A DNA stretch of 64,000 bases, taken from assembly GCA_964016885.1 (NCBI GenBank), contig OZ024740.1, positions 160,952,001-161,016,000 on the forward strand, written 5' to 3'. The DNA is from Eledone cirrhosa. Taxonomy: Eukaryota. Shown here piece by piece: positions 1 through 64,000 of this stretch. Made by a program: the position numbers and the translations under genes. The notes under the pieces are model-generated. The model was not told the origin of the DNA and made no database searches. It saw only the letters and a list, made by a program, of their open reading frames with translations. Positions within the stretch are counted from its first letter, which is position 1, and each line of letters opens with the position of its first letter.

Positions 1-154
1 ACTATAAATTTTGCGCCAATTCATGTTGCAAAAATTCTTGTAGTCAAAACAATTTTGATTGGTCAGTAGAAGTCACGTGAATGTTTAAATTGATTTTAGC
101 ACGAACTGGTTTCGCGCCAAATGTAGGTTTGTCGAATAGTGTCCGTTTCCGCTT

Positions 155-2080
155 GATTGAGTTGCAGTCATGTTGAGAGGTCAACAGTTCAGGTGTCTAT
201 TAAGACAATTATATGTGAGTGTGGAGGGGGGGTTATTTTAACATGTTGAGACATATTTTTCAGCACTTGTCTTATACGGAGAAGTGTGTGTGTGTGTCTG
301 TCTGTATGTTAGTGTTCAAGCGTGTGTGTGTGTGTGGATGGACCAGTATTTTTGTGGTACTGGTAAAAATGGGGTACATTATTCGATATTTTCAGTCATT
401 TGCAAAAACGATTCTCTCAAAAAAACATTAATAACATCAGTAATAAAAGAGGTGTATAAATGATGTATAATATTATCATAACAACAAGGCGTGTGTGAGT
501 GCAGATTGTACGTGCTGCAAGTGGAATACATTAGTCCCTGTCGTATGGGATACTTGTGTACAAATATGTATGCACCAATCAATGTGCAATACATGTGTGT
601 GTATGTGTGCGTGTCGGCACATGTATATCTATAAACATCAAAAGGTATGCGAAGTTGTGTATATTTGTGTTGCACCATAGAACATGTGTGTTTACGTATG
701 TCATTGTGTTTATATGTGGATAGAAATGTATGTAGGATGTATGCTGATGTAGGTATGTATGTCAATGTGTGTATGTTGTGGGTTCGTCTTAGGAAGAAGT
801 GTTTAGATGGGGTCCGTATTTGTTAATAAAGTGAGATTCCTTGCTGATGCGCCTGGTGTGGGTGGCATTATCTTTAAATTTGTAGAGGGAAAAGATTCTA
901 AAGTTGGGATGATTTGGGGCGGCATAGGTATCACTGAGTTCACTCTGCTATTTTTCTGTATTCCTGTATTTTGATTTGGGATCTATGGACAGTCATGCGT
1001 TGGCGGAGGCTGTTTTTAGTCTGGTCTATGTATTGTTCTCGACAACCTGAGCAAGTTAATACATATATTAGGTTTTCTGGTGCGCATGTGAAATTGTGTT
1101 TTACTATAAAACATTGTCCTTCTTTGAAATAGAATTCCGAACCCTCTATTAGGCTGAAATAGAATTCCGAACCCTCTATCGCATTGTTTTACTGTGGTTT
1201 TCATTGTTGTGGTTGGCAGTACTTTGGCATGTGTTAGGATGTTTTTCATTTACTTAGATTGTCTTTTACTCTTTATGTTATCGTGTGTTCGAAGGATTTG
1301 GTTCATTCTATGGTCCTTTTTTAATACAGGGATGTTCTGGAGGATGGTGTCAAAGGCCTCATTGTTGATGGGGTTGTGTGTGGAGATGTATGGAAGAGCT
1401 TTTAGTTTCGGTTGATTAACTTTAGAGTGTCTAAGGTCCTGGGTACTGAGTTTTAGGGCACGTTGGATTCCATTGTCAATTAGTGATGCAGGGTAGTCCG
1501 TGCTTATGAGTATGTCCTTTAGTTCTTGTAGACGTAAGTAACAGGTGTTTATATTGGAAACTATAGTACAGATTCTCTTGGGTAAGTTGTAGGGAATATT
1601 AATTTTAACGTGTCTAGGGTGGCATGAATTGAAAGGAAGATATTGCTTGGAGTATATGTCTGGGCTTGTAGTATATGTATGTTTCTATTTTTTTGTTATG
1701 AATCTTAATGAGGATGTCGAGGAAGGGGAGTTATTGATGGCTGTATTCCATTGTAAAATTAATATTCATGTTGAGCCCATTTATAAGGGTGTGAAATTCT
1801 TTAAGTTTCTCGATGTTTTCGTGCCAAAGGATGATGCAGTCATCAAGATATCTCTTCCAGTTGTTTTCTATGTGTAAGTGGAGAATGTTTCCAAATTCGT
1901 TTAGTACTTTAGTGTAGAGGGTGATTTCCAGGTATCCCATGACTAGGTTGGCATAAGTAGGGGCTGTTTTCGTTCCCATAGCGGTCCCAGATTTCTGCAT
2001 GTAGGATTTGTTATTGAAAACGAAGTAATTGTTCTCCAAGATAAATTTGAATTCATTTTTTATGCGTTGTGGGAGTTTAT
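155..2080 (-). mobile_element. Penelope-like element, 5'-truncated and degenerate: RT C-terminal half, GIY-YIG endonuclease and CA-rich 3' UTR
   Basis: ORF 1731..2039 has PLE RT motifs GTAMG-x4-PTYANL-x-MG and WKRYLDD. The downstream frame reads FNSCHPRHVKINIPYNLPKRICTIVS. The minus strand at ~1145-940 reads EGSEFYFKEGQCFIVKHNFTCAPENLIYVLTCSGCREQYIDQTKNSLRQRMTVHRSQI (GIY-YIG, NLIY...YI[G>D]QT). A 30-bp tandem duplication lies at ~1125-1179. The 5' end abuts (TA)n. Confidence 0.9.
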
Positions 2081-2082
2081 TG

Positions 2083-3170
<1,088 letters not shown>

Positions 3171-3301
3171 TGCAAAAGTTTTATTTAAAATTGTTGGGTT
3201 ACAACGAGTAAATATTTTATAACTGATATAAAAGCACTCAACAAGTTTTGGAGTATTTTACGATATTAAACAAATGGAAACTACATTTATAAAACCATAT
3301 T

Positions 3302-3367
3302 TATTTCATTATATATATTTCAGGGATATCATATTAAAAATATGGTATGCCCTCTTCAGACAAAATA
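3302..3367 (-). ncRNA. Type I hammerhead ribozyme motif (PLE type)
   Basis: The minus strand reads TATTTTGT-CTGAAGA-GGGCATACCATATTTTTAATATGATATCCCT-GAAA-TATATA-TA/ATGAAATA. This gives an 8-bp stem I (2 G.U), a canonical core, a long stem II, a palindromic stem III and an AUA cleavage triplet. Confidence 0.8.
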
Positions 3368-3669
3368 CAATATATAAACAGTTTTATAAATAAATTTGAC
3401 ATACCTTAAAACTTTACAACTTCCATTTAAAAAGTTGTTTTGGTAGTGAAAATGTTAAGGACAGTTAGAAAGAAAGACGAAGAGAAAAAAGAAAGAAAGT
3501 GTATAGTGCTAAGGACAGTTAGAGAGGAAGGCGAAGAAAATGAAGAAATGTATGTAAAGAAAAAAACAACAGAGCGAGATGGAGAGAGAGATATGGGATA
3601 GAGAAATATTGAGGAGGTGAAAAATGAATAACGTACAAATGAGAGATTTAGGAGGGAAGGGGGTACTGT

Positions 3670-3714
<45 letters not shown>

Positions 3715-4368
3715 GTTATAGTGTTAAGGATACGGAGAGAAATAAAAATAAAAATAAAAATAAATAAAGAGAGGTAGAAAGAGATATAGGTGGTGGGAGA
3801 AAAGAGGTAGATCGAGTAATAACTATTATACGAGGTGGGAGAGATAGGGGAGGGGTGAGATAAAGGAGGTAGAGTTAAATCAGCCGATACATAAGTCCCG
3901 TCAAGTGTAGAGGGAGGAGGAGAAGAGATATATTCAGAAATAAAGATGATAGTTTTAAAATATTATGTTTCATCAGTCTATCAATTCTTATGAATTAGGT
4001 ATTATAATGTAAATATCAATATTCATGAATGAGACACATATCAATAATGTGTGAAAAAATAATGACTATATGTTTAGTTTAAAAATTCTTAGGTTTATAA
4101 TCAAAATCTGAGATAAAACTTCAAAAAAATACTGAAATACATAAGTATATATGTATTTTCATGAAAAAAGAAAAAGAAAAAAGAGAAAGAAAAAGAGAAG
4201 GTTATCTCAAATTCAAGTTGACATTATAGACACACATGTGAGTTTACGTGATCAGCTCTGTAAATTTTTATTTCACATGAAAATCTTCATTGCGTTACAA
4301 AAGATTCTACCATACATATATGTACATACAGGTATGTCAAATTTATTTATAAAACTGTTTATATATTG

Positions 4369-4435
4369 TATTTTGTCTGAAGAGGGCATACCATATTTTT
4401 AATATGATATCCCTGAAAATATATATAATGAAATA
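4369..4435 (+). ncRNA. Type I hammerhead ribozyme motif, mirror copy of 3302-3367
   Basis: TATTTTGT-CTGAAGA-stem II-GAAA-ATATATA-TA/ATGAAATA, with one extra A in stem III. Confidence 0.75.
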
Positions 4436-4589
4436 AATATGGTTTTATAAATGTAGTTTCCATTTGTTTAATATCGTATATATTTATATATATATATATA
4501 TATCAGGAACAATCGACATTCGTCAAATCGGACCGAGGAAACAATGTTTCCATTGGTCTTTCCAATTGCTAATACTATCTATCGGTCGC

Positions 4590-4724
4590 AACTCCAGGTA
4601 GAAATATCAACGTGAAATAAAGTGTCTTGCTCAAGGACATAACGCATCGCCCGGTCCGGGAATCGAACTCACAACCTCACGATTGCGAATCTAATTCTCT
4701 AACCACTCAGCCACACGCCTTCAC
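4590..4724 (-). mobile_element. tRNA-derived SINE head (family A)
   Basis: The minus strand has an A box TGGCTGAGTGG and a B box GTTCGATTCC, then TGTCCTTGAGCAAGACACTTTATTTC shared with 17949 and 23682. Confidence 0.85.
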
Positions 4725-4839
4725 ATATTTATATATACATAATATATATATGTTGAAAATAGAAAAAGTCATAGGAGTGAAGAGTGCTCTATGTATGTAC
4801 CAGAGCAAAATTTAATGTATAAAAACAATACAATATAAT

Positions 4840-4913
4840 TACCTCATTACCAGAGGTTTCCCGAATAAGACGAATACGAAAGAAACGTCTTCATTCGTTC
4901 GTCGGACGAGGCA
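4840..4913 (-). ncRNA. Type I hammerhead ribozyme motif, left-arm copy
   Basis: Reverse complement of 9031-9104, with one C>T giving a G.U pair in stem I. Confidence 0.8.
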
Positions 4914-6187
4914 ATATAAAACATAGAGAAATATTTGGAATGTCTCTTCAAGAAATGCAAAAAAAAAAAATTTATATATAGATAGATAAAGGTAATACAA
5001 TAGAAATATAAAATATATTAAAAAAATGTTTAAAGAAATTTAGTTAGGTGTGTGTATATGTATGTATATACACTCACAGATATACATATGTATGTATGTA
5101 CAAATGTGTGTGTATAGTGAAAATGTGTGCGTAAATATATGTATGAGGGCAAGTATATCTGTGTATATGTAACCATAGACACAGACATCATATGAGTGTC
5201 TGGTTGACAGGTATACAGAAAAACAGGGTATTAGATACATTATAAAAATATGAAGGCACGCGTATAAACACACACACACGCGCGTACACTTATATGCGGA
5301 AGAAAAAGACGTAAGGGAGTGTAATAGTAAAAAGAAAGTATCATTCTCGATATATTTATAAAAATGGAACAATAATTTAGAAAGAAAAAAATTGCAAAGT
5401 AAAGAAAAGTAAACAAACAAGGTACACGCGTACATACACATATATCTATAAGAAACATATATCTATAAAAAATATATATATACACGCAATACGTGCAGAC
5501 AAAAGCTTATGCAAGCGTACATACACACACAGGATGCACATATATATATACATACACATCGCCCCATGTATATCTAATCACGCGTACGTACGCGACTGTA
5601 TACACACACACACATACACACACATAAGTATATATATATATACATACGCACACATACACATCCATACATGCAGTACGTACACACACACGCACACATACAT
5701 ACACTCACGCACGTTGACCCGGTAACATGCACACACATAAAAATAAGAATGTAAAAAAAGAACATAGATGTAAAAACACAGATATAAAAACACACATACA
5801 TACACATATATATATACACGCACGCGCGCGCACATACGGAGGCATTCGTGTACATATACAGAAAGTATACACACATAAAGACGCTCAGACACATAGATAC
5901 AGGGTGTAAAAACAGCTTTGTGAATAAGTGAGTACAAATATAAAAATGTAAAATTGGCTGCGAAATAACAGACAATATCTGGATGGAAAACGCAAGTGAC
6001 TTGTATAATCAAGTAGTGAAGAAAATAGGGAAGTAAAAGGTGGAAAGTGGAGATATTAGGTAAGTGAATCGGAGAATAAAGGGGGAGGGGGGTTTAGTGG
6101 TGGATGTGAAGTAAAAATAAAAATAAAAATAAAAATAAAAATAAAAATAAAAATAAAAATAAAAATAAAATTAAAATTAATAATAAG

Positions 6188-7698
6188 ACTGATATTGGTC
6201 TTGCCAGCAAACAAATTTTAAATAATATAAATACACACATTAGAAGTAAGTCTAAATTACTCCAATGGATAAATAGCTCTTCCGTAGTACATTGGTTTAA
6301 TAAAATTAAAAACAAAAATAGTTCTAGATTCACCCAATTTGACATTGTAGATTTCTACCCATCTATCACTAAGACTCTTTTAGCGAAAGCTTTAAATTTC
6401 GCTAGAAAGTTTACCAATATCTCTGATATTGAAGAGAATGTCGTCTTGCACACTAGAAACACTCTACTCTTTACTGATAATGACACTTGGGTAAAAATAT
6501 CTAACCCAGAGAGCCCATTCGATGTCTCAATGGGCTCTTATGACAGTGCTGATGTTTGTGATTTAGTCGGCCTATTCCTCCTACACACACTTAAAGAAAA
6601 GTTCCCTAACCATATTTTTGGGCTTTATCGCGACGATGGTCTAATACTTTCCCATACCACCATAGGCCATAACTTAGATATATTAAGGAAAGACTTAATA
6701 AAAACCTTTGCTAGTTTTAATCTTAAAATTACTATTGACACTAACCTTTCCAATGTAAATTTCCTAGATATAAACTTAGATTTGCCTACTGCTTCTTATA
6801 AACCATACCATAAACCTAATGAAAATTTAAATATATAAATAAAGGCTCTTGCCATCCTCCTATAGTTTTTAAAAACCTTATCCCTAATATTAGCCATAGG
6901 ATCTCCACCCTCTCTTCCTCAGAAGCTATTTTCAATAAGGCATCCCCCTACTATAATAAAGCCCTCCAAAATAGCGGTTTTAGCGAACCGATTAAATACA
7001 TACCCAACTATACTAACTCTATTAAACATAAAAATAGGAAAAGAAAAATAATCTGGTTCACACCCCCCTACTAATGTAGGCAAAAAATTCCTAAAGCTCT
7101 TAGATAAATATTTCCCTAGAACACATAGATACTATAAGATCTTTAATAGAAACTGTGTCAAAATTAGCTACTCCTGCGATCCCCCTATTAAATCTTATAT
7201 AATCAACAAAAAATTACCTAGAGAACATCAAAATTGCTCCTGTAGAATCAAAAGTGAATGCCCATTACAAGGTAAATGCAACACCAAAGCCATTGTATAT
7301 GCGGCTAAAGTGACAACCATCAGCAACAACCTACCAGCCACCAGTGAACGATATGTGGGTATGACGCAAGACAAATTCAAAACGCGTTATTACTCACATG
7401 TCGCATCCTTTCGACATCCAGAAAAAAGATTTACAACAGCTCTGGCTAACAGAATATGGGATTTGAAAGATATAAATTGGATTGGTCAATTTTGAACCAA
7501 TCTAAAGAATATACAAGAGGAACAAGAAAATGCACGCTCTGCATAAATGAAAAATATTGGATTTTGCAAAACATTAAATCACCAAAGACCTGCCTAAACA
7601 CAAAGACAGAAATTTTCACCAGTTGCCCACACATGAAATCACACCTGCTTTCCAGCTCATATAAACTTAACACACTTTCAGATACTTATCCTCCATAA
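6188..7698 (+). pseudogene. PLE reverse transcriptase plus GIY-YIG endonuclease, frameshifted and 5'-truncated
   Basis: RT motifs: FTQFDIVDFYPSI, FDVSMGSYDSADVCDLVGLFLL, GLYRDDGL, VNFLDINLDL. Endonuclease: CPLQGKC...IVY...YVGMTQDKFKTRYYSH...CTLCINEK...LNTKTE. Confidence 0.92.
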
Positions 7699-8293
7699 GC
7701 TCTTATTTTTCACTTAAATTATTCTCTTTAAGACTACCTTTTCTGATTTACTTTCATTTTTAACCTTATTATTAATTTTATTTTTATTTTTATTTTTATT
7801 TTTATTTTTATTTTTATTTTTATTTTTATTTTTATTTTTATTTTTATTTTTACTTCACATCCACCACTACCCCCCCCCCTTTATTCTCCGATTCACTTAC
7901 CTAATATCTCCACTTTCCACCTTTTACTTCCCTATTTTCTTCACTACTTGATTATACAAGTCACTTGCGTTTTCCATCCAGATATTGTCTGTTATTTCGC
8001 AGCCAATTTTACATTTTTATATTTGTACTCACTTATTCACAAAGCTGTTTTTACACCCTGTATCTATGTGTCTGAGCGTCTTTATGTGTGTATACTTTCT
8101 GTATATGTACACGAACGCCTCCGTATGTGCGCGCGCGTGCGTGTATATATATATGTGTATGTATGTGTGTTTTTATATCTGTGTTTTTACATCTATGTTC
8201 TTTTTTTACATTCTTATTTTTATGTGTGTGCATGTTAGCGGGTCAACGTGCGTGAGTGTGTACGTACTGCATGTATGGATGTGTATGTGTGCG

Positions 8294-8325
<32 letters not shown>

Positions 8326-9030
8326 CTTATGTGTGTGTATGTGTGTGTGTGTATACAGTCGCGTACGTACGCGTGATTAGATATACATGGGGCGATGTGT
8401 ATGTATATATATATGTGCATCCTGTGTGTGTATGTACGCTTGCATATGCTTTTGTTTGTACGTATTGCGTGTATATATATATTTTTTATAGATATATGTT
8501 ACTTATAGATATATGTGTGTATGTACGCGTGTACCTTGTTTGTTTACTTTTCTTTACTTTGCAATTTTTTCTTTCTAAATTATTGTTCCATTTTTATAAA
8601 TATATCGAGAATGATACTTTCTTTTTACTATTACACTCCCTTACCTCTTTTTCTTCCGCATATAAGTGTACGCGCGTGTGTGTGTGTTTATACGCGTGCC
8701 TTCATATTCTTATAATGTATCTAATACCCTGTTTTTCTGTATACCTGTCAACCAGACACTCATATCATGTCTATGGTTACATATACACAGATATACTTGC
8801 CCTCATACATATATTTACGCACACATTTTCACTATACACACACATTTGTACATACATACATATGTATATCTGTGAGTGTATATACATACATATACACACA
8901 CCTAACTAGATTTCTTTAAAAAAATTTTTTATATATTTTATATGTCTATTGTATTACCTTTATCTATATATATCTAATTTTTTTTGCATTTCTTGAAGAG
9001 TCTTTCCAAATATTTCTCTATGTTTTATAT

Positions 9031-9104
9031 TGCCTCGTCCGACGAACGAATGAAGACGTTTCTTTCGTATTCGTCTTATTCGGGAAACCTCTGGTAACGA
9101 GGTA
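9031..9104 (+). ncRNA. Type I hammerhead ribozyme motif with variant core CCGACGA
   Basis: TGCCTCGT-CCGACGA-ACGAATGAAGACG..CGTCTTATTCGG-GAAA-CCTCTGG-TA/ACGAGGTA. Stem I is 8-10 bp, stem II ~11 bp, stem III CC/GG, triplet GUA. Predicted cleavage is after 9096. Confidence 0.82.
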
Positions 9105-9128
9105 ATTATATTGTATTGTTTTTTATAC

Positions 9129-9170
<42 letters not shown>

Positions 9171-9174
9171 TATA

Positions 9175-9600
9175 TCATCATTATCTTCACCGTTTTACCG
9201 TTTTACGTCCGTTCTTCCATGCTAGCATGGGTTAGACGGGTTGTCCTGTTGTGGGCAGTAGCCGGTCGGCTGACCATGCCTTGCTCATACGGGAACTGAT
9301 TCTGGCTTGATTTCTACAGCTGGATGCACTTCCTAACACTAACCTCATTTACAGTGGTTGCTGGGTGCTTTTATTCCATGGCGCCTACACGTCCACTTTA
9401 CAGTGTGGGCTGGGTGCTTTTTTGCCGTCGCGCCTCCACGACCATTTTGCAGTGTGAGGGTGTGGAGGCATATTGTCTATGTGCTTCAGCTTCAGCTTAT
9501 ACCCGTGTGGGGTCGGGTCTTCTGTATTACTGCGTGACGCCAGAGGTCACGGTCGTGTGTCATCACCTCTGAGAGGTGGAATTCGGTAAGGTCGGCTTTC
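9175..9600 (-). mobile_element. RTE-clade LINE 3' end: last RT codons, long 3' UTR and (GAT)n-type tail
   Basis: The minus strand reads MTHDRDLWRHAVIQKTRP, then a UTR containing GTTAGGAAGTGCATCCAGCTGTAGAAATC shared with SINE family A. Confidence 0.75.
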
Positions 9601-9624
9601 ATATGTATATATATATATATATAT

Positions 9625-10555
9625 TTCGTTTCTGAATTTGGTTAACAAGATTCTTAATCTGAAAACGTGTGTTGAAACCGATATTGTTATACTTTGGGAG
9701 GGTCATGTTGCCAATAAGAAACACACCCTCCAGTAGCTTTCACATCAATTTATTATAAATTAAAATTATAAATTTAGGAATTTATAAATTTCCGGTTGGT
9801 TGGTTGGTTCCACAACCAGACGATTTTTCATATATTGTCAAAGTTCTTTCGTCACACATTCTGTGACCTCTTCAGTGACTGGGAATTCTTTTCTTTGTTT
9901 TTGTGCCTCTCATTTGTTCTGTCCTACGCCATCTTGTTTGTGTGTGTGTTGTGTGCTTAGTTTGCGCATGTGTTATATCCGGGTGTCTGTGTGTGTTTAT
10001 ATTTGTTTATTTATTTGTTTATTTACATGTTACTGGTTGGTTGTTTATTCTATGTATGTGTGTGTTTTCATTTTGTCCTTAATTGTAAGTTGTGATGTTG
10101 CTATTCCATTCATGCTTTCTATTTAATTTTGGTTGGAGTTCATTTATGTTTATTGCCTCTGTAATTTGTCTAAACATTGCGTCTTTTCTGTGTGTAGATT
10201 CTATTTTTATTTCTATGTTCTTTAATTTACCCTTATGTTCTATTTTAGCATGTTGGTAGAGTACAGATGATTCTTTAATATCTTGAAGCTCTCGCCAGTG
10301 TTCATTTATCCGTTCTCCTATACTACGAGCTGTCTCACCTATATACACTATATTCTTATCTCTACAGTGTCCTTCAGTATATCTTATGCTATATACTACA
10401 TTTCTAGTTTTACAGTTAATATGGGGGCTTAGTTTACAGATTATACATTTCTTATCTATACAGGGAGGTCTTTGAAAAGGGTATGTATTGCTAATAAGTG
10501 TTTTTATGGAGGTACCTGGTCTTTCTACTATCTTAATATTGAGTTTATGTTTATC
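9625..10555 (-). mobile_element. PLE 3' fragment: GIY-YIG endonuclease and 3' UTR with a hammerhead
   Basis: ORF 10079..10570: C-x4-C-x2-C...CKTRNVVYSI...YIGETARSIGERINEH...FRQITEA...LNRKHEW. Homologous to 20846..21406. Confidence 0.9.
9837..9879 (-). ncRNA. Minimal type I hammerhead ribozyme motif
   Basis: GTCA-CTGAAGA-GGTCACAGAATGTGTGAC-GAAA-GAAC-TT/TGAC. Confidence 0.75.
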
Positions 10556-10571
10556 TATATATATATACATA

Positions 10572-11030
10572 TGTAGCGACGTGGTTAGTCAGTCTGGTCA
10601 CTACTTCTGATCAGATCCGAGAATAGCCCTTAGAAGGACTGTTATCGAATTCCGTCTGATCAGAGGACTGTTGTCGCATATAGCCCTTAAAAGAACTGTT
10701 GAGGATGGACAGACGAAAGCACAAGTTGAAAGGACGAATCAAGGTGAGATGTAAATTCGATCAGCTATTTATTTTCACATGATGCGACGATACGAGGTAT
10801 AAGGCGTGTGTGAGTGACAAAGCGTGGCAGAGTAAGGGAACAACGATACGCTAGCTGACTCTGCCAAAAGTCGACTGCTGAAGTGTTTGGAACCACTCTA
10901 TTTATACAGAAATAATCGTTTGATGTTTGGCCGCTGTGTAGGCGTTTATTCTGGTAGGTTTTATGAGTTAGCGGGCTAACAGGTAGATGGCGCTGTATAT
11001 TTCACAGATGTTATTTCCGGTGGCTGTACA
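10572..11030 (-). repeat. 3' LTR (459 bp, TGTA...TACA), preceded by a purine-rich PPT-like tract GGCAGGGTGGTAA (11031-11043)
   Basis: Terminal TG...CA inverted ends; shares ~130-150 bp with 15376-15525. Confidence 0.8.
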
Positions 11031-11953
11031 TTACCACCCTGCCAGATCTTTTGTACAACAAAAGAGCGAAATATCGTATAGTAATGGGCCAGTGGTGCAT
11101 TTGTCATGACAATAGCCCCGGGAGTGTCCAGCACGTTGTGAAATTGTGTGATCAGTGAGTACAGGACAGAGTCGATGTAGAGATGATATGGCAAGATGTG
11201 TGTGTCAGGAAGAGAAAAAAGAAATAAACTATAAAATGACTTTGACCAGATTTATGCAGGCCTGATGAATGAGCCTGTTGCAATTTGGGTTGAGCTGCCT
11301 GTGAATTGCGTGACAAAAAGTCTAACTGGGCAGTGAAGATAACCGTAATGTGTGAACTGAATGGCCGTAAGCATGCTGCCTAAAAGTAACAGTTTGCTCC
11401 ACAGCATATGACTTGAGCGAATGCATGTGGTAAAAAAAAGCGAAGCATTCTCGAGCTATGAGTGAATGTGTACGTGAAAAAAGAAGGCCAGTGTTTTGAG
11501 GATGCGATTTGTGAAATGCGTGATCAAAGAGAAAACATTTTGTAGTGTAAGAGTTAGAGGGACACAAATATCTATTGCTCCGTGTATGAACCAAAAGGTG
11601 AAACAAACGTGGTTTTGTAGTGTGCATGAAAAACAGAATATGTACAGGCCTTGTATGTATATAAAAATTATGGCAATTTACACAATCAATGTTACAGAAC
11701 ACGAAAAATACAAATCTTTGCAAAACGAGAGAGAAAAAAAAAATGTTATACACAATGATATACACAATGTTTGTTCTTACATAGTGTTTGTAATAAATAA
11801 TGTTCTTCGTGACATGAGCACATGGTCACTAAAAATTGCAATTGTTCAAGCAGAAAGTTCACTGTATTTGAAACTGGAAATAGTAAACACAAGAAAAATG
11901 GAAATGTTTTGCACGAAGAATGATTAAGAAACTCACTTGAGGTTAACGGTAAT

Positions 11954-12900
11954 TCACATATTGTGCCAACTTGGCGGGCCAATGGACGCGTCGTCCACTT
12001 CTCGTGACTGGAGATGAAACAGGTGGCTCGCTGGGACAGCAATCTGTTGGAGTTTCTGATGTAGAGACTGTAACAGTATCCATGATGGCTTTTTTAATCT
12101 GTCCACGCTGACAGAATTCTGTTTACCATCTAGATCAAGAATAAAATATTTCGGATATTTTTTTAGAACACGATAAGGGCCAGAATATGGAGGTCGAAGA
12201 TGAGCTGAGATGGTGTCGTTTCGAACGAAAACGTGTGTCCAATCTTTAATGTCTGAAGGTAGGTGTGTGGCCGTGTTCTGTTGACGGGTGCTTGCAGGAG
12301 CAAGGTGAGACATATATTGTCGAAGACGGTGTACGTATGATCCTGGGTCTGGAACATCCTGAGGAGAGATGGGAGCAACCATCTGACCGGGTAGAACCAG
12401 GGTGGTGCCGTACACTAATTCTGCAGGTGTGTGTCCGAATTCCTCCTTAACGGTGGATCGAATGCCCAGAAGGATGAGTGGTAGGTATTCAAACCAATGG
12501 GTCTTGTCTGGGTATGCTTTTATTGCAGCTTTCAATTGGCAATGGAATCTTTCCACGAGACCATTAGCTTGCGGGTGATAAGCTGTCGTGCGGATGTGTT
12601 TACATACTAAGAGGCGAGTCAGTTCCCTGAAGAGGTGGGAGTCAAATTGGCATCCTCTGTCCGTTGTTATCTTCGCTGGGGTGCCATAACGTGATACCAA
12701 GTGTAAAACCAAAGTTTTAGCAACTGTTTCCGCTGAGGTATCATTTATGGCAAAAGCCTCAGGCCAACGAGAAAATCGATCTATGCAGGTGAGCAAGTGT
12801 GTGTAGTTCTGTGATGGTGGTAGAAGTCCGACGATGTCGATATGCACATGATGAAAACGTGCATCAGGTTGCGCGAATGTGCCGAGTGGAGTTTTGATGT
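11954..12900 (-). pseudogene. Gypsy integrase core (rve), frameshifted relative to RH
   Basis: [46 protein letters not shown], and a GPY/F motif PYSGPYRV. Confidence 0.93.
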
Positions 12901-14435
12901 GTCTGTGGGTGGACTTTGGCTTTCTGGCAGGCAATGCAGCTCCTGGACAAGTCGCGCACGTCCTTGTTAATGTTAGTCCACACAAAACGAGCAGAGATGG
13001 GTTTCTGTGTAGCCCGGATTCCTGGGTGAGACAAGCAGTGTAAAGCAGAAAAAACTTGTCGACGATGCATCTGTGGTACGTACGGTCGTTCATGACCGGT
13101 AGAAAAGTCGCACCAAATGGGAACTTGCTGAAACTTGAGGGATGGCGAATCTCGGATCTTGATAAACTCTTCGTCAGTCTCTTGGTCAGCTGCGATCTGT
13201 TGAAGGTCGATGCCTGAATGCACATGTATTGCGTTCAGCTGGATTCGGGACAGGGCGTCGGCTGCTACGTTGTCTGATCCATTGATATGCCGAATATCAG
13301 TTGAATATTGGGAGACAAAATCGAGGTGTCGGAGTTCTCTCTGTGAATGTCGATCAGGTTTGGTACGGAACGCATAAACTAATGGTTTATGGTCCGTGTA
13401 GATCATGAAATCTGATCTTTCGAGCATGTGCCGAAAATGCTTAACCGAAAGATAGGTTGCCAAGAGTTCGCGGCCAAAGGTACTGTGTTTCGTTTCTGCC
13501 GGTTGCAACCGCTTAGAAAAGAAGGATAAGGGTTGCCACACGCCGTCGACATGTTGTTGTAGAACGCTTCCAACTCCCGTGTCTGATGTGTCCACTAGCA
13601 GCGAAAGAGGAGCGCCAGACCTGGGGAAAACGAGCATGGAAGCGTTTGCAAACATTTCCTTCAGGCGGTTAAAAGATGTTAATTCTTCCTCGTTTAGAGT
13701 AATCTCTTCGTTTTTGCGAGTCCGGTTACGAAGAAACTCCGTGAGGAGTCTGGCTGCGTCGGAACAATGAGGGATGAACCGCCTATAAAAATTCACCAGA
13801 CCGAGGAATTCATGCAGTTTCCGAAGTGATGTAGGTGCGGGAAAACTGCGGATAGCTTCTACTTTCTCGGGAAGTGGACGAATGCCATCTTTATCGATGG
13901 TGTGCCCGAAGAAGGACAGTGAAGGAACGCTGAGAAGGCATTTGCTGGGGTTGATTATGATACAGTACTCAGCCAAACGTTGGAAAAGGAGATCTAAGTG
14001 CTTCTTGTGCTCTTGCTCGGAAGTACTTGCTACCAGCACGTCGTCAATATACGCGTATACGAAGGGTAGATCGCGTAACACGGTGTCAATAAACCGCTGA
14101 AAGGTTTGTGCAGCGTTGCGCAGACCGAACGGCATTCGCAGGAATTAGAATAAACCGAACGGTGTTGTGATTGCGGTCTTCGGAATGTCTGCAGGCTCCA
14201 TAGGTATCTGGTTATATGCACGCACCAAATCTACATTGGAAAAGAAGCGTGCGCCTTGCAGAGAGGCAAAAAAATCGTGCAGGTGAGGTACAGGGTAATT
14301 ATCGGGTACTGTAGAATTGTTAAGTGCACGATAATCCACACATGGTCGCCAATCATTCTCGTTTTTTTTAGGAACAAGGTGTAGGGGTGCAGACCAGTTG
14401 CTGGAGGAAGGGCGAATGATTCCGAGGTCCAGCAT
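12864..14435 (-). pseudogene. Gypsy RT-RNase H-integrase zinc finger, interrupted by a stop at 14145-14147
   Basis: [61 protein letters not shown]-x3-HPG...CIACQ. Confidence 0.94.
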
Positions 14436-14439
14436 GTGT

Positions 14440-15316
14440 TGGAACTCCTGCTTGGCGTTCTCAATCGGTCTTGAGGCAGTCTCTTTGGTCGGGAAGCTGT
14501 GGGTGGTCCTCTTGTCTCGATGTGGTGCGTGACACTGTGCTTAATAGGACCATCCTTAAATACCGGGCGAGTGATGTCTGGGTATTTCTGGAGAATGCCG
14601 TTGTACCGCGAAGGCTCTGACTGGCAAATTACAGGGCTCACTGTGGATTGCGTGGTAAATATACCTCTCACAGTGAGGTTTGTGGTGGTGGCAATAAGCC
14701 TCCGGTTCTTCATATCCACCAGAAGGTTGAAGTGGTGGAGGAAATCGGCTCCTAGGGTAGGGGTCGGCAGGTCTGCCACGACGAACACCCATTGAAAACG
14801 CCGCCTCAGGCCTAAATTGAGGGTCAGGGATTTTTCCCCGAAAGTCAGAATTGACGATCGGTTCACTGCCTGCAGAAAGGACGGTGTTGGGTGTCTTTTG
14901 CCCGAGATTAGTGAAACAGGAATAACACTAACCTGGGCTCCTGTATTCATGAGGTAACGGATGCCTGTCGCCTGGCCGTTAATAAAATATAGACGACTTT
15001 TCTTTTCAGTACCAGGGGTGAACGTCGTCGCTAGGCCCTGGGTGGCATTCCGGAAAGAGCAAGGGGCTTTGCACTTAGATGTCTGTGCGCCGAAATTTGT
15101 GTGATACCAGCAGAGGTTGCCAGGCACACGATTTTGACTGGGACTACTGGATCTTTGAATGTGAAAAGGCCTGGATCGACTGTTGCTGCGTCGCCGGTGT
15201 ATTTGAAAGGTCAAGTTCTCTACTTGATTCGAGAGGGCTTTAATCTGACCAGCCCGCTCACTGATCATAGCCCGCAGCTCTGAAATCTCGGCCTCTGTCG
15301 TTGGTGACATGTCCAT
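14440..15316 (-). pseudogene. Gag C-terminus (CHCC knuckle) and aspartic protease with D>N in the catalytic motif
   Basis: LCWYHTNFGAQTSKCKAPC, YLMNTGAQVSVIP (DTG>NTG), PTLGADFL. Confidence 0.88.
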
Positions 15317-15356
15317 GTTGATATTTTCTTAGGTGCTGTCTGGTTGCGCGTTCGAC

Positions 15357-15373
15357 TCACGTTCGGGTCACCA
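15357..15373 (-). promoter_or_regulatory. Primer binding site, tRNA-Trp-like
   Basis: TGGTGACCCGAACGTGA lies 2 nt after the LTR end ...TCGCTACA and resembles the tRNA-Trp PBS TGGTGACCCCGACGTGA. Confidence 0.8.
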
Positions 15374-15375
15374 AT

Positions 15376-15525
15376 TGTAGCGATGTGGTTAGTCAGTCTA
15401 GTCACTACTTCTGATCAGATCCGAGAATAGCCCTTAGAAGGACTGTTATCGCATACGCTCTGATCAGATCTGAAGATAGCCCTTAAAAGGACTGTTGTCG
15501 CATATAGCCCTTAAAAGAACTGTTG
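15376..15525 (-). repeat. Truncated 5' LTR (U5-side ~150 bp only), running into (TA)n
   Basis: Matches 10572-10701, then abruptly becomes microsatellite. Confidence 0.85.
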
Positions 15526-15545
15526 TATGTATATATATATATATG

Positions 15546-15584
<39 letters not shown>

Positions 15585-15589
15585 GTATG

Positions 15590-15674
<85 letters not shown>

Positions 15675-15701
15675 GTATATATATATATGTATATATATAT
15701 G

Positions 15702-15766
<65 letters not shown>

Positions 15767-15840
15767 GTATATATATATATGTATACATATATATGTACAT
15801 ATATATGTATATATATATATGTATATATATATATATGTAT
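15526..15840. repeat. (TA)n/(TATG)n microsatellite
   Basis: Directly visible. Confidence 0.95.
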
Positions 15841-15977
15841 TAGAAAGTGAGGGTTTTTTTTACAAAATGAAAAATAACCGAGGTGTCCTACACGAGTGAA
15901 AGTATAAAGAAAAAGAGATGAAATCGAAAATGCAACTGGAGTCTTATTTTTAAAAAAAATATATATATTATTTGGTT

Positions 15978-16015
15978 CCTTTACCGGTTTCGCAGTTCTT
16001 CTGCTTTTCAAAAGG
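15978..16015 (-). ncRNA. Minimal type I hammerhead motif with a U3-A8 core variant, in a probable orphan PLE 3' end (~15842-16280)
   Basis: CCTT-TTGAAAA-GCAG-AAGAA-CTGC-GAAA-CCGG-TA/AAGG. All stems are perfect, stem III is palindromic, triplet GUA. Confidence 0.8.
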
Positions 16016-16819
16016 TGAGTTGAGATGGAGGGTCTGTGGTTTTTCTCACATCTCTCATATATGTATATATATATGTGGAATAGAATGGAACGAAATTTCA
16101 TTTCTCACTCTTAGTACGGCATTTACTTAAATGTAAGTATGTATGTATCCTGTATCCTGTGTCAGTGTTGAACAAAAAGGTGACGTGGTTGCCTAAACAC
16201 TGTACGGCGTAATTCGGGCTGTTTGTTTGTTTACAAACAAACACACCGAGCATTATAATAAATGTTCGGTAAACCGATACGTGCATATATATATGTGTGC
16301 ATGTATGTATATATATACATACTAGTGTACGTCTGTATACATATATGTATGTACGTATACATACATACTTATATATATATATATATGTATAAATATATAT
16401 ATATATTTATTTATATATATGTATATATATATATATGTATATATATATGTGTATATATATATACTTATATATATGCATATATGTATATATATATATATAT
16501 ATATACTTATATATATACATACATATATATGTGTATATATATATGTGTGTGTGTGTGTGTGTTTTATTGATAGAATTGAAGGTATAATCCTTATAGTGAC
16601 TGGCTATTTTTATCTCAATAGAGAATAATGGAGCAATCAAATGATTTTCTGTTGAGATTAAATCAGTAAATCACTGCAAGAAATTACACCTTCAATTCTC
16701 TCAATGGGAAAATAAATATTTTACATATATATTCAGTTTTTCTTCTACGAATAACATATCCTCGTAGATATTGAGTCATCCTCCATCAGATTTGACGATG
16801 ATTGTTCTAATGATCAATT

Positions 16820-17125
16820 AACAAAACAGCTTGCTCATGAAATTAACATGTAAGTGTCTGAGCATTACACAGATACTTGTGTCCATAACACTATTTTGAG
16901 GGAGATTCAGCATAATACAGTGTGTAACAAGGTTGGTCCATTGAATTACAGGTATAGTCCATCTGATGAGCTTCCAAACAATTTCGTCTACCCAGATTCC
17001 CTCTCTAGGCATAAGTATATCCAAGGCTATGGTGAAATGACACTTACCCAAGATGCCATGCAGTGAGCATGAACCCAGGACATCATGGTTTCCAATTGAA
17101 CTTCTTAACCATTCTGCCATGCTGT
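16820..17125 (-). mobile_element. Degenerate tRNA-SINE
   Basis: The minus strand has TGGCAGAATGGTTAAG (A box), GGTTCATGCTC (B-like) and TCTTGGGTAAGTGTC. Confidence 0.6.
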
Positions 17126-17804
17126 AACCACATTCCTTACTATATATATATGTGTGTGCATATTAACACTCACTTTCTCGATCAATCTTTCTTTCAACCT
17201 TTGTCCATTTCTCTCTTTGCATCTCACTTAGTAATTAGGACAGAAACATTATTTTGGGTACCGTTCTCCATGGTTGAGACTATTTCTAATATTAGAATAT
17301 TAATTGACAACTAACTTTTCAAGCAAAACTCAGACTTCCAATTTTACGACCCCTATCCCACACACACCCAACTTTGGTCAATGCTACACTTCAATAAATT
17401 CACTAACTATAAACATGACATTGAAAATGCAGTAACAACAACTACAAGAACAAAACCCTTAACCAATGAAGTAGTGAAATAAAGTATTAATATGGAAATA
17501 GCTAATAATAATATTTTAACACAGAATAATTATAAATAACTTTCTAAACAAGCAGCAGAAAATGGTAATGAGTAAGTTTAAAAAAAAAGAACATTGAAAA
17601 ACATTAAAGGTAGGACTAGCTATTACTATGAAGAATTATCAAAGAAGTCTGTTAATACTTTCATTTGTATTAATTATGATGATTTAATTATGCAAAAGAA
17701 TTTGTATATTGCTATATATATCAGACATAAAAGGGAAGATTTACTAATAATTACTCCAAAGGAATTTGATAGTAGACAGTACATTTACACACACATGTAT
17801 GAAT

Positions 17805-17857
<53 letters not shown>

Positions 17858-17874
17858 TACATATATATATACAT

Positions 17875-17907
<33 letters not shown>

Positions 17908-17948
17908 CATACATACATACATACATATATATATATATATATGTGTGT

Positions 17949-18336
17949 GAAGGCGCATAGCTTAGTGGTTAGAGCATTGGGCTTGCAATCGAAAGGTTGT
18001 GAGTTCAATTCTCGGACTGGGTGATGTGTTGTTTCTTTGAGCAAGACACTTTATTTCATATTGCTCCAGTTTACTCAGTTGTAGAAATGGGATGATAGGA
18101 CTGGGGTCCCTATCATTCCACTGCAAAATGGACGTGTAGGCGCCACGGAAAAAAAGCACCTAGCACTCACTGTAAATGAGGTTGGTGTTAGGAAGGGCAT
18201 CCAGCTGTAGAAATCAAGCTAGAATCAGTTCCCGTATGAGCAAGACAATGTTAGCCGACCGGACAATGCCCACAACAAGACAACCCATCTAATCCATGCT
18301 AGTGTGGAACAACGGACGTAAAACGGTGATGATGAT
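17949..18336 (+). mobile_element. Full-length tRNA-SINE family A with an RTE-derived 3' part and (GAT)n tail
   Basis: A box TAGCTTAGTGG and B box GTTCAATTC. The body matches 23682-24010. The 3' ~210 bp matches the RTE UTR at 9175-9400. Confidence 0.9.
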
Positions 18337-18351
18337 ATATATATATATATA

Positions 18352-18721
18352 TAGAAAAAAGTATGACCCCGATGGCAGAGCTCAAGCCGTTTCGACGACT
18401 ATTTCTGGACTAAATTAGAAATTTTAGCCTGGTGAATAAATAGCCGAACTTTTCAAGGGGGTACTTCTTTATACGGGAAGATTGTAGTTGTCAAGAGGAT
18501 TGGTTAAAATTTGTTGTAAACACAAATAAGTCTATCATGGCATTTGGTGAGAAGTAGGGGTGGCTGAAATTGCCTGTAGAACAATAGGGGAATGAGTGGA
18601 GCGGTCAAGCGTTGAAAGTGATATGTATACATCAGATTCTAAGGATAGTGTATGAAGTGGGGGAGGGAGGTTATAGAATAGGTAAATCGAAAGAGAGTAG
18701 GAGACAATAAAAGATACTAGA

Positions 18722-18761
<40 letters not shown>

Positions 18762-20288
18762 GATAGTGAGAAATGAATAAAGAAATCACAATGCTATCTT
18801 ACATTTACAGGTTAATAAGTTGAGAATAGAAAAAACTTATAGAAATTACAAAACAGATACAAACTTAAAGGGTTTTTTTACACATCTGCTATAAATAGTT
18901 AGTAAAACGTATTCGGCTAATTCTATCTTAAAATAACAGGGGTGGGGGAACTGATGCTACAAGGCCCGATGGGCTGCATCGGGGTAGGCGAAAGGGGAAA
19001 GCAGACGAGGAAGAAAATAGAGGGTCGAAGGAAGTGATAGGATGAGACAGAGGGAAGGAGACCAAGGGGAAAAGAAAAGATACATTTACCTATGTAAGCT
19101 GGGGTTTCCCCTAGCTTATTCGGCAAGTATGTGTGGGGGTGGGTATCAGCCTTTGTCTACCCACCGGGGTCGTTATAGGGTTTGAAGGCGAGGTAAGTCC
19201 TACGCAATCTGTGTTTGCATGCGGTTACCAGTTCATCTTTCTTGTTTAGGAGTTGGTCCTTCGGAAACAGCATTTGTAATGTTTCCTCCGAGCATAAGTT
19301 ACACGGACAGCGTCCTCCCGTGTAAGAGTTAGCTCTGGACAGTAAGCTCCAAGTGAGATTGTAGGTTATATTGTTATCTTGGAGGTCCCAGATGTGGCCC
19401 GAAAGTGTAGTGGCATGTCGCCGAACCGGGTTTCGGAAAGTGTGTCGGTGTTGGTAGAGCCGAGTCTTGAAGTCACACGCAGTTAATCCTATATAAGCTT
19501 TGTTGGAGGTGTCCGTCCTCACGTTGCACTGGTAGATCACATTACATTCTCGGCATTTGTTGTTGAGGGGGCACGTGGATCTATCAGGGTAGTTACACAC
19601 TTTCGGGCCCATCGGGCCTTGTAGCATCAGTTCCCCCGCCCCTGTTATTTTAAGATAGAATTGGCCGAATACGTTTTACTAACTACTTATAGCAGATGTG
19701 TAAAAAAAACCTTTAAGTTTGTATCTGTTTTGTAATTTCTATAAGTTTTTTTCTATTCTCAACTTATTAACCTGTAATTGTAAGATAGCGTTGTGATTTC
19801 TTTATTCATTTCTCACTATCTAATTTTATATATATATATATTTATTTATTTCTAGTATCTTTTATTGTCTCCTACTCTCTTTCGATTTACCTATTCTATA
19901 ACCTTCCTCCCCCACTTCATACACTATCCTTATAATCTGATGTATACATATCACTTTCAACGCTTGACCGCTCCACTCACGCCCCTATTGTTCTACAGGC
20001 AATTTCAGCCACCCCTACTTCCCACCAAATGCCATGAAAGACTTAGTTGTGTTTACAACAAATTTTAACCAATCCTCTTGACAACTACAATCTTACCATA
20101 TAAAGAAGTACTCCCTTGAAAAGTTCGGCTATTTATTGACCAGACTAAAAATTCTAATTTAGTCCAGAAATAGCCGTCGAAACGGCTTGAGCTCTGCCAT
20201 CGGGGTCATACTTATTCCTATTTCCCACTCTACTACTCTAAGTTTGAGTACTCTGGTGTGTTATGGTCCATTTGGTTCCTTACCACAA
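18352..20288 (-). mobile_element. Palindromic PLE: ~620-bp inverted arms (18352-18974 / 19607-20220) around a GIY-YIG fragment
   Basis: The arms are reverse complements. The right arm extends ~70 bp further. (TA)n flanks both sides. Each arm has a degenerate hammerhead-like motif TTGAAAA-long stem II-GAAAC (18378-18452 on -, 20110-20192 on +). Confidence 0.9.
19157..19606 (-). pseudogene. PLE GIY-YIG endonuclease domain (C-terminal fragment)
   Basis: CPLNNKC...NVIYQC...YIGLTACDFKTRLYQH...CNLCSEE...LLNKKDE. Same subtype as 7250-7698. Confidence 0.92.
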
Positions 20289-20310
20289 TCCCTTTGTTAT
20301 ATATATATAT

Positions 20311-21365
20311 ATATTGTTATACTTGGGGAGGGTCATATTTTTGTAATATTGCCAGAATTAATAACAGAACACAATCACTGTTTGGTTGGTTTTCGCTTTT
20401 CGCTTCTGTGTCTTCTATATCGGTAATCAAATTTATTCGGTCCTCAATGTTGCCATTCACTGACCAACGGTCAAAAATAATACAGATACAATATAGACAC
20501 AAACACTTATATATAGTTTATCATAAATCTTTCGTTGCACATCTGCAACATCGTCAGTGGTGCTATAGATTCCTCCCGTTGCATTGTATTTCTACGCCAT
20601 CTTTATTTAGTCTGATTATATATTTATTTATTTGTTTGTTTGTTTATTTTATTTTGTCTTCTTTGCGCATTCGTTTGCGTGTGTGTATAGTGTTTTGTTT
20701 GATGTGTGTTCGTGATTGGGTGACTGTGTATTGGTTAATGTGTTCTATGTTTACTAGTGTGTGTTTATATGTGTTTGTTGTTATTGTGCTTGTGTATGTA
20801 TTTATTTATTTATTTATTTATCTATTTATTTATTTATTTATTTATTTATACTTCTCTTAGGTCAGTGTTGTTTGTTTGGGTGTTGTTGTTATTCCATTCA
20901 TTCTTTCTGTTTAGTCTTGTCCTTCTAAGTTCTATTTCACTGGCCTCTCTGATTTGCCTATCTGCTGGGTCATTTCTATGTTTAGATATTATTCTAATTT
21001 CTATGTTGTCTATGTTACCGTCGTGTTGTTGTCTGGCATGTTCGTATAGTACTGACCCGTTTTTTCGTCCTTTTAGTTCCCCCCAGTGTTGGTCTATCCT
21101 TTCACCTATGCTACGAGCTGTTTCGCCTATGTATGTTGTTGTCATGTTTCTGCAAGTGCCCTCTGTACATCTTATGCTATAGACTACGTTTCTAGTTTTA
21201 CAGTTTATCCGGGAGTTTACCTTACATATGATACATTTCCTATTAGTACAGTGGGTTTTCTTAAAAGTGTAGGTTTTGCTAATCAGGGATTTTATGGTGG
21301 TTCCTGGCTTTTTTACCACCTTAATCTTTAAGTGGGTCTTTCTCAGGGCCTTTCTACACTGGTTA
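20311..21365 (-). mobile_element. PLE 3' fragment: GIY-YIG and 3' UTR with a hammerhead; same family as 9625-10555
   Basis: ORF 20846..21406: CKTRNVVYSIRC...YIGETARSIGERIDQH...LNRKNEW. It shares the terminal motif ATATTGTTATACTT(T/G)GGGAGGGTCAT with 9681-9706. Confidence 0.9.
20520..20561 (-). ncRNA. Minimal type I hammerhead motif
   Basis: ACCA-CTGACGA-TGTTGCAGATGTGCAAC-GAAA-GATT-TA/TGAT. Confidence 0.7.
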
Positions 21366-21647
21366 GCTAATTTACCCTCCAGGGGTAGCATCCACAAACA
21401 TGACACTCTGGTATCTCTGGTTGTCGTACCATGAGGTGGCTTTCCCTATCTTATGTCTAGCCCTATCTAAGCTATTCCAGGATTTGCTCCGTCAGCTAGA
21501 TCCGAACTAAGCCACCAGCTGACAAAATGGGCGGAGCTCAGCCATCAGGGTCATAACTCTTTTCCTATTACCTACATATGTATACAAACATACATACATA
21601 TAAGAAGTGTAAGTCAACAGGGTAAAATTAGCTTTGTTTATTCATAT

Positions 21648-21710
21648 TTGCTGCTATATATATTTCAGTGATAGCCATTATTCAACAGCTATGACCTCAT
21701 CAGGCAGTAA
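21648..21710 (-). ncRNA. Type I hammerhead ribozyme motif with canonical core
   Basis: TTACTGC-CTGATGA-GGTCATAGCTGTTGAATAATGGCTATCACT-GAAA-TATATA-TA/GCAGCAA. Confidence 0.85.
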
Positions 21711-21885
21711 GAACTTGAACAGAAAAAAAAACAGGAAAACATAATGTGGTAATAGATTTTACCCTGTTAATTCATTGATATGTTCTGATCCAGAGTGTGG
21801 TGTTAGTCCTCTAAGGAACTTTTAGTTCCTTAGAGGACTAACACTATTACAACATTATGTTTTCCTGTTTTTTCTGTTAAAGTTC

Positions 21886-21948
21886 TTACTGCCTGGTGAG
21901 GTCATAGCTGTTGAATAATGGCTATCACTGAAATATATATAGCAGCGA
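21886..21948 (+). ncRNA. Hammerhead motif, mirror copy with an A6G core mutation (CTGGTGA)
   Basis: Same stems as 21648-21710; the core substitution is likely inactivating. Confidence 0.7.
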
Positions 21949-22104
21949 ATATGAATAAATGAAGCTAATTTTACCCTGTTGACTTACACTTCTTGTTTTT
22001 ACATTACTCTGGTGTAAACAGACCAACCTGCGCATCTCGTTGAGTGCTTCAGCTTGCATACTGAGGTGTCAGCAAACAACCAACATATAATTAGATTGTA
22101 TATA

Positions 22105-22322
22105 TCATCATCATCATCGTCATCATCGTTTAACGACTATCTTCCACGCTAGCATGGGTTAGATGGGAATTGTCCCATTTGAGGTAAGATTGGTCGGTTG
22201 ACCGTGTCTCCCTCATATAGGACTGTCTGGCAGGTTTTGTACGGTTGGATGCCCTTCCTAACACCAACCACATTTACAATGTTGACTGGGAGCTTTTTAT
22301 CGTGTTATCTACACGACCATAT
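22105..22322 (-). mobile_element. RTE/SINE 3' UTR fragment with a (GAT)n tail
   Basis: (CAT)n, then GTTTAACG...CCACGCTAGCATGGGTT...GGATGCCCTTCCTAACACCAACC. Confidence 0.8.
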
Positions 22323-22335
22323 TACACACACACAC

Positions 22336-22372
<37 letters not shown>

Positions 22373-22384
22373 GTTATATAGTTG

Positions 22385-22690
22385 TTTTCATGCTTCAGTG
22401 GATATGTAATAGTAATGTGAAGGAAAAACAAAGCATCAATGAAGTGTCAGAGGAACTAAAAATAAGATTGGTAGCATTCAGTGTACAGGAGGGGAGTTTG
22501 TGATGATATAGACATATGATGTATATGGACGATGAGAGCTGCATAAAAAGACACAAGGCTCTCAATATCCATGTAAACTATGCAAGAGGAAGACCCAGGG
22601 AAGCTGTGGATGAAATGATAAAAGCTGACCTTGCCCAATTAAACCTCTCAAAGATGATGATACAGGATTGAGATCTCTGGTGTTATGACT
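22385..22690 (+). mobile_element. Degenerate RTE RT C-terminal fragment
   Basis: MLQWICNSNVKEKQSINE...; homologous to 61252..61690. Confidence 0.7.
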
Positions 22691-22923
22691 GCTTTCTTAT
22701 AATGAGTGAGTATTTTTATTGGAAGCTGATACTCTCTGGTGGTCACAACTCTTGGCAGAAAGAGATGAGATTTGAACTCAGAAAACTCAAATACATTTCA
22801 GGTATTGCAAAACATCCCATCTGACTTTTAACAGTTCCACCAATCCACTTGACTGGTACTTTATTTAGCAATCCTGAAAGGATGAAAGGTAAAGTTGAAC
22901 TCAGTAGGAATAAATTCACAGTG

Positions 22924-23181
22924 TAGTGAGCTGGATCCAATACCAAGGCAATTAATCTATTCCCCTAACAACTCTGGTAATTCACTTCACTAGGCCCCAC
23001 CAAATAGAAACTGCCCTGGGCCCCCAAATCGGAACCGCAGTGAGCTGGATCAAATACCAAGGCAATTGATCAATTCCCCTAACAACTCTGCTAATTTGCT
23101 GGGCCCCCCAAATCGAAACTGCCCTGGGCCCCCTAAATCGGAACTGCTTTGCCCCTCACCCCAATGTCTAATATGGCCCTG
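22924..23181. repeat. Short tandem/direct repeats (GGGCCCCCAAATCG units; duplicated AGTGAGCTGGATC...AACAACTCTG), possibly a hAT-type MITE remnant
   Basis: The repeats are directly visible. The region ends in GGCCCTG (CAGGGCC terminus on the minus strand). Confidence 0.45.
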
Positions 23182-23681
23182 CCTAAAATAGTATAGAAAA
23201 GGAATAGTGGAACATATCTTACAATGCCGCTTGACACCCAGTATGTGGCACACTGTACCTAGCCTTATCATTATTCTATGCATATATACCGATTAGATGC
23301 AATTGAGAAAATACTGAATCATACTAGACATAGCACTCACACACCCTGGTTTAATCTAGACATAACACTAGTGAAGATATAACATGTATTATCACACTGA
23401 AGCTAACAATAATAATTAACATCTGTATCGAGACTACATGATAGAAAAGACTGTGTAACGTGCTTTAAAATATTAAATCAAACTACATAAACAGCCTAAA
23501 CTAATCGAGACATTTACCAACTAAAGTATTACTGGCATTCCCCTTTTCTCACTCTATAATTTAAATTCCTGTTTGTATACATTCCTATTTTTTATTTTCT
23601 ATTCCTTTACTCAAATTTATTATTTATGTCTTTTCACTCTTTCAGATTCCTATATGTATGTATGTATGTGTATATATATAT

Positions 23682-24060
23682 GGAGGCACATGGCTTAGTG
23701 GTTAGAGCATTGGGCTTGCAATCGAAAGGTTGTGAGTTCAATTCTCAGACCTGGTGATGCGTTGTTTCCTTGAGCAAGACACTTTATTTCACATTGCTCC
23801 AGTTTACTCAGCTGTAGAAATGAGATGATAGGACTGGGGTCCCTATCATCCACTGCAAAGTGGTCGTGGACGTGCACGGCAAAAAAGTACCCAGCCCACA
23901 CTGTAAAGTGGACGTGTAGGCACCACGGCAAAAAAGCACCCAGCACTCACTGTAAATGAGGTTGGTGTTAGGAAGGGCATCCAGCTGTAGAAATCAAGCC
24001 AGAATCAGTTCCCATCCCATCCTTGCAAGCAGGGAAAAGCGGGCGTAAAATGATAATGAT
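23682..24060 (+). mobile_element. tRNA-SINE family A with an alternative RTE tail
   Basis: Head matches 17949. It ends CCTTGCAAGCAGGGAAAAGCGGGCGTAAAATGAT, like the LINE ends at 32062-32105 and 52540-52590. Confidence 0.9.
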
Positions 24061-24101
24061 ATATACATACATACACGCACACACACACATACATAAATAA
24101 A

Positions 24102-27100
24102 TAAATGGCGACAATCGGACGTGTGTAATTACGGCTTACATAAAGGCAACATACCATATACTGGAAAAAGTTGAGCTACATTACGCGGTAAGATTACATA
24201 CAATAATTCTACATAAGTGTTTGAACTGTAAGTGTGTTGTAAAACACCTATTTATATGAACGATACATACACTTTAACATATAAATGCAACGTTGTTATA
24301 TTACATTTATAAAGAAATATAAAAGTAACGTTTTCGATTCAGAAACAAAAACATGTGTTTGAACTGTGAATAAGTTGTAGAACACCTATTTATATGAATG
24401 ATACATAAACTTTAACATATAAATACAGCGTTGTTATATTATGTTACATTCATAAAGAAATATACTAAGTAACGGTTCTTTTTGTTCTCGATTCAAACGA
24501 TTCAAGAACAACGTTTAAAACACAGTTGTAGAATTAAAAACTAACTGAAAAGAAATATTACCCAAGCTGTGAATAACTTTAAATTTGATTCTGACAGAAA
24601 TTTGTCGAAACTTTTAAAGAAGATCATCGACTATTTTTAAAAATAAATACGAAATATTAGTGAATAGATGAACTCATCATGGCAAAAAGTACAAGCCTCC
24701 TTCGACCAAATCGCAACTACAACCGTTGTATACAGTGGAGCTACGAGCTTAACAAAGTATTATATGAAGCATACAAACAATCTGAACCCCAAAAGTTCGG
24801 TTTTATGCAAAGGCTAAAAACTTTATGGAACTCCAAACACCCAGAATTAGACTTTTCTCCAAAGCATTTAAATGAACAGGCAAAACGTATCATTAGATGT
24901 AAATTGATACATCTAACGGAATTGAGTGATACTACAAATACAGCCCTTGTATACAACCACCCCACCTCCACTGACAGACAAAGAGAATGGCCAGCTAAAT
25001 CTAACAGTGAACAGCTCACCAACAATTTTGCTGAAATCCATCCCACTTCCACTGAAGAACAGCGAGAAAGGTCAGCTAACTCTAGTAGTAATTGTCACCA
25101 CATCAACAACGAGGTTGAAATTCATGACTCTACTGAGCAAACAGAGCACCAAAAGCTTGTGGACACCCTACAAGTGACATGGAACGATATGTTTCAAGAG
25201 ATACACAGCCTTAATGTGAGTGACAGACCATACAACACCAGAATCAGTAAAGAACCCACTAAATTGGAATTGGAAGCGGTGAACGAAATAGCTGGCAATT
25301 ATCTGAAGGCTATACGATCTAAAGGTGTAGAAACGACATTTGAAACGCTTAATGTTTTGTTATATGTTTCAGCTGTCACATTGCTATCATATAACACACA
25401 TCTAAAACCACCTAAACAAGATACAAACAGAAAGCCTGAACCAGCGTGGATGCGAAATTTAAAAACCAAAATTTTGTCCCTGAGACGAAGTATCTCACAC
25501 ATCGCAGTCGTTATGAAATGCAACATAGAGAGCAACTTCACACGACACCAGGAAGACCTAAAGAAAAAGTTAGAGAGACGATTTGGAGATACAAAATTTA
25601 AAACTTTAAAATCCAAATTACACCAGTTGAAACAACAACTCACAGCTACAGCAGAAAGACTAAAATATAAGTCAACAGCACATAAACGACAAGTGCTAAA
25701 TAGATTGTTTGCCAGAGATCCTAAATCAGTTTATCGCAGCTTCGGTGGCAAAAGCTCAATCCCTGTAAACGACACCCCTTCAAAAGAACAGGTTGAGAGC
25801 TACTGGAGATCTGTATGGGAAACGGATGACGGATTCAACAGACAAGCTAATTGGCTAAAAGAACTGGAATAGGACTACTGCCAACATGTCCAGATAAAAC
25901 AATATGACATAGATAGGTCAATACTGGAAACAGCACTACAGAAAATGTCGAATAGGAAATCGCCAGGCCCAGACCTCATTACAGGATAATGGTTGAATAA
26001 TTTCACTTTCTATCGGCAAGATCTCATACGGCTGTTTACAGAAACCATTAAAGGCACACAAGAACTGCCCAGATGGTTATCAACTGCCACTACTCTCTTC
26101 ATTCCCCAAAATAGCCAAACCACCCTTGCTAAAAATTACCGCCCAATAGCCTGCCAAATCATCATGTATAAATTATATACTGGGTGCCTTAACCTGTTCT
26201 TACAGGATCACTGTGCTACCAACAACATCATAACACCTGAGCAAGCTGGTGGAAAGAGGGAGGTGTGGGGTTGCATAGATCACCTACTAACTAACAAAAT
26301 GATTCAGGAAAAAACAACAAAGAATCGCAGAAATATGACTGTGGTGTGGCTGGACTATCAAAAAGCATTTGATAGTGTACCTCATGGGTGGATTATTAAG
26401 GCTTTACAGTTAGCTAACGTCCCACAACCATTGGTAGCTGCTGTTGAACGCCTGACCAAGAACTGGTACACCAATTTGATCCTTAGAGGTGAGAAGGAGA
26501 AAGTTAAGACTGATAAGATACATTTCCAGAAGGGCATCTTTCAGGGTGATAGCTTGTCAGTGCTACTCTTCGTTCTCTCACTGAATCCACTATCTTACCT
26601 ACTCAGGAAACAGGGTGGACAAAGAAGTGGGCCCAGAAGTATCTCCCATCTTTTCTTTGTTGATGACCTGAAGTTGTATGGGCCAAATATCAATGACATC
26701 AAGAAACAATTGGACCTCATTACACAATTTTCAACCGACATCAAAATGAAATTTGGTGAGTCCAAGTGTGCATATTTGGCAATAAAACGTGGAAGAGCTG
26801 TGCCCTCCTCTAGAAATATAGAGAGGAACGGCCTGACAATACAACTTCTGCAGTCATGTGACAACTACAGATATCTTGGACAGGATGAGAATGTCAGATA
26901 TGATGGACCCATAAATAAGGAGAGAACCAGAACTGAATACCTCAGAAGAGTAAAGAAAATATGGTCATCAGAACTGTCAGCATACAACAAATACATTGCC
27001 CACAATACTTATGCTTTGCCAATTCTAACGCCAACATTTGGCCTGCTGAACTGGTCATTGCAAGAACTAAGTGAGATGGATGTTAGACCTCGAAAACTTC

Positions 27101-28262
27101 TCAGTGTTACTGGGAACTTTAACATCAATGGTGATGTGGATAGGCTATACTTCTCACGCAAGGAAGGTGGCCGGGGTCTAAAATCAATATTAACAACATA
27201 TGAGACCCGGATAGTAACACTGGAGCAACACCTTCAACAGAGGAAAAAGGTTGGCAACCATCTTGCCCAGGTTTATGAGCATGAAAAAAAAATATCATTA
27301 GAATAGCGACTGATCTGGAGGAGAGATGTGGAACAAAGCCTGATATAAATCTCTCACCCAGAGAAATCGGAAGATCCTATTCAATGTTCAAACAAGATTA
27401 AAAAATTGACCAATTTACAGAAAAAGTTGTTCATGGATACTTGAGACGTAAAACACAGACCATAGAGGGGATAAACCACTCAAAAAGCCTGGCATGAAGT
27501 TCCGACAAGTCTATGACATCACACCTTGAGGGATATCTCTATGCAATACAGGAACAAGAAATCCCTACCAAATATCGGCTGCACAAAATAGGAAGGCCAG
27601 CAGCTGACAATAAATGTAGGCTATGTAAAACAAAGATCGAGGATGTAAGCCACATTGTTGCCAGCTGCGAGTGAATGTCATCTCGCTACTACCTCCCCAT
27701 GAGACACGATGGGATAGCTAGAACCATCTGGAACGCACTTCGGAAAACAAAATTAACAACAAACGAGGAAGAATATATTGAGACAGATGGCACTAAGGAA
27801 TACTGGTGGAACCTGAAAATAAAAACTGCCACCAAATTAAAGCACAACCAGCCTGATATTGTTGTTTGGGACCACACATTGAAAACGTGTTCTGTTGTGG
27901 AGATCAGCTGCCCACTTGATGTAAACGTTGTCAGAAAAATACAGGAGAAGGAGGACATCTACGGACCATTGATGAGGAGTTTACAAATCCAGTATCCAAG
28001 ATACACCTTTAGCTTCATACCCATCATTATTGGAGCTACGGGTTATATACCAACCCGCTTGGACCAAAGTATGACTGAACTTGGATTTGCGGACAAAAAG
28101 CGCAGCTCCCTAATTCATAGTCTACAAATGGCTGCGATAGCTGGCACCTTCAAAATTTGCAAAACATTCTTGCGATTCAAGGGATGACAATTTCTTTTCT
28201 TTTACAACCTTGCCACCAGGAAGGTGGCCGGTCAAAAAAATATACTCGAAATTAAGAGAAAG
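24102..28262 (+). mobile_element. Near full-length RLE-type non-LTR retrotransposon (R4/Dong clade), disrupted
   Basis: A single long ORF region with RT, a CCHC knuckle and a restriction-like endonuclease. Flanked by (CATA)n-rich repeats. Confidence 0.9.
24679..28187 (+). pseudogene. RT-CCHC-RLE polyprotein with in-frame stops (25870, 25988) and a frameshift (~27290)
   Basis: KSPGPD, NYRPIAC, WLDYQKAFDSVPH, GIFQGDSLS, HLFFVDDLKLY, YRYLG, RLYFSRKEGGRGL, CRLCKTKIEDVSHIVASC, RHDGIA, KHNQPDIV, VEISCP, KEDIY. Confidence 0.93.
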
Positions 28263-28318
28263 AGATATACATACATACATACATACATACATACATACAT
28301 ACAACATACATACATACA

Positions 28319-28927
28319 TGGTGGCTGCCGACTCGTTTTCGAGTACGGCCACTACTTTATATCCATGTAGGAGAACCCCTACCGATGCGTTGAACAAGTG
28401 TGACTTTTCAGTCCAGCCAGCGACTTGAAGACTCTAGTACAAACACTACATTTGTGACAATTACTGACACATAGTGCTGGGCCCATGGTACCATGTGATT
28501 ACAAGTGCAGAGAGATTTCCATATATAAAGCAATGCTTGTGTCGTGAAGTTTTTATAGTGAGCAAAGGCACTGCACAAAGCCAGTCCCACTCTCTTAACC
28601 AAGATGATATTTATCAAAAAGAAGAACAAGTCAACATCATTGGATACCATCAGGGTTGCAGGTGTTATATCAGAGTTTTCCTTCTCCTAGAATTCTGCCT
28701 TGACAAAGGCTAAGGGGTCATCTCTCCCGGTGATTTTGAATGGCCATTGACTCTTAAGAGCTCCTTTGCCCTTTGACAGGTTTTGTTTTTAGTCCTGCAG
28801 GATATCCAAAGTCACCCTCCTCACCAAGAAACCTTGGTGGGGTTGCCAGTTTAGTCGCCAACGACCCGACCATGAGCCAGGTTGTACTGGGATACATGTT
28901 ACCAGTAGCACCAACTGGTGACCTGAC
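28319..28927 (-). mobile_element. ~610-bp non-coding RTE-derived non-autonomous retroelement, copy A
   Basis: Contains the RTE 5' UTR-type motif TCTAGGAGAAGGAAAACTCTGAT (recalled family motif) and a (TATG)n tail. Highly similar to copy B. Confidence 0.75.
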
Positions 28928-28944
28928 ATACATACATACATACA

Positions 28945-29556
28945 TGGTGGTGGCTGCCAACTTGTTTTCGAGTACGGCCACTACTTTATATCCATGTAGG
29001 AGAACCCCTACCGAAGCGCTGAACGAGTGTGACTTTTTAGTCCAGCCAGCGACTTGAAAACTCTGGTACAAACACTACACTTGTGACAATTATTGACACA
29101 TAGTGCTGGGCCCATGGTACCATGTGACGACAAGTGCAGAGAGATCTCCAGATATAAAGCAATGCCTGTGCCGTGAAGCTTTTATAGTGAGCAAAGGCAC
29201 TGCACAAAGCCAGTCCCACTCTCTTAACCAAGATGATATTTACCAAAAAGAAGAACAAGTCAACATCATTGGATACCATCAGGGTTGCAGGTGTTATATC
29301 AGAGTTTTCCTTCTCCTAGAATTCTGCCTTGACAAAGGCTAAGGGGTCATCTCTCCCGGTGATTTTGGATGGCCATTGACTCTTAAGAGCTCCTTTGCCT
29401 TTTGACAGGTTTTGTTTTTAGTCCTGCAGGATGTCCAAAGTCACCCTCCTCACCAAGATACCTTGGTGGGGTTGCCAGTTTAGTCGCCAACGACCCGACC
29501 ATGAGACAGGTTGTACTGGGATACATGTTACCAGTAGCACCAACTGGTGACCTGAC
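28945..29556 (-). mobile_element. ~610-bp non-coding RTE-derived non-autonomous retroelement, copy B (tandem)
   Basis: Direct repeat of 28319-28927, separated by (CATA)n. Confidence 0.75.
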
Positions 29557-30069
29557 ATACATACATACATACATACATACATACATACATACATACATAC
29601 ATACATACATACATACATACATACATACATACATGTGTGTGTGTGTGTGTAAGTGTATAGTATATGTATATAAAATAAAATGTTGTAGTTTGCTTGAAGC
29701 ATTGTTTATAATATATAACGTTGAAAGATATAGAAGACTAAACAATGCAAAATGGACTGTAAGATGAGGTAACGAAAATTGAGTTACCTGGTAATCTTTT
29801 TGTTATTTTGTTGTTGTTTTTCTTTCATCTGTCCATAATTTCAGGGCCTTCAGGGTTTAAGGTAGTTTAAGGTACTTTAAGGTACTTTCAGTGGATAATG
29901 TTCCAATTTCCTCTCTTTGGAATAAAATTTTGATCTTGATTTTTTTTTATGGTTATTTCGTTTTCCTCGTGAATGACATCTATTGCCAATATAGTATTTC
30001 GCGAAATCAATTTCCTTTTTTGTATGAGATGATTAGTTTGTGTGCCTCTGGATGTGTCTTTTAATGTCA

Positions 30070-30530
30070 AGTAGTGAGTTCTAATCCATTATTTATTTGT
30101 GGGTTGAGTCTATGTATGAGCAAGGCTTCCTTAATTCTTAAGTTGCCCATATTTCTATCAATGGCTTTAATAGTAACAATAATGCGTTTGTTGATGTTTC
30201 TATATTTGGCAACGTGATTTTGAATGAGGATGCGCGTGTGTTGAGGTATTCTTTAATGCGAGTGTGGAGTGCTCGAGTTGTGCTACCAATTTAGAACTCC
30301 TTAAATTTGTTGCTTTGAATCCGGTATACCATATGTGTCCACTGGCACATATCATGGATAGGGCAGTTAGTCATTGATTGTTGTTATCTCTGGATTGCGT
30401 TTTAGACAGTTATCCATGCAGTGAAGGGCTGGAGTGTGCTAACTGTGTGTCCAGTCCTTCTTTGTGGATAGCTGTGGTTATTCTATCCACAAAGAAGGAC
30501 TGGACATACAGTTAGCACACTCTGGCCCTT
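30070..30530 (-). mobile_element. Degenerate PLE GIY-YIG fragment with a 48-bp fold-back at its truncated 5' end
   Basis: The minus strand reads CPIHDMC...VYRIQ...F*IGSTTRALHTRIKEY...LRIKEALLIHRLNPQIN. Inverted repeat 30424-30471 / 30483-30530. Confidence 0.75.
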
Positions 30531-31579
30531 ATATATCTAATTACAATCATATGCATCATGTGTCGATAACCCTATGAAAGAGCATTTGAAAACAAAAAAT
30601 TTGGAAACATCACTATTGATTTTGTTGTGGTTGTTAATGTTGCTGCTGTTGTGGTTCTTGTTGCTGATATTGTACGATTTTGAACAACATCTCTGACATG
30701 GCTTTATAGCACACTTGATATTCTGCTATCTGGTTAACCAAACTTTACAATCACCTTTGTACAGGAATTGACAGCGTTTTATTTAACCCAGTGCCAATAA
30801 AATGCAATACACCATCTGAGAGATGTTTACTATCTTGAAATTTCCTTAATGATTCAAATAACGCTCTAATCATTAAAGGCAGGTTGAAATGATGAGAAAC
30901 GATCATAGGGGAACTACATTCAAGCAATGATTGAATTAGACATGCCCCAAGTGGTTCTGTATACAGAGTTTTTTTTACCAAGATTCATATGTTTGCCGGG
31001 CTTGAGGTGATAGTATTGAAAATACTTGCCCTGAATATGTCGGAGTATGGACAATTACATGATGGCTGTCCAACAATTACATAATTGATGCCATTGTACA
31101 TCAATAACAGCAATGATGTGATTAATAAAATGATATAAGATTGTAAAATATTGTCTTATTTTTAATATATATATATATTTTTGTGTGAGTCCCGGGTTCA
31201 ATCAGTAAGTAAGGTACTCAATACATTAATAGAGAGTAAACAAGAAATTTAATATAGAAATGGCTTCCACATGGGTAGAACTGTTTCATTCGAAGGAAAT
31301 CATCAGGAAAGCCATGTTTTCTGGTAGTTGTGGAAGGTAGTGATTGTAGGATGAGTAAAGGCCATTGCCCAAGGGATTTTAAAGAAAAGGGATTCTTTGA
31401 AAAACTATTTTTAGCAAGGGATTTTAAAGAAAAGAGATTTTTTGAAAAGACTATTTTTAAAAATATACACATTAATACAATGACAGATAAAAAGCAAGGT
31501 TCTCATTCACACTTAAATACCTATAGATACTCATACATACTGACACCCACACATGTTTTAGGATTCATTTATTCTACCT

Positions 31580-31681
31580 AAACAAAGAGATTTCATTAAG
31601 TGGCTGTATTGTCAGGCATTGATACCAAAATTTCTTTGGCTAGAGCCTGACAATACAGCCACTTAATGAAATTTTTTGTTT
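31580..31681. repeat. Isolated hairpin with a perfect 28-bp stem (31590-31617 / 31645-31672) and a 27-nt loop
   Basis: ATTTCATTAAGTGGCTGTATTGTCAGGC ... GCCTGACAATACAGCCACTTAATGAAAT. Confidence 0.85.
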
Positions 31682-32061
31682 ACTTAGAATATATTAAGAC
31701 CAGTGCTGCAATGAAGACATACCAATCCTCTATTAAATGGAAGGTATATAAATAGGCTCAAATGTGCAGATAATGCAATGATGAGAGGTGGGAGATACTT
31801 AATAACCTTTACACCAACAACAGACCTCTGAATACCCACTACATTTCTTCTCTCAATGTCCCCATTACATGAAGCTGGCCTCCATAACAACTAACACTGA
31901 AAACATGTTTTCCACCTATAAATTAACTTTAGCCCTAGCTTATCCCTCCTGTCAAATATTTGATTTAGCTTACATAACATGTAACTACATTCATTAATCC
32001 TAACTGCAAGTGATATCCTCCCTATGGATTTTTTTTTTAAAATTGATTAATTTCTTCCTTC

Positions 32062-34370
32062 CATCATCATCATCATTTTACGCCCGCTTTTCCCTACTTG
32101 CAAGGGTGGGACAGATCCTATTCAGCACAGCATCTCGCCACTTGTCATGGTCCTTTGTCATCTCCACCATGAGCTTCAGTGATCTGAGGTCCACTCTCAC
32201 CACTTCCGCCCATGTTTTTCGTGGTCTTCCTCTTCTATGTCTTCCTTTAACTGGCATTTCTTGGCACTTCTTCCCCCATCGGTCATCCTCCATGTGCATC
32301 ACATGTCCATACCATCGCAGTCTCCTCTCCCGTACACTACTATTTATCCCTCTCAGACACAGTTTCTCTCTCAACACATCCATGATCGGCCATTCACGCA
32401 CATTGTCATTGCACATCCAACGGAGCATGCTTGCCTCATTTCTCTCCAGCCATCGCATATCCTCTGCAGTTGCTGCCCATGTCTCACTGCCATGCAGCAT
32501 CGCGCACCTCACACAGTCATCATATAACCGGCCTTTTGTACGCAGGGAGAAACCCTTCAGCAGAGGAAGCAGCTCCCTAAACTTCTTCTAATCCATCCTT
32601 ATTCTAGATACTATGGCCTTGGAACACCCCCTCCCATGCTAATCTGATCACCTAGGTACCGGAAGCTATCAACCATTTCTATAGCACCCACCTGCATTTA
32701 AAAAATGTGTCTATCAATGCGACTTCTACTGTCAAATTCCCCTGTACATCTACTGCATACATATTTCTCCCTACCTGTTAGCTTGCCTGCTATCCCACTA
32801 CATCTCTTGTGTACCCAAGATCTGCATTGTGTACATTTTATAGAATTTATGCCAGCTCCTTTTCTGCATATCGAAAATGGCCATTTCCCTGATGGAATCA
32901 GAGTTTTGTCCTCTTTTCTACTCATCAACACTTTTGTCTTAGTTAGGTTCACTCTCAGTTCTCTTGATTCCAGCTGCTGTTTCCATAGCTAGAATTTATT
33001 CTCTAGCTCCTCTACTGATTCTGCTATAAGAACCAGATTGTCAGCATAGAGAAGTTCCCATGGACAGCCAATCTTAAACTCCTCTGTAATGGCTTGGAGG
33101 ACTATAATGAACAAGAGCAGGCTGAGAACCGAACCCTGATGTACTCCTACTTGTATCTTGAATTCCTTACAAAACTCCATTCCTACCCTGACTTTACTAA
33201 CAGCACCTCTGTACAAAGTTTCCACTGTCCTCACAAACCATTCCTCAACACCTAGCTTCCTTAGGGATCACCAAATGACAGATCGGGGTACCCTATCAAA
33301 GGCCTTCTCTTGGTCAACAAAGGCTAAGTATAGTGGCTTATTCTTCTCTAAGAACCTCTCTTGTAATTGTCTCACTAAGAAAAGGGCATCTGTTGTACTT
33401 TTCCCAGGCACAAAACCAAACTGCATCTCATTTAGTTTGACCCTTTCTCTAATTAGTTGTGCTAATATCCTCTCTGCTACTTTGTATAACCTGATCTATC
33501 AGTTTTATGCCCCTATAATTGCTCCTCTCCAGAGCATCCCCTTTAACTTTGTAGCAATTTATGAGAATACTGGTGCACCAGTCTTTGGGTATCACACCGC
33601 CATATATATTTCTTTAATCACCTCTTGGACACTTTATTCATCATTCTCAATAACTGGTCCCTCTGTCGGATCTACTGTAGGTAATTTCTCTCTCTCCCAT
33701 TCGTTCTCCACATTCATCAGTCTCTCATAATGACATTTCCAGGCCTCCTTTTTCTGATCATTCGTAACACTAAGTACACCGGCATTATTCTGCACACATT
33801 TATCTCTAACAACATCCTGTCTTGCAATGCGGAACACCGCATGTCTGTGATCTTCTCGTCGCAGAACATTGGCAATCCTCCTACTCTCAGCATCTCTGAG
33901 TGCTAAGTACACCTGACGTCTAGCTTCTCTCTTAGCAGCTGTGTAACCTTCTCTACCCCCAACATTTTCCCAAGCTTTCCATGCTAGTCTTTTGTCTCTA
34001 ATGGCCCTATCTACCGTGCTGTTCCACCACCAGGTCACCCTCTGCTCCAGCCACATGTTCCTTCCGTAGCCTGCAGTAAGTTCTCACGTAAAAAATTCCA
34101 GTTATCATCTATGTCATACGACTCTAAATTGTCTTCTTTTTCGTCATACACATCTTGAAGGGCTTTACTAAATTTGTATTTTAGTGAAAGGTCTTTTAAC
34201 TTCCAGACCTTTCTTCTCCACACCTTCCTGTATGTCTCATTCCGTCTCTTGCTTACTGAGATATCACTAACGACTAGCCTATGCTGTGGGGTACATTCTT
34301 CCCCGCAGTATGCCTTGGTATTTGACACTCTGTCCTGCTGCCTAACTAGCAAGAAGTCAATCTGGCTTAT
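32062..34370 (-). mobile_element. RTE-clade LINE, 5'-truncated and disrupted: APE C-terminus, RT with internal PHD-like Cys cluster, (GAT)n tail
   Basis: QHRLVVSD, TWWWNSTV, GVHQGSVLS, ELLYADNL, NLTKTKVL, CTQCRSWVHKRCSG, MLHGSETW, RLRWYGHV, GRPRKTW. Confidence 0.92.
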
Positions 34371-36289
34371 GTGCTCATATGGATTATGTGCTTCCCTATA
34401 TATTTATAACCCCCCCCCCCCTTTGCCGCTCTCCTATTTCCTTCCTTTATATATTTTATTTCTGGGTCTTTTCCCCAGCACAGGTTGATAAGTTAGTCCA
34501 GCCAATAAAATGTGCATTCCTGTTATGCTGTTATATATTTGTTGTAGCACTGGTCTTATTGATAATATATATATATATATATAGTGTAGGTAGTATAGTG
34601 AAGTACTAGTGTTGGTATAGTGAAGTACTAGTGTTGGTACCATGCAGAATGTATATAATAGAAAAAACGAGGAAGTTTCAAAACTTCCTCTTTTTTTCTA
34701 TTATATATATATATATATAGCAAGAAACCCATATGTAGTTCTTGTGCAAGATTGGCCAAAGTTGTAGTGGTGGTCATAGCATTCAAGAAATAGCATGAAG
34801 TAACTCTAAAATGGCATTGCTTGACTTTGTCATCATCATTATACATATACTTCAGCTCATTTGTCAACTAAACATACCACTCTGAAGAGTGTCCATATGT
34901 TACATAGTGAATATATATGAAAACACTTCAAACTTTTTCTCATCAAGTAACTGAAAATATAAAATTCCCAGTGTGGTCAGTGCTAATAAACTATTTGAAA
35001 TACATTATTTATGTTTTATTCTCTTTACACTTGTTTATTTTGATGGAGAATGTCCTAGTCATCTAGTTGTTCAATATCTGGCATTGTCTCTTGAACAATA
35101 TTTTCGTTTTTAAATTTATGTTTAGCATATTGAATAAAATAATTTTTTTTTTCCTGGACATCATTCAAGGCAAGCAGCTTACACTATAGAATATCAAATT
35201 GTTTTTTAGCTTGTAACACTAAGTTAAAAAAACAGTTAATGAAAAATGTGATTCAATTTTATCAATAGATTATCACTTTTACTGAGTGCATCTTCATTCC
35301 ACCTTTTATTATTGTCTAAAATATTTTGAAATTCATTTTCAAGTTTTTATGCAAATCTATTATAGCTAACACTTTCTAGTGTCACACAGTGCTGGAATAT
35401 TGATATTAAAAATTTATAAATACTGTTTCCACTTTCTACTTTAAAAATGTAAATTGGTGATATTGCACACAACCGATGAATCTGTTCATACCATTTGATT
35501 TAAAATGACTGATTGCTTAGCTTTGATAATCCTCTACTAAAAGGATTTTTATTTCAGATCCATCAATATATCCTTCTCCATTATAGGTAAATTTATATTT
35601 ATTCCACCATCAGTCTAAATACTTTTTGACAAGATGATGTGTTAATAAAATGCACAAAACTTTTTAAATAGTAATTTTATCATAATGGTGGAAGATTCAG
35701 AAGGTAGATTGCAGTGATGTTTCAATAACAAACCAAGATATACAGTAATGCTTTGGTTATTGCACTAGATAGCTTCCTCAAAATACAGGGACAAATGAAA
35801 CTTCTATAATATAGCATAAATACAGATAAGCTATTTTTGAAAGTGATACAGACACAAGTGAAGGTGTGATAATGAAATTATAAATCAGGTTAACTTCATC
35901 AACTTAATTCAAAAGTATACATTCCAACTCCCAATTCATTTGAAATGCAACAATGAGGATGTATTTGAAGAGGAGGATTAAGCTGTGTTTGTTAAACATT
36001 TATTTCTTTATTAATAACTAACCATATCAGGATATTTGTGTTGCAGAGTATCTATATTTTGCACTAAACATTTTTCGTGGTACCAGCACTAAGGAAGTTG
36101 TTATGTTTTGGACGCACCTGAAGGGTCCCCTTGATTCTTTGTTTGATAAGATTTCTAAGACTGAATGCGCTTCCTATCACCATCCACTTTACAGGATGTA
36201 CTGTAACTCAAACTATAAAATTCCTAAATGTGACTAAATTACTCATTCCATGATAGTGAACTATTTTGAAATATCTCGCTTGACATTAG

Positions 36290-37470
36290 AAATTACAAGT
36301 TAATCCATGTGTTAGATTAAGGAAGTGATGTTTGGCACTATATATCCTACTTCAACAGAAATGCATGTCTGACTTGTGTCAATATACCTTGTGTTGCCTG
36401 GAGCACTATCAGTCAACAATAATGAGTTATGTTCTTTGCAACGATTTTTCAGTGTCAGACAAGTGCATGAAGAAATCTAATGGTTGAAAATTGTTACCAT
36501 CACCCAGGACTTTAAGCATGATTTACAAATAACAGACAAAGGAATTTATAATGTTTCTGTCATTAATCATAGCGTTTCTGAATGATAAACAGGTGCTGGT
36601 GTCAACTTGAAGGCACCTGAAACATTATCACGAAGTAGTAGTGTAAACAGTGTACCAACCTTGAAACAAAAGATGTTCCTTTATTTTCAGTTTCTTCTCT
36701 GGAGATGGAAATGCAAGAATGGTATTATTTTCCAGAAAAGATCAGTCTCATCTACCTTATCTGCAAGATAGGGAGAATACTTTCTACCCGTGATGATATA
36801 CTTCAGACAAATTTCTTGGCTGCCTGGGTGTCTGGATATTCAGCTCCACTAAACATAATGTAGTGTACTTAGTGACATTGTTTTCATCTTTAACCCTTTC
36901 ATTAATGTAAATCTAATGAAGTATACTGTTGATGTATTTCAATTAAATTTGAAAATAATCAAATATTTGGAAAAATTTAATAAAATAACTGTAGTAATAA
37001 GCTATTTCGTATATTACAAAATATTTCTTAAATAATATTATGTTGGAATGATTTTATATATAATTTTATACATTTTATAAAGCGTCTGTTTTGTATCATA
37101 AATGTGGAGCAGTTTCAGGTAGTTTAGTATCAACAGGGTTAAAACTAACTTCCTCTTGCCATAAATACTTCTGAACTCTCCTCCTCCTTAGTGCCTAAAT
37201 ATACTCGTTTTTCAATATCAGTTGGCTTAGTGGTATGTTGCATTCCATTTCATTGTCCCCTTGTATAAACAAGCACATCTTTTATTTTCTCTAAATATTT
37301 ACTCTTTTGATGAATTGCATTCTTCTTTGCTGATCAGAATGGGGTCATTATGGCAGAAACTTTTAATTTATCTGCATTTAATTTTATCTTTGATGAGACA
37401 AAGTTTAAATAATTGCCCACATATTTGAGATTCACTGCCTTCCAGTGGTCTCAGTACATGTAGTTTTATA
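36290..37470 (-). pseudogene. Fossil Tigger/pogo (DDE_1) transposase, not captured by the ORF track
   Basis: Minus-strand fragments in the correct order: IPLSQLILK, EVFMARGS*F, VDETDLFWKIIP (~36755-36720), FTLLLRDNVSGAFKLTPAPVYHSE, KSWV, LLLTDSAPG, VPNITSLI*HMD. Confidence 0.8.
36894..37138. mobile_element. piggyBac-type MITE nested in the Tigger fossil
   Basis: TTAA|CCCT...AGGG|TTAA termini; transposase homology resumes on both sides. Confidence 0.65.
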
Positions 37471-37689
37471 TCAAGTGTGATGTTTTTATTGGCACCTGAG
37501 ATGAACATTCAGCATTGTTGCAAGCCGTATTACTGTCATGATGAATAAACAATTGTAAGTATGCATGAGTTGTAATCATAAGTTCTTACATGTTAGGATA
37601 GAATTATAATAACGATATAGTGGGTCAGTTGCAGTAGAACTGTGTCAGTGACCAAGTTGCAGACTGTTTGATGAACCTTTTGACACTAA

Positions 37690-38090
37690 GAAATAAAGGT
37701 TACATATAAAGTAAAGTTAACATGAGCATAAGACCAACACAGCTTTTAGTTAGAAGGATAAAGCGTAAAGACACACTTCAGCCTCAAATGACCATGGAAT
37801 TTGCAACTAGAAAGTTCTACTCTGAGGTACAAGCCTGGACAAGGTGTTTTTGTGGAAGACTATCACACCCATTTCTCTACTCCATGCCACTGATATTGTT
37901 TGAGGGAAACGCAAAGGCTGATACAGCTTGGCACTAGTGACATTGCAACATACTTCTGAGTGAACTGGATTAATGTGAAATAAAGTGTTTTGTTAAAGGA
38001 CACAATTCATTGCCCAGTCCAGGAATCAAACTCACAACCTAACAATTGCCAATCCAATGCTCTACCTACAAATCCATGTGCTTCCAGAGC
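37690..38090 (-). mobile_element. Degenerate tRNA-SINE
   Basis: The minus strand has GGTTGTGAGTTTGATTCCTGGACTGGGC and TGTGTCCTTTAACAAAACACTTTATTTCAC. Confidence 0.65.
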
Positions 38091-38978
38091 TGGAGACATG
38101 GAGGATGTTGGACTTATGATACTCGGACTTGGTTTCTTCAATACTCTCAGCTGAAAATGAGTACCAGCAATAGTTGTGGAGTTAACCCAACAGCAGACTG
38201 ACATCCTGTGCAGGGAGGACTTTTGTATTTCCAGTCACTTAATGTCAATAAAAACTGGCATAAACATGGGACTGATGAGTTGGAGGGAACAATCAATTAA
38301 ATCAATCCCAGTATTTACACTATTTTCATGAACAAGAGGACCCTTCACTTGTGTCAAGGTTATGATAACTTCTCAAGTGTTGGTGACATGATAACATCTA
38401 CCCAGTACATCCTGTAAAGTGGATGGTGATAGGAAGCGCATCCAGTTTTAGAAATCTTATCAAACAAAGAATCAAGGGGACCCTTCAGGTGCATCCAAGA
38501 CACGACAGCTTCCTTAGTGCTGGTACCACGATAAAATGCACCTATTGCACTCTGTAGATTATGGGAACTAATGTAAGCAAAATACATTCCCCAGCCTGAC
38601 AGAGAGATCAATAGCTTTGATTAAGTATTGACTTAATCTGTGATGACCCATCCAACTCTTGGTAACAGGGAAAGCAGATGTAAAATGAAGAGGATGATTC
38701 TTTTATTATTTATTTTCATGAGAGCAATGAATTGGTTGAATCATTAGAGCATCAAACAGAATGCCCTGTCATATTTATTCTGTTTCAGCTTTCTAAAATA
38801 TAGTACCATTTCAGTAATGTTCTAAATTTAATTAACTAAATCCTCACAATATAATTCCTGGCCTTGTGTTTATGTTAAAACTCATTAGTATCAATCATCA
38901 TATGTCCACATCCCTGCTGGCTAAAGTTGGACAGGCTATCACATTCAAAGTTACTGTCCCACACTCAATGGGCCAGGA

Positions 38979-38996
38979 TTTCTTCTTCTTCTTCTT

Positions 38997-39026
<30 letters not shown>
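38979..39026. repeat. (CTT)n microsatellite
   Basis: Directly visible. Confidence 0.95.
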
Positions 39027-39027
<1 letters not shown>

Positions 39028-40079
39028 ACATTGAAATATAGTTGACACTTTCCATTTACTTTGATGCCTTAGAACAAAATGATTTCTCTCTCCCTCTCTC
39101 TTTCTCTCTCATCCATGCATAGTTGTTGGGATGATTGAAGTTGCGATGATGATGATGGTGAGGGTTATCGGTTGTCAGAGGAGAAGGGGTCAAAGTGTTG
39201 TGTGAGTGGAAGCAAATGTATGGCATATTGCTTGCGCAGAATTTTACAATATTGTATGCTTTGATGGTATATACAACCACATGATAGCATGCAAACTGAC
39301 AACATTATGGCCAGGAGGCCGACAACCTATCTGTTAAGACAGGGCTGCTTTTCTCACAAAACTTATATGTCTATTCATACATAAAAGCAGTTTTCTCACA
39401 CATCCAATATGCTGCTTGTTAAACATTTGTGTCAGTAGAGTGAAGATATTAAATACCTTCTTTGCATCGGAATCAATAAAAGACTTATTTTTCTTATTGT
39501 CTGTGAGAAACTTGTGTGCATTTGTGAATTTGTGTATGTATGTGTTTATAAATATATATATTCATATATACACATATACATGCACACACACTTACATATA
39601 TATAAAATATTAATAAATGCATTTATATGTGCATATAAATATACTCATGCATATAGTGGTATATATATATGTATGTGTGTGCGTATGTCAGTGTATTTAA
39701 ACAGATTTAGATGCAAATGTAAATATGTTTATTTATGTGAGTATGTATTTATGTACCAATGTATAACATATATTTATGTGTGTCATCATTAACATCATTT
39801 TTATATCCATTTTTCTCTGCTTGTATATATTGCATGTGAATATAAAAATATTGTTATATGTATGAATATATTTTGATGCATGTACATATGTTTATTAATG
39901 TCCATATGAGTGTGCACATATGTGTGTGTGTACATTGATGTGTCAGTATTCATATATTTATGAGTGTAAGCACACACAGTAGTTACTTATAGATAGTCTT
40001 ATGAGTTCCTGGCAGCAAATGTCTTTGAATAAGTAAACATCTATATATATGTATGTTGACAGAGAACTGAGTACATATA

Positions 40080-40098
40080 TATATTCATATATACATAC

Positions 40099-40143
<45 letters not shown>

Positions 40144-40207
40144 TGCACACATAAATACTTATGCAAGTAAACAAAGTTTTGTTCATTTCTATGTAGTTGT
40201 GAGTATT

Positions 40208-40246
<39 letters not shown>

Positions 40247-40264
40247 CATCATCATCATATATAT

Positions 40265-40307
<43 letters not shown>

Positions 40308-40786
40308 CAGGTATATATTTGGTCCATAATGCTACCTATACCAACACAAACATAAACCACAACAGCAACAACATCATCATGAATGGCAGCAGTAGCAGCT
40401 ATTATAGCAGCAAGAATGGCAATAAAAACACTAAGGCACTAATCACAACTAAACAACACAAACAGCCATTTTGGTGATAAATTCAGTTAGACAAGCAAAT
40501 CGGTATCTAAGTGTTTTGGAACTCTAAAATAGATTTTGTTGGCCACATATATATAGATTTGGAAATAGCAAAGCGTCAAGCAAGCATTGTTGCATTTGTC
40601 TTGGAGATTCAAATACTATATGACAGTTTCTATCAAAATGACGCAACCGAATGGAAATGTAAGCTGAAACCACATAAGTGGGTCTCAAACTATGTATATG
40701 TATGTTTATGTGTCTGTGTATGTGTGTATGTATCTATCTGTGTGTGTGTGTGTGCAAGAATGTATGTATATATGTATGTATGTGTG

Positions 40787-40884
<98 letters not shown>

Positions 40885-40901
40885 CACACACACACACATA
40901 A

Positions 40902-40933
<32 letters not shown>

Positions 40934-41015
40934 TTGTGTATATATATATATGTATGTATGTATGTATTTATATACATATGTATATATATGGACACGCACA
41001 CACACACACACACAT

Positions 41016-41070
<55 letters not shown>
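40080..41070. repeat. Compound (TA)n/(CA)n/(TG)n microsatellite fields
   Basis: Directly visible. Confidence 0.9.
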
Positions 41071-41071
<1 letters not shown>

Positions 41072-41254
41072 TCTTTTACTAGGGCTGTGGTACCACATTG
41101 AAGATCTTTCTTTCCAATCATAACAACCCAAGAATTTATTTATTAAAGACTTACACTTTTTTTAATCTCTATTTGTCAAACTGCTAGGTTACAGAACATC
41201 TACAAACAGTAGAGATTGTTAAGAAATTGCAAGGCAAATTCAAACATATTAGTA

Positions 41255-41535
41255 TGAGTTTAAATCCCGCCTAGGTTAACTTTGCCTTTCATCCTTACGG
41301 GGTGGATAAAATAAAGTACCAGTAATGCACTGGGATAATTGCTGGCCTTGTGCCAAAAGTAGAAACAATTATTATATATTCGTATTACATTACTCTGGAT
41401 TAGCATTGTTGGTAAAACATCAGACAACATGCTATGTGGCAAACAGTTATGGCCGTTTGCATTCTGAGTTCAAATGCCACTCAAGTGAGCTTTGTCTTTC
41501 ATCTGGGGTTGATAAAATAAAGTACCAGTAATGCA
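41255..41535 (+). mobile_element. Two fragments of SINE family B
   Basis: AGGTTAACTTTGCCTTTCATCCTTACGGGGT.GATAAAATAAAGTACCAGT core shared with 57320, 60470 and 61746. Confidence 0.8.
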
Positions 41536-41581
41536 TTTGATAACAACACGAAAACCATTACCAAATTTGTAACCTATTTAA

Positions 41582-41801
41582 CCCTTTAGCATTTAAACCA
41601 GCTGTATCTGGCCAGAGTTTTCTCTACTCTTTCTGTTCAAACCAGCTGTAACTGGCCACTCATACCTACAATAAGGTATTGTCCTCAAAATAGATAACAT
41701 CAACTGTCCGGGGATTCTCTCCTAAGACGTTCTAACCGTGAAATAAAGCTTTTACCATGAAAATATAATAGTATATATAGAGTAATGTAAATGCTAAAGG
41801 G
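41582..41801. mobile_element. piggyBac-type MITE
   Basis: Perfect 14-bp TIR CCCTTTAGCATTTA / TAAATGCTAAAGGG with TTAA on both sides. Confidence 0.88.
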
Positions 41802-42907
41802 TTAAGCCAACGTAAGCATTCTTCTCATTTCAGTTGGTCTTTCCATTTAAATCAAGATTTACTCTGGTGCAAACAGAATGCAATGAAAATGTGTGTGAAT
41901 ATGTGTGAGTGTGGAAATGTATGTGTAGATGTTTGTATACAAATGCATTTCTAGTTTGCATCTTAAGGCACTTTGCACTCGGTATGTTAACACAAACTCA
42001 GCTACAGATCATAGCTTGCTACTCAGAATTTCCATTCTAAAATTCTAACCACCAAATTAAATACCATGAATAAATCAAAGTAAACTTTTTCCTCCTACCA
42101 CAAATTTAATTTTATCTTTTCTGCTTAATTTTTTCAGCTACATCTATATCTACACAAACAAACACACACTTTCTTGCTCTCTCTCTCTCTCATATATATA
42201 ATTATGGGTGAATTCCCAGTGTGGATCAGGAAATGATCAGTTAAAAAGGGGTACTCAATACGTTTGTAGGGTATAGGTATCTTTATTTTATATGGAAATG
42301 ACTTCTACATCACTATAATCTCTGTCAGTCCACTACCAGTGACTAGTATTTCATTTATTGATCTTATTGATGTAATGAACCAGATTAATACTACATGTCA
42401 TTGTATCCAGCACTTGGATATTTCTTTATATTTCCTGCCATACACCCATTAAGTGAACAAGAAATAAGAATGTCTTGTTCTCCCTCTTTTCCTAATTAAA
42501 TATGTGAAGTGATTCCAACTGTGAATCTTCAAAATCTTTAGTCTCAAGCACAGCAGCTGTTATTTATAAATAACAACATTGACAATAATGATTATCAATT
42601 CTTTTATTATTTCCAACAAGGATGATAAATGAGGGAATAATAATAATAACCATTTCTTTTATAATGCTAATTGTTTTATTATTCAATATTTTGGAAATTT
42701 CTCTAAAGAATTACCCCAGGGAATCTGTGTTGTCCAAAATGGTCTGTCTGTACTATGTTCAGAAAAATATATGGTAATTATACTAAACAAATACAAAAGT
42801 ATCTAGATAGTCAGGATTGTTATAGGTTTCCATAAACATCATTATAAATACTAACTGAGTATTCCACATAACTTTGAGCAGTACATGTGACTTTAGATAT
42901 CATATTT

Positions 42908-42968
42908 GACATTGGGTATCACATGTGACATTGGTTATCACATGTGACTTATGGTATTACATGTGACT
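42908..42968. repeat. 19-20-bp minisatellite x3 (TGACATTGGKTATCACATG)
   Basis: Directly visible. Confidence 0.7.
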
Positions 42969-43824
42969 GGGCATTTATTAAATATAACTTTGGACATGGC
43001 ATGCGAATTCATTTACAGCAGGAAGTTTAACAGTATAGAAATATGAGAAGAGGATTAGTGCAAGGACATCCCCTTGCTTCCCAAAAGTTTTTGGTCTCAA
43101 ATGATGGTGCTGCTGATGCATTTGACAGTTCTAAATACCTCATGCCATGAAAGGAGAGAGTGATGGCAAGACATTTTGTTGGGATGCCATGTTTCTGAAG
43201 TATTTTCACTGTGTATCATGGCATATCCTGTTAAAACCTTAATATAACTGTCTGTTTGATGGAGGAGGAACTTTATTATTCAGTTGGATCAGGATTTTCA
43301 TCTAGTGCTTAACTTGGATTATTGTCTTACTGTGTATAGGCTCATACAAAGCTAGTAATAGGCCCTGGTCAGATTGGAAATAAAGTGTTTTAGTAATCAT
43401 GAAGTATATTAGTAATCAGTGTTAAATATATATGATTTTATATGGGTTACAATATATGTATGTACATATAATATACTTGATACACAACATCCCGGATTAC
43501 TTATCAGGTGTCCACACCTTCCTCTCTACCCTCAACGTCAAGTATCACTTGATGTTGATGAGGGTTTGACCAGAGAGGAAGATTCCTCTTTTCAAAACTT
43601 TTTGATGTCCCCACCATTCAGTTTCCTTTGCCGTAGTTACCATGTGGAGAAAGACTTGCCATGCTTCCATTCTAAAGAAAGGTGGTGGCTCAATTTTCAC
43701 TATACTGGAATACCTGGATCTGTCCTACATGTGATAGCAATGCACAAGCACTGCCAGATAGTATGCAGGCACACAGGAGGAGACAGACACACACACACAT
43801 ATATATATATATATAGGACACACC

Positions 43825-43883
<59 letters not shown>

Positions 43884-44364
43884 AACACATAGACAGGAGT
43901 GTTGGCCCTCTTTTCTTTTACCCCACCCATGCCCCCGAAACAAGAAGACGACGACGAAGAAGCAGAACTGACCAACACACTCCTACAAGAAGAAGAAACA
44001 GAAGGAAACAGGAGGACACAGGACTGACCAACCAAACAAAACAGGACTGACCAACCAAACGAAGCATGCATCACAATATGTCTGGCTGTTGGCACTTCTG
44101 TGCCTGTAAAGCATCTCTCGAATTGGTAGTGGCCCTCTGCGTCACTATTATGCTAAAGATTTTTGGAAATTGTTCATAATCCTCAACCTGAAAGTCCTCT
44201 AGGGGAGTCTATTCAAACTGTTGTCATCAATACCCAGAACCACTTCCAGTTCATCATTGCTCATGCAGCTTAGTAACCCACTTTAGAAAGCTAGTGTTTT
44301 CAGATTACTTATTGTATTGCCCAACTGGTAAAGTGCTGTGAGTGCCTGAAAGCACTCTAGATGC

Positions 44365-44520
44365 TATAATAATAATAATGATAAATATAATAATAACGAT
44401 AATATTAAAAGTATTAATGATGGTAATAATAATAACAATACTGATAATAATGATAGTAACAGTAATAATGATAATGATAATAATAGAAATAATTATAATG
44501 GAAATAGTAATAATAATAAA
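44365..44520. repeat. Degenerate (AAT)n repeat
   Basis: Directly visible; the poly-Ile ORFs are artefacts. Confidence 0.9.
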
Positions 44521-45076
44521 AATCAGTTTCTTTTCCATAATGGAAGTTTCTCCATCATCTGTAATTTTCAGCAACAATTAAAGAACAATAAGTTCTGGTT
44601 TGTTATTCGAGCAAATAATGGAGTAAACATATCGCTGAGATGAAGAATGTCTTTAATTATTGGCAATCAGGATAAACGCAACTCAATAGAAATCACCAAA
44701 ATCAGATTATTGGTTCCATTTAGCAATTTATATGGCTTCCTGTCTTTTAATATGAAAAATATGGTGGGAGGAGCTGACCAGAAGCAGTATCTATTTGCAG
44801 AATTTCTATTGAATCTACCCTATCTCTTTATTTACTGCTTATATGTCTATCTATCTCTCTATATGTATATCTATCTATCTACTTATTTGTTTCTTAATGT
44901 ATGAGTGTTGTGTCTGTGTGTTCATATGCAATTACACATGCTAGCACATGCATAACTATATAAATACAGACACATATTGCTACTTGAAATACATATTGTT
45001 TGCTCTTAGCCTGTTAAACACACACACACAGACGCACCCACCTCCCACACACACCCACACACACTGACATATAGAT

Positions 45077-45369
45077 CATCATCATCATCATTTTACGTCC
45101 GTTCTTCCATGCTAGCATGGGTTAGATGGGTTGTCCTGTTGTGGGCAGTGTCCGGTTGGCTGACCATGTCTTGCTCATACGGGAACTGATTCTGGCTTGA
45201 TTTCTACAGCTGGATGCCCTTCCTAACACCAACCTCATTTACAGTGAGTGCTGGGTGCTTTTTTGCCATGGCGCCTACACGTCCACTTTACAGTGTAGGC
45301 TGGGTGCTTTTTTGCTGTGGCACCTCCACGACCACTTTGCAGTGGGAGGGTGTGGGGGCATATAGACAA

Positions 45370-45403
<34 letters not shown>

Positions 45404-45905
45404 TCATCATTGTATATCATCATCATCATCGTTTAACGTCCATCTTCCACGCTTGCATGGGTTTGGACAGGAATTTTCCCACTTGAGGCAAGATTGGTTG
45501 TCTTGCTCGTATAGGACTGTCTGGTGGGTTTTCTACGGCTGGATGCCCTTCCTAATACCAACCACATTTACAGTGTGGACTGGGAGGTTTTTACTGTGTT
45601 ACCCACACGGCCACATTGCAGCGTGGACTGTGTCTTTTTGTATATATATATATATATCATCATCATTGTTTAACGTCTATTTTCCATGCTAGTATGGGTT
45701 AGACAGGTTATCCCATTTGAGGCAAGTTGGGGCAGGTGACCATGTCTTACACAAATAGAACTGTTTCTGGCTACATTTCTACGTCTGAATACCCTTTCTA
45801 ATGTCAACCACATTTACAATGAGTGCTGGGTGGTTTTTGTCATGACTCCTACGCGATCACATTACAGTGTGGGCTAGGGGATTTTTGTTGTAACATTTAC
45901 ACAAC
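45077..45905 (-). mobile_element. Three stacked RTE/SINE 3' UTR fragments, each with a (GAT)n tail
   Basis: Units at ~45077-45368, 45418-45640 and 45657-45905, each with (CAT)n and a GGATGCCCTTCCTAA-like core. Confidence 0.8.
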
Positions 45906-46028
45906 TACTTCATATATGTATATATATCTATAATTTTATGTAAGTGATCAAGACAATTTCATATGTCAAAGTAAAAGCATTCAGTATATTATATGTTTTA
46001 CAATTAGAGAATATTTGTCAATCCATGG

Positions 46029-46080
46029 TACTATTTTATTTCAAGTACACTCCAACTGGTTGAGTACCTTTCATCAGGCA
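46029..46080 (-). ncRNA. Degenerate hammerhead motif, probably an old PLE 3' end
   Basis: TGC-CTGATGA-AAGGTACTCAACCAGTTGGAGTGTACTT-GAAA-TAAAA-TA/GTA. The core is canonical and stem II is good, but stem I is weak. Confidence 0.55.
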
Positions 46081-47171
46081 AAATTTCAAGATTTCTTTCC
46101 TGTCTGCCTCTTCTATACCAGCTTCAATGCCTTCAACTAAGGAATTGCATAACATTTGACATTCTGTGCACCCATTTCCCATTCTACCATCATCTCTATT
46201 GTGTTTATCCCCCTCCAGCCTATAATAAATGTTTTATGCAATTGTTGTTTGTAAGAAAGAGTATTATGCTGAATGAGAGTTGTATATGAAAGAGTTGAGC
46301 ACTGAATGTTTAACAGCCTGTAATGATCTAGCAGAAAATATTCAAATATTTCAAATGTTTGTAGCATCCTTCTAATGGACAGATTTTGAAAATTTGCAGC
46401 AAATAAAAGTAAAGGCTTTAATTTTGAATGTGATGCAATCATTGGTGCTGTCTTGTATTTTTCAAAAATGTCTTCCTAATATGGTTTTATGGGGTGTAAG
46501 ATGAAAAGAGTTAATGTGAAAGAGGGAGACCAAGAATGGTTCGTTTGAGGTTGCAAAAGAATTACCTAAAACAACTGAACGCCATGAAGGTGATACCACA
46601 ATACAAAAAGCCTGTCCAGCAGCACAAGCACTGTGACACTGAAAGTAAACATGGTTATAGACTGATTGTTACGGTGTTTGGCAATTGAACAGAGACAATA
46701 AAGGGGAGTGACAGAACCCTTTAGTCTGAATGATCATGGGACAAATTCTCTACTGCTGGTGCCATGAAAAAGTGCACCCACCCCACTTAATAAAGTGGAA
46801 GTGCTGGTGCCACAATAAATCACACCCAGTCCACTGTGTAAGATGATTGGTGTTTGGGAGCGCTTCCAACCACAGAAACCATGTCAAATATGGAATGTAT
46901 GAGCAAAATGAAGTCACTCTGATCTGTCTAGTCTCAAACCATGATAAACTCATGCCTGCATAGAAAGCAGACGTAAAAAAGATGATGATGGTGATGATGA
47001 TTGCTAGAACTGCAGCCTGCAGTATTTGGTTCAACTTACATATTTTCCAGTCATTTCTATCGTGCAAATTTTTACACTCAATATCAATCATATTGATTTT
47101 ACATTCTAACAAAGGTCGCGAGCTCTATCTCCACATAACCAACTAATTATCACTCAATATATAAATCTTTT

Positions 47172-47365
47172 CTGACGTCATGCAGTAATACAGAAGACCC
47201 GACCCCCTACGAGAACAAGCTGAAGCTGAAGCATATAGACAATATGCCCCCACACCCTCCCACTGCAAAGTGGTCATGGGGGTGCCACGGCAAAAAAGCA
47301 CCCAGCCCACACTGTAAAGTGGACATGTAGGTGCCACAGAAAAAAAGCACCCACCACTTACTGTA
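47172..47365 (+). mobile_element. RTE 3' end fragment
   Basis: Reverse complement of ~9370-9540. Confidence 0.75.
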
Positions 47366-47369
47366 TATT

Positions 47370-48400
47370 AGGAAAATAAGAAAAACAGTAAAAAATGTTA
47401 ATGGGATTTCTCATAGAATAACAGCATTTATTTGAAAAAAAGGCAATTTATTGTACCGGTTTCAGCCAAAAGTAATTTAGGCTTCTTCATGCTACAGGAA
47501 ATATGATTAAAAAATGTATAATAAAATTAAGGTGTATATTAATAAGATGAGGGTATAAGAGAGGGATCAGAGTTCTGCTTCAAACAGGGGCAATGCTTTA
47601 TGGTGAAAAACAATTTCACATGTGCATCAGAAAACCTTATATACGTATTAACTTGCTTGGGCTGTTGAGAGTAGCGCATAGGACAGACTAAAAATAGTCT
47701 TCATCAATGTATGACCGTTCATAGATCTCAAATTAAAATACAAGAATACAGAAAAATAGCACTGAATAAACACATTGAGACCTGCGCCCCTAATGAACTA
47801 CCCAACTTCAGAATTTTTCCCCCTATATTTATTTAAAGACAATGCTACCCACATTGAACACATTAGCAAAGAATCATACTTTATCACAAAATACGAACTC
47901 TGTTTAAGTGCATCCACCACAGACGAAACTGCAACAAGCACCCATCATTGACAACGTTGGTCAAATTAAGAACAACAGTATTTCCTATAAAAATACTAAG
48001 AAAGATAGATATATTTAGAAACAATCACTACTTTAGGTCAATTTTTAACACCAATGAACAAATTAAGAACAACAGTATTTCCTACAGAAATACTAAGAAA
48101 AATAGATATGTTTAGAAACATTCACTACTTCAGGTCAATTTTAAGGTCACTCTACCATTAAGGTGAGTCCCACGGACAGCTTCTATTACTACTACTGATA
48201 TTAATAATATTACTACCTCACGTCCTCGCTGTCTCTTTCTGCTTCTACTTCTCCTCCTTCAACTCCCCTTCATCCTTTGTTAAAGCCTTATTATTACTAC
48301 CACACCTCCTTCTTCCTTTTCTTCTTCTTTTTCTTCTTCTCGGTCCCTACAAGCAACAACAGCTGACACCAAAGCACATATTAAAAAATAACACCACCAC
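47370..48400 (+). mobile_element. PLE fragment: inverted hammerhead-like segment (47450-47496, -), GIY-YIG (47560-47910) and 3' UTR with a ~97-bp tandem duplication
   Basis: EGSEFCFKQGQCFMVKNNFTCASENLIYVLTCLGC*E*RIGQTKNSLHQCMTVHRSQI, same family as 155-2080. The minus strand reads ATGAAGA-AGCC..GGCT-GAAA-CCGG-TA. Confidence 0.8.
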
Positions 48401-48429
48401 AACCACCAATAACTTCACCAAATGCTAAA

Positions 48430-51400
48430 ACATGGAATCCCAAAATCTGCCGCTATTCCCAGCGAAACAGATTATGTCTACAACGGGATTGTCCTTTTAC
48501 CTATCTTCCCGGGACCCAACACATGAATAAAATAAGAATAAAACCCTAAACAATTAAAATCAACCACCACTCTAGCCTCAATATTTTTGCTTAATGCTCA
48601 AGGCATCAACCCTTCCACCAATACTCAAAAATGGAAGATAAAATTTCTTGAGGATTGGGTTGATGACCATCCTAACCACATCTCTTTCTTCATCCTCACC
48701 GAGACCCATCTCAATCCCCTCCACTTGGAAGTCGAGGTGAAAGTGAAGAATTTCAAAGCTCTCCGTGCTGATCACACTGGCAGAAGAAAGGGTGGGATTG
48801 CCATTTTGGACAAGATTCTTTTTCGACAGAAGCTAAGAAATTATTTTCCAATGGATACTGTGAAGCAGTCACTGTGTATAGTAAAACCAACAACTTAATA
48901 GTAGTTAGGCTCTATAGGCCACCCCAAACACCTCTACCAAGCTTCAAGCAATGCCTCAACAGCACAAAGTGTTTCATCCAACAGTGTCACCCTGGCAACA
49001 CCTTAATGATGATGGACTTCAACCTCCCCAGTGTTGACTGGTCTACAAACAGCTTGATACCAAGTTTTTCCACCTCAACCCCTGACAACGAGGCAGAAGA
49101 ATCCCTTCTTGACTTCATGCATGAGTTTTTCCTGTCCAAACTTGTGCTTGAACCAACAAGGTACCACAAAAACGTCTTGAACCTAATGTTCAGTAACCAC
49201 ACTGATACATTCCACAATATTGAGGTGGAAAAAACTCTACTCTCAGACCATGACATAGTTTTCTGTGATCTGAGATTCCACCGTCCAAAACGCAAACCCA
49301 ATGACATCTCTCCAGTTCATCCATTCGACACCATGGATCTTCATAAGGCAAACTGTGAAGCGATCAATCATAATCTTGCACATGTCAGTTGGTCTTTCAT
49401 GCACACGCACACACCCACTAACATCAAAAATAGCATTCATTTGCAGACACTGTAACAAATATATCTGAAAAAAATACCCCATTAAGTTCTGTAAACAAAT
49501 CTAAGTGATTAATCCCTTAAATAGAAGAACACTTATCAGAAAAATTAAAAGAATTAACAAACAAATCAACATACTGAAATACTGCCAGCAGCAACACACC
49601 CATTTGACTGCCATTACATTACATCACTAGATTTAAAAAAACACAACCTCCAAAAGAGCATGATGTCCACCATCAACAATCAAAGAGCAGCTGAGGAGGC
49701 CTGGGCTATTGAGAAAATCAAATTCAATCCCAAAGTGTTCTTTTTATTTGCGAAAAAACACAAAGTCACTGGCTCCACTGTTGGCCCTCTAATTGATGAA
49801 AATGGCACTCTCCAAGATAATGCTAAAACCATGGGTGAGATACTATATAAACAATACTGCTCTGTTTTCAGCAATCCTGATATGGCTGATCTGGGCTGTA
49901 TCAGTGATGTAATCCCCAACACACCATATCAGACATAATGTTTGGCACCCCTGATGCCTTAGTGGCAATAAAATAAACAAAACACAATTCAGCAGTAGGC
50001 CCCGATAGGTTCCCTGCTTGTGTCCTGAAGGTGTTTCTACACCAACTTGCATGTCCTCTTGCTAATCTGTGGAGGAACTCACTGGATGCTGGATATATAT
50101 ATATATATACCAGAAAACTTTCTATCCCAGTCGGTTGTCCCAATTTTCAAAAAGAGAAACAAATCCCTTGCCACGGATTACCATCCAATCTCACTCACCT
50201 CTCATATCATTAAGGTATTTGAGAAGGTAGGGAGATCATGAATAACTCACTTTCTTAAAAGCAACAATCTGTTGAACTCCAACCAGCATGGGTTCCGTAA
50301 TGGAATGGATTGCCTAACACAGCTACTTGAGAGCTTTGGGAGAGGGCACCAACACTGATGTCATCTACCTTGATTTCTGCAAGGTCTTTGACAGGGTTGA
50401 TCACAACATTCTACTGAGAAAGCTATCCAAGATCAGTGTCACTGGAAAGTTGCTGCAGTGGATCAAGTGTTTCCTGACAGACAGAGCTTAACATGTTGTA
50501 GTCGAAGGATTAAAATCAAGCCCAGCCAAAAACAGTAGCGGTGTCTCCCACAATACACAATGTTCGCCCCACTTCTTTTCATTATCTAAACTATAATAAA
50601 GGAAGGTCTGCAGGATTGTGAACGGTTTGTTTTTGTTTGTCCCGTTTGTAAAATAAGTTGGATTACTTTGAATAAATAATGAATGAATATTACATAATTT
50701 ATCTACTCAATTTCATAACCAAAATAATTTCGTAAAAATAAATAATTTAAAATTGACTTCTTTTCAAAGTTGCACTTCCAGTATATCGTCGCCCCACCGC
50801 CACTTCAACTACCATATATATAGCAAAAGAGAGTGTGTGATATCAACACTTCCGGTGGCGATCGCTTAACTAAACATACTAATTTTCCGTCACTAATTTT
50901 CTCCTAATGCAGTTTATATATAATATCGTCTTTTTTAATGTATCATGGATTATGTTACTGATTACATAAGACAGTGTAACACAGTCTTCGTTTAATTTCT
51001 GTGTATATTGTCAATTAGGATTTTATTTGATGTATCATATCTACATGTATATATACCTGCGTATAATATCAATATACACACTACACACGCCAGCAGAAAA
51101 CCTCCCAAAGGGTGGTTTTTCTGATAGTCTATATTAATGACATTACTGACATCATCAAGCACAGCAGCATAAAAATCTTTGCAGATAATTCCAAGCTCCA
51201 GAAGGTCATCAATGGCATGGGTACTGGATATGCTTCTAATCCCATCTACTGGCTGTTATCCAATGGGCGGAAAAGAACAGTATACTGCTGAACGAAGAGA
51301 ATTTTTAGTTAATCCACTTTGGAAAAGAGGATACCCTGAAACTCCCACACTCCCTTCCTTCAGGTGAAACTCAGGTGGCATCCAACAACATCAGAGACTT

Positions 51401-52143
51401 GGGAGTAATTGTGGACAACAATATAAGCTGGGCCACTCATATAAACAGCAAAGTTGACATGGCCCGTAGAATGTGTTCCTGGATTCTCAGAACCTTCCAG
51501 TCGAGAGATATCCACATTGTTATCCTTCTCTACTTTCGCCTGACCACACATTGAATACTATTGTCCACTGTAGTCTCCTCCCCACACAAAACAGTATCAT
51601 GAAAATTGAAGCTTCTCAAAGGTCAATCACGAAAAAGAGAGGCGGCATGACAGGCCTTGATTATTTGGGTCGACTAGAAAATTTCAAACTTTATTCTCTC
51701 CAATGCCACTGTGAGCACTACATTATCTGCCTGATGGGGAAAATATTCCATCAGCATTGCCCAAATGATGTTGGCATCACCTTTAAACTACACCCAAGGC
51801 TTGGGCCCCATGCTATCCGCCCACAACAAAAACCACACTCGCATCTCATAAGAACAATACGGCACAATTATTTCACCTCAATTGGCCCCGCTCTCTTCAA
51901 CATTACACCAAAACACATTAAAACAGAAGCAAACCCCATAAAGTTCAAGAAGTCTTTGAACAAATTCCTTCAAGAAACCCCGGATAAAGCTCCTACACAC
52001 AGAGATGTCTGCACAAACAATAATTCCTTTCTTGTGTGGGCAATGGTGTACAAATCATGATTTGAAAGACTTCGTCAGGTGGTGCTATTAAGTTAGACAT
52101 GACCTGGGTCAATACTGGCCAAAAGCTATCAAAGTTATCAAAG
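48430..52143 (+). mobile_element. CR1/L2-group LINE ORF2 (APE and RT), heavily disrupted
   Basis: LNAQG, ILTETHL, RADHTGRRKGG, LYRPP, DFNLP, LSDH, YHPISLTS, NQHGFR, YLDFCKVFDRVDH, LLFIIYINDI, RDLGV. The 3' tail is AAAGCTATC-AAAGTTATC-AAAG. Confidence 0.88.
50585..51127 (+). mobile_element. Non-autonomous Helitron (543 bp) inserted into the LINE RT
   Basis: It splits the codons CTT TTC ATT A|TC TAT ATT AAT GAC (LFIIYIND) between A and T with no TSD. The 5' end is TCTAAACTATAATAAAG. The 3' end has a hairpin CAGAAAACC..GGTTTTTCTG and terminates ATAG (CTAG variant). Confidence 0.85.
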
Positions 52144-52145
52144 AT

Positions 52146-52278
52146 CTAGCTGTCGAAACGGCCGAAGCTCAGCCATCGGGGTCCTGACTCTTTTCCTATT
52201 ACTCACTCTACTACCCTAAGTATTGAGTACTCTGGTGCATTATAGTCCACCTGGTATCTTACCACACCCTCTTTATTA
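52146..52278 (+). mobile_element. Orphan PLE terminal segment homologous to 20170-20288 and 21515-21570
   Basis: GTCGAAACGGC..AGCTC.GCCATCGGGGTC...CACTCTACTAC.CTAAGT.TGAGTACTCTGGTG. Confidence 0.75.
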
Positions 52279-52289
52279 TATATGTGTGT

Positions 52290-52593
52290 GTAAAAGAGGG
52301 ATAAGTTGTGGTGTGCAGGAGAGAAGGCTGAGATGGTATGGACATGTGATGCGCCTGGAGGATGACCGATGGGTGAAGAAGTGCCAGGAAGTCCCAGTGG
52401 AGGGAAGGCGCAATAGAGGTAGACCACGAAAAACCTGGGCAGAGGTGGTGAGAGCAGACCTCAGATTGCTGAAACTCACCGAGGAGATGACGCAGGACCG
52501 TACAAGTGGAGAGATGCTGTGCTGAATAGGACCTGTCCAACCCTTGCAAGCAGGGAAAAGCAGACGTAAAATGATGATGATGATGATGATGAT
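52290..52593 (+). mobile_element. RTE LINE 3' fragment with a (GAT)n tail
   Basis: ERRLRWYGHVMRLEDDRWVKKC...GRPRKTWAEVV; same family as 32062-34370. Confidence 0.9.
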
Positions 52594-53704
52594 ATACATA
52601 CATATATATATATATGTGTGTGCATGACTTTTTAATATATAATTGAATTTATTTTAATGCTTTGAGAAACATTTCTTATCTATTCACAAGTGCAGCTGCC
52701 TCTCTTATAACACATAAGAATATGGTGTACATATTCAAAAAATCCAGATACACACACATCATATAATTTCTTATGAAATCAACAAAATACATATGCCACA
52801 AAACTGTAGGTAGTAACAAAGTGAAATCTTTGTCTTACAATGTGTGTCTGTGTATTCATAAACTGATAGACACCTGTAAAATATAAAGGAAAAGAAAGTA
52901 AAGACGCTGATCAACAGAACACACCAGGGAAAACATGTTTCTATTGTTTTTGTTATTGCTGATACATTTGCTGATTACAACTCCAGTCAGAAAAGAACAC
53001 CATGGAATATAACATTTCATTCAAGAACACAACACATTGCTCAATTCAGGAATCAAACCCAACATTTTATGATTATGAGTGCAGCACCCTAAACATTAGA
53101 TCACAGATTTTCAAATATAAAAGATAGATAAATCATCATCATCAGCAACATCATAATTATATTCATTTTCTATGTCCTCACCAAAATAGCATCTTGTCAT
53201 GTTCCTTTGTCATCACTTTTGAGTGGCTGAGCATCCTCAGATCTCTTTTCACCATTTCAGATATAAGGAACATACATAATTCAGTAATAGAGTGGAGCAG
53301 AATGGGTTTGGAAAATTGTCATAGAAAATAAAAGAGACCATTATATATTTGAGGCCTTACAAATTCGTTCATATCACAGGACATTGAGATTGTTACAGAA
53401 AACTATTATGTGGTCATATAAAAACTTTGACAGTTTTTTTTTTTTTTTATTCACTTTATGTTGGTCCTTTTACATTTGTAGTTATTTTATGGCCCAGCTC
53501 TTATGAAATACAGTTGTCATTATATATTTTATAATAGCTACTTTCTCTTTCAGTTCTCTGATTGTTATAAAGCTATTTGATCAATACCGTTTAGGCGAAC
53601 AGCACTTAGATGTTGTGTCACAGATATATGTTGTCATAACTTGCTAAAAAAAGACTCTGAATGTGAAGCATAGTACATTTTGTAATATAAAGCCATAACA
53701 ATCT

Positions 53705-53732
53705 TTCTCTCTCTCTTTCTCTATCTATTTAT

Positions 53733-53810
<78 letters not shown>

Positions 53811-53820
53811 CTGTCTCTCT
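53705..53820. repeat. (CT)n microsatellite
   Basis: Directly visible. Confidence 0.95.
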
Positions 53821-56344
53821 TATTGTCATTCACTCCCAGCTCTCTCTCTCTTTCTCTCACTATTTATCTAATTCTCTCTCTCTTATTCCGTCTCTTTTAT
53901 TCTCACTTTCTTCCCACCTCTCTCTCTTTCTCATACATACATGATTCCTTATTAATAATCATTCTGTTACCATATAGTATTGTAATATACAAACTGAATA
54001 CATTTCTTTGGCCCAGACTTAGTCATGTGGTTAAAATATTAGCTATGCAATCATATGGTTCCGGGTTCACTCCCCCTGTGCTGCACCTTCTACAGATATC
54101 ATGGGTCAACCCAAACCTTGGGTGAAACTGAGCAGATTGAAATACAAGTGACCTCAGTGACAGATGTTATGAGTTTGTAATATTACCAATCTGCTGAGGA
54201 TGACATGAATGCCCTAGTGTTAAAAAGTGGCAGTGCTGGTGCCACAATATAATGCACTCAACACACTCTGTAAAATGGCAGTGGCAGTGCCATGATAAAA
54301 TTCACCTAGTACATGCCCTTAAGTGGATGACATTAGGAAGGACATCCAGCCATAGAAACCATGCCAGATTGGAATGTATGAGTGAGACATGTTCATCTGG
54401 ACTGTCTAGCTTCTGAATGCAACAACCCATCTAACCTATGCAAGCATGGAAATAGACATTATAATGATGAATACAGTGGTGGTTTCTCTAGCTTTACTGT
54501 AAGAAGTTTTTTTTTTTGTTTTTTGTTTTTACAAGACACCAACTTGTTGAGCAGTACAAATAAGTTCACCACTCCTGTCTGGGAATTCAGAATGTAAAGA
54601 ATGAGAACAAATGCTGTAAAATGTTTTGTCCAATATACTAAAAATTTCACCATTCCACTCCCATGAAATTGGGAGAATGAAATACAAAGTTGGCCTTGGT
54701 ATGAAAAATACTGGATTAAATACCACAAAACATTTTGTACCATGTTCTAACAATACTGCCAGTCTAATGCCTTGGATTGGTGCTTAATTTATTGAGCCTA
54801 GAAAGAGTAAAGGCAAAGCTAATGTCAGTGGTATTTCATCCAAAGAATTCTAACTCAAGCTCTAATAACTCTGCCAATTCTATGTAAAGAAAACATTTAT
54901 TTAGTCAGTGAGATTTGAACTCAGAACATAAAGGGCTAGAACAATACCGCAAGTCATTTTGGTTGATGCTCTCGTGATTCATGTGAAAATTATTATACAT
55001 TTGAAAACTCTGGTTAGGAAGAGTATTCCTGAGAGTTGATGTTCAGAGAAGGAATTATTTAGCCAAAATCTAAGTGTGTGGTCTTGAAAGATAAACCCAT
55101 TGTGGGATATAGGGGATGGTGGAAAGATGAATGTGTCATGTGAACTTTCTGGTATATACCATGTCTTCTTCTAGGGTTTTAGGTGCCTATGTAGTCACAC
55201 GTAGACATAAACACCCTTACAATCCTCCCTTCCTTGATCCAAAAGAACAACAAAGATATCACATTTGGAAGGAGAAAGGTCTGCACAAGCATTGGGCTGG
55301 GACTTTTTTATCATCCCCTAAAAGATGTAAGAATGTGGAACTCAGAATGCACAAACCTGAAACAAATATTCAATGTTCTAATGACTCGGCCAAATCAACT
55401 ACTTAACATACACACAATGCTTCCACATAGTTTCCATTTACCAAATTTATTTCATTCACACTCACAAAGCATTTGTTGATCAACTCGAGGCTATAGTAGA
55501 AGACATTTGCCCAATGTGTCAGGCAGTAAGACCAAACCCAAAGCCACATGATTTTTGCAAAGCAAACATCTTCACCACACAACTATGCCTGTGCCAAGGC
55601 CACCTTTACATTTCATCATTATTAGGCTAAATAAATCCTGCCAAGGTCATCTTTGTATTTCATCATTTTGAGGTTTATAAATAAAAGATCATTGCAGTAC
55701 ATTGCAGTGCATTGATTCTTCTCTCTCTTTCTCTGAGGAAGAAATTGGCTGAGATTATATATGGAGAGAGACTGGTGTGACCAAGGTCAGAATAACTTGG
55801 GTATTTTAAACTTGGTGACACCTGTCTCTCTCCAGTTATAACCTCAACCGATTTCTTCCTTAGAGAAAGAGAGAGAAGAATCAACTCATGTACTGAGCTG
55901 ATCTTTTATTTATAAGCCACAAAATGATAAAATATAAAGGGGGTCTTGGTAGGATTTGAACTCAAGGTGCAGAGAACCTGAATGAATCCCCGAAAGTATT
56001 TTAGCTGATGCATTAATGGCTCTACCAATTCTCCACCTATTACTTATGTTATATCTATGCAATCTTTACAGCCATGCCTATGCCACATGCAAGTATATAA
56101 AATTGCAGAAGTGTAAGAACTATTTGAGACATCTACAAAGAAAAAAGCAGCAGCAACAATCAATTTTTTCCTGTTATAAATTTAATAGAAATGTCTTAAT
56201 CTTTCTCTGTTTATCTGCTGTTATACCAGATATGTCATTGTCGTTTATTTGCTTTATAACACCTGAATTAATTATTCATCACATAAAGAAGCAAAAGAGA
56301 TAGATAATAATAACAACGATGATTATTATTGTTATTATTGTTGT

Positions 56345-57271
56345 TATTCCTTGAATCTCAGTCATTGATGTTGGTTAACTGGAAAGTCCGTTGGATTGAA
56401 TATCAAGCCACTACCTGCAGCCTCAGATATTCAGGACGTATCGGAGGGTTCTTGCTGTTCCAAGCAAGCATGCCTTTTGAAGCGTTCCAAAAAGCGTGAA
56501 GGGGCCGATTTTCTTTAACCATCCCTGGAAACTTTTGGAGATAGTCCCCAGTGCGCCTATGACAATCGGGATCACTTTGACTTCATGGCAGTTCCAAATC
56601 CTTTTCACCTCCCACTTTAGGTCCTGGTATCGGTTAATTTTCTCCCTCTCCTTCTCTTGCACTCTCGTGTCGAACGGGCAGGCCACATCCACAATCAGAC
56701 ACAATCATTTTTTTTTGTCCACAACCACCAGGTCAGGTCTATTGTGTTCCAGTTTTTTGTCCGTCTGTATCCTAAAATCCCACAGCACCTTCACCTGATT
56801 GTTCTCCATCACTGCCTCTGGCCTATGCTCATACCATTTCTCAGAATGTGGTAAATTGTTTACTTTGCACAGGTGCCAGTGGATCACCCTGCCCATCACA
56901 TCGTGTCTCCAGCCCTTATAGTGGGTCTGGGCTAGGTGTTTACACTCGGATACAATGTGAACCACAGTCTCCTCTCTCTCTCCACAGATCCTGCACAGTG
57001 GGCTAGCCTCCTCCTTGTAAATATGGTGCTTCAACCACTTCGTTTGAGGGCCTGCTCCTGCGCAGCCATTACCATTCCTTCTGTAGCCTTTTTGAGGTCT
57101 CCTCTTCTCAACCAGTTCCATGTCTGTGGATCTCTAAATTCAGTTTTCTCAAAGAAGGTACTATGAAGGGATTTTCCCTTAAGGCTGCTCTTCCTCCTTG
57201 ATGTTATTTCCTCCTTGGACATCCCCTGGCCTACTGTCCCCTCCTTCAGTACAGTTCTGAGCATTGGCTCC
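56345..57271 (-). mobile_element. R4/Dong-type LINE 3' fragment (CCHC and RLE) inserted in (TAA)n
   Basis: AAQEQAL, CRICGEREETVVHIVSEC, RHD, HNRPDLV, VDVACPFD...EKINRYQDL, PIVIGALG. TTA repeats at both ends. Confidence 0.92.
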
Positions 57272-57319
<48 letters not shown>

Positions 57320-57320
<1 letters not shown>

Positions 57321-58470
57321 GGCAGAGTCAGTAGAGCGTCAGATGACATGCTTTGTGGCATAGAGTTATGGCCCTTATATTCTGAGTTCAAATCCCACCA
57401 AGGTTAGCTTTGACTTTCATCCTTGTGGTGTCGATAAAATAAAGCACCAGTAATACATTGGGGTTGATTTAATCGACTTTCCCCGCCCCTTCAAATTTCT
57501 GGCCTTGTGCCTAAAGTAGAAACAGTTATTATCATCGACATCATCCTTTTATGTCAACCTTTCCATGTTTATATGAATTGGATGGGTTCTTTCCAGCCTC
57601 CTTCCACTCATAGTGTCATCTCATCTGTGAGGTTCAATAGTAATAGATATTAAAAATATAGATTTCTTTATTAGCCACATAAGCTTGAACATAGAATACA
57701 GTAAATATAAACATAGGGGATCACAATACATGTGGGGCTGGACAAAGTTATATAAAAACGAGAGTAGGCGCATGGGGGTTACTCTCCATACTAACACTCA
57801 AAGTAGTTTCTAAATTGAAGAAAGGACTAACAATTTGAGAGGAAGAGAAAGTCAATTATATCTATCCCAGTACTTGACTGGTATTTTATTTTATTAACCC
57901 TGGAAAGATAAAAGGTAAAATTGATCATGGCAATAATAATAATGATAATAATTTCTGATATAGGCACAAGGCCAGTAGTATGAAGGAGTGGGGAAAGTCA
58001 TTCAAATCGACCCCAGTGTGTTACTGGTACTTTATTTATCTACCTGTTAGGATGAAAGGCAAAGCTAACCACAGCAGGATTTGAACTCAGAATGTAAAGG
58101 ACCATAACTCGGTGTTGCAAAGCACGGTGTCTGATGCTCTACCAATACTTCAGGCACAAGCCAACACATTTTGGGGAAGGGAAAGTTGATTAAATTGACC
58201 CCAACACATTACTGGTACTTTATTTTATCAATCCCATATGGTTGAAAAGCTAATCTCGGCAGAAGGTGAACTCATAATAATTGTTTCTACTTTTGGCACA
58301 AGGCCAGCAATTACCCCAGTGCATTACTAGTACTTTATTTTATCGACCCCATAAAGGATGAAAGGCAAAGTTCACCTTGGCGGGATTTGAACTCAGACCT
58401 TAAAGGGCTGTAACTCTACGCTGCAAAGCATAAGGTCCGACCCTCCACCAATACTGCCAATCTACCACCC
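57320..58470. mobile_element. Cluster of SINE family B copies in both orientations (57320-57530 +; 57955-58145, 58150-58275 and 58280-58470 -)
   Basis: tRNA-like head (TGGCAG...GAGTTCAAATCCC) plus the TTTCATCC..GGTCGATAAAATAAAGTACCAGT core. Confidence 0.8.
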
Positions 58471-58679
58471 TTGAACTCATAATAATAATAATAATGTTAA
58501 TAATAATAAAGATAATAGAAATAGGTATGATAATGATGATGACAATTTTTTTTGAATGTGAAACATAAAAGAAGTTACATATAAAAGTTATTTAATACAG
58601 TTTTACGCTAGCTTATCTGTCTCTTAATGATTCAATTTAACTGTGTCCAGAATGTTAAAACTGGAAGAGAGATCTTGAG

Positions 58680-59590
58680 TGTGTGTGTTAGTGTGTGTAT
58701 GTATGTATATGTGTGTAATTGTGTGTGCCTCTGTGTGTGTAGGTGTGTTTGTCTATGTACGTATGTTTGTGTGTGTATGTATGTATGTTGGTCTGTGTAT
58801 GTATGTGTGCGTGTATCTGAGTGTGTGTGTATGTGTGTCTGTGTGTGTCTGTGTCTGTGTGCTTTGTGTCTCTATGTGTGTGTGGGTGCGTTTGTCTATG
58901 TATGTATGTATGTTTGCGTGTGTACGTATGTATGTATGTGTGCGTGTATCTGAGTGTCTGTATCTCTGTGTCGCTATATGTGTGTGTGGATGCGTTTGTC
59001 TATGTATGTATGTTTGCATGTGTATGCATGTATGTTTGTCTGTGTATGTATGTATGTTTGTCTATGTATGTATGTCTGTGTATATATATATATATATGTG
59101 TGCGTGTATCTGAGTGTGTATGTATGTGTGTGTGTCTCTGTATGTCTGTGTGTGTGTGTTCTTTCCTTTTATTTTTGTGTTAATCTTGTCAGGTGTATGG
59201 TCATCAGTCATTCACAGTGTATAACCTTGTATATAGCACAGCCTTATTCAATAGCTTATAAGAACAGGCTTATTATATAGTTGATTAGAATTGACAAGTC
59301 TTATATAGAGAATTCGTTTATCTTTATTGGTTTGTTAATCTGAGCGAGTGTCACAGCTACGATATAATATAATGTAATAGTGCTGCTTAGCATTCTTTCT
59401 TCAGTGTATATTACTGTCTATGAATTCAATGAAATTTAGAAAGTACATACATGTATACATACTCTCATATATATACACAAGCACATACACACACCCACAT
59501 ATATGTATATATATATATGTATATATATATACATAGACAAACATATATATATATACATACACACATTATATGTATTATATTGATATTGTA

Positions 59591-59625
<35 letters not shown>

Positions 59626-59682
59626 CATGTATGCACACACACACACACATACTTACACATTCACACACATACATACATACAC

Positions 59683-59717
<35 letters not shown>

Positions 59718-60115
59718 TACATACACACAAGCACACACACACACACATTCACACATACACATACAGAAAATAAAGTGAAGAGAAGAGATTGAAATATATA
59801 GGATTAAAATTAAATAAATAACTGTGTTTGTAATAACTAATCAATACAACTTATCTGTATGGTTTGTATGCCTGTGTGTATTACAATATAAATATAATAT
59901 ATATATAATGTGTGAATGTATATATGTTTGTGTATGTATATATATATATATATAAACATATATATATATATGTGGGTGTGTGTATGTGCTTGTGTGTATA
60001 TATGAGAGTATTTACATATATATGTGTGTATGTATGGATATATATGTATGTGTGTGTGTTTGTGTGTGTATGTATGTTTTTATACATACATATACAGCTG
60101 TGTATGTATATTACA
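58680..60115. repeat. TG/CA-rich low-complexity fields, including an imperfect ~140-bp inverted repeat (59459-59600 / 59875-60011)
   Basis: TACTCTCATATATATACACAAGCACATACACACACCCACATAT versus ATATGTGGGTGTGTGTATGTGCTTGTGTGTATATATGAGAGTA. Confidence 0.75.
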
Positions 60116-60459
60116 GAATGTGAGGTTGAAAAGTCATCAGTCATTTGATATATAAATAAATTAGGTAACCTAATGTTTCTGTCATTTAAATGTCAGTAAT
60201 TCATTTTAAATTGGTATCTGTTATCTGTTTCACCTTATTCAATAACTATATTAAGTTCTTCTGCTGGTTAAAAACAGTAATGCTGGAGACTAAATTCATT
60301 AAACTTTGTTGATTAATGAATTATAAAATTGTGCCGGTTCATTCTCTCACCTCACTATTTAGTTATTTATTTAGTTATTTATTTATTTATCTATTTAATT
60401 GTGATCTCCCCCTTCTTCTCTGTCTCTCTCTCATTATTTCTCTATCTCACGGTGAATTG

Positions 60460-60770
60460 GGCGGTGAATTGGCAGTATCGGTAGAGGGTTGGACGCCATG
60501 CTTTCTAGCATAGTTACGTCCCTTTACAGTCTGAGTTCAAATCCCGCCGAGGTTAACTTTGCCTTTCATCCTTACGGGGTCGATAAAATAAAGTACCAGT
60601 AATGTACTGGATAATTGCTGGCCTTGTGCCTAAAGTAGAAACAATTATTTCTCTATCTCACCTAGGTTAACTTTGCCTTTCATCCTTACGGGGTCGATAA
60701 AATAAAGTACCAGTAATGCATTGGGATAATTGCTGGCCTTGTGCCAAAAGTAGAAACAATTATTTCTCTA
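60460..60770 (+). mobile_element. SINE family B with a duplicated 3' half
   Basis: The core repeats at 60550-60660 and 60664-60770. Confidence 0.85.
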
Positions 60771-60806
60771 TCCCATATAATGTGTGTATGTATGTATATA
60801 TATGTT

Positions 60807-60854
<48 letters not shown>

Positions 60855-60857
<3 letters not shown>

Positions 60858-61682
60858 TCATCATCATCATCATCATCATCAGCGTTTAACGTCCGTGTTC
60901 CACGCTTGCATGGGTTTGGACGGGGGTAGTCCCACTTGAGGCAAGAGTGATTGTCTTGCTCGCATAGGACTGTCTGGCAGGTTTTCTACAGTTGGATGCC
61001 CTTCCTAACACCAACCACATTTACAGTGTGGGTCTGGGAGGTTTTTACCGTGTTGCCTACACGGCCACATTACAGCGTGGACTGTGTGTTTTTTTGTCGT
61101 GACACCTACACGATCTCATTTGTTTCGGCCTCGATGGCGCGGCACCAACATAACTTTACATAGAACGGGGTGGTGTGGATCGGGTGGGGGTGGTGGGACG
61201 GGGTGTATTTGTTAGAGATGCCTACTGGCTGGAGTAGGTTTTACTATATATTTAGGTAAGGCGGGTCTTCTCTGTTACTGAGTACCGCCAAAGGTCTCGG
61301 TCCAGTGACATTGTCTTGGAGAGGTGTAAGTGTGTGATGTCGGAGTTTATCAGCTCGTCCCAGGTTTTTCTAGGTCTGCCTATTCCGTGACTACCGTCTA
61401 TCTTTATTGCCCTGCACTTTGTTATACAGCTATCGACTTTCATGCGCATCACGTGTCCATACCAACGTAGCCTTCTCTCGAGTAAACAACATCTGATCCC
61501 TCTTATCTCTAATTTATTCCTTAGTTCGTTTATGCTTTGCCGTTCACGTATATTACTGTTACACATCCAGCGGAGCATGCAAGCTTCGTTCCTCTCTAGT
61601 CTGCGTATATCCTCTGCACACAATGCCCAGGTCTCACTGCCATGCAGCATTGCTGTTCGTATGCAGGCATCGTACAACCTGC

Positions 61683-61687
<5 letters not shown>
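60855..61687 (-). mobile_element. RTE LINE 3' fragment: RT C-terminus, ~370-bp 3' UTR and (GAT)n
   Basis: KGRLYDACIRTAMLHGSETW...RLRWYGHV...GRPRKTW, stop at 61252. The UTR contains GTTAGGAAGGGCATCC. Confidence 0.9.
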
Positions 61688-61744
<57 letters not shown>

Positions 61745-61745
<1 letters not shown>

Positions 61746-61980
61746 AGCGGTGAATTGGCAGTATCGGTAGAGGGTCGAACGCTATGCTTTGACGCATAGA
61801 GTTACGGCCCTTGCCATTCTGAGTTCAAATCCCGTTGAGGTTAACTTTGCCTTTCATCCTTACGGGGTCGATAAAATAAAGTACCAGTAATACATTGGGA
61901 TAATTGGTGGCCTTGTGCCTATTTTAGAAACAATTATTTCTCTATCCCATATAATGTGTGTATGTATGTATATATATGTT

Positions 61981-62040
<60 letters not shown>

Positions 62041-62243
62041 AGCGGTGAATTGGTAGTATCGGTAGAGGGTCGAACGCTATGCTTTGACGCATAGAGTTAC
62101 GGCCCTTGCCATTCTGAGTTCAAATCCCGTTGAGATTAACTTTGCCTTTCATCCTAACGGGGGTCGATAAAATAAAGTACCAGTAATATACTGGAATAAT
62201 TGCTGGCCTTGTGCCTATTGTAGAAACAATTATTTCTCTATCA
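61745..62243 (+). mobile_element. Two tandem, near-identical SINE family B copies separated by (TA)n
   Basis: 61745-61945 and 62040-62243. Confidence 0.9.
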
Positions 62244-63854
62244 CTGTCTCCAGTTTTAACACCTATACATATGGTGTTAAGTGAAGTCATGTAGCCTTGT
62301 CAGCTAAAAATCATATGGCCATCAGTTCGATTCCCAGACCAGAGGGGAGGGGGGTACACATTAGGTCCTTGAGCAAGGCATATCATTGGTTTTTTTCTGG
62401 TGAAAATGAATACTATCTGCAGCCAGTGCCAGATTTACCAGTGTGCTTAGGTGTGCTTAATCACAGGCCACATTGGCCAGGGGGGACCGATCTTCCCACC
62501 AAAAGAATTGTTTACCATCTTCAGGGCCCAAGTAAGGGGCCTCATAACTTAACTAACACATGACTTCATTTGTCTGCAGCTGTTTATTGGCCCTATACCA
62601 GATTGGTGTCCCATTTAGAGGTTATTATTTGTACTCTTAGCTGTTTAATATCTTGTGAAACAATGGTATACTCTGGTCTGCATCCAACTTGTGCATGCAT
62701 AGAAAAACAGGTGTAAAAACAATGATTCTTTTTTTTTTCTCTCTTTCACCCTCTCTTCTCCTCCCCCTCTCTCACTCTCTCACACATATATATTGTTATG
62801 GCTAATATCTGCAGCATTTTAACAAGCCTCTTGTGAGGTTGCATTTTACAAGAGGTTTCCAGGATGTTTTAATAATTAGGGCTTCAGTCATATTATTCTA
62901 TATATTATACTATGGTTGCTAAGATAAACCTTTATAAACCAGCCTGCCTAATACCAACCATACTGAAGTTGTCATTGTGGCTTACATCTGCATAGGTTTA
63001 GTAATGATCTCGGTTGTTTTAATAATATAGGCCACAGTCCTATCCTGTAGCAGGTGAAATTTCCAGTGAAAAATGGTAAAATTTAAATTCAGAACACTCA
63101 CAGCTGGATGAGACTGTAATGCATCATATTTGACATTCTAACAGTTCTGCCAATTCATTCTCTGGACTAGTATTATATTTATCAACCACAAAAAAAAAAA
63201 TTAAAGGCAAAGTTGACTTTGGTGGGATTTGAATGCATAGTTAAGTGAGAGTCATAATAAATACTAGAAGCCATTTACTCTGGTGCAATAATAACTTTTG
63301 CCAAAGTTAGTCTTGGTGGGTTTTGATCTCAGAACACAGACAGAGCCACAATAAACAATTCAAGCATTTACTCTGACACTCTAATGACTTTTGTCAATTT
63401 GCCACCAATTTTAGCTACTCATCCATGAAAGTTTTATTACATCTTGAATTTTATTGTGAGATTTTAGTTGGTCAACACCAGCATAACATATACTGACATA
63501 TAGCAAGCCAATGAGATTATCACCACTTCATTCAATTTGCTAGAAATATTAATCAAATCACCCTCAAACAACACTATATCATCTTAAACACACTGTCTCA
63601 ATAAAATATGTTATGGCTACAGCTGAAACCCATTAATTATAAGATTGTTCATTCAGGGCTGATCCTAGGCAACAATCAGTCAATATACAAAAAGAGAGAT
63701 TATTTTTTCCTAAACTTCTCCAAAATCTTGATTATATTAAACATTAGTTATAACACATAGGCTGTCTCTGCTAGAGAAATATAATTATGAAAGTATTTAA
63801 AATAGACCTGGAAATCTTTTAAACTTTGAGAACTCATGGTAATTGATGGTAATA

Positions 63855-64000
63855 ATTGTTTCTACTTTTGGTACAAGGCCAGTAATTATCCCAGTGTATT
63901 ACTGGTACTTTATTTTACCCCATAAGGATGAAAGGCAAAGTTAACTTCTGCGAGATTTGAACTCAGATTATAGAGGGCTGTAACTCTTTGCTACAAAGCA
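63855..64000 (-). mobile_element. SINE family B, cut by the window end
   Basis: ACTGGTACTTTATTTTA..AAGGATGAAAGGCAAAGTTAAC..GATTTGAACTCAG. Confidence 0.8.

Follow-up and report, generated by a model that had tools for sequence, protein, structure and literature searches.

Fold-back Penelope-like insertions in Eledone cirrhosa: ordinary 5'-truncated copies, probably joined from two cDNAs

Four head-to-head insertions in TA-rich DNA

The stretch of DNA analysed here, the window, comprises 64,000 nucleotides of Eledone cirrhosa contig OZ024740.1, and between its positions 3172 and 22090 it carries four insertions, A to D. Each is a head-to-head pair of Penelope-like element (PLE) copies in which one arm only bears a tail, and the four represent four divergent families. 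The features are listed below in window coordinates.

3172..4330, minus strand: A, long copy, 3' non-coding end of a PLE terminating in a tail (3258-3172), by sequence comparison with relatives
3302..3367, minus strand: A, hammerhead found by descriptor, canonical core at 3359, predicted cut after 3310, minimal palindromic helix III
4330..4478, plus strand: A, short inverted copy terminating at the core end; junction overlap 1 nt
4369..4435, plus strand: A, hammerhead found by descriptor, core at 4377, predicted cut after 4427, one extra A
4752..6186, minus strand: B, short inverted copy (3' UTR) with shortened tail (4812-4752)
Core at 4905, minus strand: B, mirror hammerhead-like motif
6188..9132, plus strand: B, long 5'-truncated copy with 3' UTR and core end; junction microhomology 4 nt
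Within 6188..9132, plus strand: B, frameshifted RT (6188-6835) and GIY-YIG (~7050-7600), by tblastn 35-42% to the family A protein
9029..9106, plus strand: B, hammerhead-like motif, non-canonical core (U4 read as C) at 9039
18351..19598, minus strand: C, long copy with the C-terminal GIY-YIG portion, 3' UTR and core end
18468-18354, minus strand: C, mirror hammerhead
19599-19606: C, junction of 8 extra nt
19607..20300, plus strand: C, short inverted copy with tail (20222-20300)
20104..20218, plus strand: C, hammerhead by manual fold, U3-A8 core 20116-20122, long helix II, 5-bp helix III, predicted cut after 20201
21602..21820, minus strand: D, left arm terminating at the core end, hammerhead core at 21703 (descriptor)
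21800..21844: D, fold-back apex, a 45-nt palindrome where the arms meet
21824..22090, plus strand: D, right arm with an internal 44-nt deletion, a mutated hammerhead core at 21893 and a tail (21995-22090)

The original prediction of four fold-back insertions, each with an extension on one arm and set in TA/CATA microsatellite, is borne out: inverted arm pairs are present at all four, every outer end adjoins a TA/CATA-rich run, and the tails occupy 3172-3258 in A, 4752-4812 in B, 20222 to ~20300 in C and 21995 to ~22090 in D. The arms match over 148 positions without mismatch and with one indel in A (3259-3406 and 4330-4478), with 1322 matches and 27 mismatches in B (~4813-6186 and 7778-9132), 590 and 24 in C (18351-18974 and 19607-20221), and 145 and 6 in D (21602-21755 and 21844-21994). 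D is a near-perfect fold-back, the apparent interior of which is the 44-nt deletion in its right arm.

The arms had been described as unrelated, which holds for the DNA except that the hammerheads of A and D are similar (75% over 52 nt, E 9e-5), yet the proteins of the B, C and D families are homologous to that of family A (33-52% identity). Relatives with RT and GIY-YIG were found in the genome for each of the four families, and the arrangement of RT followed by a C-terminal GIY-YIG in one ORF can be aligned along loci L159 (A), L187 (B), L228 and L222 (C) and L270 (D) and along B of the window, in agreement with the PLE identity proposed earlier; the relatives of A extend upstream into the GIY-YIG and RT ORFs (L159). 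Pfam leaves the B and C pieces of the window uncalled, and their assignment follows from motifs and homology. A cysteine-rich linker motif lies upstream of GIY-YIG in A, B and C and is degenerate in D; it is one criterion for Neptune/Nematis, placement in an RT tree being the other, and the homologues found carry no clade names. The tail sequence is what follows the pseudo-LTR, as in EN+ PLEs.

A to D are real 5'-truncated copies of Penelope-like elements, in a layout already described for the class, and their "cargo" is only the surplus length of the longer copy. The series of shrinking cargoes once read into them thus gives way to 5' truncation of ordinary copies of autonomous families. In the accessible portions of Arkhipova 2013 (PMC3846280) and Craig 2021 (PMC8557442), canonical EN+ PLEs share with them the order of RT and C-terminal GIY-YIG, the 5' truncation, the head-to-head inverted copy, the tail at one end, the junction palindrome, the (TA)n targets, the partial tandems and an initiator-like TCACT in the pseudo-LTR. 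The tails are however longer here, ~75-100 nt as against 30-40 in those accounts, where the tail is moreover described as optional, whereas one core end and one tail are nearly fixed in the two-armed insertions of this genome.

Hammerhead motifs in the arms

Outward-pointing hammerhead-like motifs lie 94-102 nt inside every core end of A to D, as expected from the proposal of PLE-type ribozymes near the outer ends. Their assignment combines a descriptor with manual folding: the type I motif of the terminal repeat is found by descriptor in A and D and by a manual fold at most 3 kcal/mol above the minimum in C, and is non-canonical in B. A descriptor that limits helix II to 60 nt and demands C3-G8 misses the C motif. 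Recognition by covariance model had been suggested as a check, yet the Rfam hammerhead models find none in the whole window at E<=1, nor in 4280-5000 and 19850-22100 at E<=10. The motif of C, formerly taken as degenerate, folds fully as a type I hammerhead with a U3-A8 core, in which position 7 is A in 23 of 35 copies and C in 12; B is less canonical, with C in place of U4 in all 14 motif variants listed.

As far as the accessible text of Cervera and De la Pena 2014 (PMC4209133) extends, PLE hammerheads resemble these in being type I motifs of terminal repeats, in the minimal palindromic helix III (A, D), in the U3-A8 core variant (C) and in forming opposite-strand pairs 100-700 bp apart. They differ from C, with its long helix II and 5-bp helix III, and in the same text the C at position 4 of B is a variant not found.

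A transcript from either strand had been expected to end in a foldable ribozyme. Structure prediction for the fold-back RNAs of A, C and D gives no hammerhead pairs within the motif and places 96-100% of it in pairs with the opposite arm, which leaves that expectation unsupported; both hammerheads would be buried in such a transcript.

Arm ends and junctions across the genome

Inverted pairs make up 68 of 134 loci (A 23/27, B 11/35, C 21/35, D 13/37) in a hand tally of top-scoring matches, a sample biased to young copies in which a two-armed insertion has up to double the chance of inclusion. The junctions of long insertions are unique. The earlier suggestion that fold-backs are a common and routine product of integration is thereby upheld, and it is also in print: the available portions of PMC8557442, PMC3846280 and PMC4209133 present the layout of inverted 5'-truncated copy, one-sided tail, hammerhead and TA target as common. 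Single copies form roughly half of the sampled loci, and pseudo-LTRs, inverted at the 68, stand in tandem at L159, L187, L193 and L222. Among single copies, tiny inverted ends were found only at L208 (17 nt) and, as a borderline case, at L204 (13 nt, within the control range).

The two ends of a pair follow a nearly fixed rule. Both outer ends are resolved in 57 pairs, which consist of 55 with one core end and one tail, two with core ends on both sides and none with two tails; with D left out, the query of which forced a tail, core and tail are combined in 46 of 48. The same holds for 14 of the 15 pairs that point outward among the first 100 exact C ends, for 19/19 and 4/4 in further sets (three of the 19 being common to the first set), and for the short C elements described below, where one tail is present in 39 of 40 and two tails in none. 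The core-end pattern of A (3009 matches), which mixes sister subfamilies whose tail begins with TA, was for that reason left untallied beyond four fetched pairs.

Minor subfamily variants are common to both arms in 21/21 informative cases in A, 18/20 in B, 36/52 in C and 7/18 in D, where random pairing would give 0.11-0.18. The discordant sites (16 in C, 11 in D) may reflect recurrent mutation or two different templates, and gene conversion between arms could be another source of the sharing. In many pairs (L178, L182, L208, L234, and B and C of the window) there is a tail-only arm of 22-57 nt without overlap, or the core arm exceeds the tail arm, so that neither arm can be a copy of its partner. 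An inverted copy of flanking DNA is included at L213 and L229.

Family C also forms minis of 116 nt, in which two exact 30-nt junctions recur at 296 and 648 loci (at least 944 minis), with no control matches. Among 40 of the 296 loci with the first junction, the orientation of the centre relative to the tail is divided 24 to 14, with one other and one unresolved; this junction is found on several subfamily backgrounds, the variants being mirrored in both arms, and outside the TA edge these 40 show no variant that recurs in one arm alone. The commoner junction is strongly polarised, 8 to 1, in the few loci seen. Some junctions of family A repeat on different contigs (L304/L312, L297/L313), with the tail on either side (L294 as against L297), while none of the four window junctions recurs at another independent sampled locus. 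Comparison of the A and C junctions with contigs and reads of four sequencing runs gave no bridging piece; the runs share at most 0.44 of words, which is informative neither way.

Sharp 5' stops occur in families A, C and D. In A, 29 of 160 copies bearing a 26-mer begin at the same base, the A in an initiator-like TCACT; in D, a single site is the start of 11 of 37 copies; and 39 of 41 C-type arms met incidentally break off 55-68 nt from the end. The C stop falls at the foot of an RNA hairpin, which makes a structural stall no less possible there than an RNA 5' end. Pairing between the two C cDNA ends is predicted to be weak, ~-0.9 kcal/mol. Two ideas about the stops were rejected: a cap-derived G at the A stop (G in 14/30) is mostly explained by the inverted arm, and the hammerhead cut site lies 40-170 nt downstream of all three stops.

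Formation of the hairpins

A to D are best regarded as ordinary 5'-truncated insertions of endonuclease-bearing PLEs, and in each insertion the hairpin was probably made anew, by the head-to-head joining of two separate cDNAs. The sequences themselves show family identity, the rule of one core end and one tail, the variants shared between arms, the varied long junctions and the recurrent mini junctions. The GIY-YIG endonuclease would nick both strands of a (TA)n run, and reverse transcription would be primed by both DNA ends, from the core start site at one and from the tail start site at the other, with a single RNA or sister RNAs from one donor as template. These cDNAs would halt at differing points and be joined at their 3' ends by microhomology of 0-6 nt or by short templated inserts. 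In the minis, priming may take place at start sites near the RNA 5' end, with both cDNAs running off at the start site inside the pseudo-LTR, and such run-off, likely to an RNA 5' end close to the promoter, would explain their fixed length without a separate class of element. Points against the two-cDNA model include the single loci, about half of the sample, the two pairs with core ends only, the discordant sites in C and D, the copied flanks at L213 and L229, the possible stall at the C stop, the weak pairing of the C cDNA ends, and in vitro support that comes from another clade.

An alternative is a snap-back of one cDNA, or of an antisense RNA template, which is then copied into a hairpin, the tail remaining one-sided after resolution by the endonuclease. 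Self-priming of this kind is proposed in the portions of PMC3846280 and PMC8557442 available, palindromes do occur at junctions (the D apex, the C minis), variants common to both arms are compatible with it, and the copied flanks at L213 and L229 indicate that true snap-back copying also occurs. A single snapped-back cDNA nevertheless cannot yield a core arm that exceeds the tail arm in length, nor arms that fail to overlap, an argument that reaches this version only and not that of a long antisense template. Together with the one-core-one-tail rule and the shared variants, the non-overlapping arms favour two primed cDNAs, and snap-back is considered unlikely as the general origin. The same flanks, and the two core-only pairs, could point instead to arms acquired after insertion, when a single copy underwent replication fold-back or inverted duplication; the rule of one core end and one tail, the private sequence of each arm and the precise ends on TA runs on both sides would then go unexplained, and we give this origin very little credence.

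The original prediction had also raised a class of strand-symmetric non-autonomous elements, and the view that at least the 116-nt C minis are palindromes copied as a unit from master elements draws on their two recurrent junctions, on the polarity of the commoner one and on the A junctions that repeat between contigs. Both polarities and several subfamily backgrounds within one C junction, however, argue for repeated formation rather than one mobile palindrome, as do the mirrored variants, the tail on either side of repeated A junctions and the absence of the window junctions from other sampled loci, and the class appears improbable. The junction test proposed with it, in which identity signifies mobilisation as a unit, would have misled here. 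That the arms are assembly artefacts of fold-back reads, as the identical arms of A might suggest, is scarcely credible, since the arms of B, C and D diverge by 2-4% with indels, and tail asymmetry and family-specific ends recur at many independent loci.

Formation from two cDNAs has a relative in L1 twin priming, in which two target ends prime cDNA on the element RNA and the products are joined head-to-head by microhomology. The L1 pieces are without overlap; here both PLE cDNAs would begin at the 3' end, so that this end is duplicated. The Poseidon PLE protein of the green anole, from another clade, is similar in the accessible text of Frangieh 2024 (PMC11167929): in vitro both strands of an AT-rich target are cut and extended, and two start sites define the tail, though in that text they are not tied to the two arms of inverted insertions. 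Non-LTR retrozymes, in the available part of bioRxiv 10.64898/2026.07.22.740005, are likewise short, non-coding and PLE-derived, with type I hammerheads. They are head-to-tail tandem arrays with complete hammerheads, whereas here the units are head-to-head, all 15 close pairs among the first 100 exact C ends pointing outward, and the ribozyme of the C minis is missing its 5' half. The two-cDNA reading is stated in none of the listings or accessible passages of the papers found, a set thin in subscription papers.

The layout itself was known already, and the value of these insertions lies in evidence on a question named in the PLE papers, the origin of tandem or inverted ends and of the tail. 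Identical junctions are no proof of a MITE-like unit, and PLE by-products account for many short hairpins in such genomes, which repeat annotation may misclassify. A broader proposal, which we judge evenly balanced, is that two-ended priming is the PLE rule, with both target strands, two fixed start sites and one RNA source, so that tail, inverted pseudo-LTR and thousands of minis, these running off to the transcription start, would be products of one reaction. The two-cDNA reading gives direct predictions for the existing in vitro system, and if two-ended priming is true, the genome holds about a thousand exact-junction records, enough for the rules of the reaction to be read directly.

Four head-to-head Penelope-like insertions

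The four inverted arm pairs noted between 3 and 22 kb were confirmed by self-alignment of the window, and the insertions which they delimit, like their families of Penelope-like elements (PLEs), are termed A to D.

Arm pairs of the four insertions, all outward-facing, from self-alignment of the window
3259-3406 / 4330-4478: A, 0 mismatches
about 4813-6186 / 7778-9132: B, 27 mismatches
18351-18974 / 19607-20221: C, 24 mismatches
21602-21755 / 21844-21994: D, 6 mismatches

Each insertion has TA-rich flanks and a tail, a one-sided extension past the core end, on a single arm. The interior, previously taken for cargo, is instead the stretch of a longer 5'-truncated copy that is absent from the shorter copy; D has no such interior, its arms joining at a palindrome, with a 44-nt deletion in the right arm. 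Each query, when searched against the animal's own genome, yielded 1169-2857 candidates at first look, and the longer copies of all four families carry an upstream single frame encoding a reverse transcriptase (RT) plus, at the C terminus, a GIY-YIG endonuclease domain. Families B-D are divergent relatives of A, since the family proteins share 33-52% identity with that of A, and a homologue search found the best named protein relatives in a cephalopod. The cysteine-rich linker in the predicted proteins suggests a Neptune or Nematis type (compare PMC8557442).

A type I hammerhead descriptor picks out the motifs of A and D. That of C, originally described as degenerate, is complete and has a U3-A8 core, a PLE variant on record in PMC4209133, together with G10.1-C11.1; its helix II is long, its helix III has 5 bp, and most copies have a GUC site. 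The two window arms of C have one and the same variant at the cut triplet. The free position 7 is A in 23/35 copies and C in 12/35, and the energy of this fold is 3 kcal/mol above the minimum. The hammerhead-like core of B (window 9039 and 4905) is a candidate only, with C at position 4 in 14/14 motif variants listed and a non-canonical helix II base constant across them. An Rfam search of the window recognised no A-D hammerhead. When fold-back transcripts are predicted for A, C and D, each motif pairs with the opposite arm and not internally, so that these RNAs would likely be plain long hairpins; the anticipated terminal ribozyme fold is not supported for the three. On the minus strand, a further canonical hammerhead-like match lies at 46077 and a hammerhead-like motif near 9860.

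Other elements in the window
10572-15525, minus strand: Ty3/gypsy-type LTR element with short LTRs (10572-10701, 15376-15525), its frames for RT, RNase H and integrase being interrupted
9680-10560 and 20311-21571: GIY-YIG-bearing PLE-like fragments, 74% alike, of a type unlike A-D
21517-21571: C-type-like end, outward, within the latter fragment
52147-52283: additional C-type end and tail, 82% like 20171-20304
24664-29574: non-LTR retrotransposon with RT domain, followed by a 650-nt tandem duplication
4608-4753, 17919-18058, 23654-23796, 37956-38086: tRNA-derived SINE-like copies
36069-36203 / 38403-38538; 55633-55957; 30424-30530; 16566-16705: other inverted pairs or palindromes

The last group may represent more fold-backs. 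The unit of the 650-nt duplication also occurs inverted at 2319-2706.

Frequency and paired ends of inverted insertions

The genome was sampled as 10 kb around each of 134 hits, one per locus, once near-duplicates, second arms and the window had been removed. Counted by hand, 68/134 loci have the inverted form (A 23/27, B 11/35, C 21/35, D 13/37), an upper-side estimate, because young copies and two-armed insertions are over-represented; a few of the others are tandem and the remainder single. The fold-back form is thus common, as the original prediction held, and PMC8557442 and PMC3846280 likewise describe an inverted copy as often present and head-to-head as the commonest arrangement.

Each family has two 3' ends, the tail end lying 75-100 nt beyond the core end. 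Both outer ends could be assigned in 57 inverted loci (11 further inverted loci, where they could not, being omitted); of these 57, 55 combine core with tail, two are core+core (L174, L224) and none is tail+tail. The same combination occurs in 14/15, 19/19 (three shared) and 4/4 loci of further sets, and a single tail in 39/40 loci of a C 116-nt hairpin set. The core arm is often longer than the tail arm, as in B and C of the window, or the tail arm is just 22-57 nt, short of the core (L178, L182, L208, L234). In such cases each arm holds sequence missing from the other, and two templated syntheses are therefore required. The tally includes two C insertions, L213 and L229, each of which holds 130-160 nt of its own flank, inverted (oriented 6289-6448 and 8500-8633), between the core end and the tail-bearing piece.

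Source of the arms and proposed mode of integration

At positions variable among copies, where either arm has the minor variant, both have it in 21/21 cases in A, 18/20 in B, 36/52 in C and 7/18 in D, against a random pairing expectation of 0.11-0.18; of 2000 shuffles, none reached the observed sharing in A-C and 18 did in D. Such sharing is as expected if both arms derive from one RNA, or from sister RNAs of a single donor. Gene conversion between arms may also produce shared variants, yet private arm differences of up to 2-5% persist in the older families.

In PMC11167929, both strands are cut and extended by a Poseidon protein in purified form, and it starts at two sites bounding the tail. 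By extension, each end of a cut TA run would prime one cDNA, one per start site, and the cDNA ends would be joined afterwards. Self-priming, an alternative in print (PMC3846280, PMC8557442), would account for junctions that are palindromic and for the flank copies, though not for arms that do not overlap.

In long insertions the junctions differ, the two parts overlapping by 0-6 nt or being separated by a short insert that is often templated. Some A junctions (L121/L122, L141, L290/L291) hold 61-77 nt inserts composed of short, repeated copies of element sequence close by, similar to the templated insertions left by polymerase-theta end joining. No contig or read from four sequencing runs bridged the A or the C junction of the window, a result of no weight in either direction, as the runs share at most 0.44 of the words. 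In short insertions the junctions are concentrated at recurrent sites. In A, 29/160 copies with a 26-mer begin at a single base, the A of TCACT (an initiator-like motif in PMC3846280), one start site is common to 11/37 D copies, and 39/41 arms with C-type ends, chance finds in 99 loci picked for other families, stop 55-68 nt from the end. The C 116-nt hairpin has two exact junctions, at 296 and 648 loci (controls 0). Under two-ended priming, initiation at sites near the RNA 5' end would make each of the two cDNAs terminate by run-off at the start site, giving very short hairpins (minis) of fixed length; a stall at an RNA hairpin would explain the C stop equally well.

Identical junctions had been expected to indicate a mobile palindromic unit, and unique ones formation at each insertion. 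The long copies do differ, but the shared C junction is itself consistent with repeated formation: in 40 examined loci of the 296, the centre is found in either orientation with respect to the tail (24 to 14), and the junction occurs on several subfamily backgrounds, each mirrored between the arms. These features weigh against a master element copying the C minis as a unit, for which the 648-locus junction, apparently polarised among nine loci seen, leaves some room.

The layout of A-D is real, common and already described, the families being new and the kind known; the added value of the survey lies in the counts bearing on the mode of PLE integration.

Follow-up and report, generated by a model that had tools for sequence, protein, structure and literature searches.

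A head-to-head Penelope-like element insertion with one short and one long 3' end in the genome of Eledone cirrhosa

The DNA analysed here, which we call the window, is a stretch of 64,000 nucleotides from Eledone cirrhosa (assembly GCA_964016885.1, contig OZ024740.1, positions 160,952,001 to 161,016,000 of the forward strand). Base-level alignment delimits an insertion of 4380 bp, at positions [4752..9131] of the window, between two (TA)n tracts. Its features are the following.

4725..4751, no strand: left TA-rich target tract, read from the sequence.
4752..4813, reverse strand: tail, present in the left arm only; 62 nt of the family's 3' extension of about 80 nt (the 'long' end), matching the same stretch in many loci at 93-98%, with an offset of +62 against +81 in most long ends.
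4814..6187, reverse strand: left arm, an inverted copy of the 3' UTR and partner of 7765-9131.
4841..4912, reverse strand: hammerhead-like motif, left-arm copy, mirror of 9032-9103 by the arm alignment.
6184..6187, no strand: TAAG, a 4-bp microhomology common to the arm end and the RT sequence.
6184..7698, forward strand: 5'-truncated remnant of an ORF for RT and a GIY-YIG-type endonuclease, from translations, the truncation offset, and indels against three siblings.
7699..9131, forward strand: low-complexity 3' UTR, ending at the family's 'short' end; the right arm is its part 7765-9131.
7747-7852: (TTTATT)n run inside the 3' UTR.
9032..9103, forward strand: type I hammerhead-like motif, right-arm copy, from core conservation across copies.
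9132..9175, no strand: right (TA)n target tract, read from the sequence.

A preliminary description, made from the letters alone, had reported a palindrome at [4751..9132]: it is real, and its coordinates agree with ours within 1 bp. Self-BLAST of the window yields a single inverted match of 1.4 kb, between 4810-6194 and 9135-7770, at 94.2% with gaps. Aligned base by base, the two arms are about 2% diverged: 19 of 1196 well-aligned sites differ, in addition to indels that lie mostly in repeats, and each arm has private changes. The claim that nearly the whole 3' UTR is copied in inverted orientation also stands, since the arm comprises 1367 of its 1433 nt (95%). Two other points have to be amended. 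The arms of about 1.37 kb are indeed of low complexity, but the tandem arrays reported by Tandem Repeats Finder add up to only some 225 of the right arm's 1367 nt. The palindrome does have two arms, but the segment [4752..4813] has no partner in the right one: it is a tail derived from the element, in which the last 16-19 nt or so of the family tail are missing. This 62-nt one-arm tail, the hammerhead-like motif in both arms and the two fixed 3' ends of the family had been overlooked. The right end of the insertion is a short end and the left a long one; a target-site duplication is unreadable within the right (TA)n tract.

Judged from its sequence, the insertion is a 5'-truncated, frameshifted and dead copy of a Penelope-like element (PLE) of the Hydra clade. 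The PLE identity had been proposed earlier, and the translated central part bears it out with RT motifs, a CxCx5C linker (at about 7237-7263) and a GIY-YIG-type endonuclease. The ORF remnant, which ends with a stop at 7696-7698, lacks approximately the first 197 codons, as measured by its offset against siblings in which a direct pLTR shows the ORF start; the window copy has no 5' region of its own. Relative to each of three siblings, the remnant has deletions of 1 nt (about 6829), 17 nt (about 7070) and 13 nt (about 7470), which break its frame, and the copy is dead for that reason. Sibling L069 carries the RT motifs FDIVDFYP, MGSYDS and YRDDGL, and then IVY...YVG, in one open frame of 680 amino acids; the same order of RT and endonuclease is found in the window copy, with the frame broken. 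Pfam scans of the window fragments and of three sibling ORFs gave no RT or GIY-YIG match, and the assignment of both domains therefore rests on motifs.

The clade is likewise assigned by motifs rather than by a tree, with published proteins compared by eye. Siblings contain RMRWKA (the RWK motif, with no GxKF/Y) and SDKTK (DKT in place of DKG), in a part truncated away in the window copy. The linker reads CSCRIKSEC (CxCX5C), there is no cysteine between IVY and YVG (the CCHH cysteines are absent), and the C-terminus has CTLC (CxxC) and CPH (CxH). The Hydra clade is diagnosed, in the available text of PMC8557442, by RWK, DKT, CxCx5C, missing CCHH cysteines, and CxxC and CxH near the C-terminus. 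The closest family listed there is Hydra-1_Obim, of which a protein fragment, compared by eye, shares long motif blocks with sibling ORFs. The likeness to that family and clade, as far as that text goes, extends to the (TA)n targets, found at the window insertion and at almost all terminal ends of the long copies described below, and to a putative hammerhead near the 3' end. The differences are in size and layout: the unit measures about 3.76 kb from short end to short end (in sibling L088) with a low-complexity 3' UTR of about 1.4 kb, against 2507 bp for Hydra-1_Obim; its tail is about 80 nt long, against 30-40 nt in Hydra; and direct pLTRs, or partial tandems, are present in siblings such as L088, L082, L070 and L093, and absent from the window copy. 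The unit exceeds the length 'generally <3 kb' given for Hydra, which is worded in the same source as a tendency and not as a diagnostic. On these features, we take the family to be distinct from Hydra-1_Obim.

The family has thousands of copies in this genome. The ORF remnant, searched against the 3.0-Gb genome from which the window comes, finds 2547 candidate places, among which 40 besides the window were scored, at 89-95% identity; the internal tandem junction has 61 exact matches genome-wide. Other copies carry the arm at about 72-94% identity, which confirms an earlier suggestion that this TG/TA-rich, microsatellite-like DNA is the element's own 3' UTR: a stretch of 1.4 kb that annotation could mask as simple repeat is the UTR of a retroelement.

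The motif at [9032..9103] has the core C(C)GACGA, a long stem II, GAAA, a stem III of 3 bp and GUA, with a predicted cut after 9096. Stems I-III can be drawn, and 72-77 of 77 distinct copies retain the core positions, with the exception of position 4, which is U in 60 of them and C in 17, the window's subfamily having C. The minimum-energy fold predicted for the region is a different hairpin, and the family is so young that no covariation is seen. A search of Rfam gave no hammerhead match, its 22 matches being miRNA models on TA/TG repeats, all far below the gathering score. In the available parts of PMC4209133 and in PMC11167929, PLE hammerheads are reported as weak and as needing dimers or protein.

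At the inner end of the left arm, the sequence reads AATAATAAG and then ACTGAT, as the preliminary description had it when it ran the arm directly into the RT frame. The microhomology it thought possible at this point is present: the 4 bp TAAG belong to both the arm end and the RT sequence. TAAG followed by ACT, with element sequence before it, is found at the same point in 35 of 40 other loci: upstream of 6184 the siblings have further element sequence, and beyond 7765 the right arm takes a different course. The in-frame reading N-K-T-D across the join is incidental, the N coming from the arm where siblings read A-K-T-D, in a copy with three frame-disrupting deletions. We considered whether the in-frame KNKNK run yields a fusion protein and rejected the idea: no start codon lies upstream in frame, and the frame shifts at about 6829. 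By our reading of the alignments by eye, 8 of 17 other inversion junctions show a clean overlap of 1-4 nt, and the other 9 are blunt, ambiguous or contain 2-7 extra nucleotides.

The 3' ends of the family fall into two precise classes, short and long, the latter being the short end followed by about 80 nt, and (TA)n nearly always comes next. Exact patterns match 471 short ends and 1804 long ends genome-wide, and none with reversed controls; both counts are lower bounds, and as the patterns catch differing numbers of subfamilies, their ratio means little. A short end is paired with a long one in every one of the 42 other head-to-head insertions in which both ends are legible.

This rule was counted in two main samples. 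The unselected sample starts from the first 30 matches of each pattern on one sequence of the genome (C1), the view upstream covering about 7 kb at 40 anchors and 1.5 kb at the other 20; it comprises 58 insertions after dropping the window and one doubly matched insertion, two ambiguous partial matches being uncounted. An inverted terminal end is found in 29 of the 58: the partner is long for 16 of 16 short anchors, and short for 13 of 13 long anchors (Fisher p = 1.5e-8). The other 29 have no inverted partner within the 1.5 or 7 kb viewed, at a detection limit of 26 bp. The second sample consists of 10 kb around each of 40 long copies, 39 from the ORF-remnant search and 1 from another search, picked by ORF similarity and not by flank. 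An inverted piece lies at the 5' junction in 18 of these 40 loci, and in 13 of 13 with two legible terminal ends the pair is short and long, the tail being on the inverted arm in 8 and on the main arm in 5. The loci left out of this pairing are L084 (main end out of view), L096 (main end damaged), L089 (tail cut after 26 nt, with a short partner), and L082 and L085 (inverted piece without a terminal end).

Two further counts agree with the rule. In the first 187 Mb of C1, the 9 head-to-head pairs within 8 kb are all short and long, by coordinates alone and in overlap with the unselected sample. In a second PLE family, with a copy in the window at about 18355-20296, all 11 head-to-head terminal pairs from 30 tail-selected loci are short and long; two apparent long-long cases run into shared non-TA sequence, and we therefore read them as internal tandem junctions.

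The layout of the window insertion is not unusual: half of the unselected insertions have it, and it has already been published. In the available text of PMC8557442, PMC3846280 and PMC2377424, an inverted 5'-truncated copy with a tail at one end is typical of EN+ PLEs, and both the window insertion and its siblings have this form. The A. vaga Pen2a (PMC3846280) and D. virilis Penelope (PMC2377424) insertions, and the legend of Figure 2 of PMC8557442, so far as available, likewise show an inverted 3' end placed head to head on the 5' side, a tail on a single end and joins of the microhomology type. Compared with the inverted Pen2a and Penelope insertions, in the same portions of PMC3846280 and PMC2377424, the window copy has no direct pLTR, no readable target-site duplication and no short junction palindrome, and its arm reaches 1.37 kb because the UTR is long.

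How closely the two arms are related bears on whether they arrived together. The preliminary description had taken arms no closer than unlinked copies as a sign of two independent insertions. The window arms are closer than that, and come from one event: they are 2.0% apart, against 4.2% for the nearest and a median of 10.4% over 44 other ends; a second estimate gives 1.9% against 4.3% for the nearest other copy, and the window arms rank first among 45. The divergence per arm, about 0.8%, matches the rate of private substitutions in the unduplicated ORF (0.92%, or 14 of 1530), and only 2 of 1196 sites have a base common to both window arms and to no other copy. For these two reasons, the arms probably started out identical and then decayed independently, rather than having been homogenised; gene conversion between them, also considered, is unsupported. 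Elsewhere the picture is less sharp. Among the 29 of 42 pairs kept for ranking (overlap of at least 150 bp and at least 10 comparators, with short-span pairs running through the junction excluded), 18 have the own arm in first place and 25 have it among the first three, leaving 11 in which it is not first. In 25 pairs, the 511 differences between arms divide into 405 private ones, 96 alleles common elsewhere and 10 not scorable. Given the 11 pairs not ranked first and the 96 common alleles, the arms of a pair may derive from one RNA or, in some pairs, from two.

The insertion is a single one. It likely formed, with a probability of about 0.6, by reverse transcription primed from both nicked strands of the (TA)n target, starting from one strand at the short site and from the other at the long site. 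One strand would prime at the short start site, and its cDNA would extend 2.95 kb, to position 6184; the other would prime about 80 nt further 3', at the long site, with a cDNA extending 1.43 kb, to position 7765. The 3' ends of the two cDNAs (TAAG on the top strand, CTTA on the bottom) would then anneal and prime the second-strand fill-in on each other. Since pairs of ends of the same type are absent, the two primings would be coupled, and probably a dimer of the protein bound to one RNA links them, either with strand displacement or with a tandem transcript as template. All these steps are read back from end products. What counts for dual priming is the existence of two classes of ends, the presence of one of each per head-to-head insertion, the 4-bp overlap, and the fact that the arms are each other's closest relatives; what counts against it is that clean overlaps are seen in only 8 of 17 junctions, and that 5 of the 29 unselected pairs, all short, are near-symmetric, with inner breakpoints within 13 bp of each other, and would suit a fold-back equally well. 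A second priming cannot be obligatory, or must often be very short, as half of the unselected insertions have no inverted partner.

Dual priming has a counterpart in vitro. PAc, a Poseidon PLE with a predicted dimer, cuts and extends both target strands (PMC11167929). Its reverse transcription starts at two RNA sites, and the interval between them is the tail (PMC11167929). Its targets are AT-rich, as here. However, it belongs to a different clade, no difference in start site between the two strands is reported, and the main text of PMC11167929 neither ties these properties to the inverted layout nor reports a one-of-each pairing.

A second parallel is the twin priming of LINE-1, in which, as proposed here, priming takes place from both target strands and the two cDNAs are joined at their ends through microhomology. 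The second primer of LINE-1 lands internally, and the outcome is an inversion without duplication, whereas here both primings would take place at fixed sites of the 3' end, yielding an inverted duplication with one tail. In a literature search that reached few subscription papers, we found no published statement of a dual-priming model for PLE inversions.

Among the other explanations, the one that fares best, though we consider it unlikely, is a hairpin intermediate: the cDNA of the long site would fold back at a microhomology and copy itself, and the endonuclease would cut one end at the short site, before or during integration, leaving the tail on either arm. This scenario, too, would give each insertion a single tail and arms that start out identical, and the near-symmetric short pairs are hairpins of the kind it calls for. 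The sequence at the short end is ...CATT, and ATT is the preference of PAc, which is also able to nick its own pLTR (PMC11167929); the available text of PMC8557442 also ascribes the tail to EN-mediated resolution. However, the scenario needs a cDNA that is unprimed or primes itself, and a step of integration that PLEs have not been shown to use. Short ends are also seen where no inverted arm lies within view, and in vitro the tail corresponds to two start sites of reverse transcription rather than to a trimmed DNA end (PMC11167929).

The mechanism suggested initially, a simple snap-back or template switch of one target-primed cDNA onto itself, is improbable, as is its variant of self-priming on an antisense template, proposed for inverted PLE copies in the available part of PMC3846280. 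The 4-bp microhomology and the near relationship of the arms speak for it, and so do the palindromic junctions reported in A. vaga in the same part of PMC3846280. However, a cDNA can copy only what it already contains, and here the left arm has 62 nt absent from the right, while the right portion has 1.58 kb absent from the left: with the short arm tailed and the long arm tail-less, neither strand holds the template for the other, and snap-back fails. In 14 of the 24 asymmetric insertions of the unselected sample, and in 8 of 13 long copies, it is the arm without a tail that is longer. The window junction, moreover, brings together points separated by 1.58 kb, and no local hairpin apex is present. 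Snap-back would fit the window only if a right tail had been lost later, and a chance loss is at odds with a short end found at one and the same base in 471 places.

That the layout arose from two separate insertions, or from copies that recombined or were converted at a later time, is very improbable. The family is abundant, as the 2547 candidate places attest, and (TA)n tracts attract repeated insertions, but the arms are twice as close to each other as to the nearest other copy, the two parts are joined directly at a microhomology with no (TA)n between them, short and long ends are strictly paired, and no more than 2 of 1196 sites have a base that both arms share and no other copy has. An artefact of assembly or of fold-back reads is hardly credible, with arms that differ by 19 substitutions and several indels, private changes in each, a tail on one arm and the same anatomy at 42 other loci; the Logan contigs of four sequencing runs on 4200-5040, collapsed repeat pieces of which none listed bridges the junction of flank and tail, are uninformative either way.

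Returning to dual priming, we lean slightly towards a more general statement: the rule of one short and one long end would be the footprint of normal PLE integration, with a dimer on one RNA, two fixed start sites and one of them for each nicked strand, so that the direction of the tail is random and its number fixed at one. If this is true, the two-site, two-strand result obtained in vitro would be tied to an inverted layout long unexplained, and PLEs with long UTRs would be routine makers of near-perfect inverted repeats of kilobase length, thousands of them in this genome. The rule of ends also gives a direct prediction for the existing in vitro system. Independently of it, the strict pairing of tailed and tail-less ends, counted in two families, excludes a simple snap-back for about half of the cases.

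Similar insertions number roughly a thousand or more, this locus among them, and it informs a question that the available text of PMC8557442 calls unresolved, namely how tandem and inverted insertions of PLEs arise. The palindrome itself is probably a by-product of integration, without function. A read-through transcript would, from the sequence of the arms, pair over 1.37 kb, and the preliminary description proposed such dsRNA as a possible substrate for ADAR or Dicer; siRNAs from inverted Penelope copies are described in transgenic Drosophila, in the available part of PMC3681739.

Five loci of the unselected sample (L137, L144, L148, L156 and L167) carry tiny insertions of 166-296 bp, whose inner breakpoints lie 1-13 bp apart, yielding near-perfect hairpins that nonetheless pair one short and one long end, the two fixed 3' ends of the family. 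Locus L084, among the long copies, is a complex insertion that was observed to combine an inverted arm, a full tandem unit and a second, truncated unit. Since 21 of the sites at which its arms differ have both alleles common among other copies, L084 is a candidate for an origin from two templates.

The tail of the main insertion, in the region 4752-4770, ends at offset +62, against a family value of +77 to +81. A short deletion, lying next to a 5-mer repeat, could account for this, as could the use of a minor start site. In the right arm, stem I of the hammerhead-like motif (9032-9103) has a private change that turns a G-U pair into a G-C pair. A further variant of this motif, a C at core position 4, is found in 17 of the 77 distinct family copies, and is apparently a subfamily trait.

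A second PLE insertion of a different family, at 18355-20296, was observed in the window, with the same anatomy as the main insertion. Its inverted arms are 625 bp long, with 94% identity, a tail of about 83 nucleotides is present on a single arm only, and both flanks consist of (TA)n. The family of this insertion has 2520 candidate places. Its coding remnant is listed below with the other repeats and retrotransposon remnants.

Features of the window outside the main insertion
1250-2282: PLE-like RT remnants, adjoining 2323-2706
3259-3406 and 4330-4478: inverted repeat pair, 149 bp, 99% identity, immediately left of the main insertion
10079-10588 and 20846-21445: two related remnants of GIY-YIG endonucleases, 72% identical as DNA
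11954-15328 (region 10572-15525), minus strand: LTR retrotransposon-like, broken ORFs (translations, by eye)
19157-19675, minus strand: Hydra-like endonuclease remnant of the second PLE insertion
24664-28187, 32078-34403 and 48772-52060: several non-LTR retrotransposon ORF remnants (translations, by eye)
28304-29574 (within 28265-29574): direct tandem, 645 bp, units 96% identical

The two GIY-YIG remnants are probably PLEs of another clade; the one at 10079-10588 has a weak match to the Pfam GIY-YIG domain (E=0.0047). The broken ORFs of the LTR retrotransposon-like element, when their translations are read by eye, resemble protease, RT, RNase H and integrase, and are bracketed by similar repeats at 10572 and 15376. 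The right copy of the 149-bp pair is high-copy in public contigs, and the units of the 645-bp tandem match segment 2323-2706 in inverted orientation.
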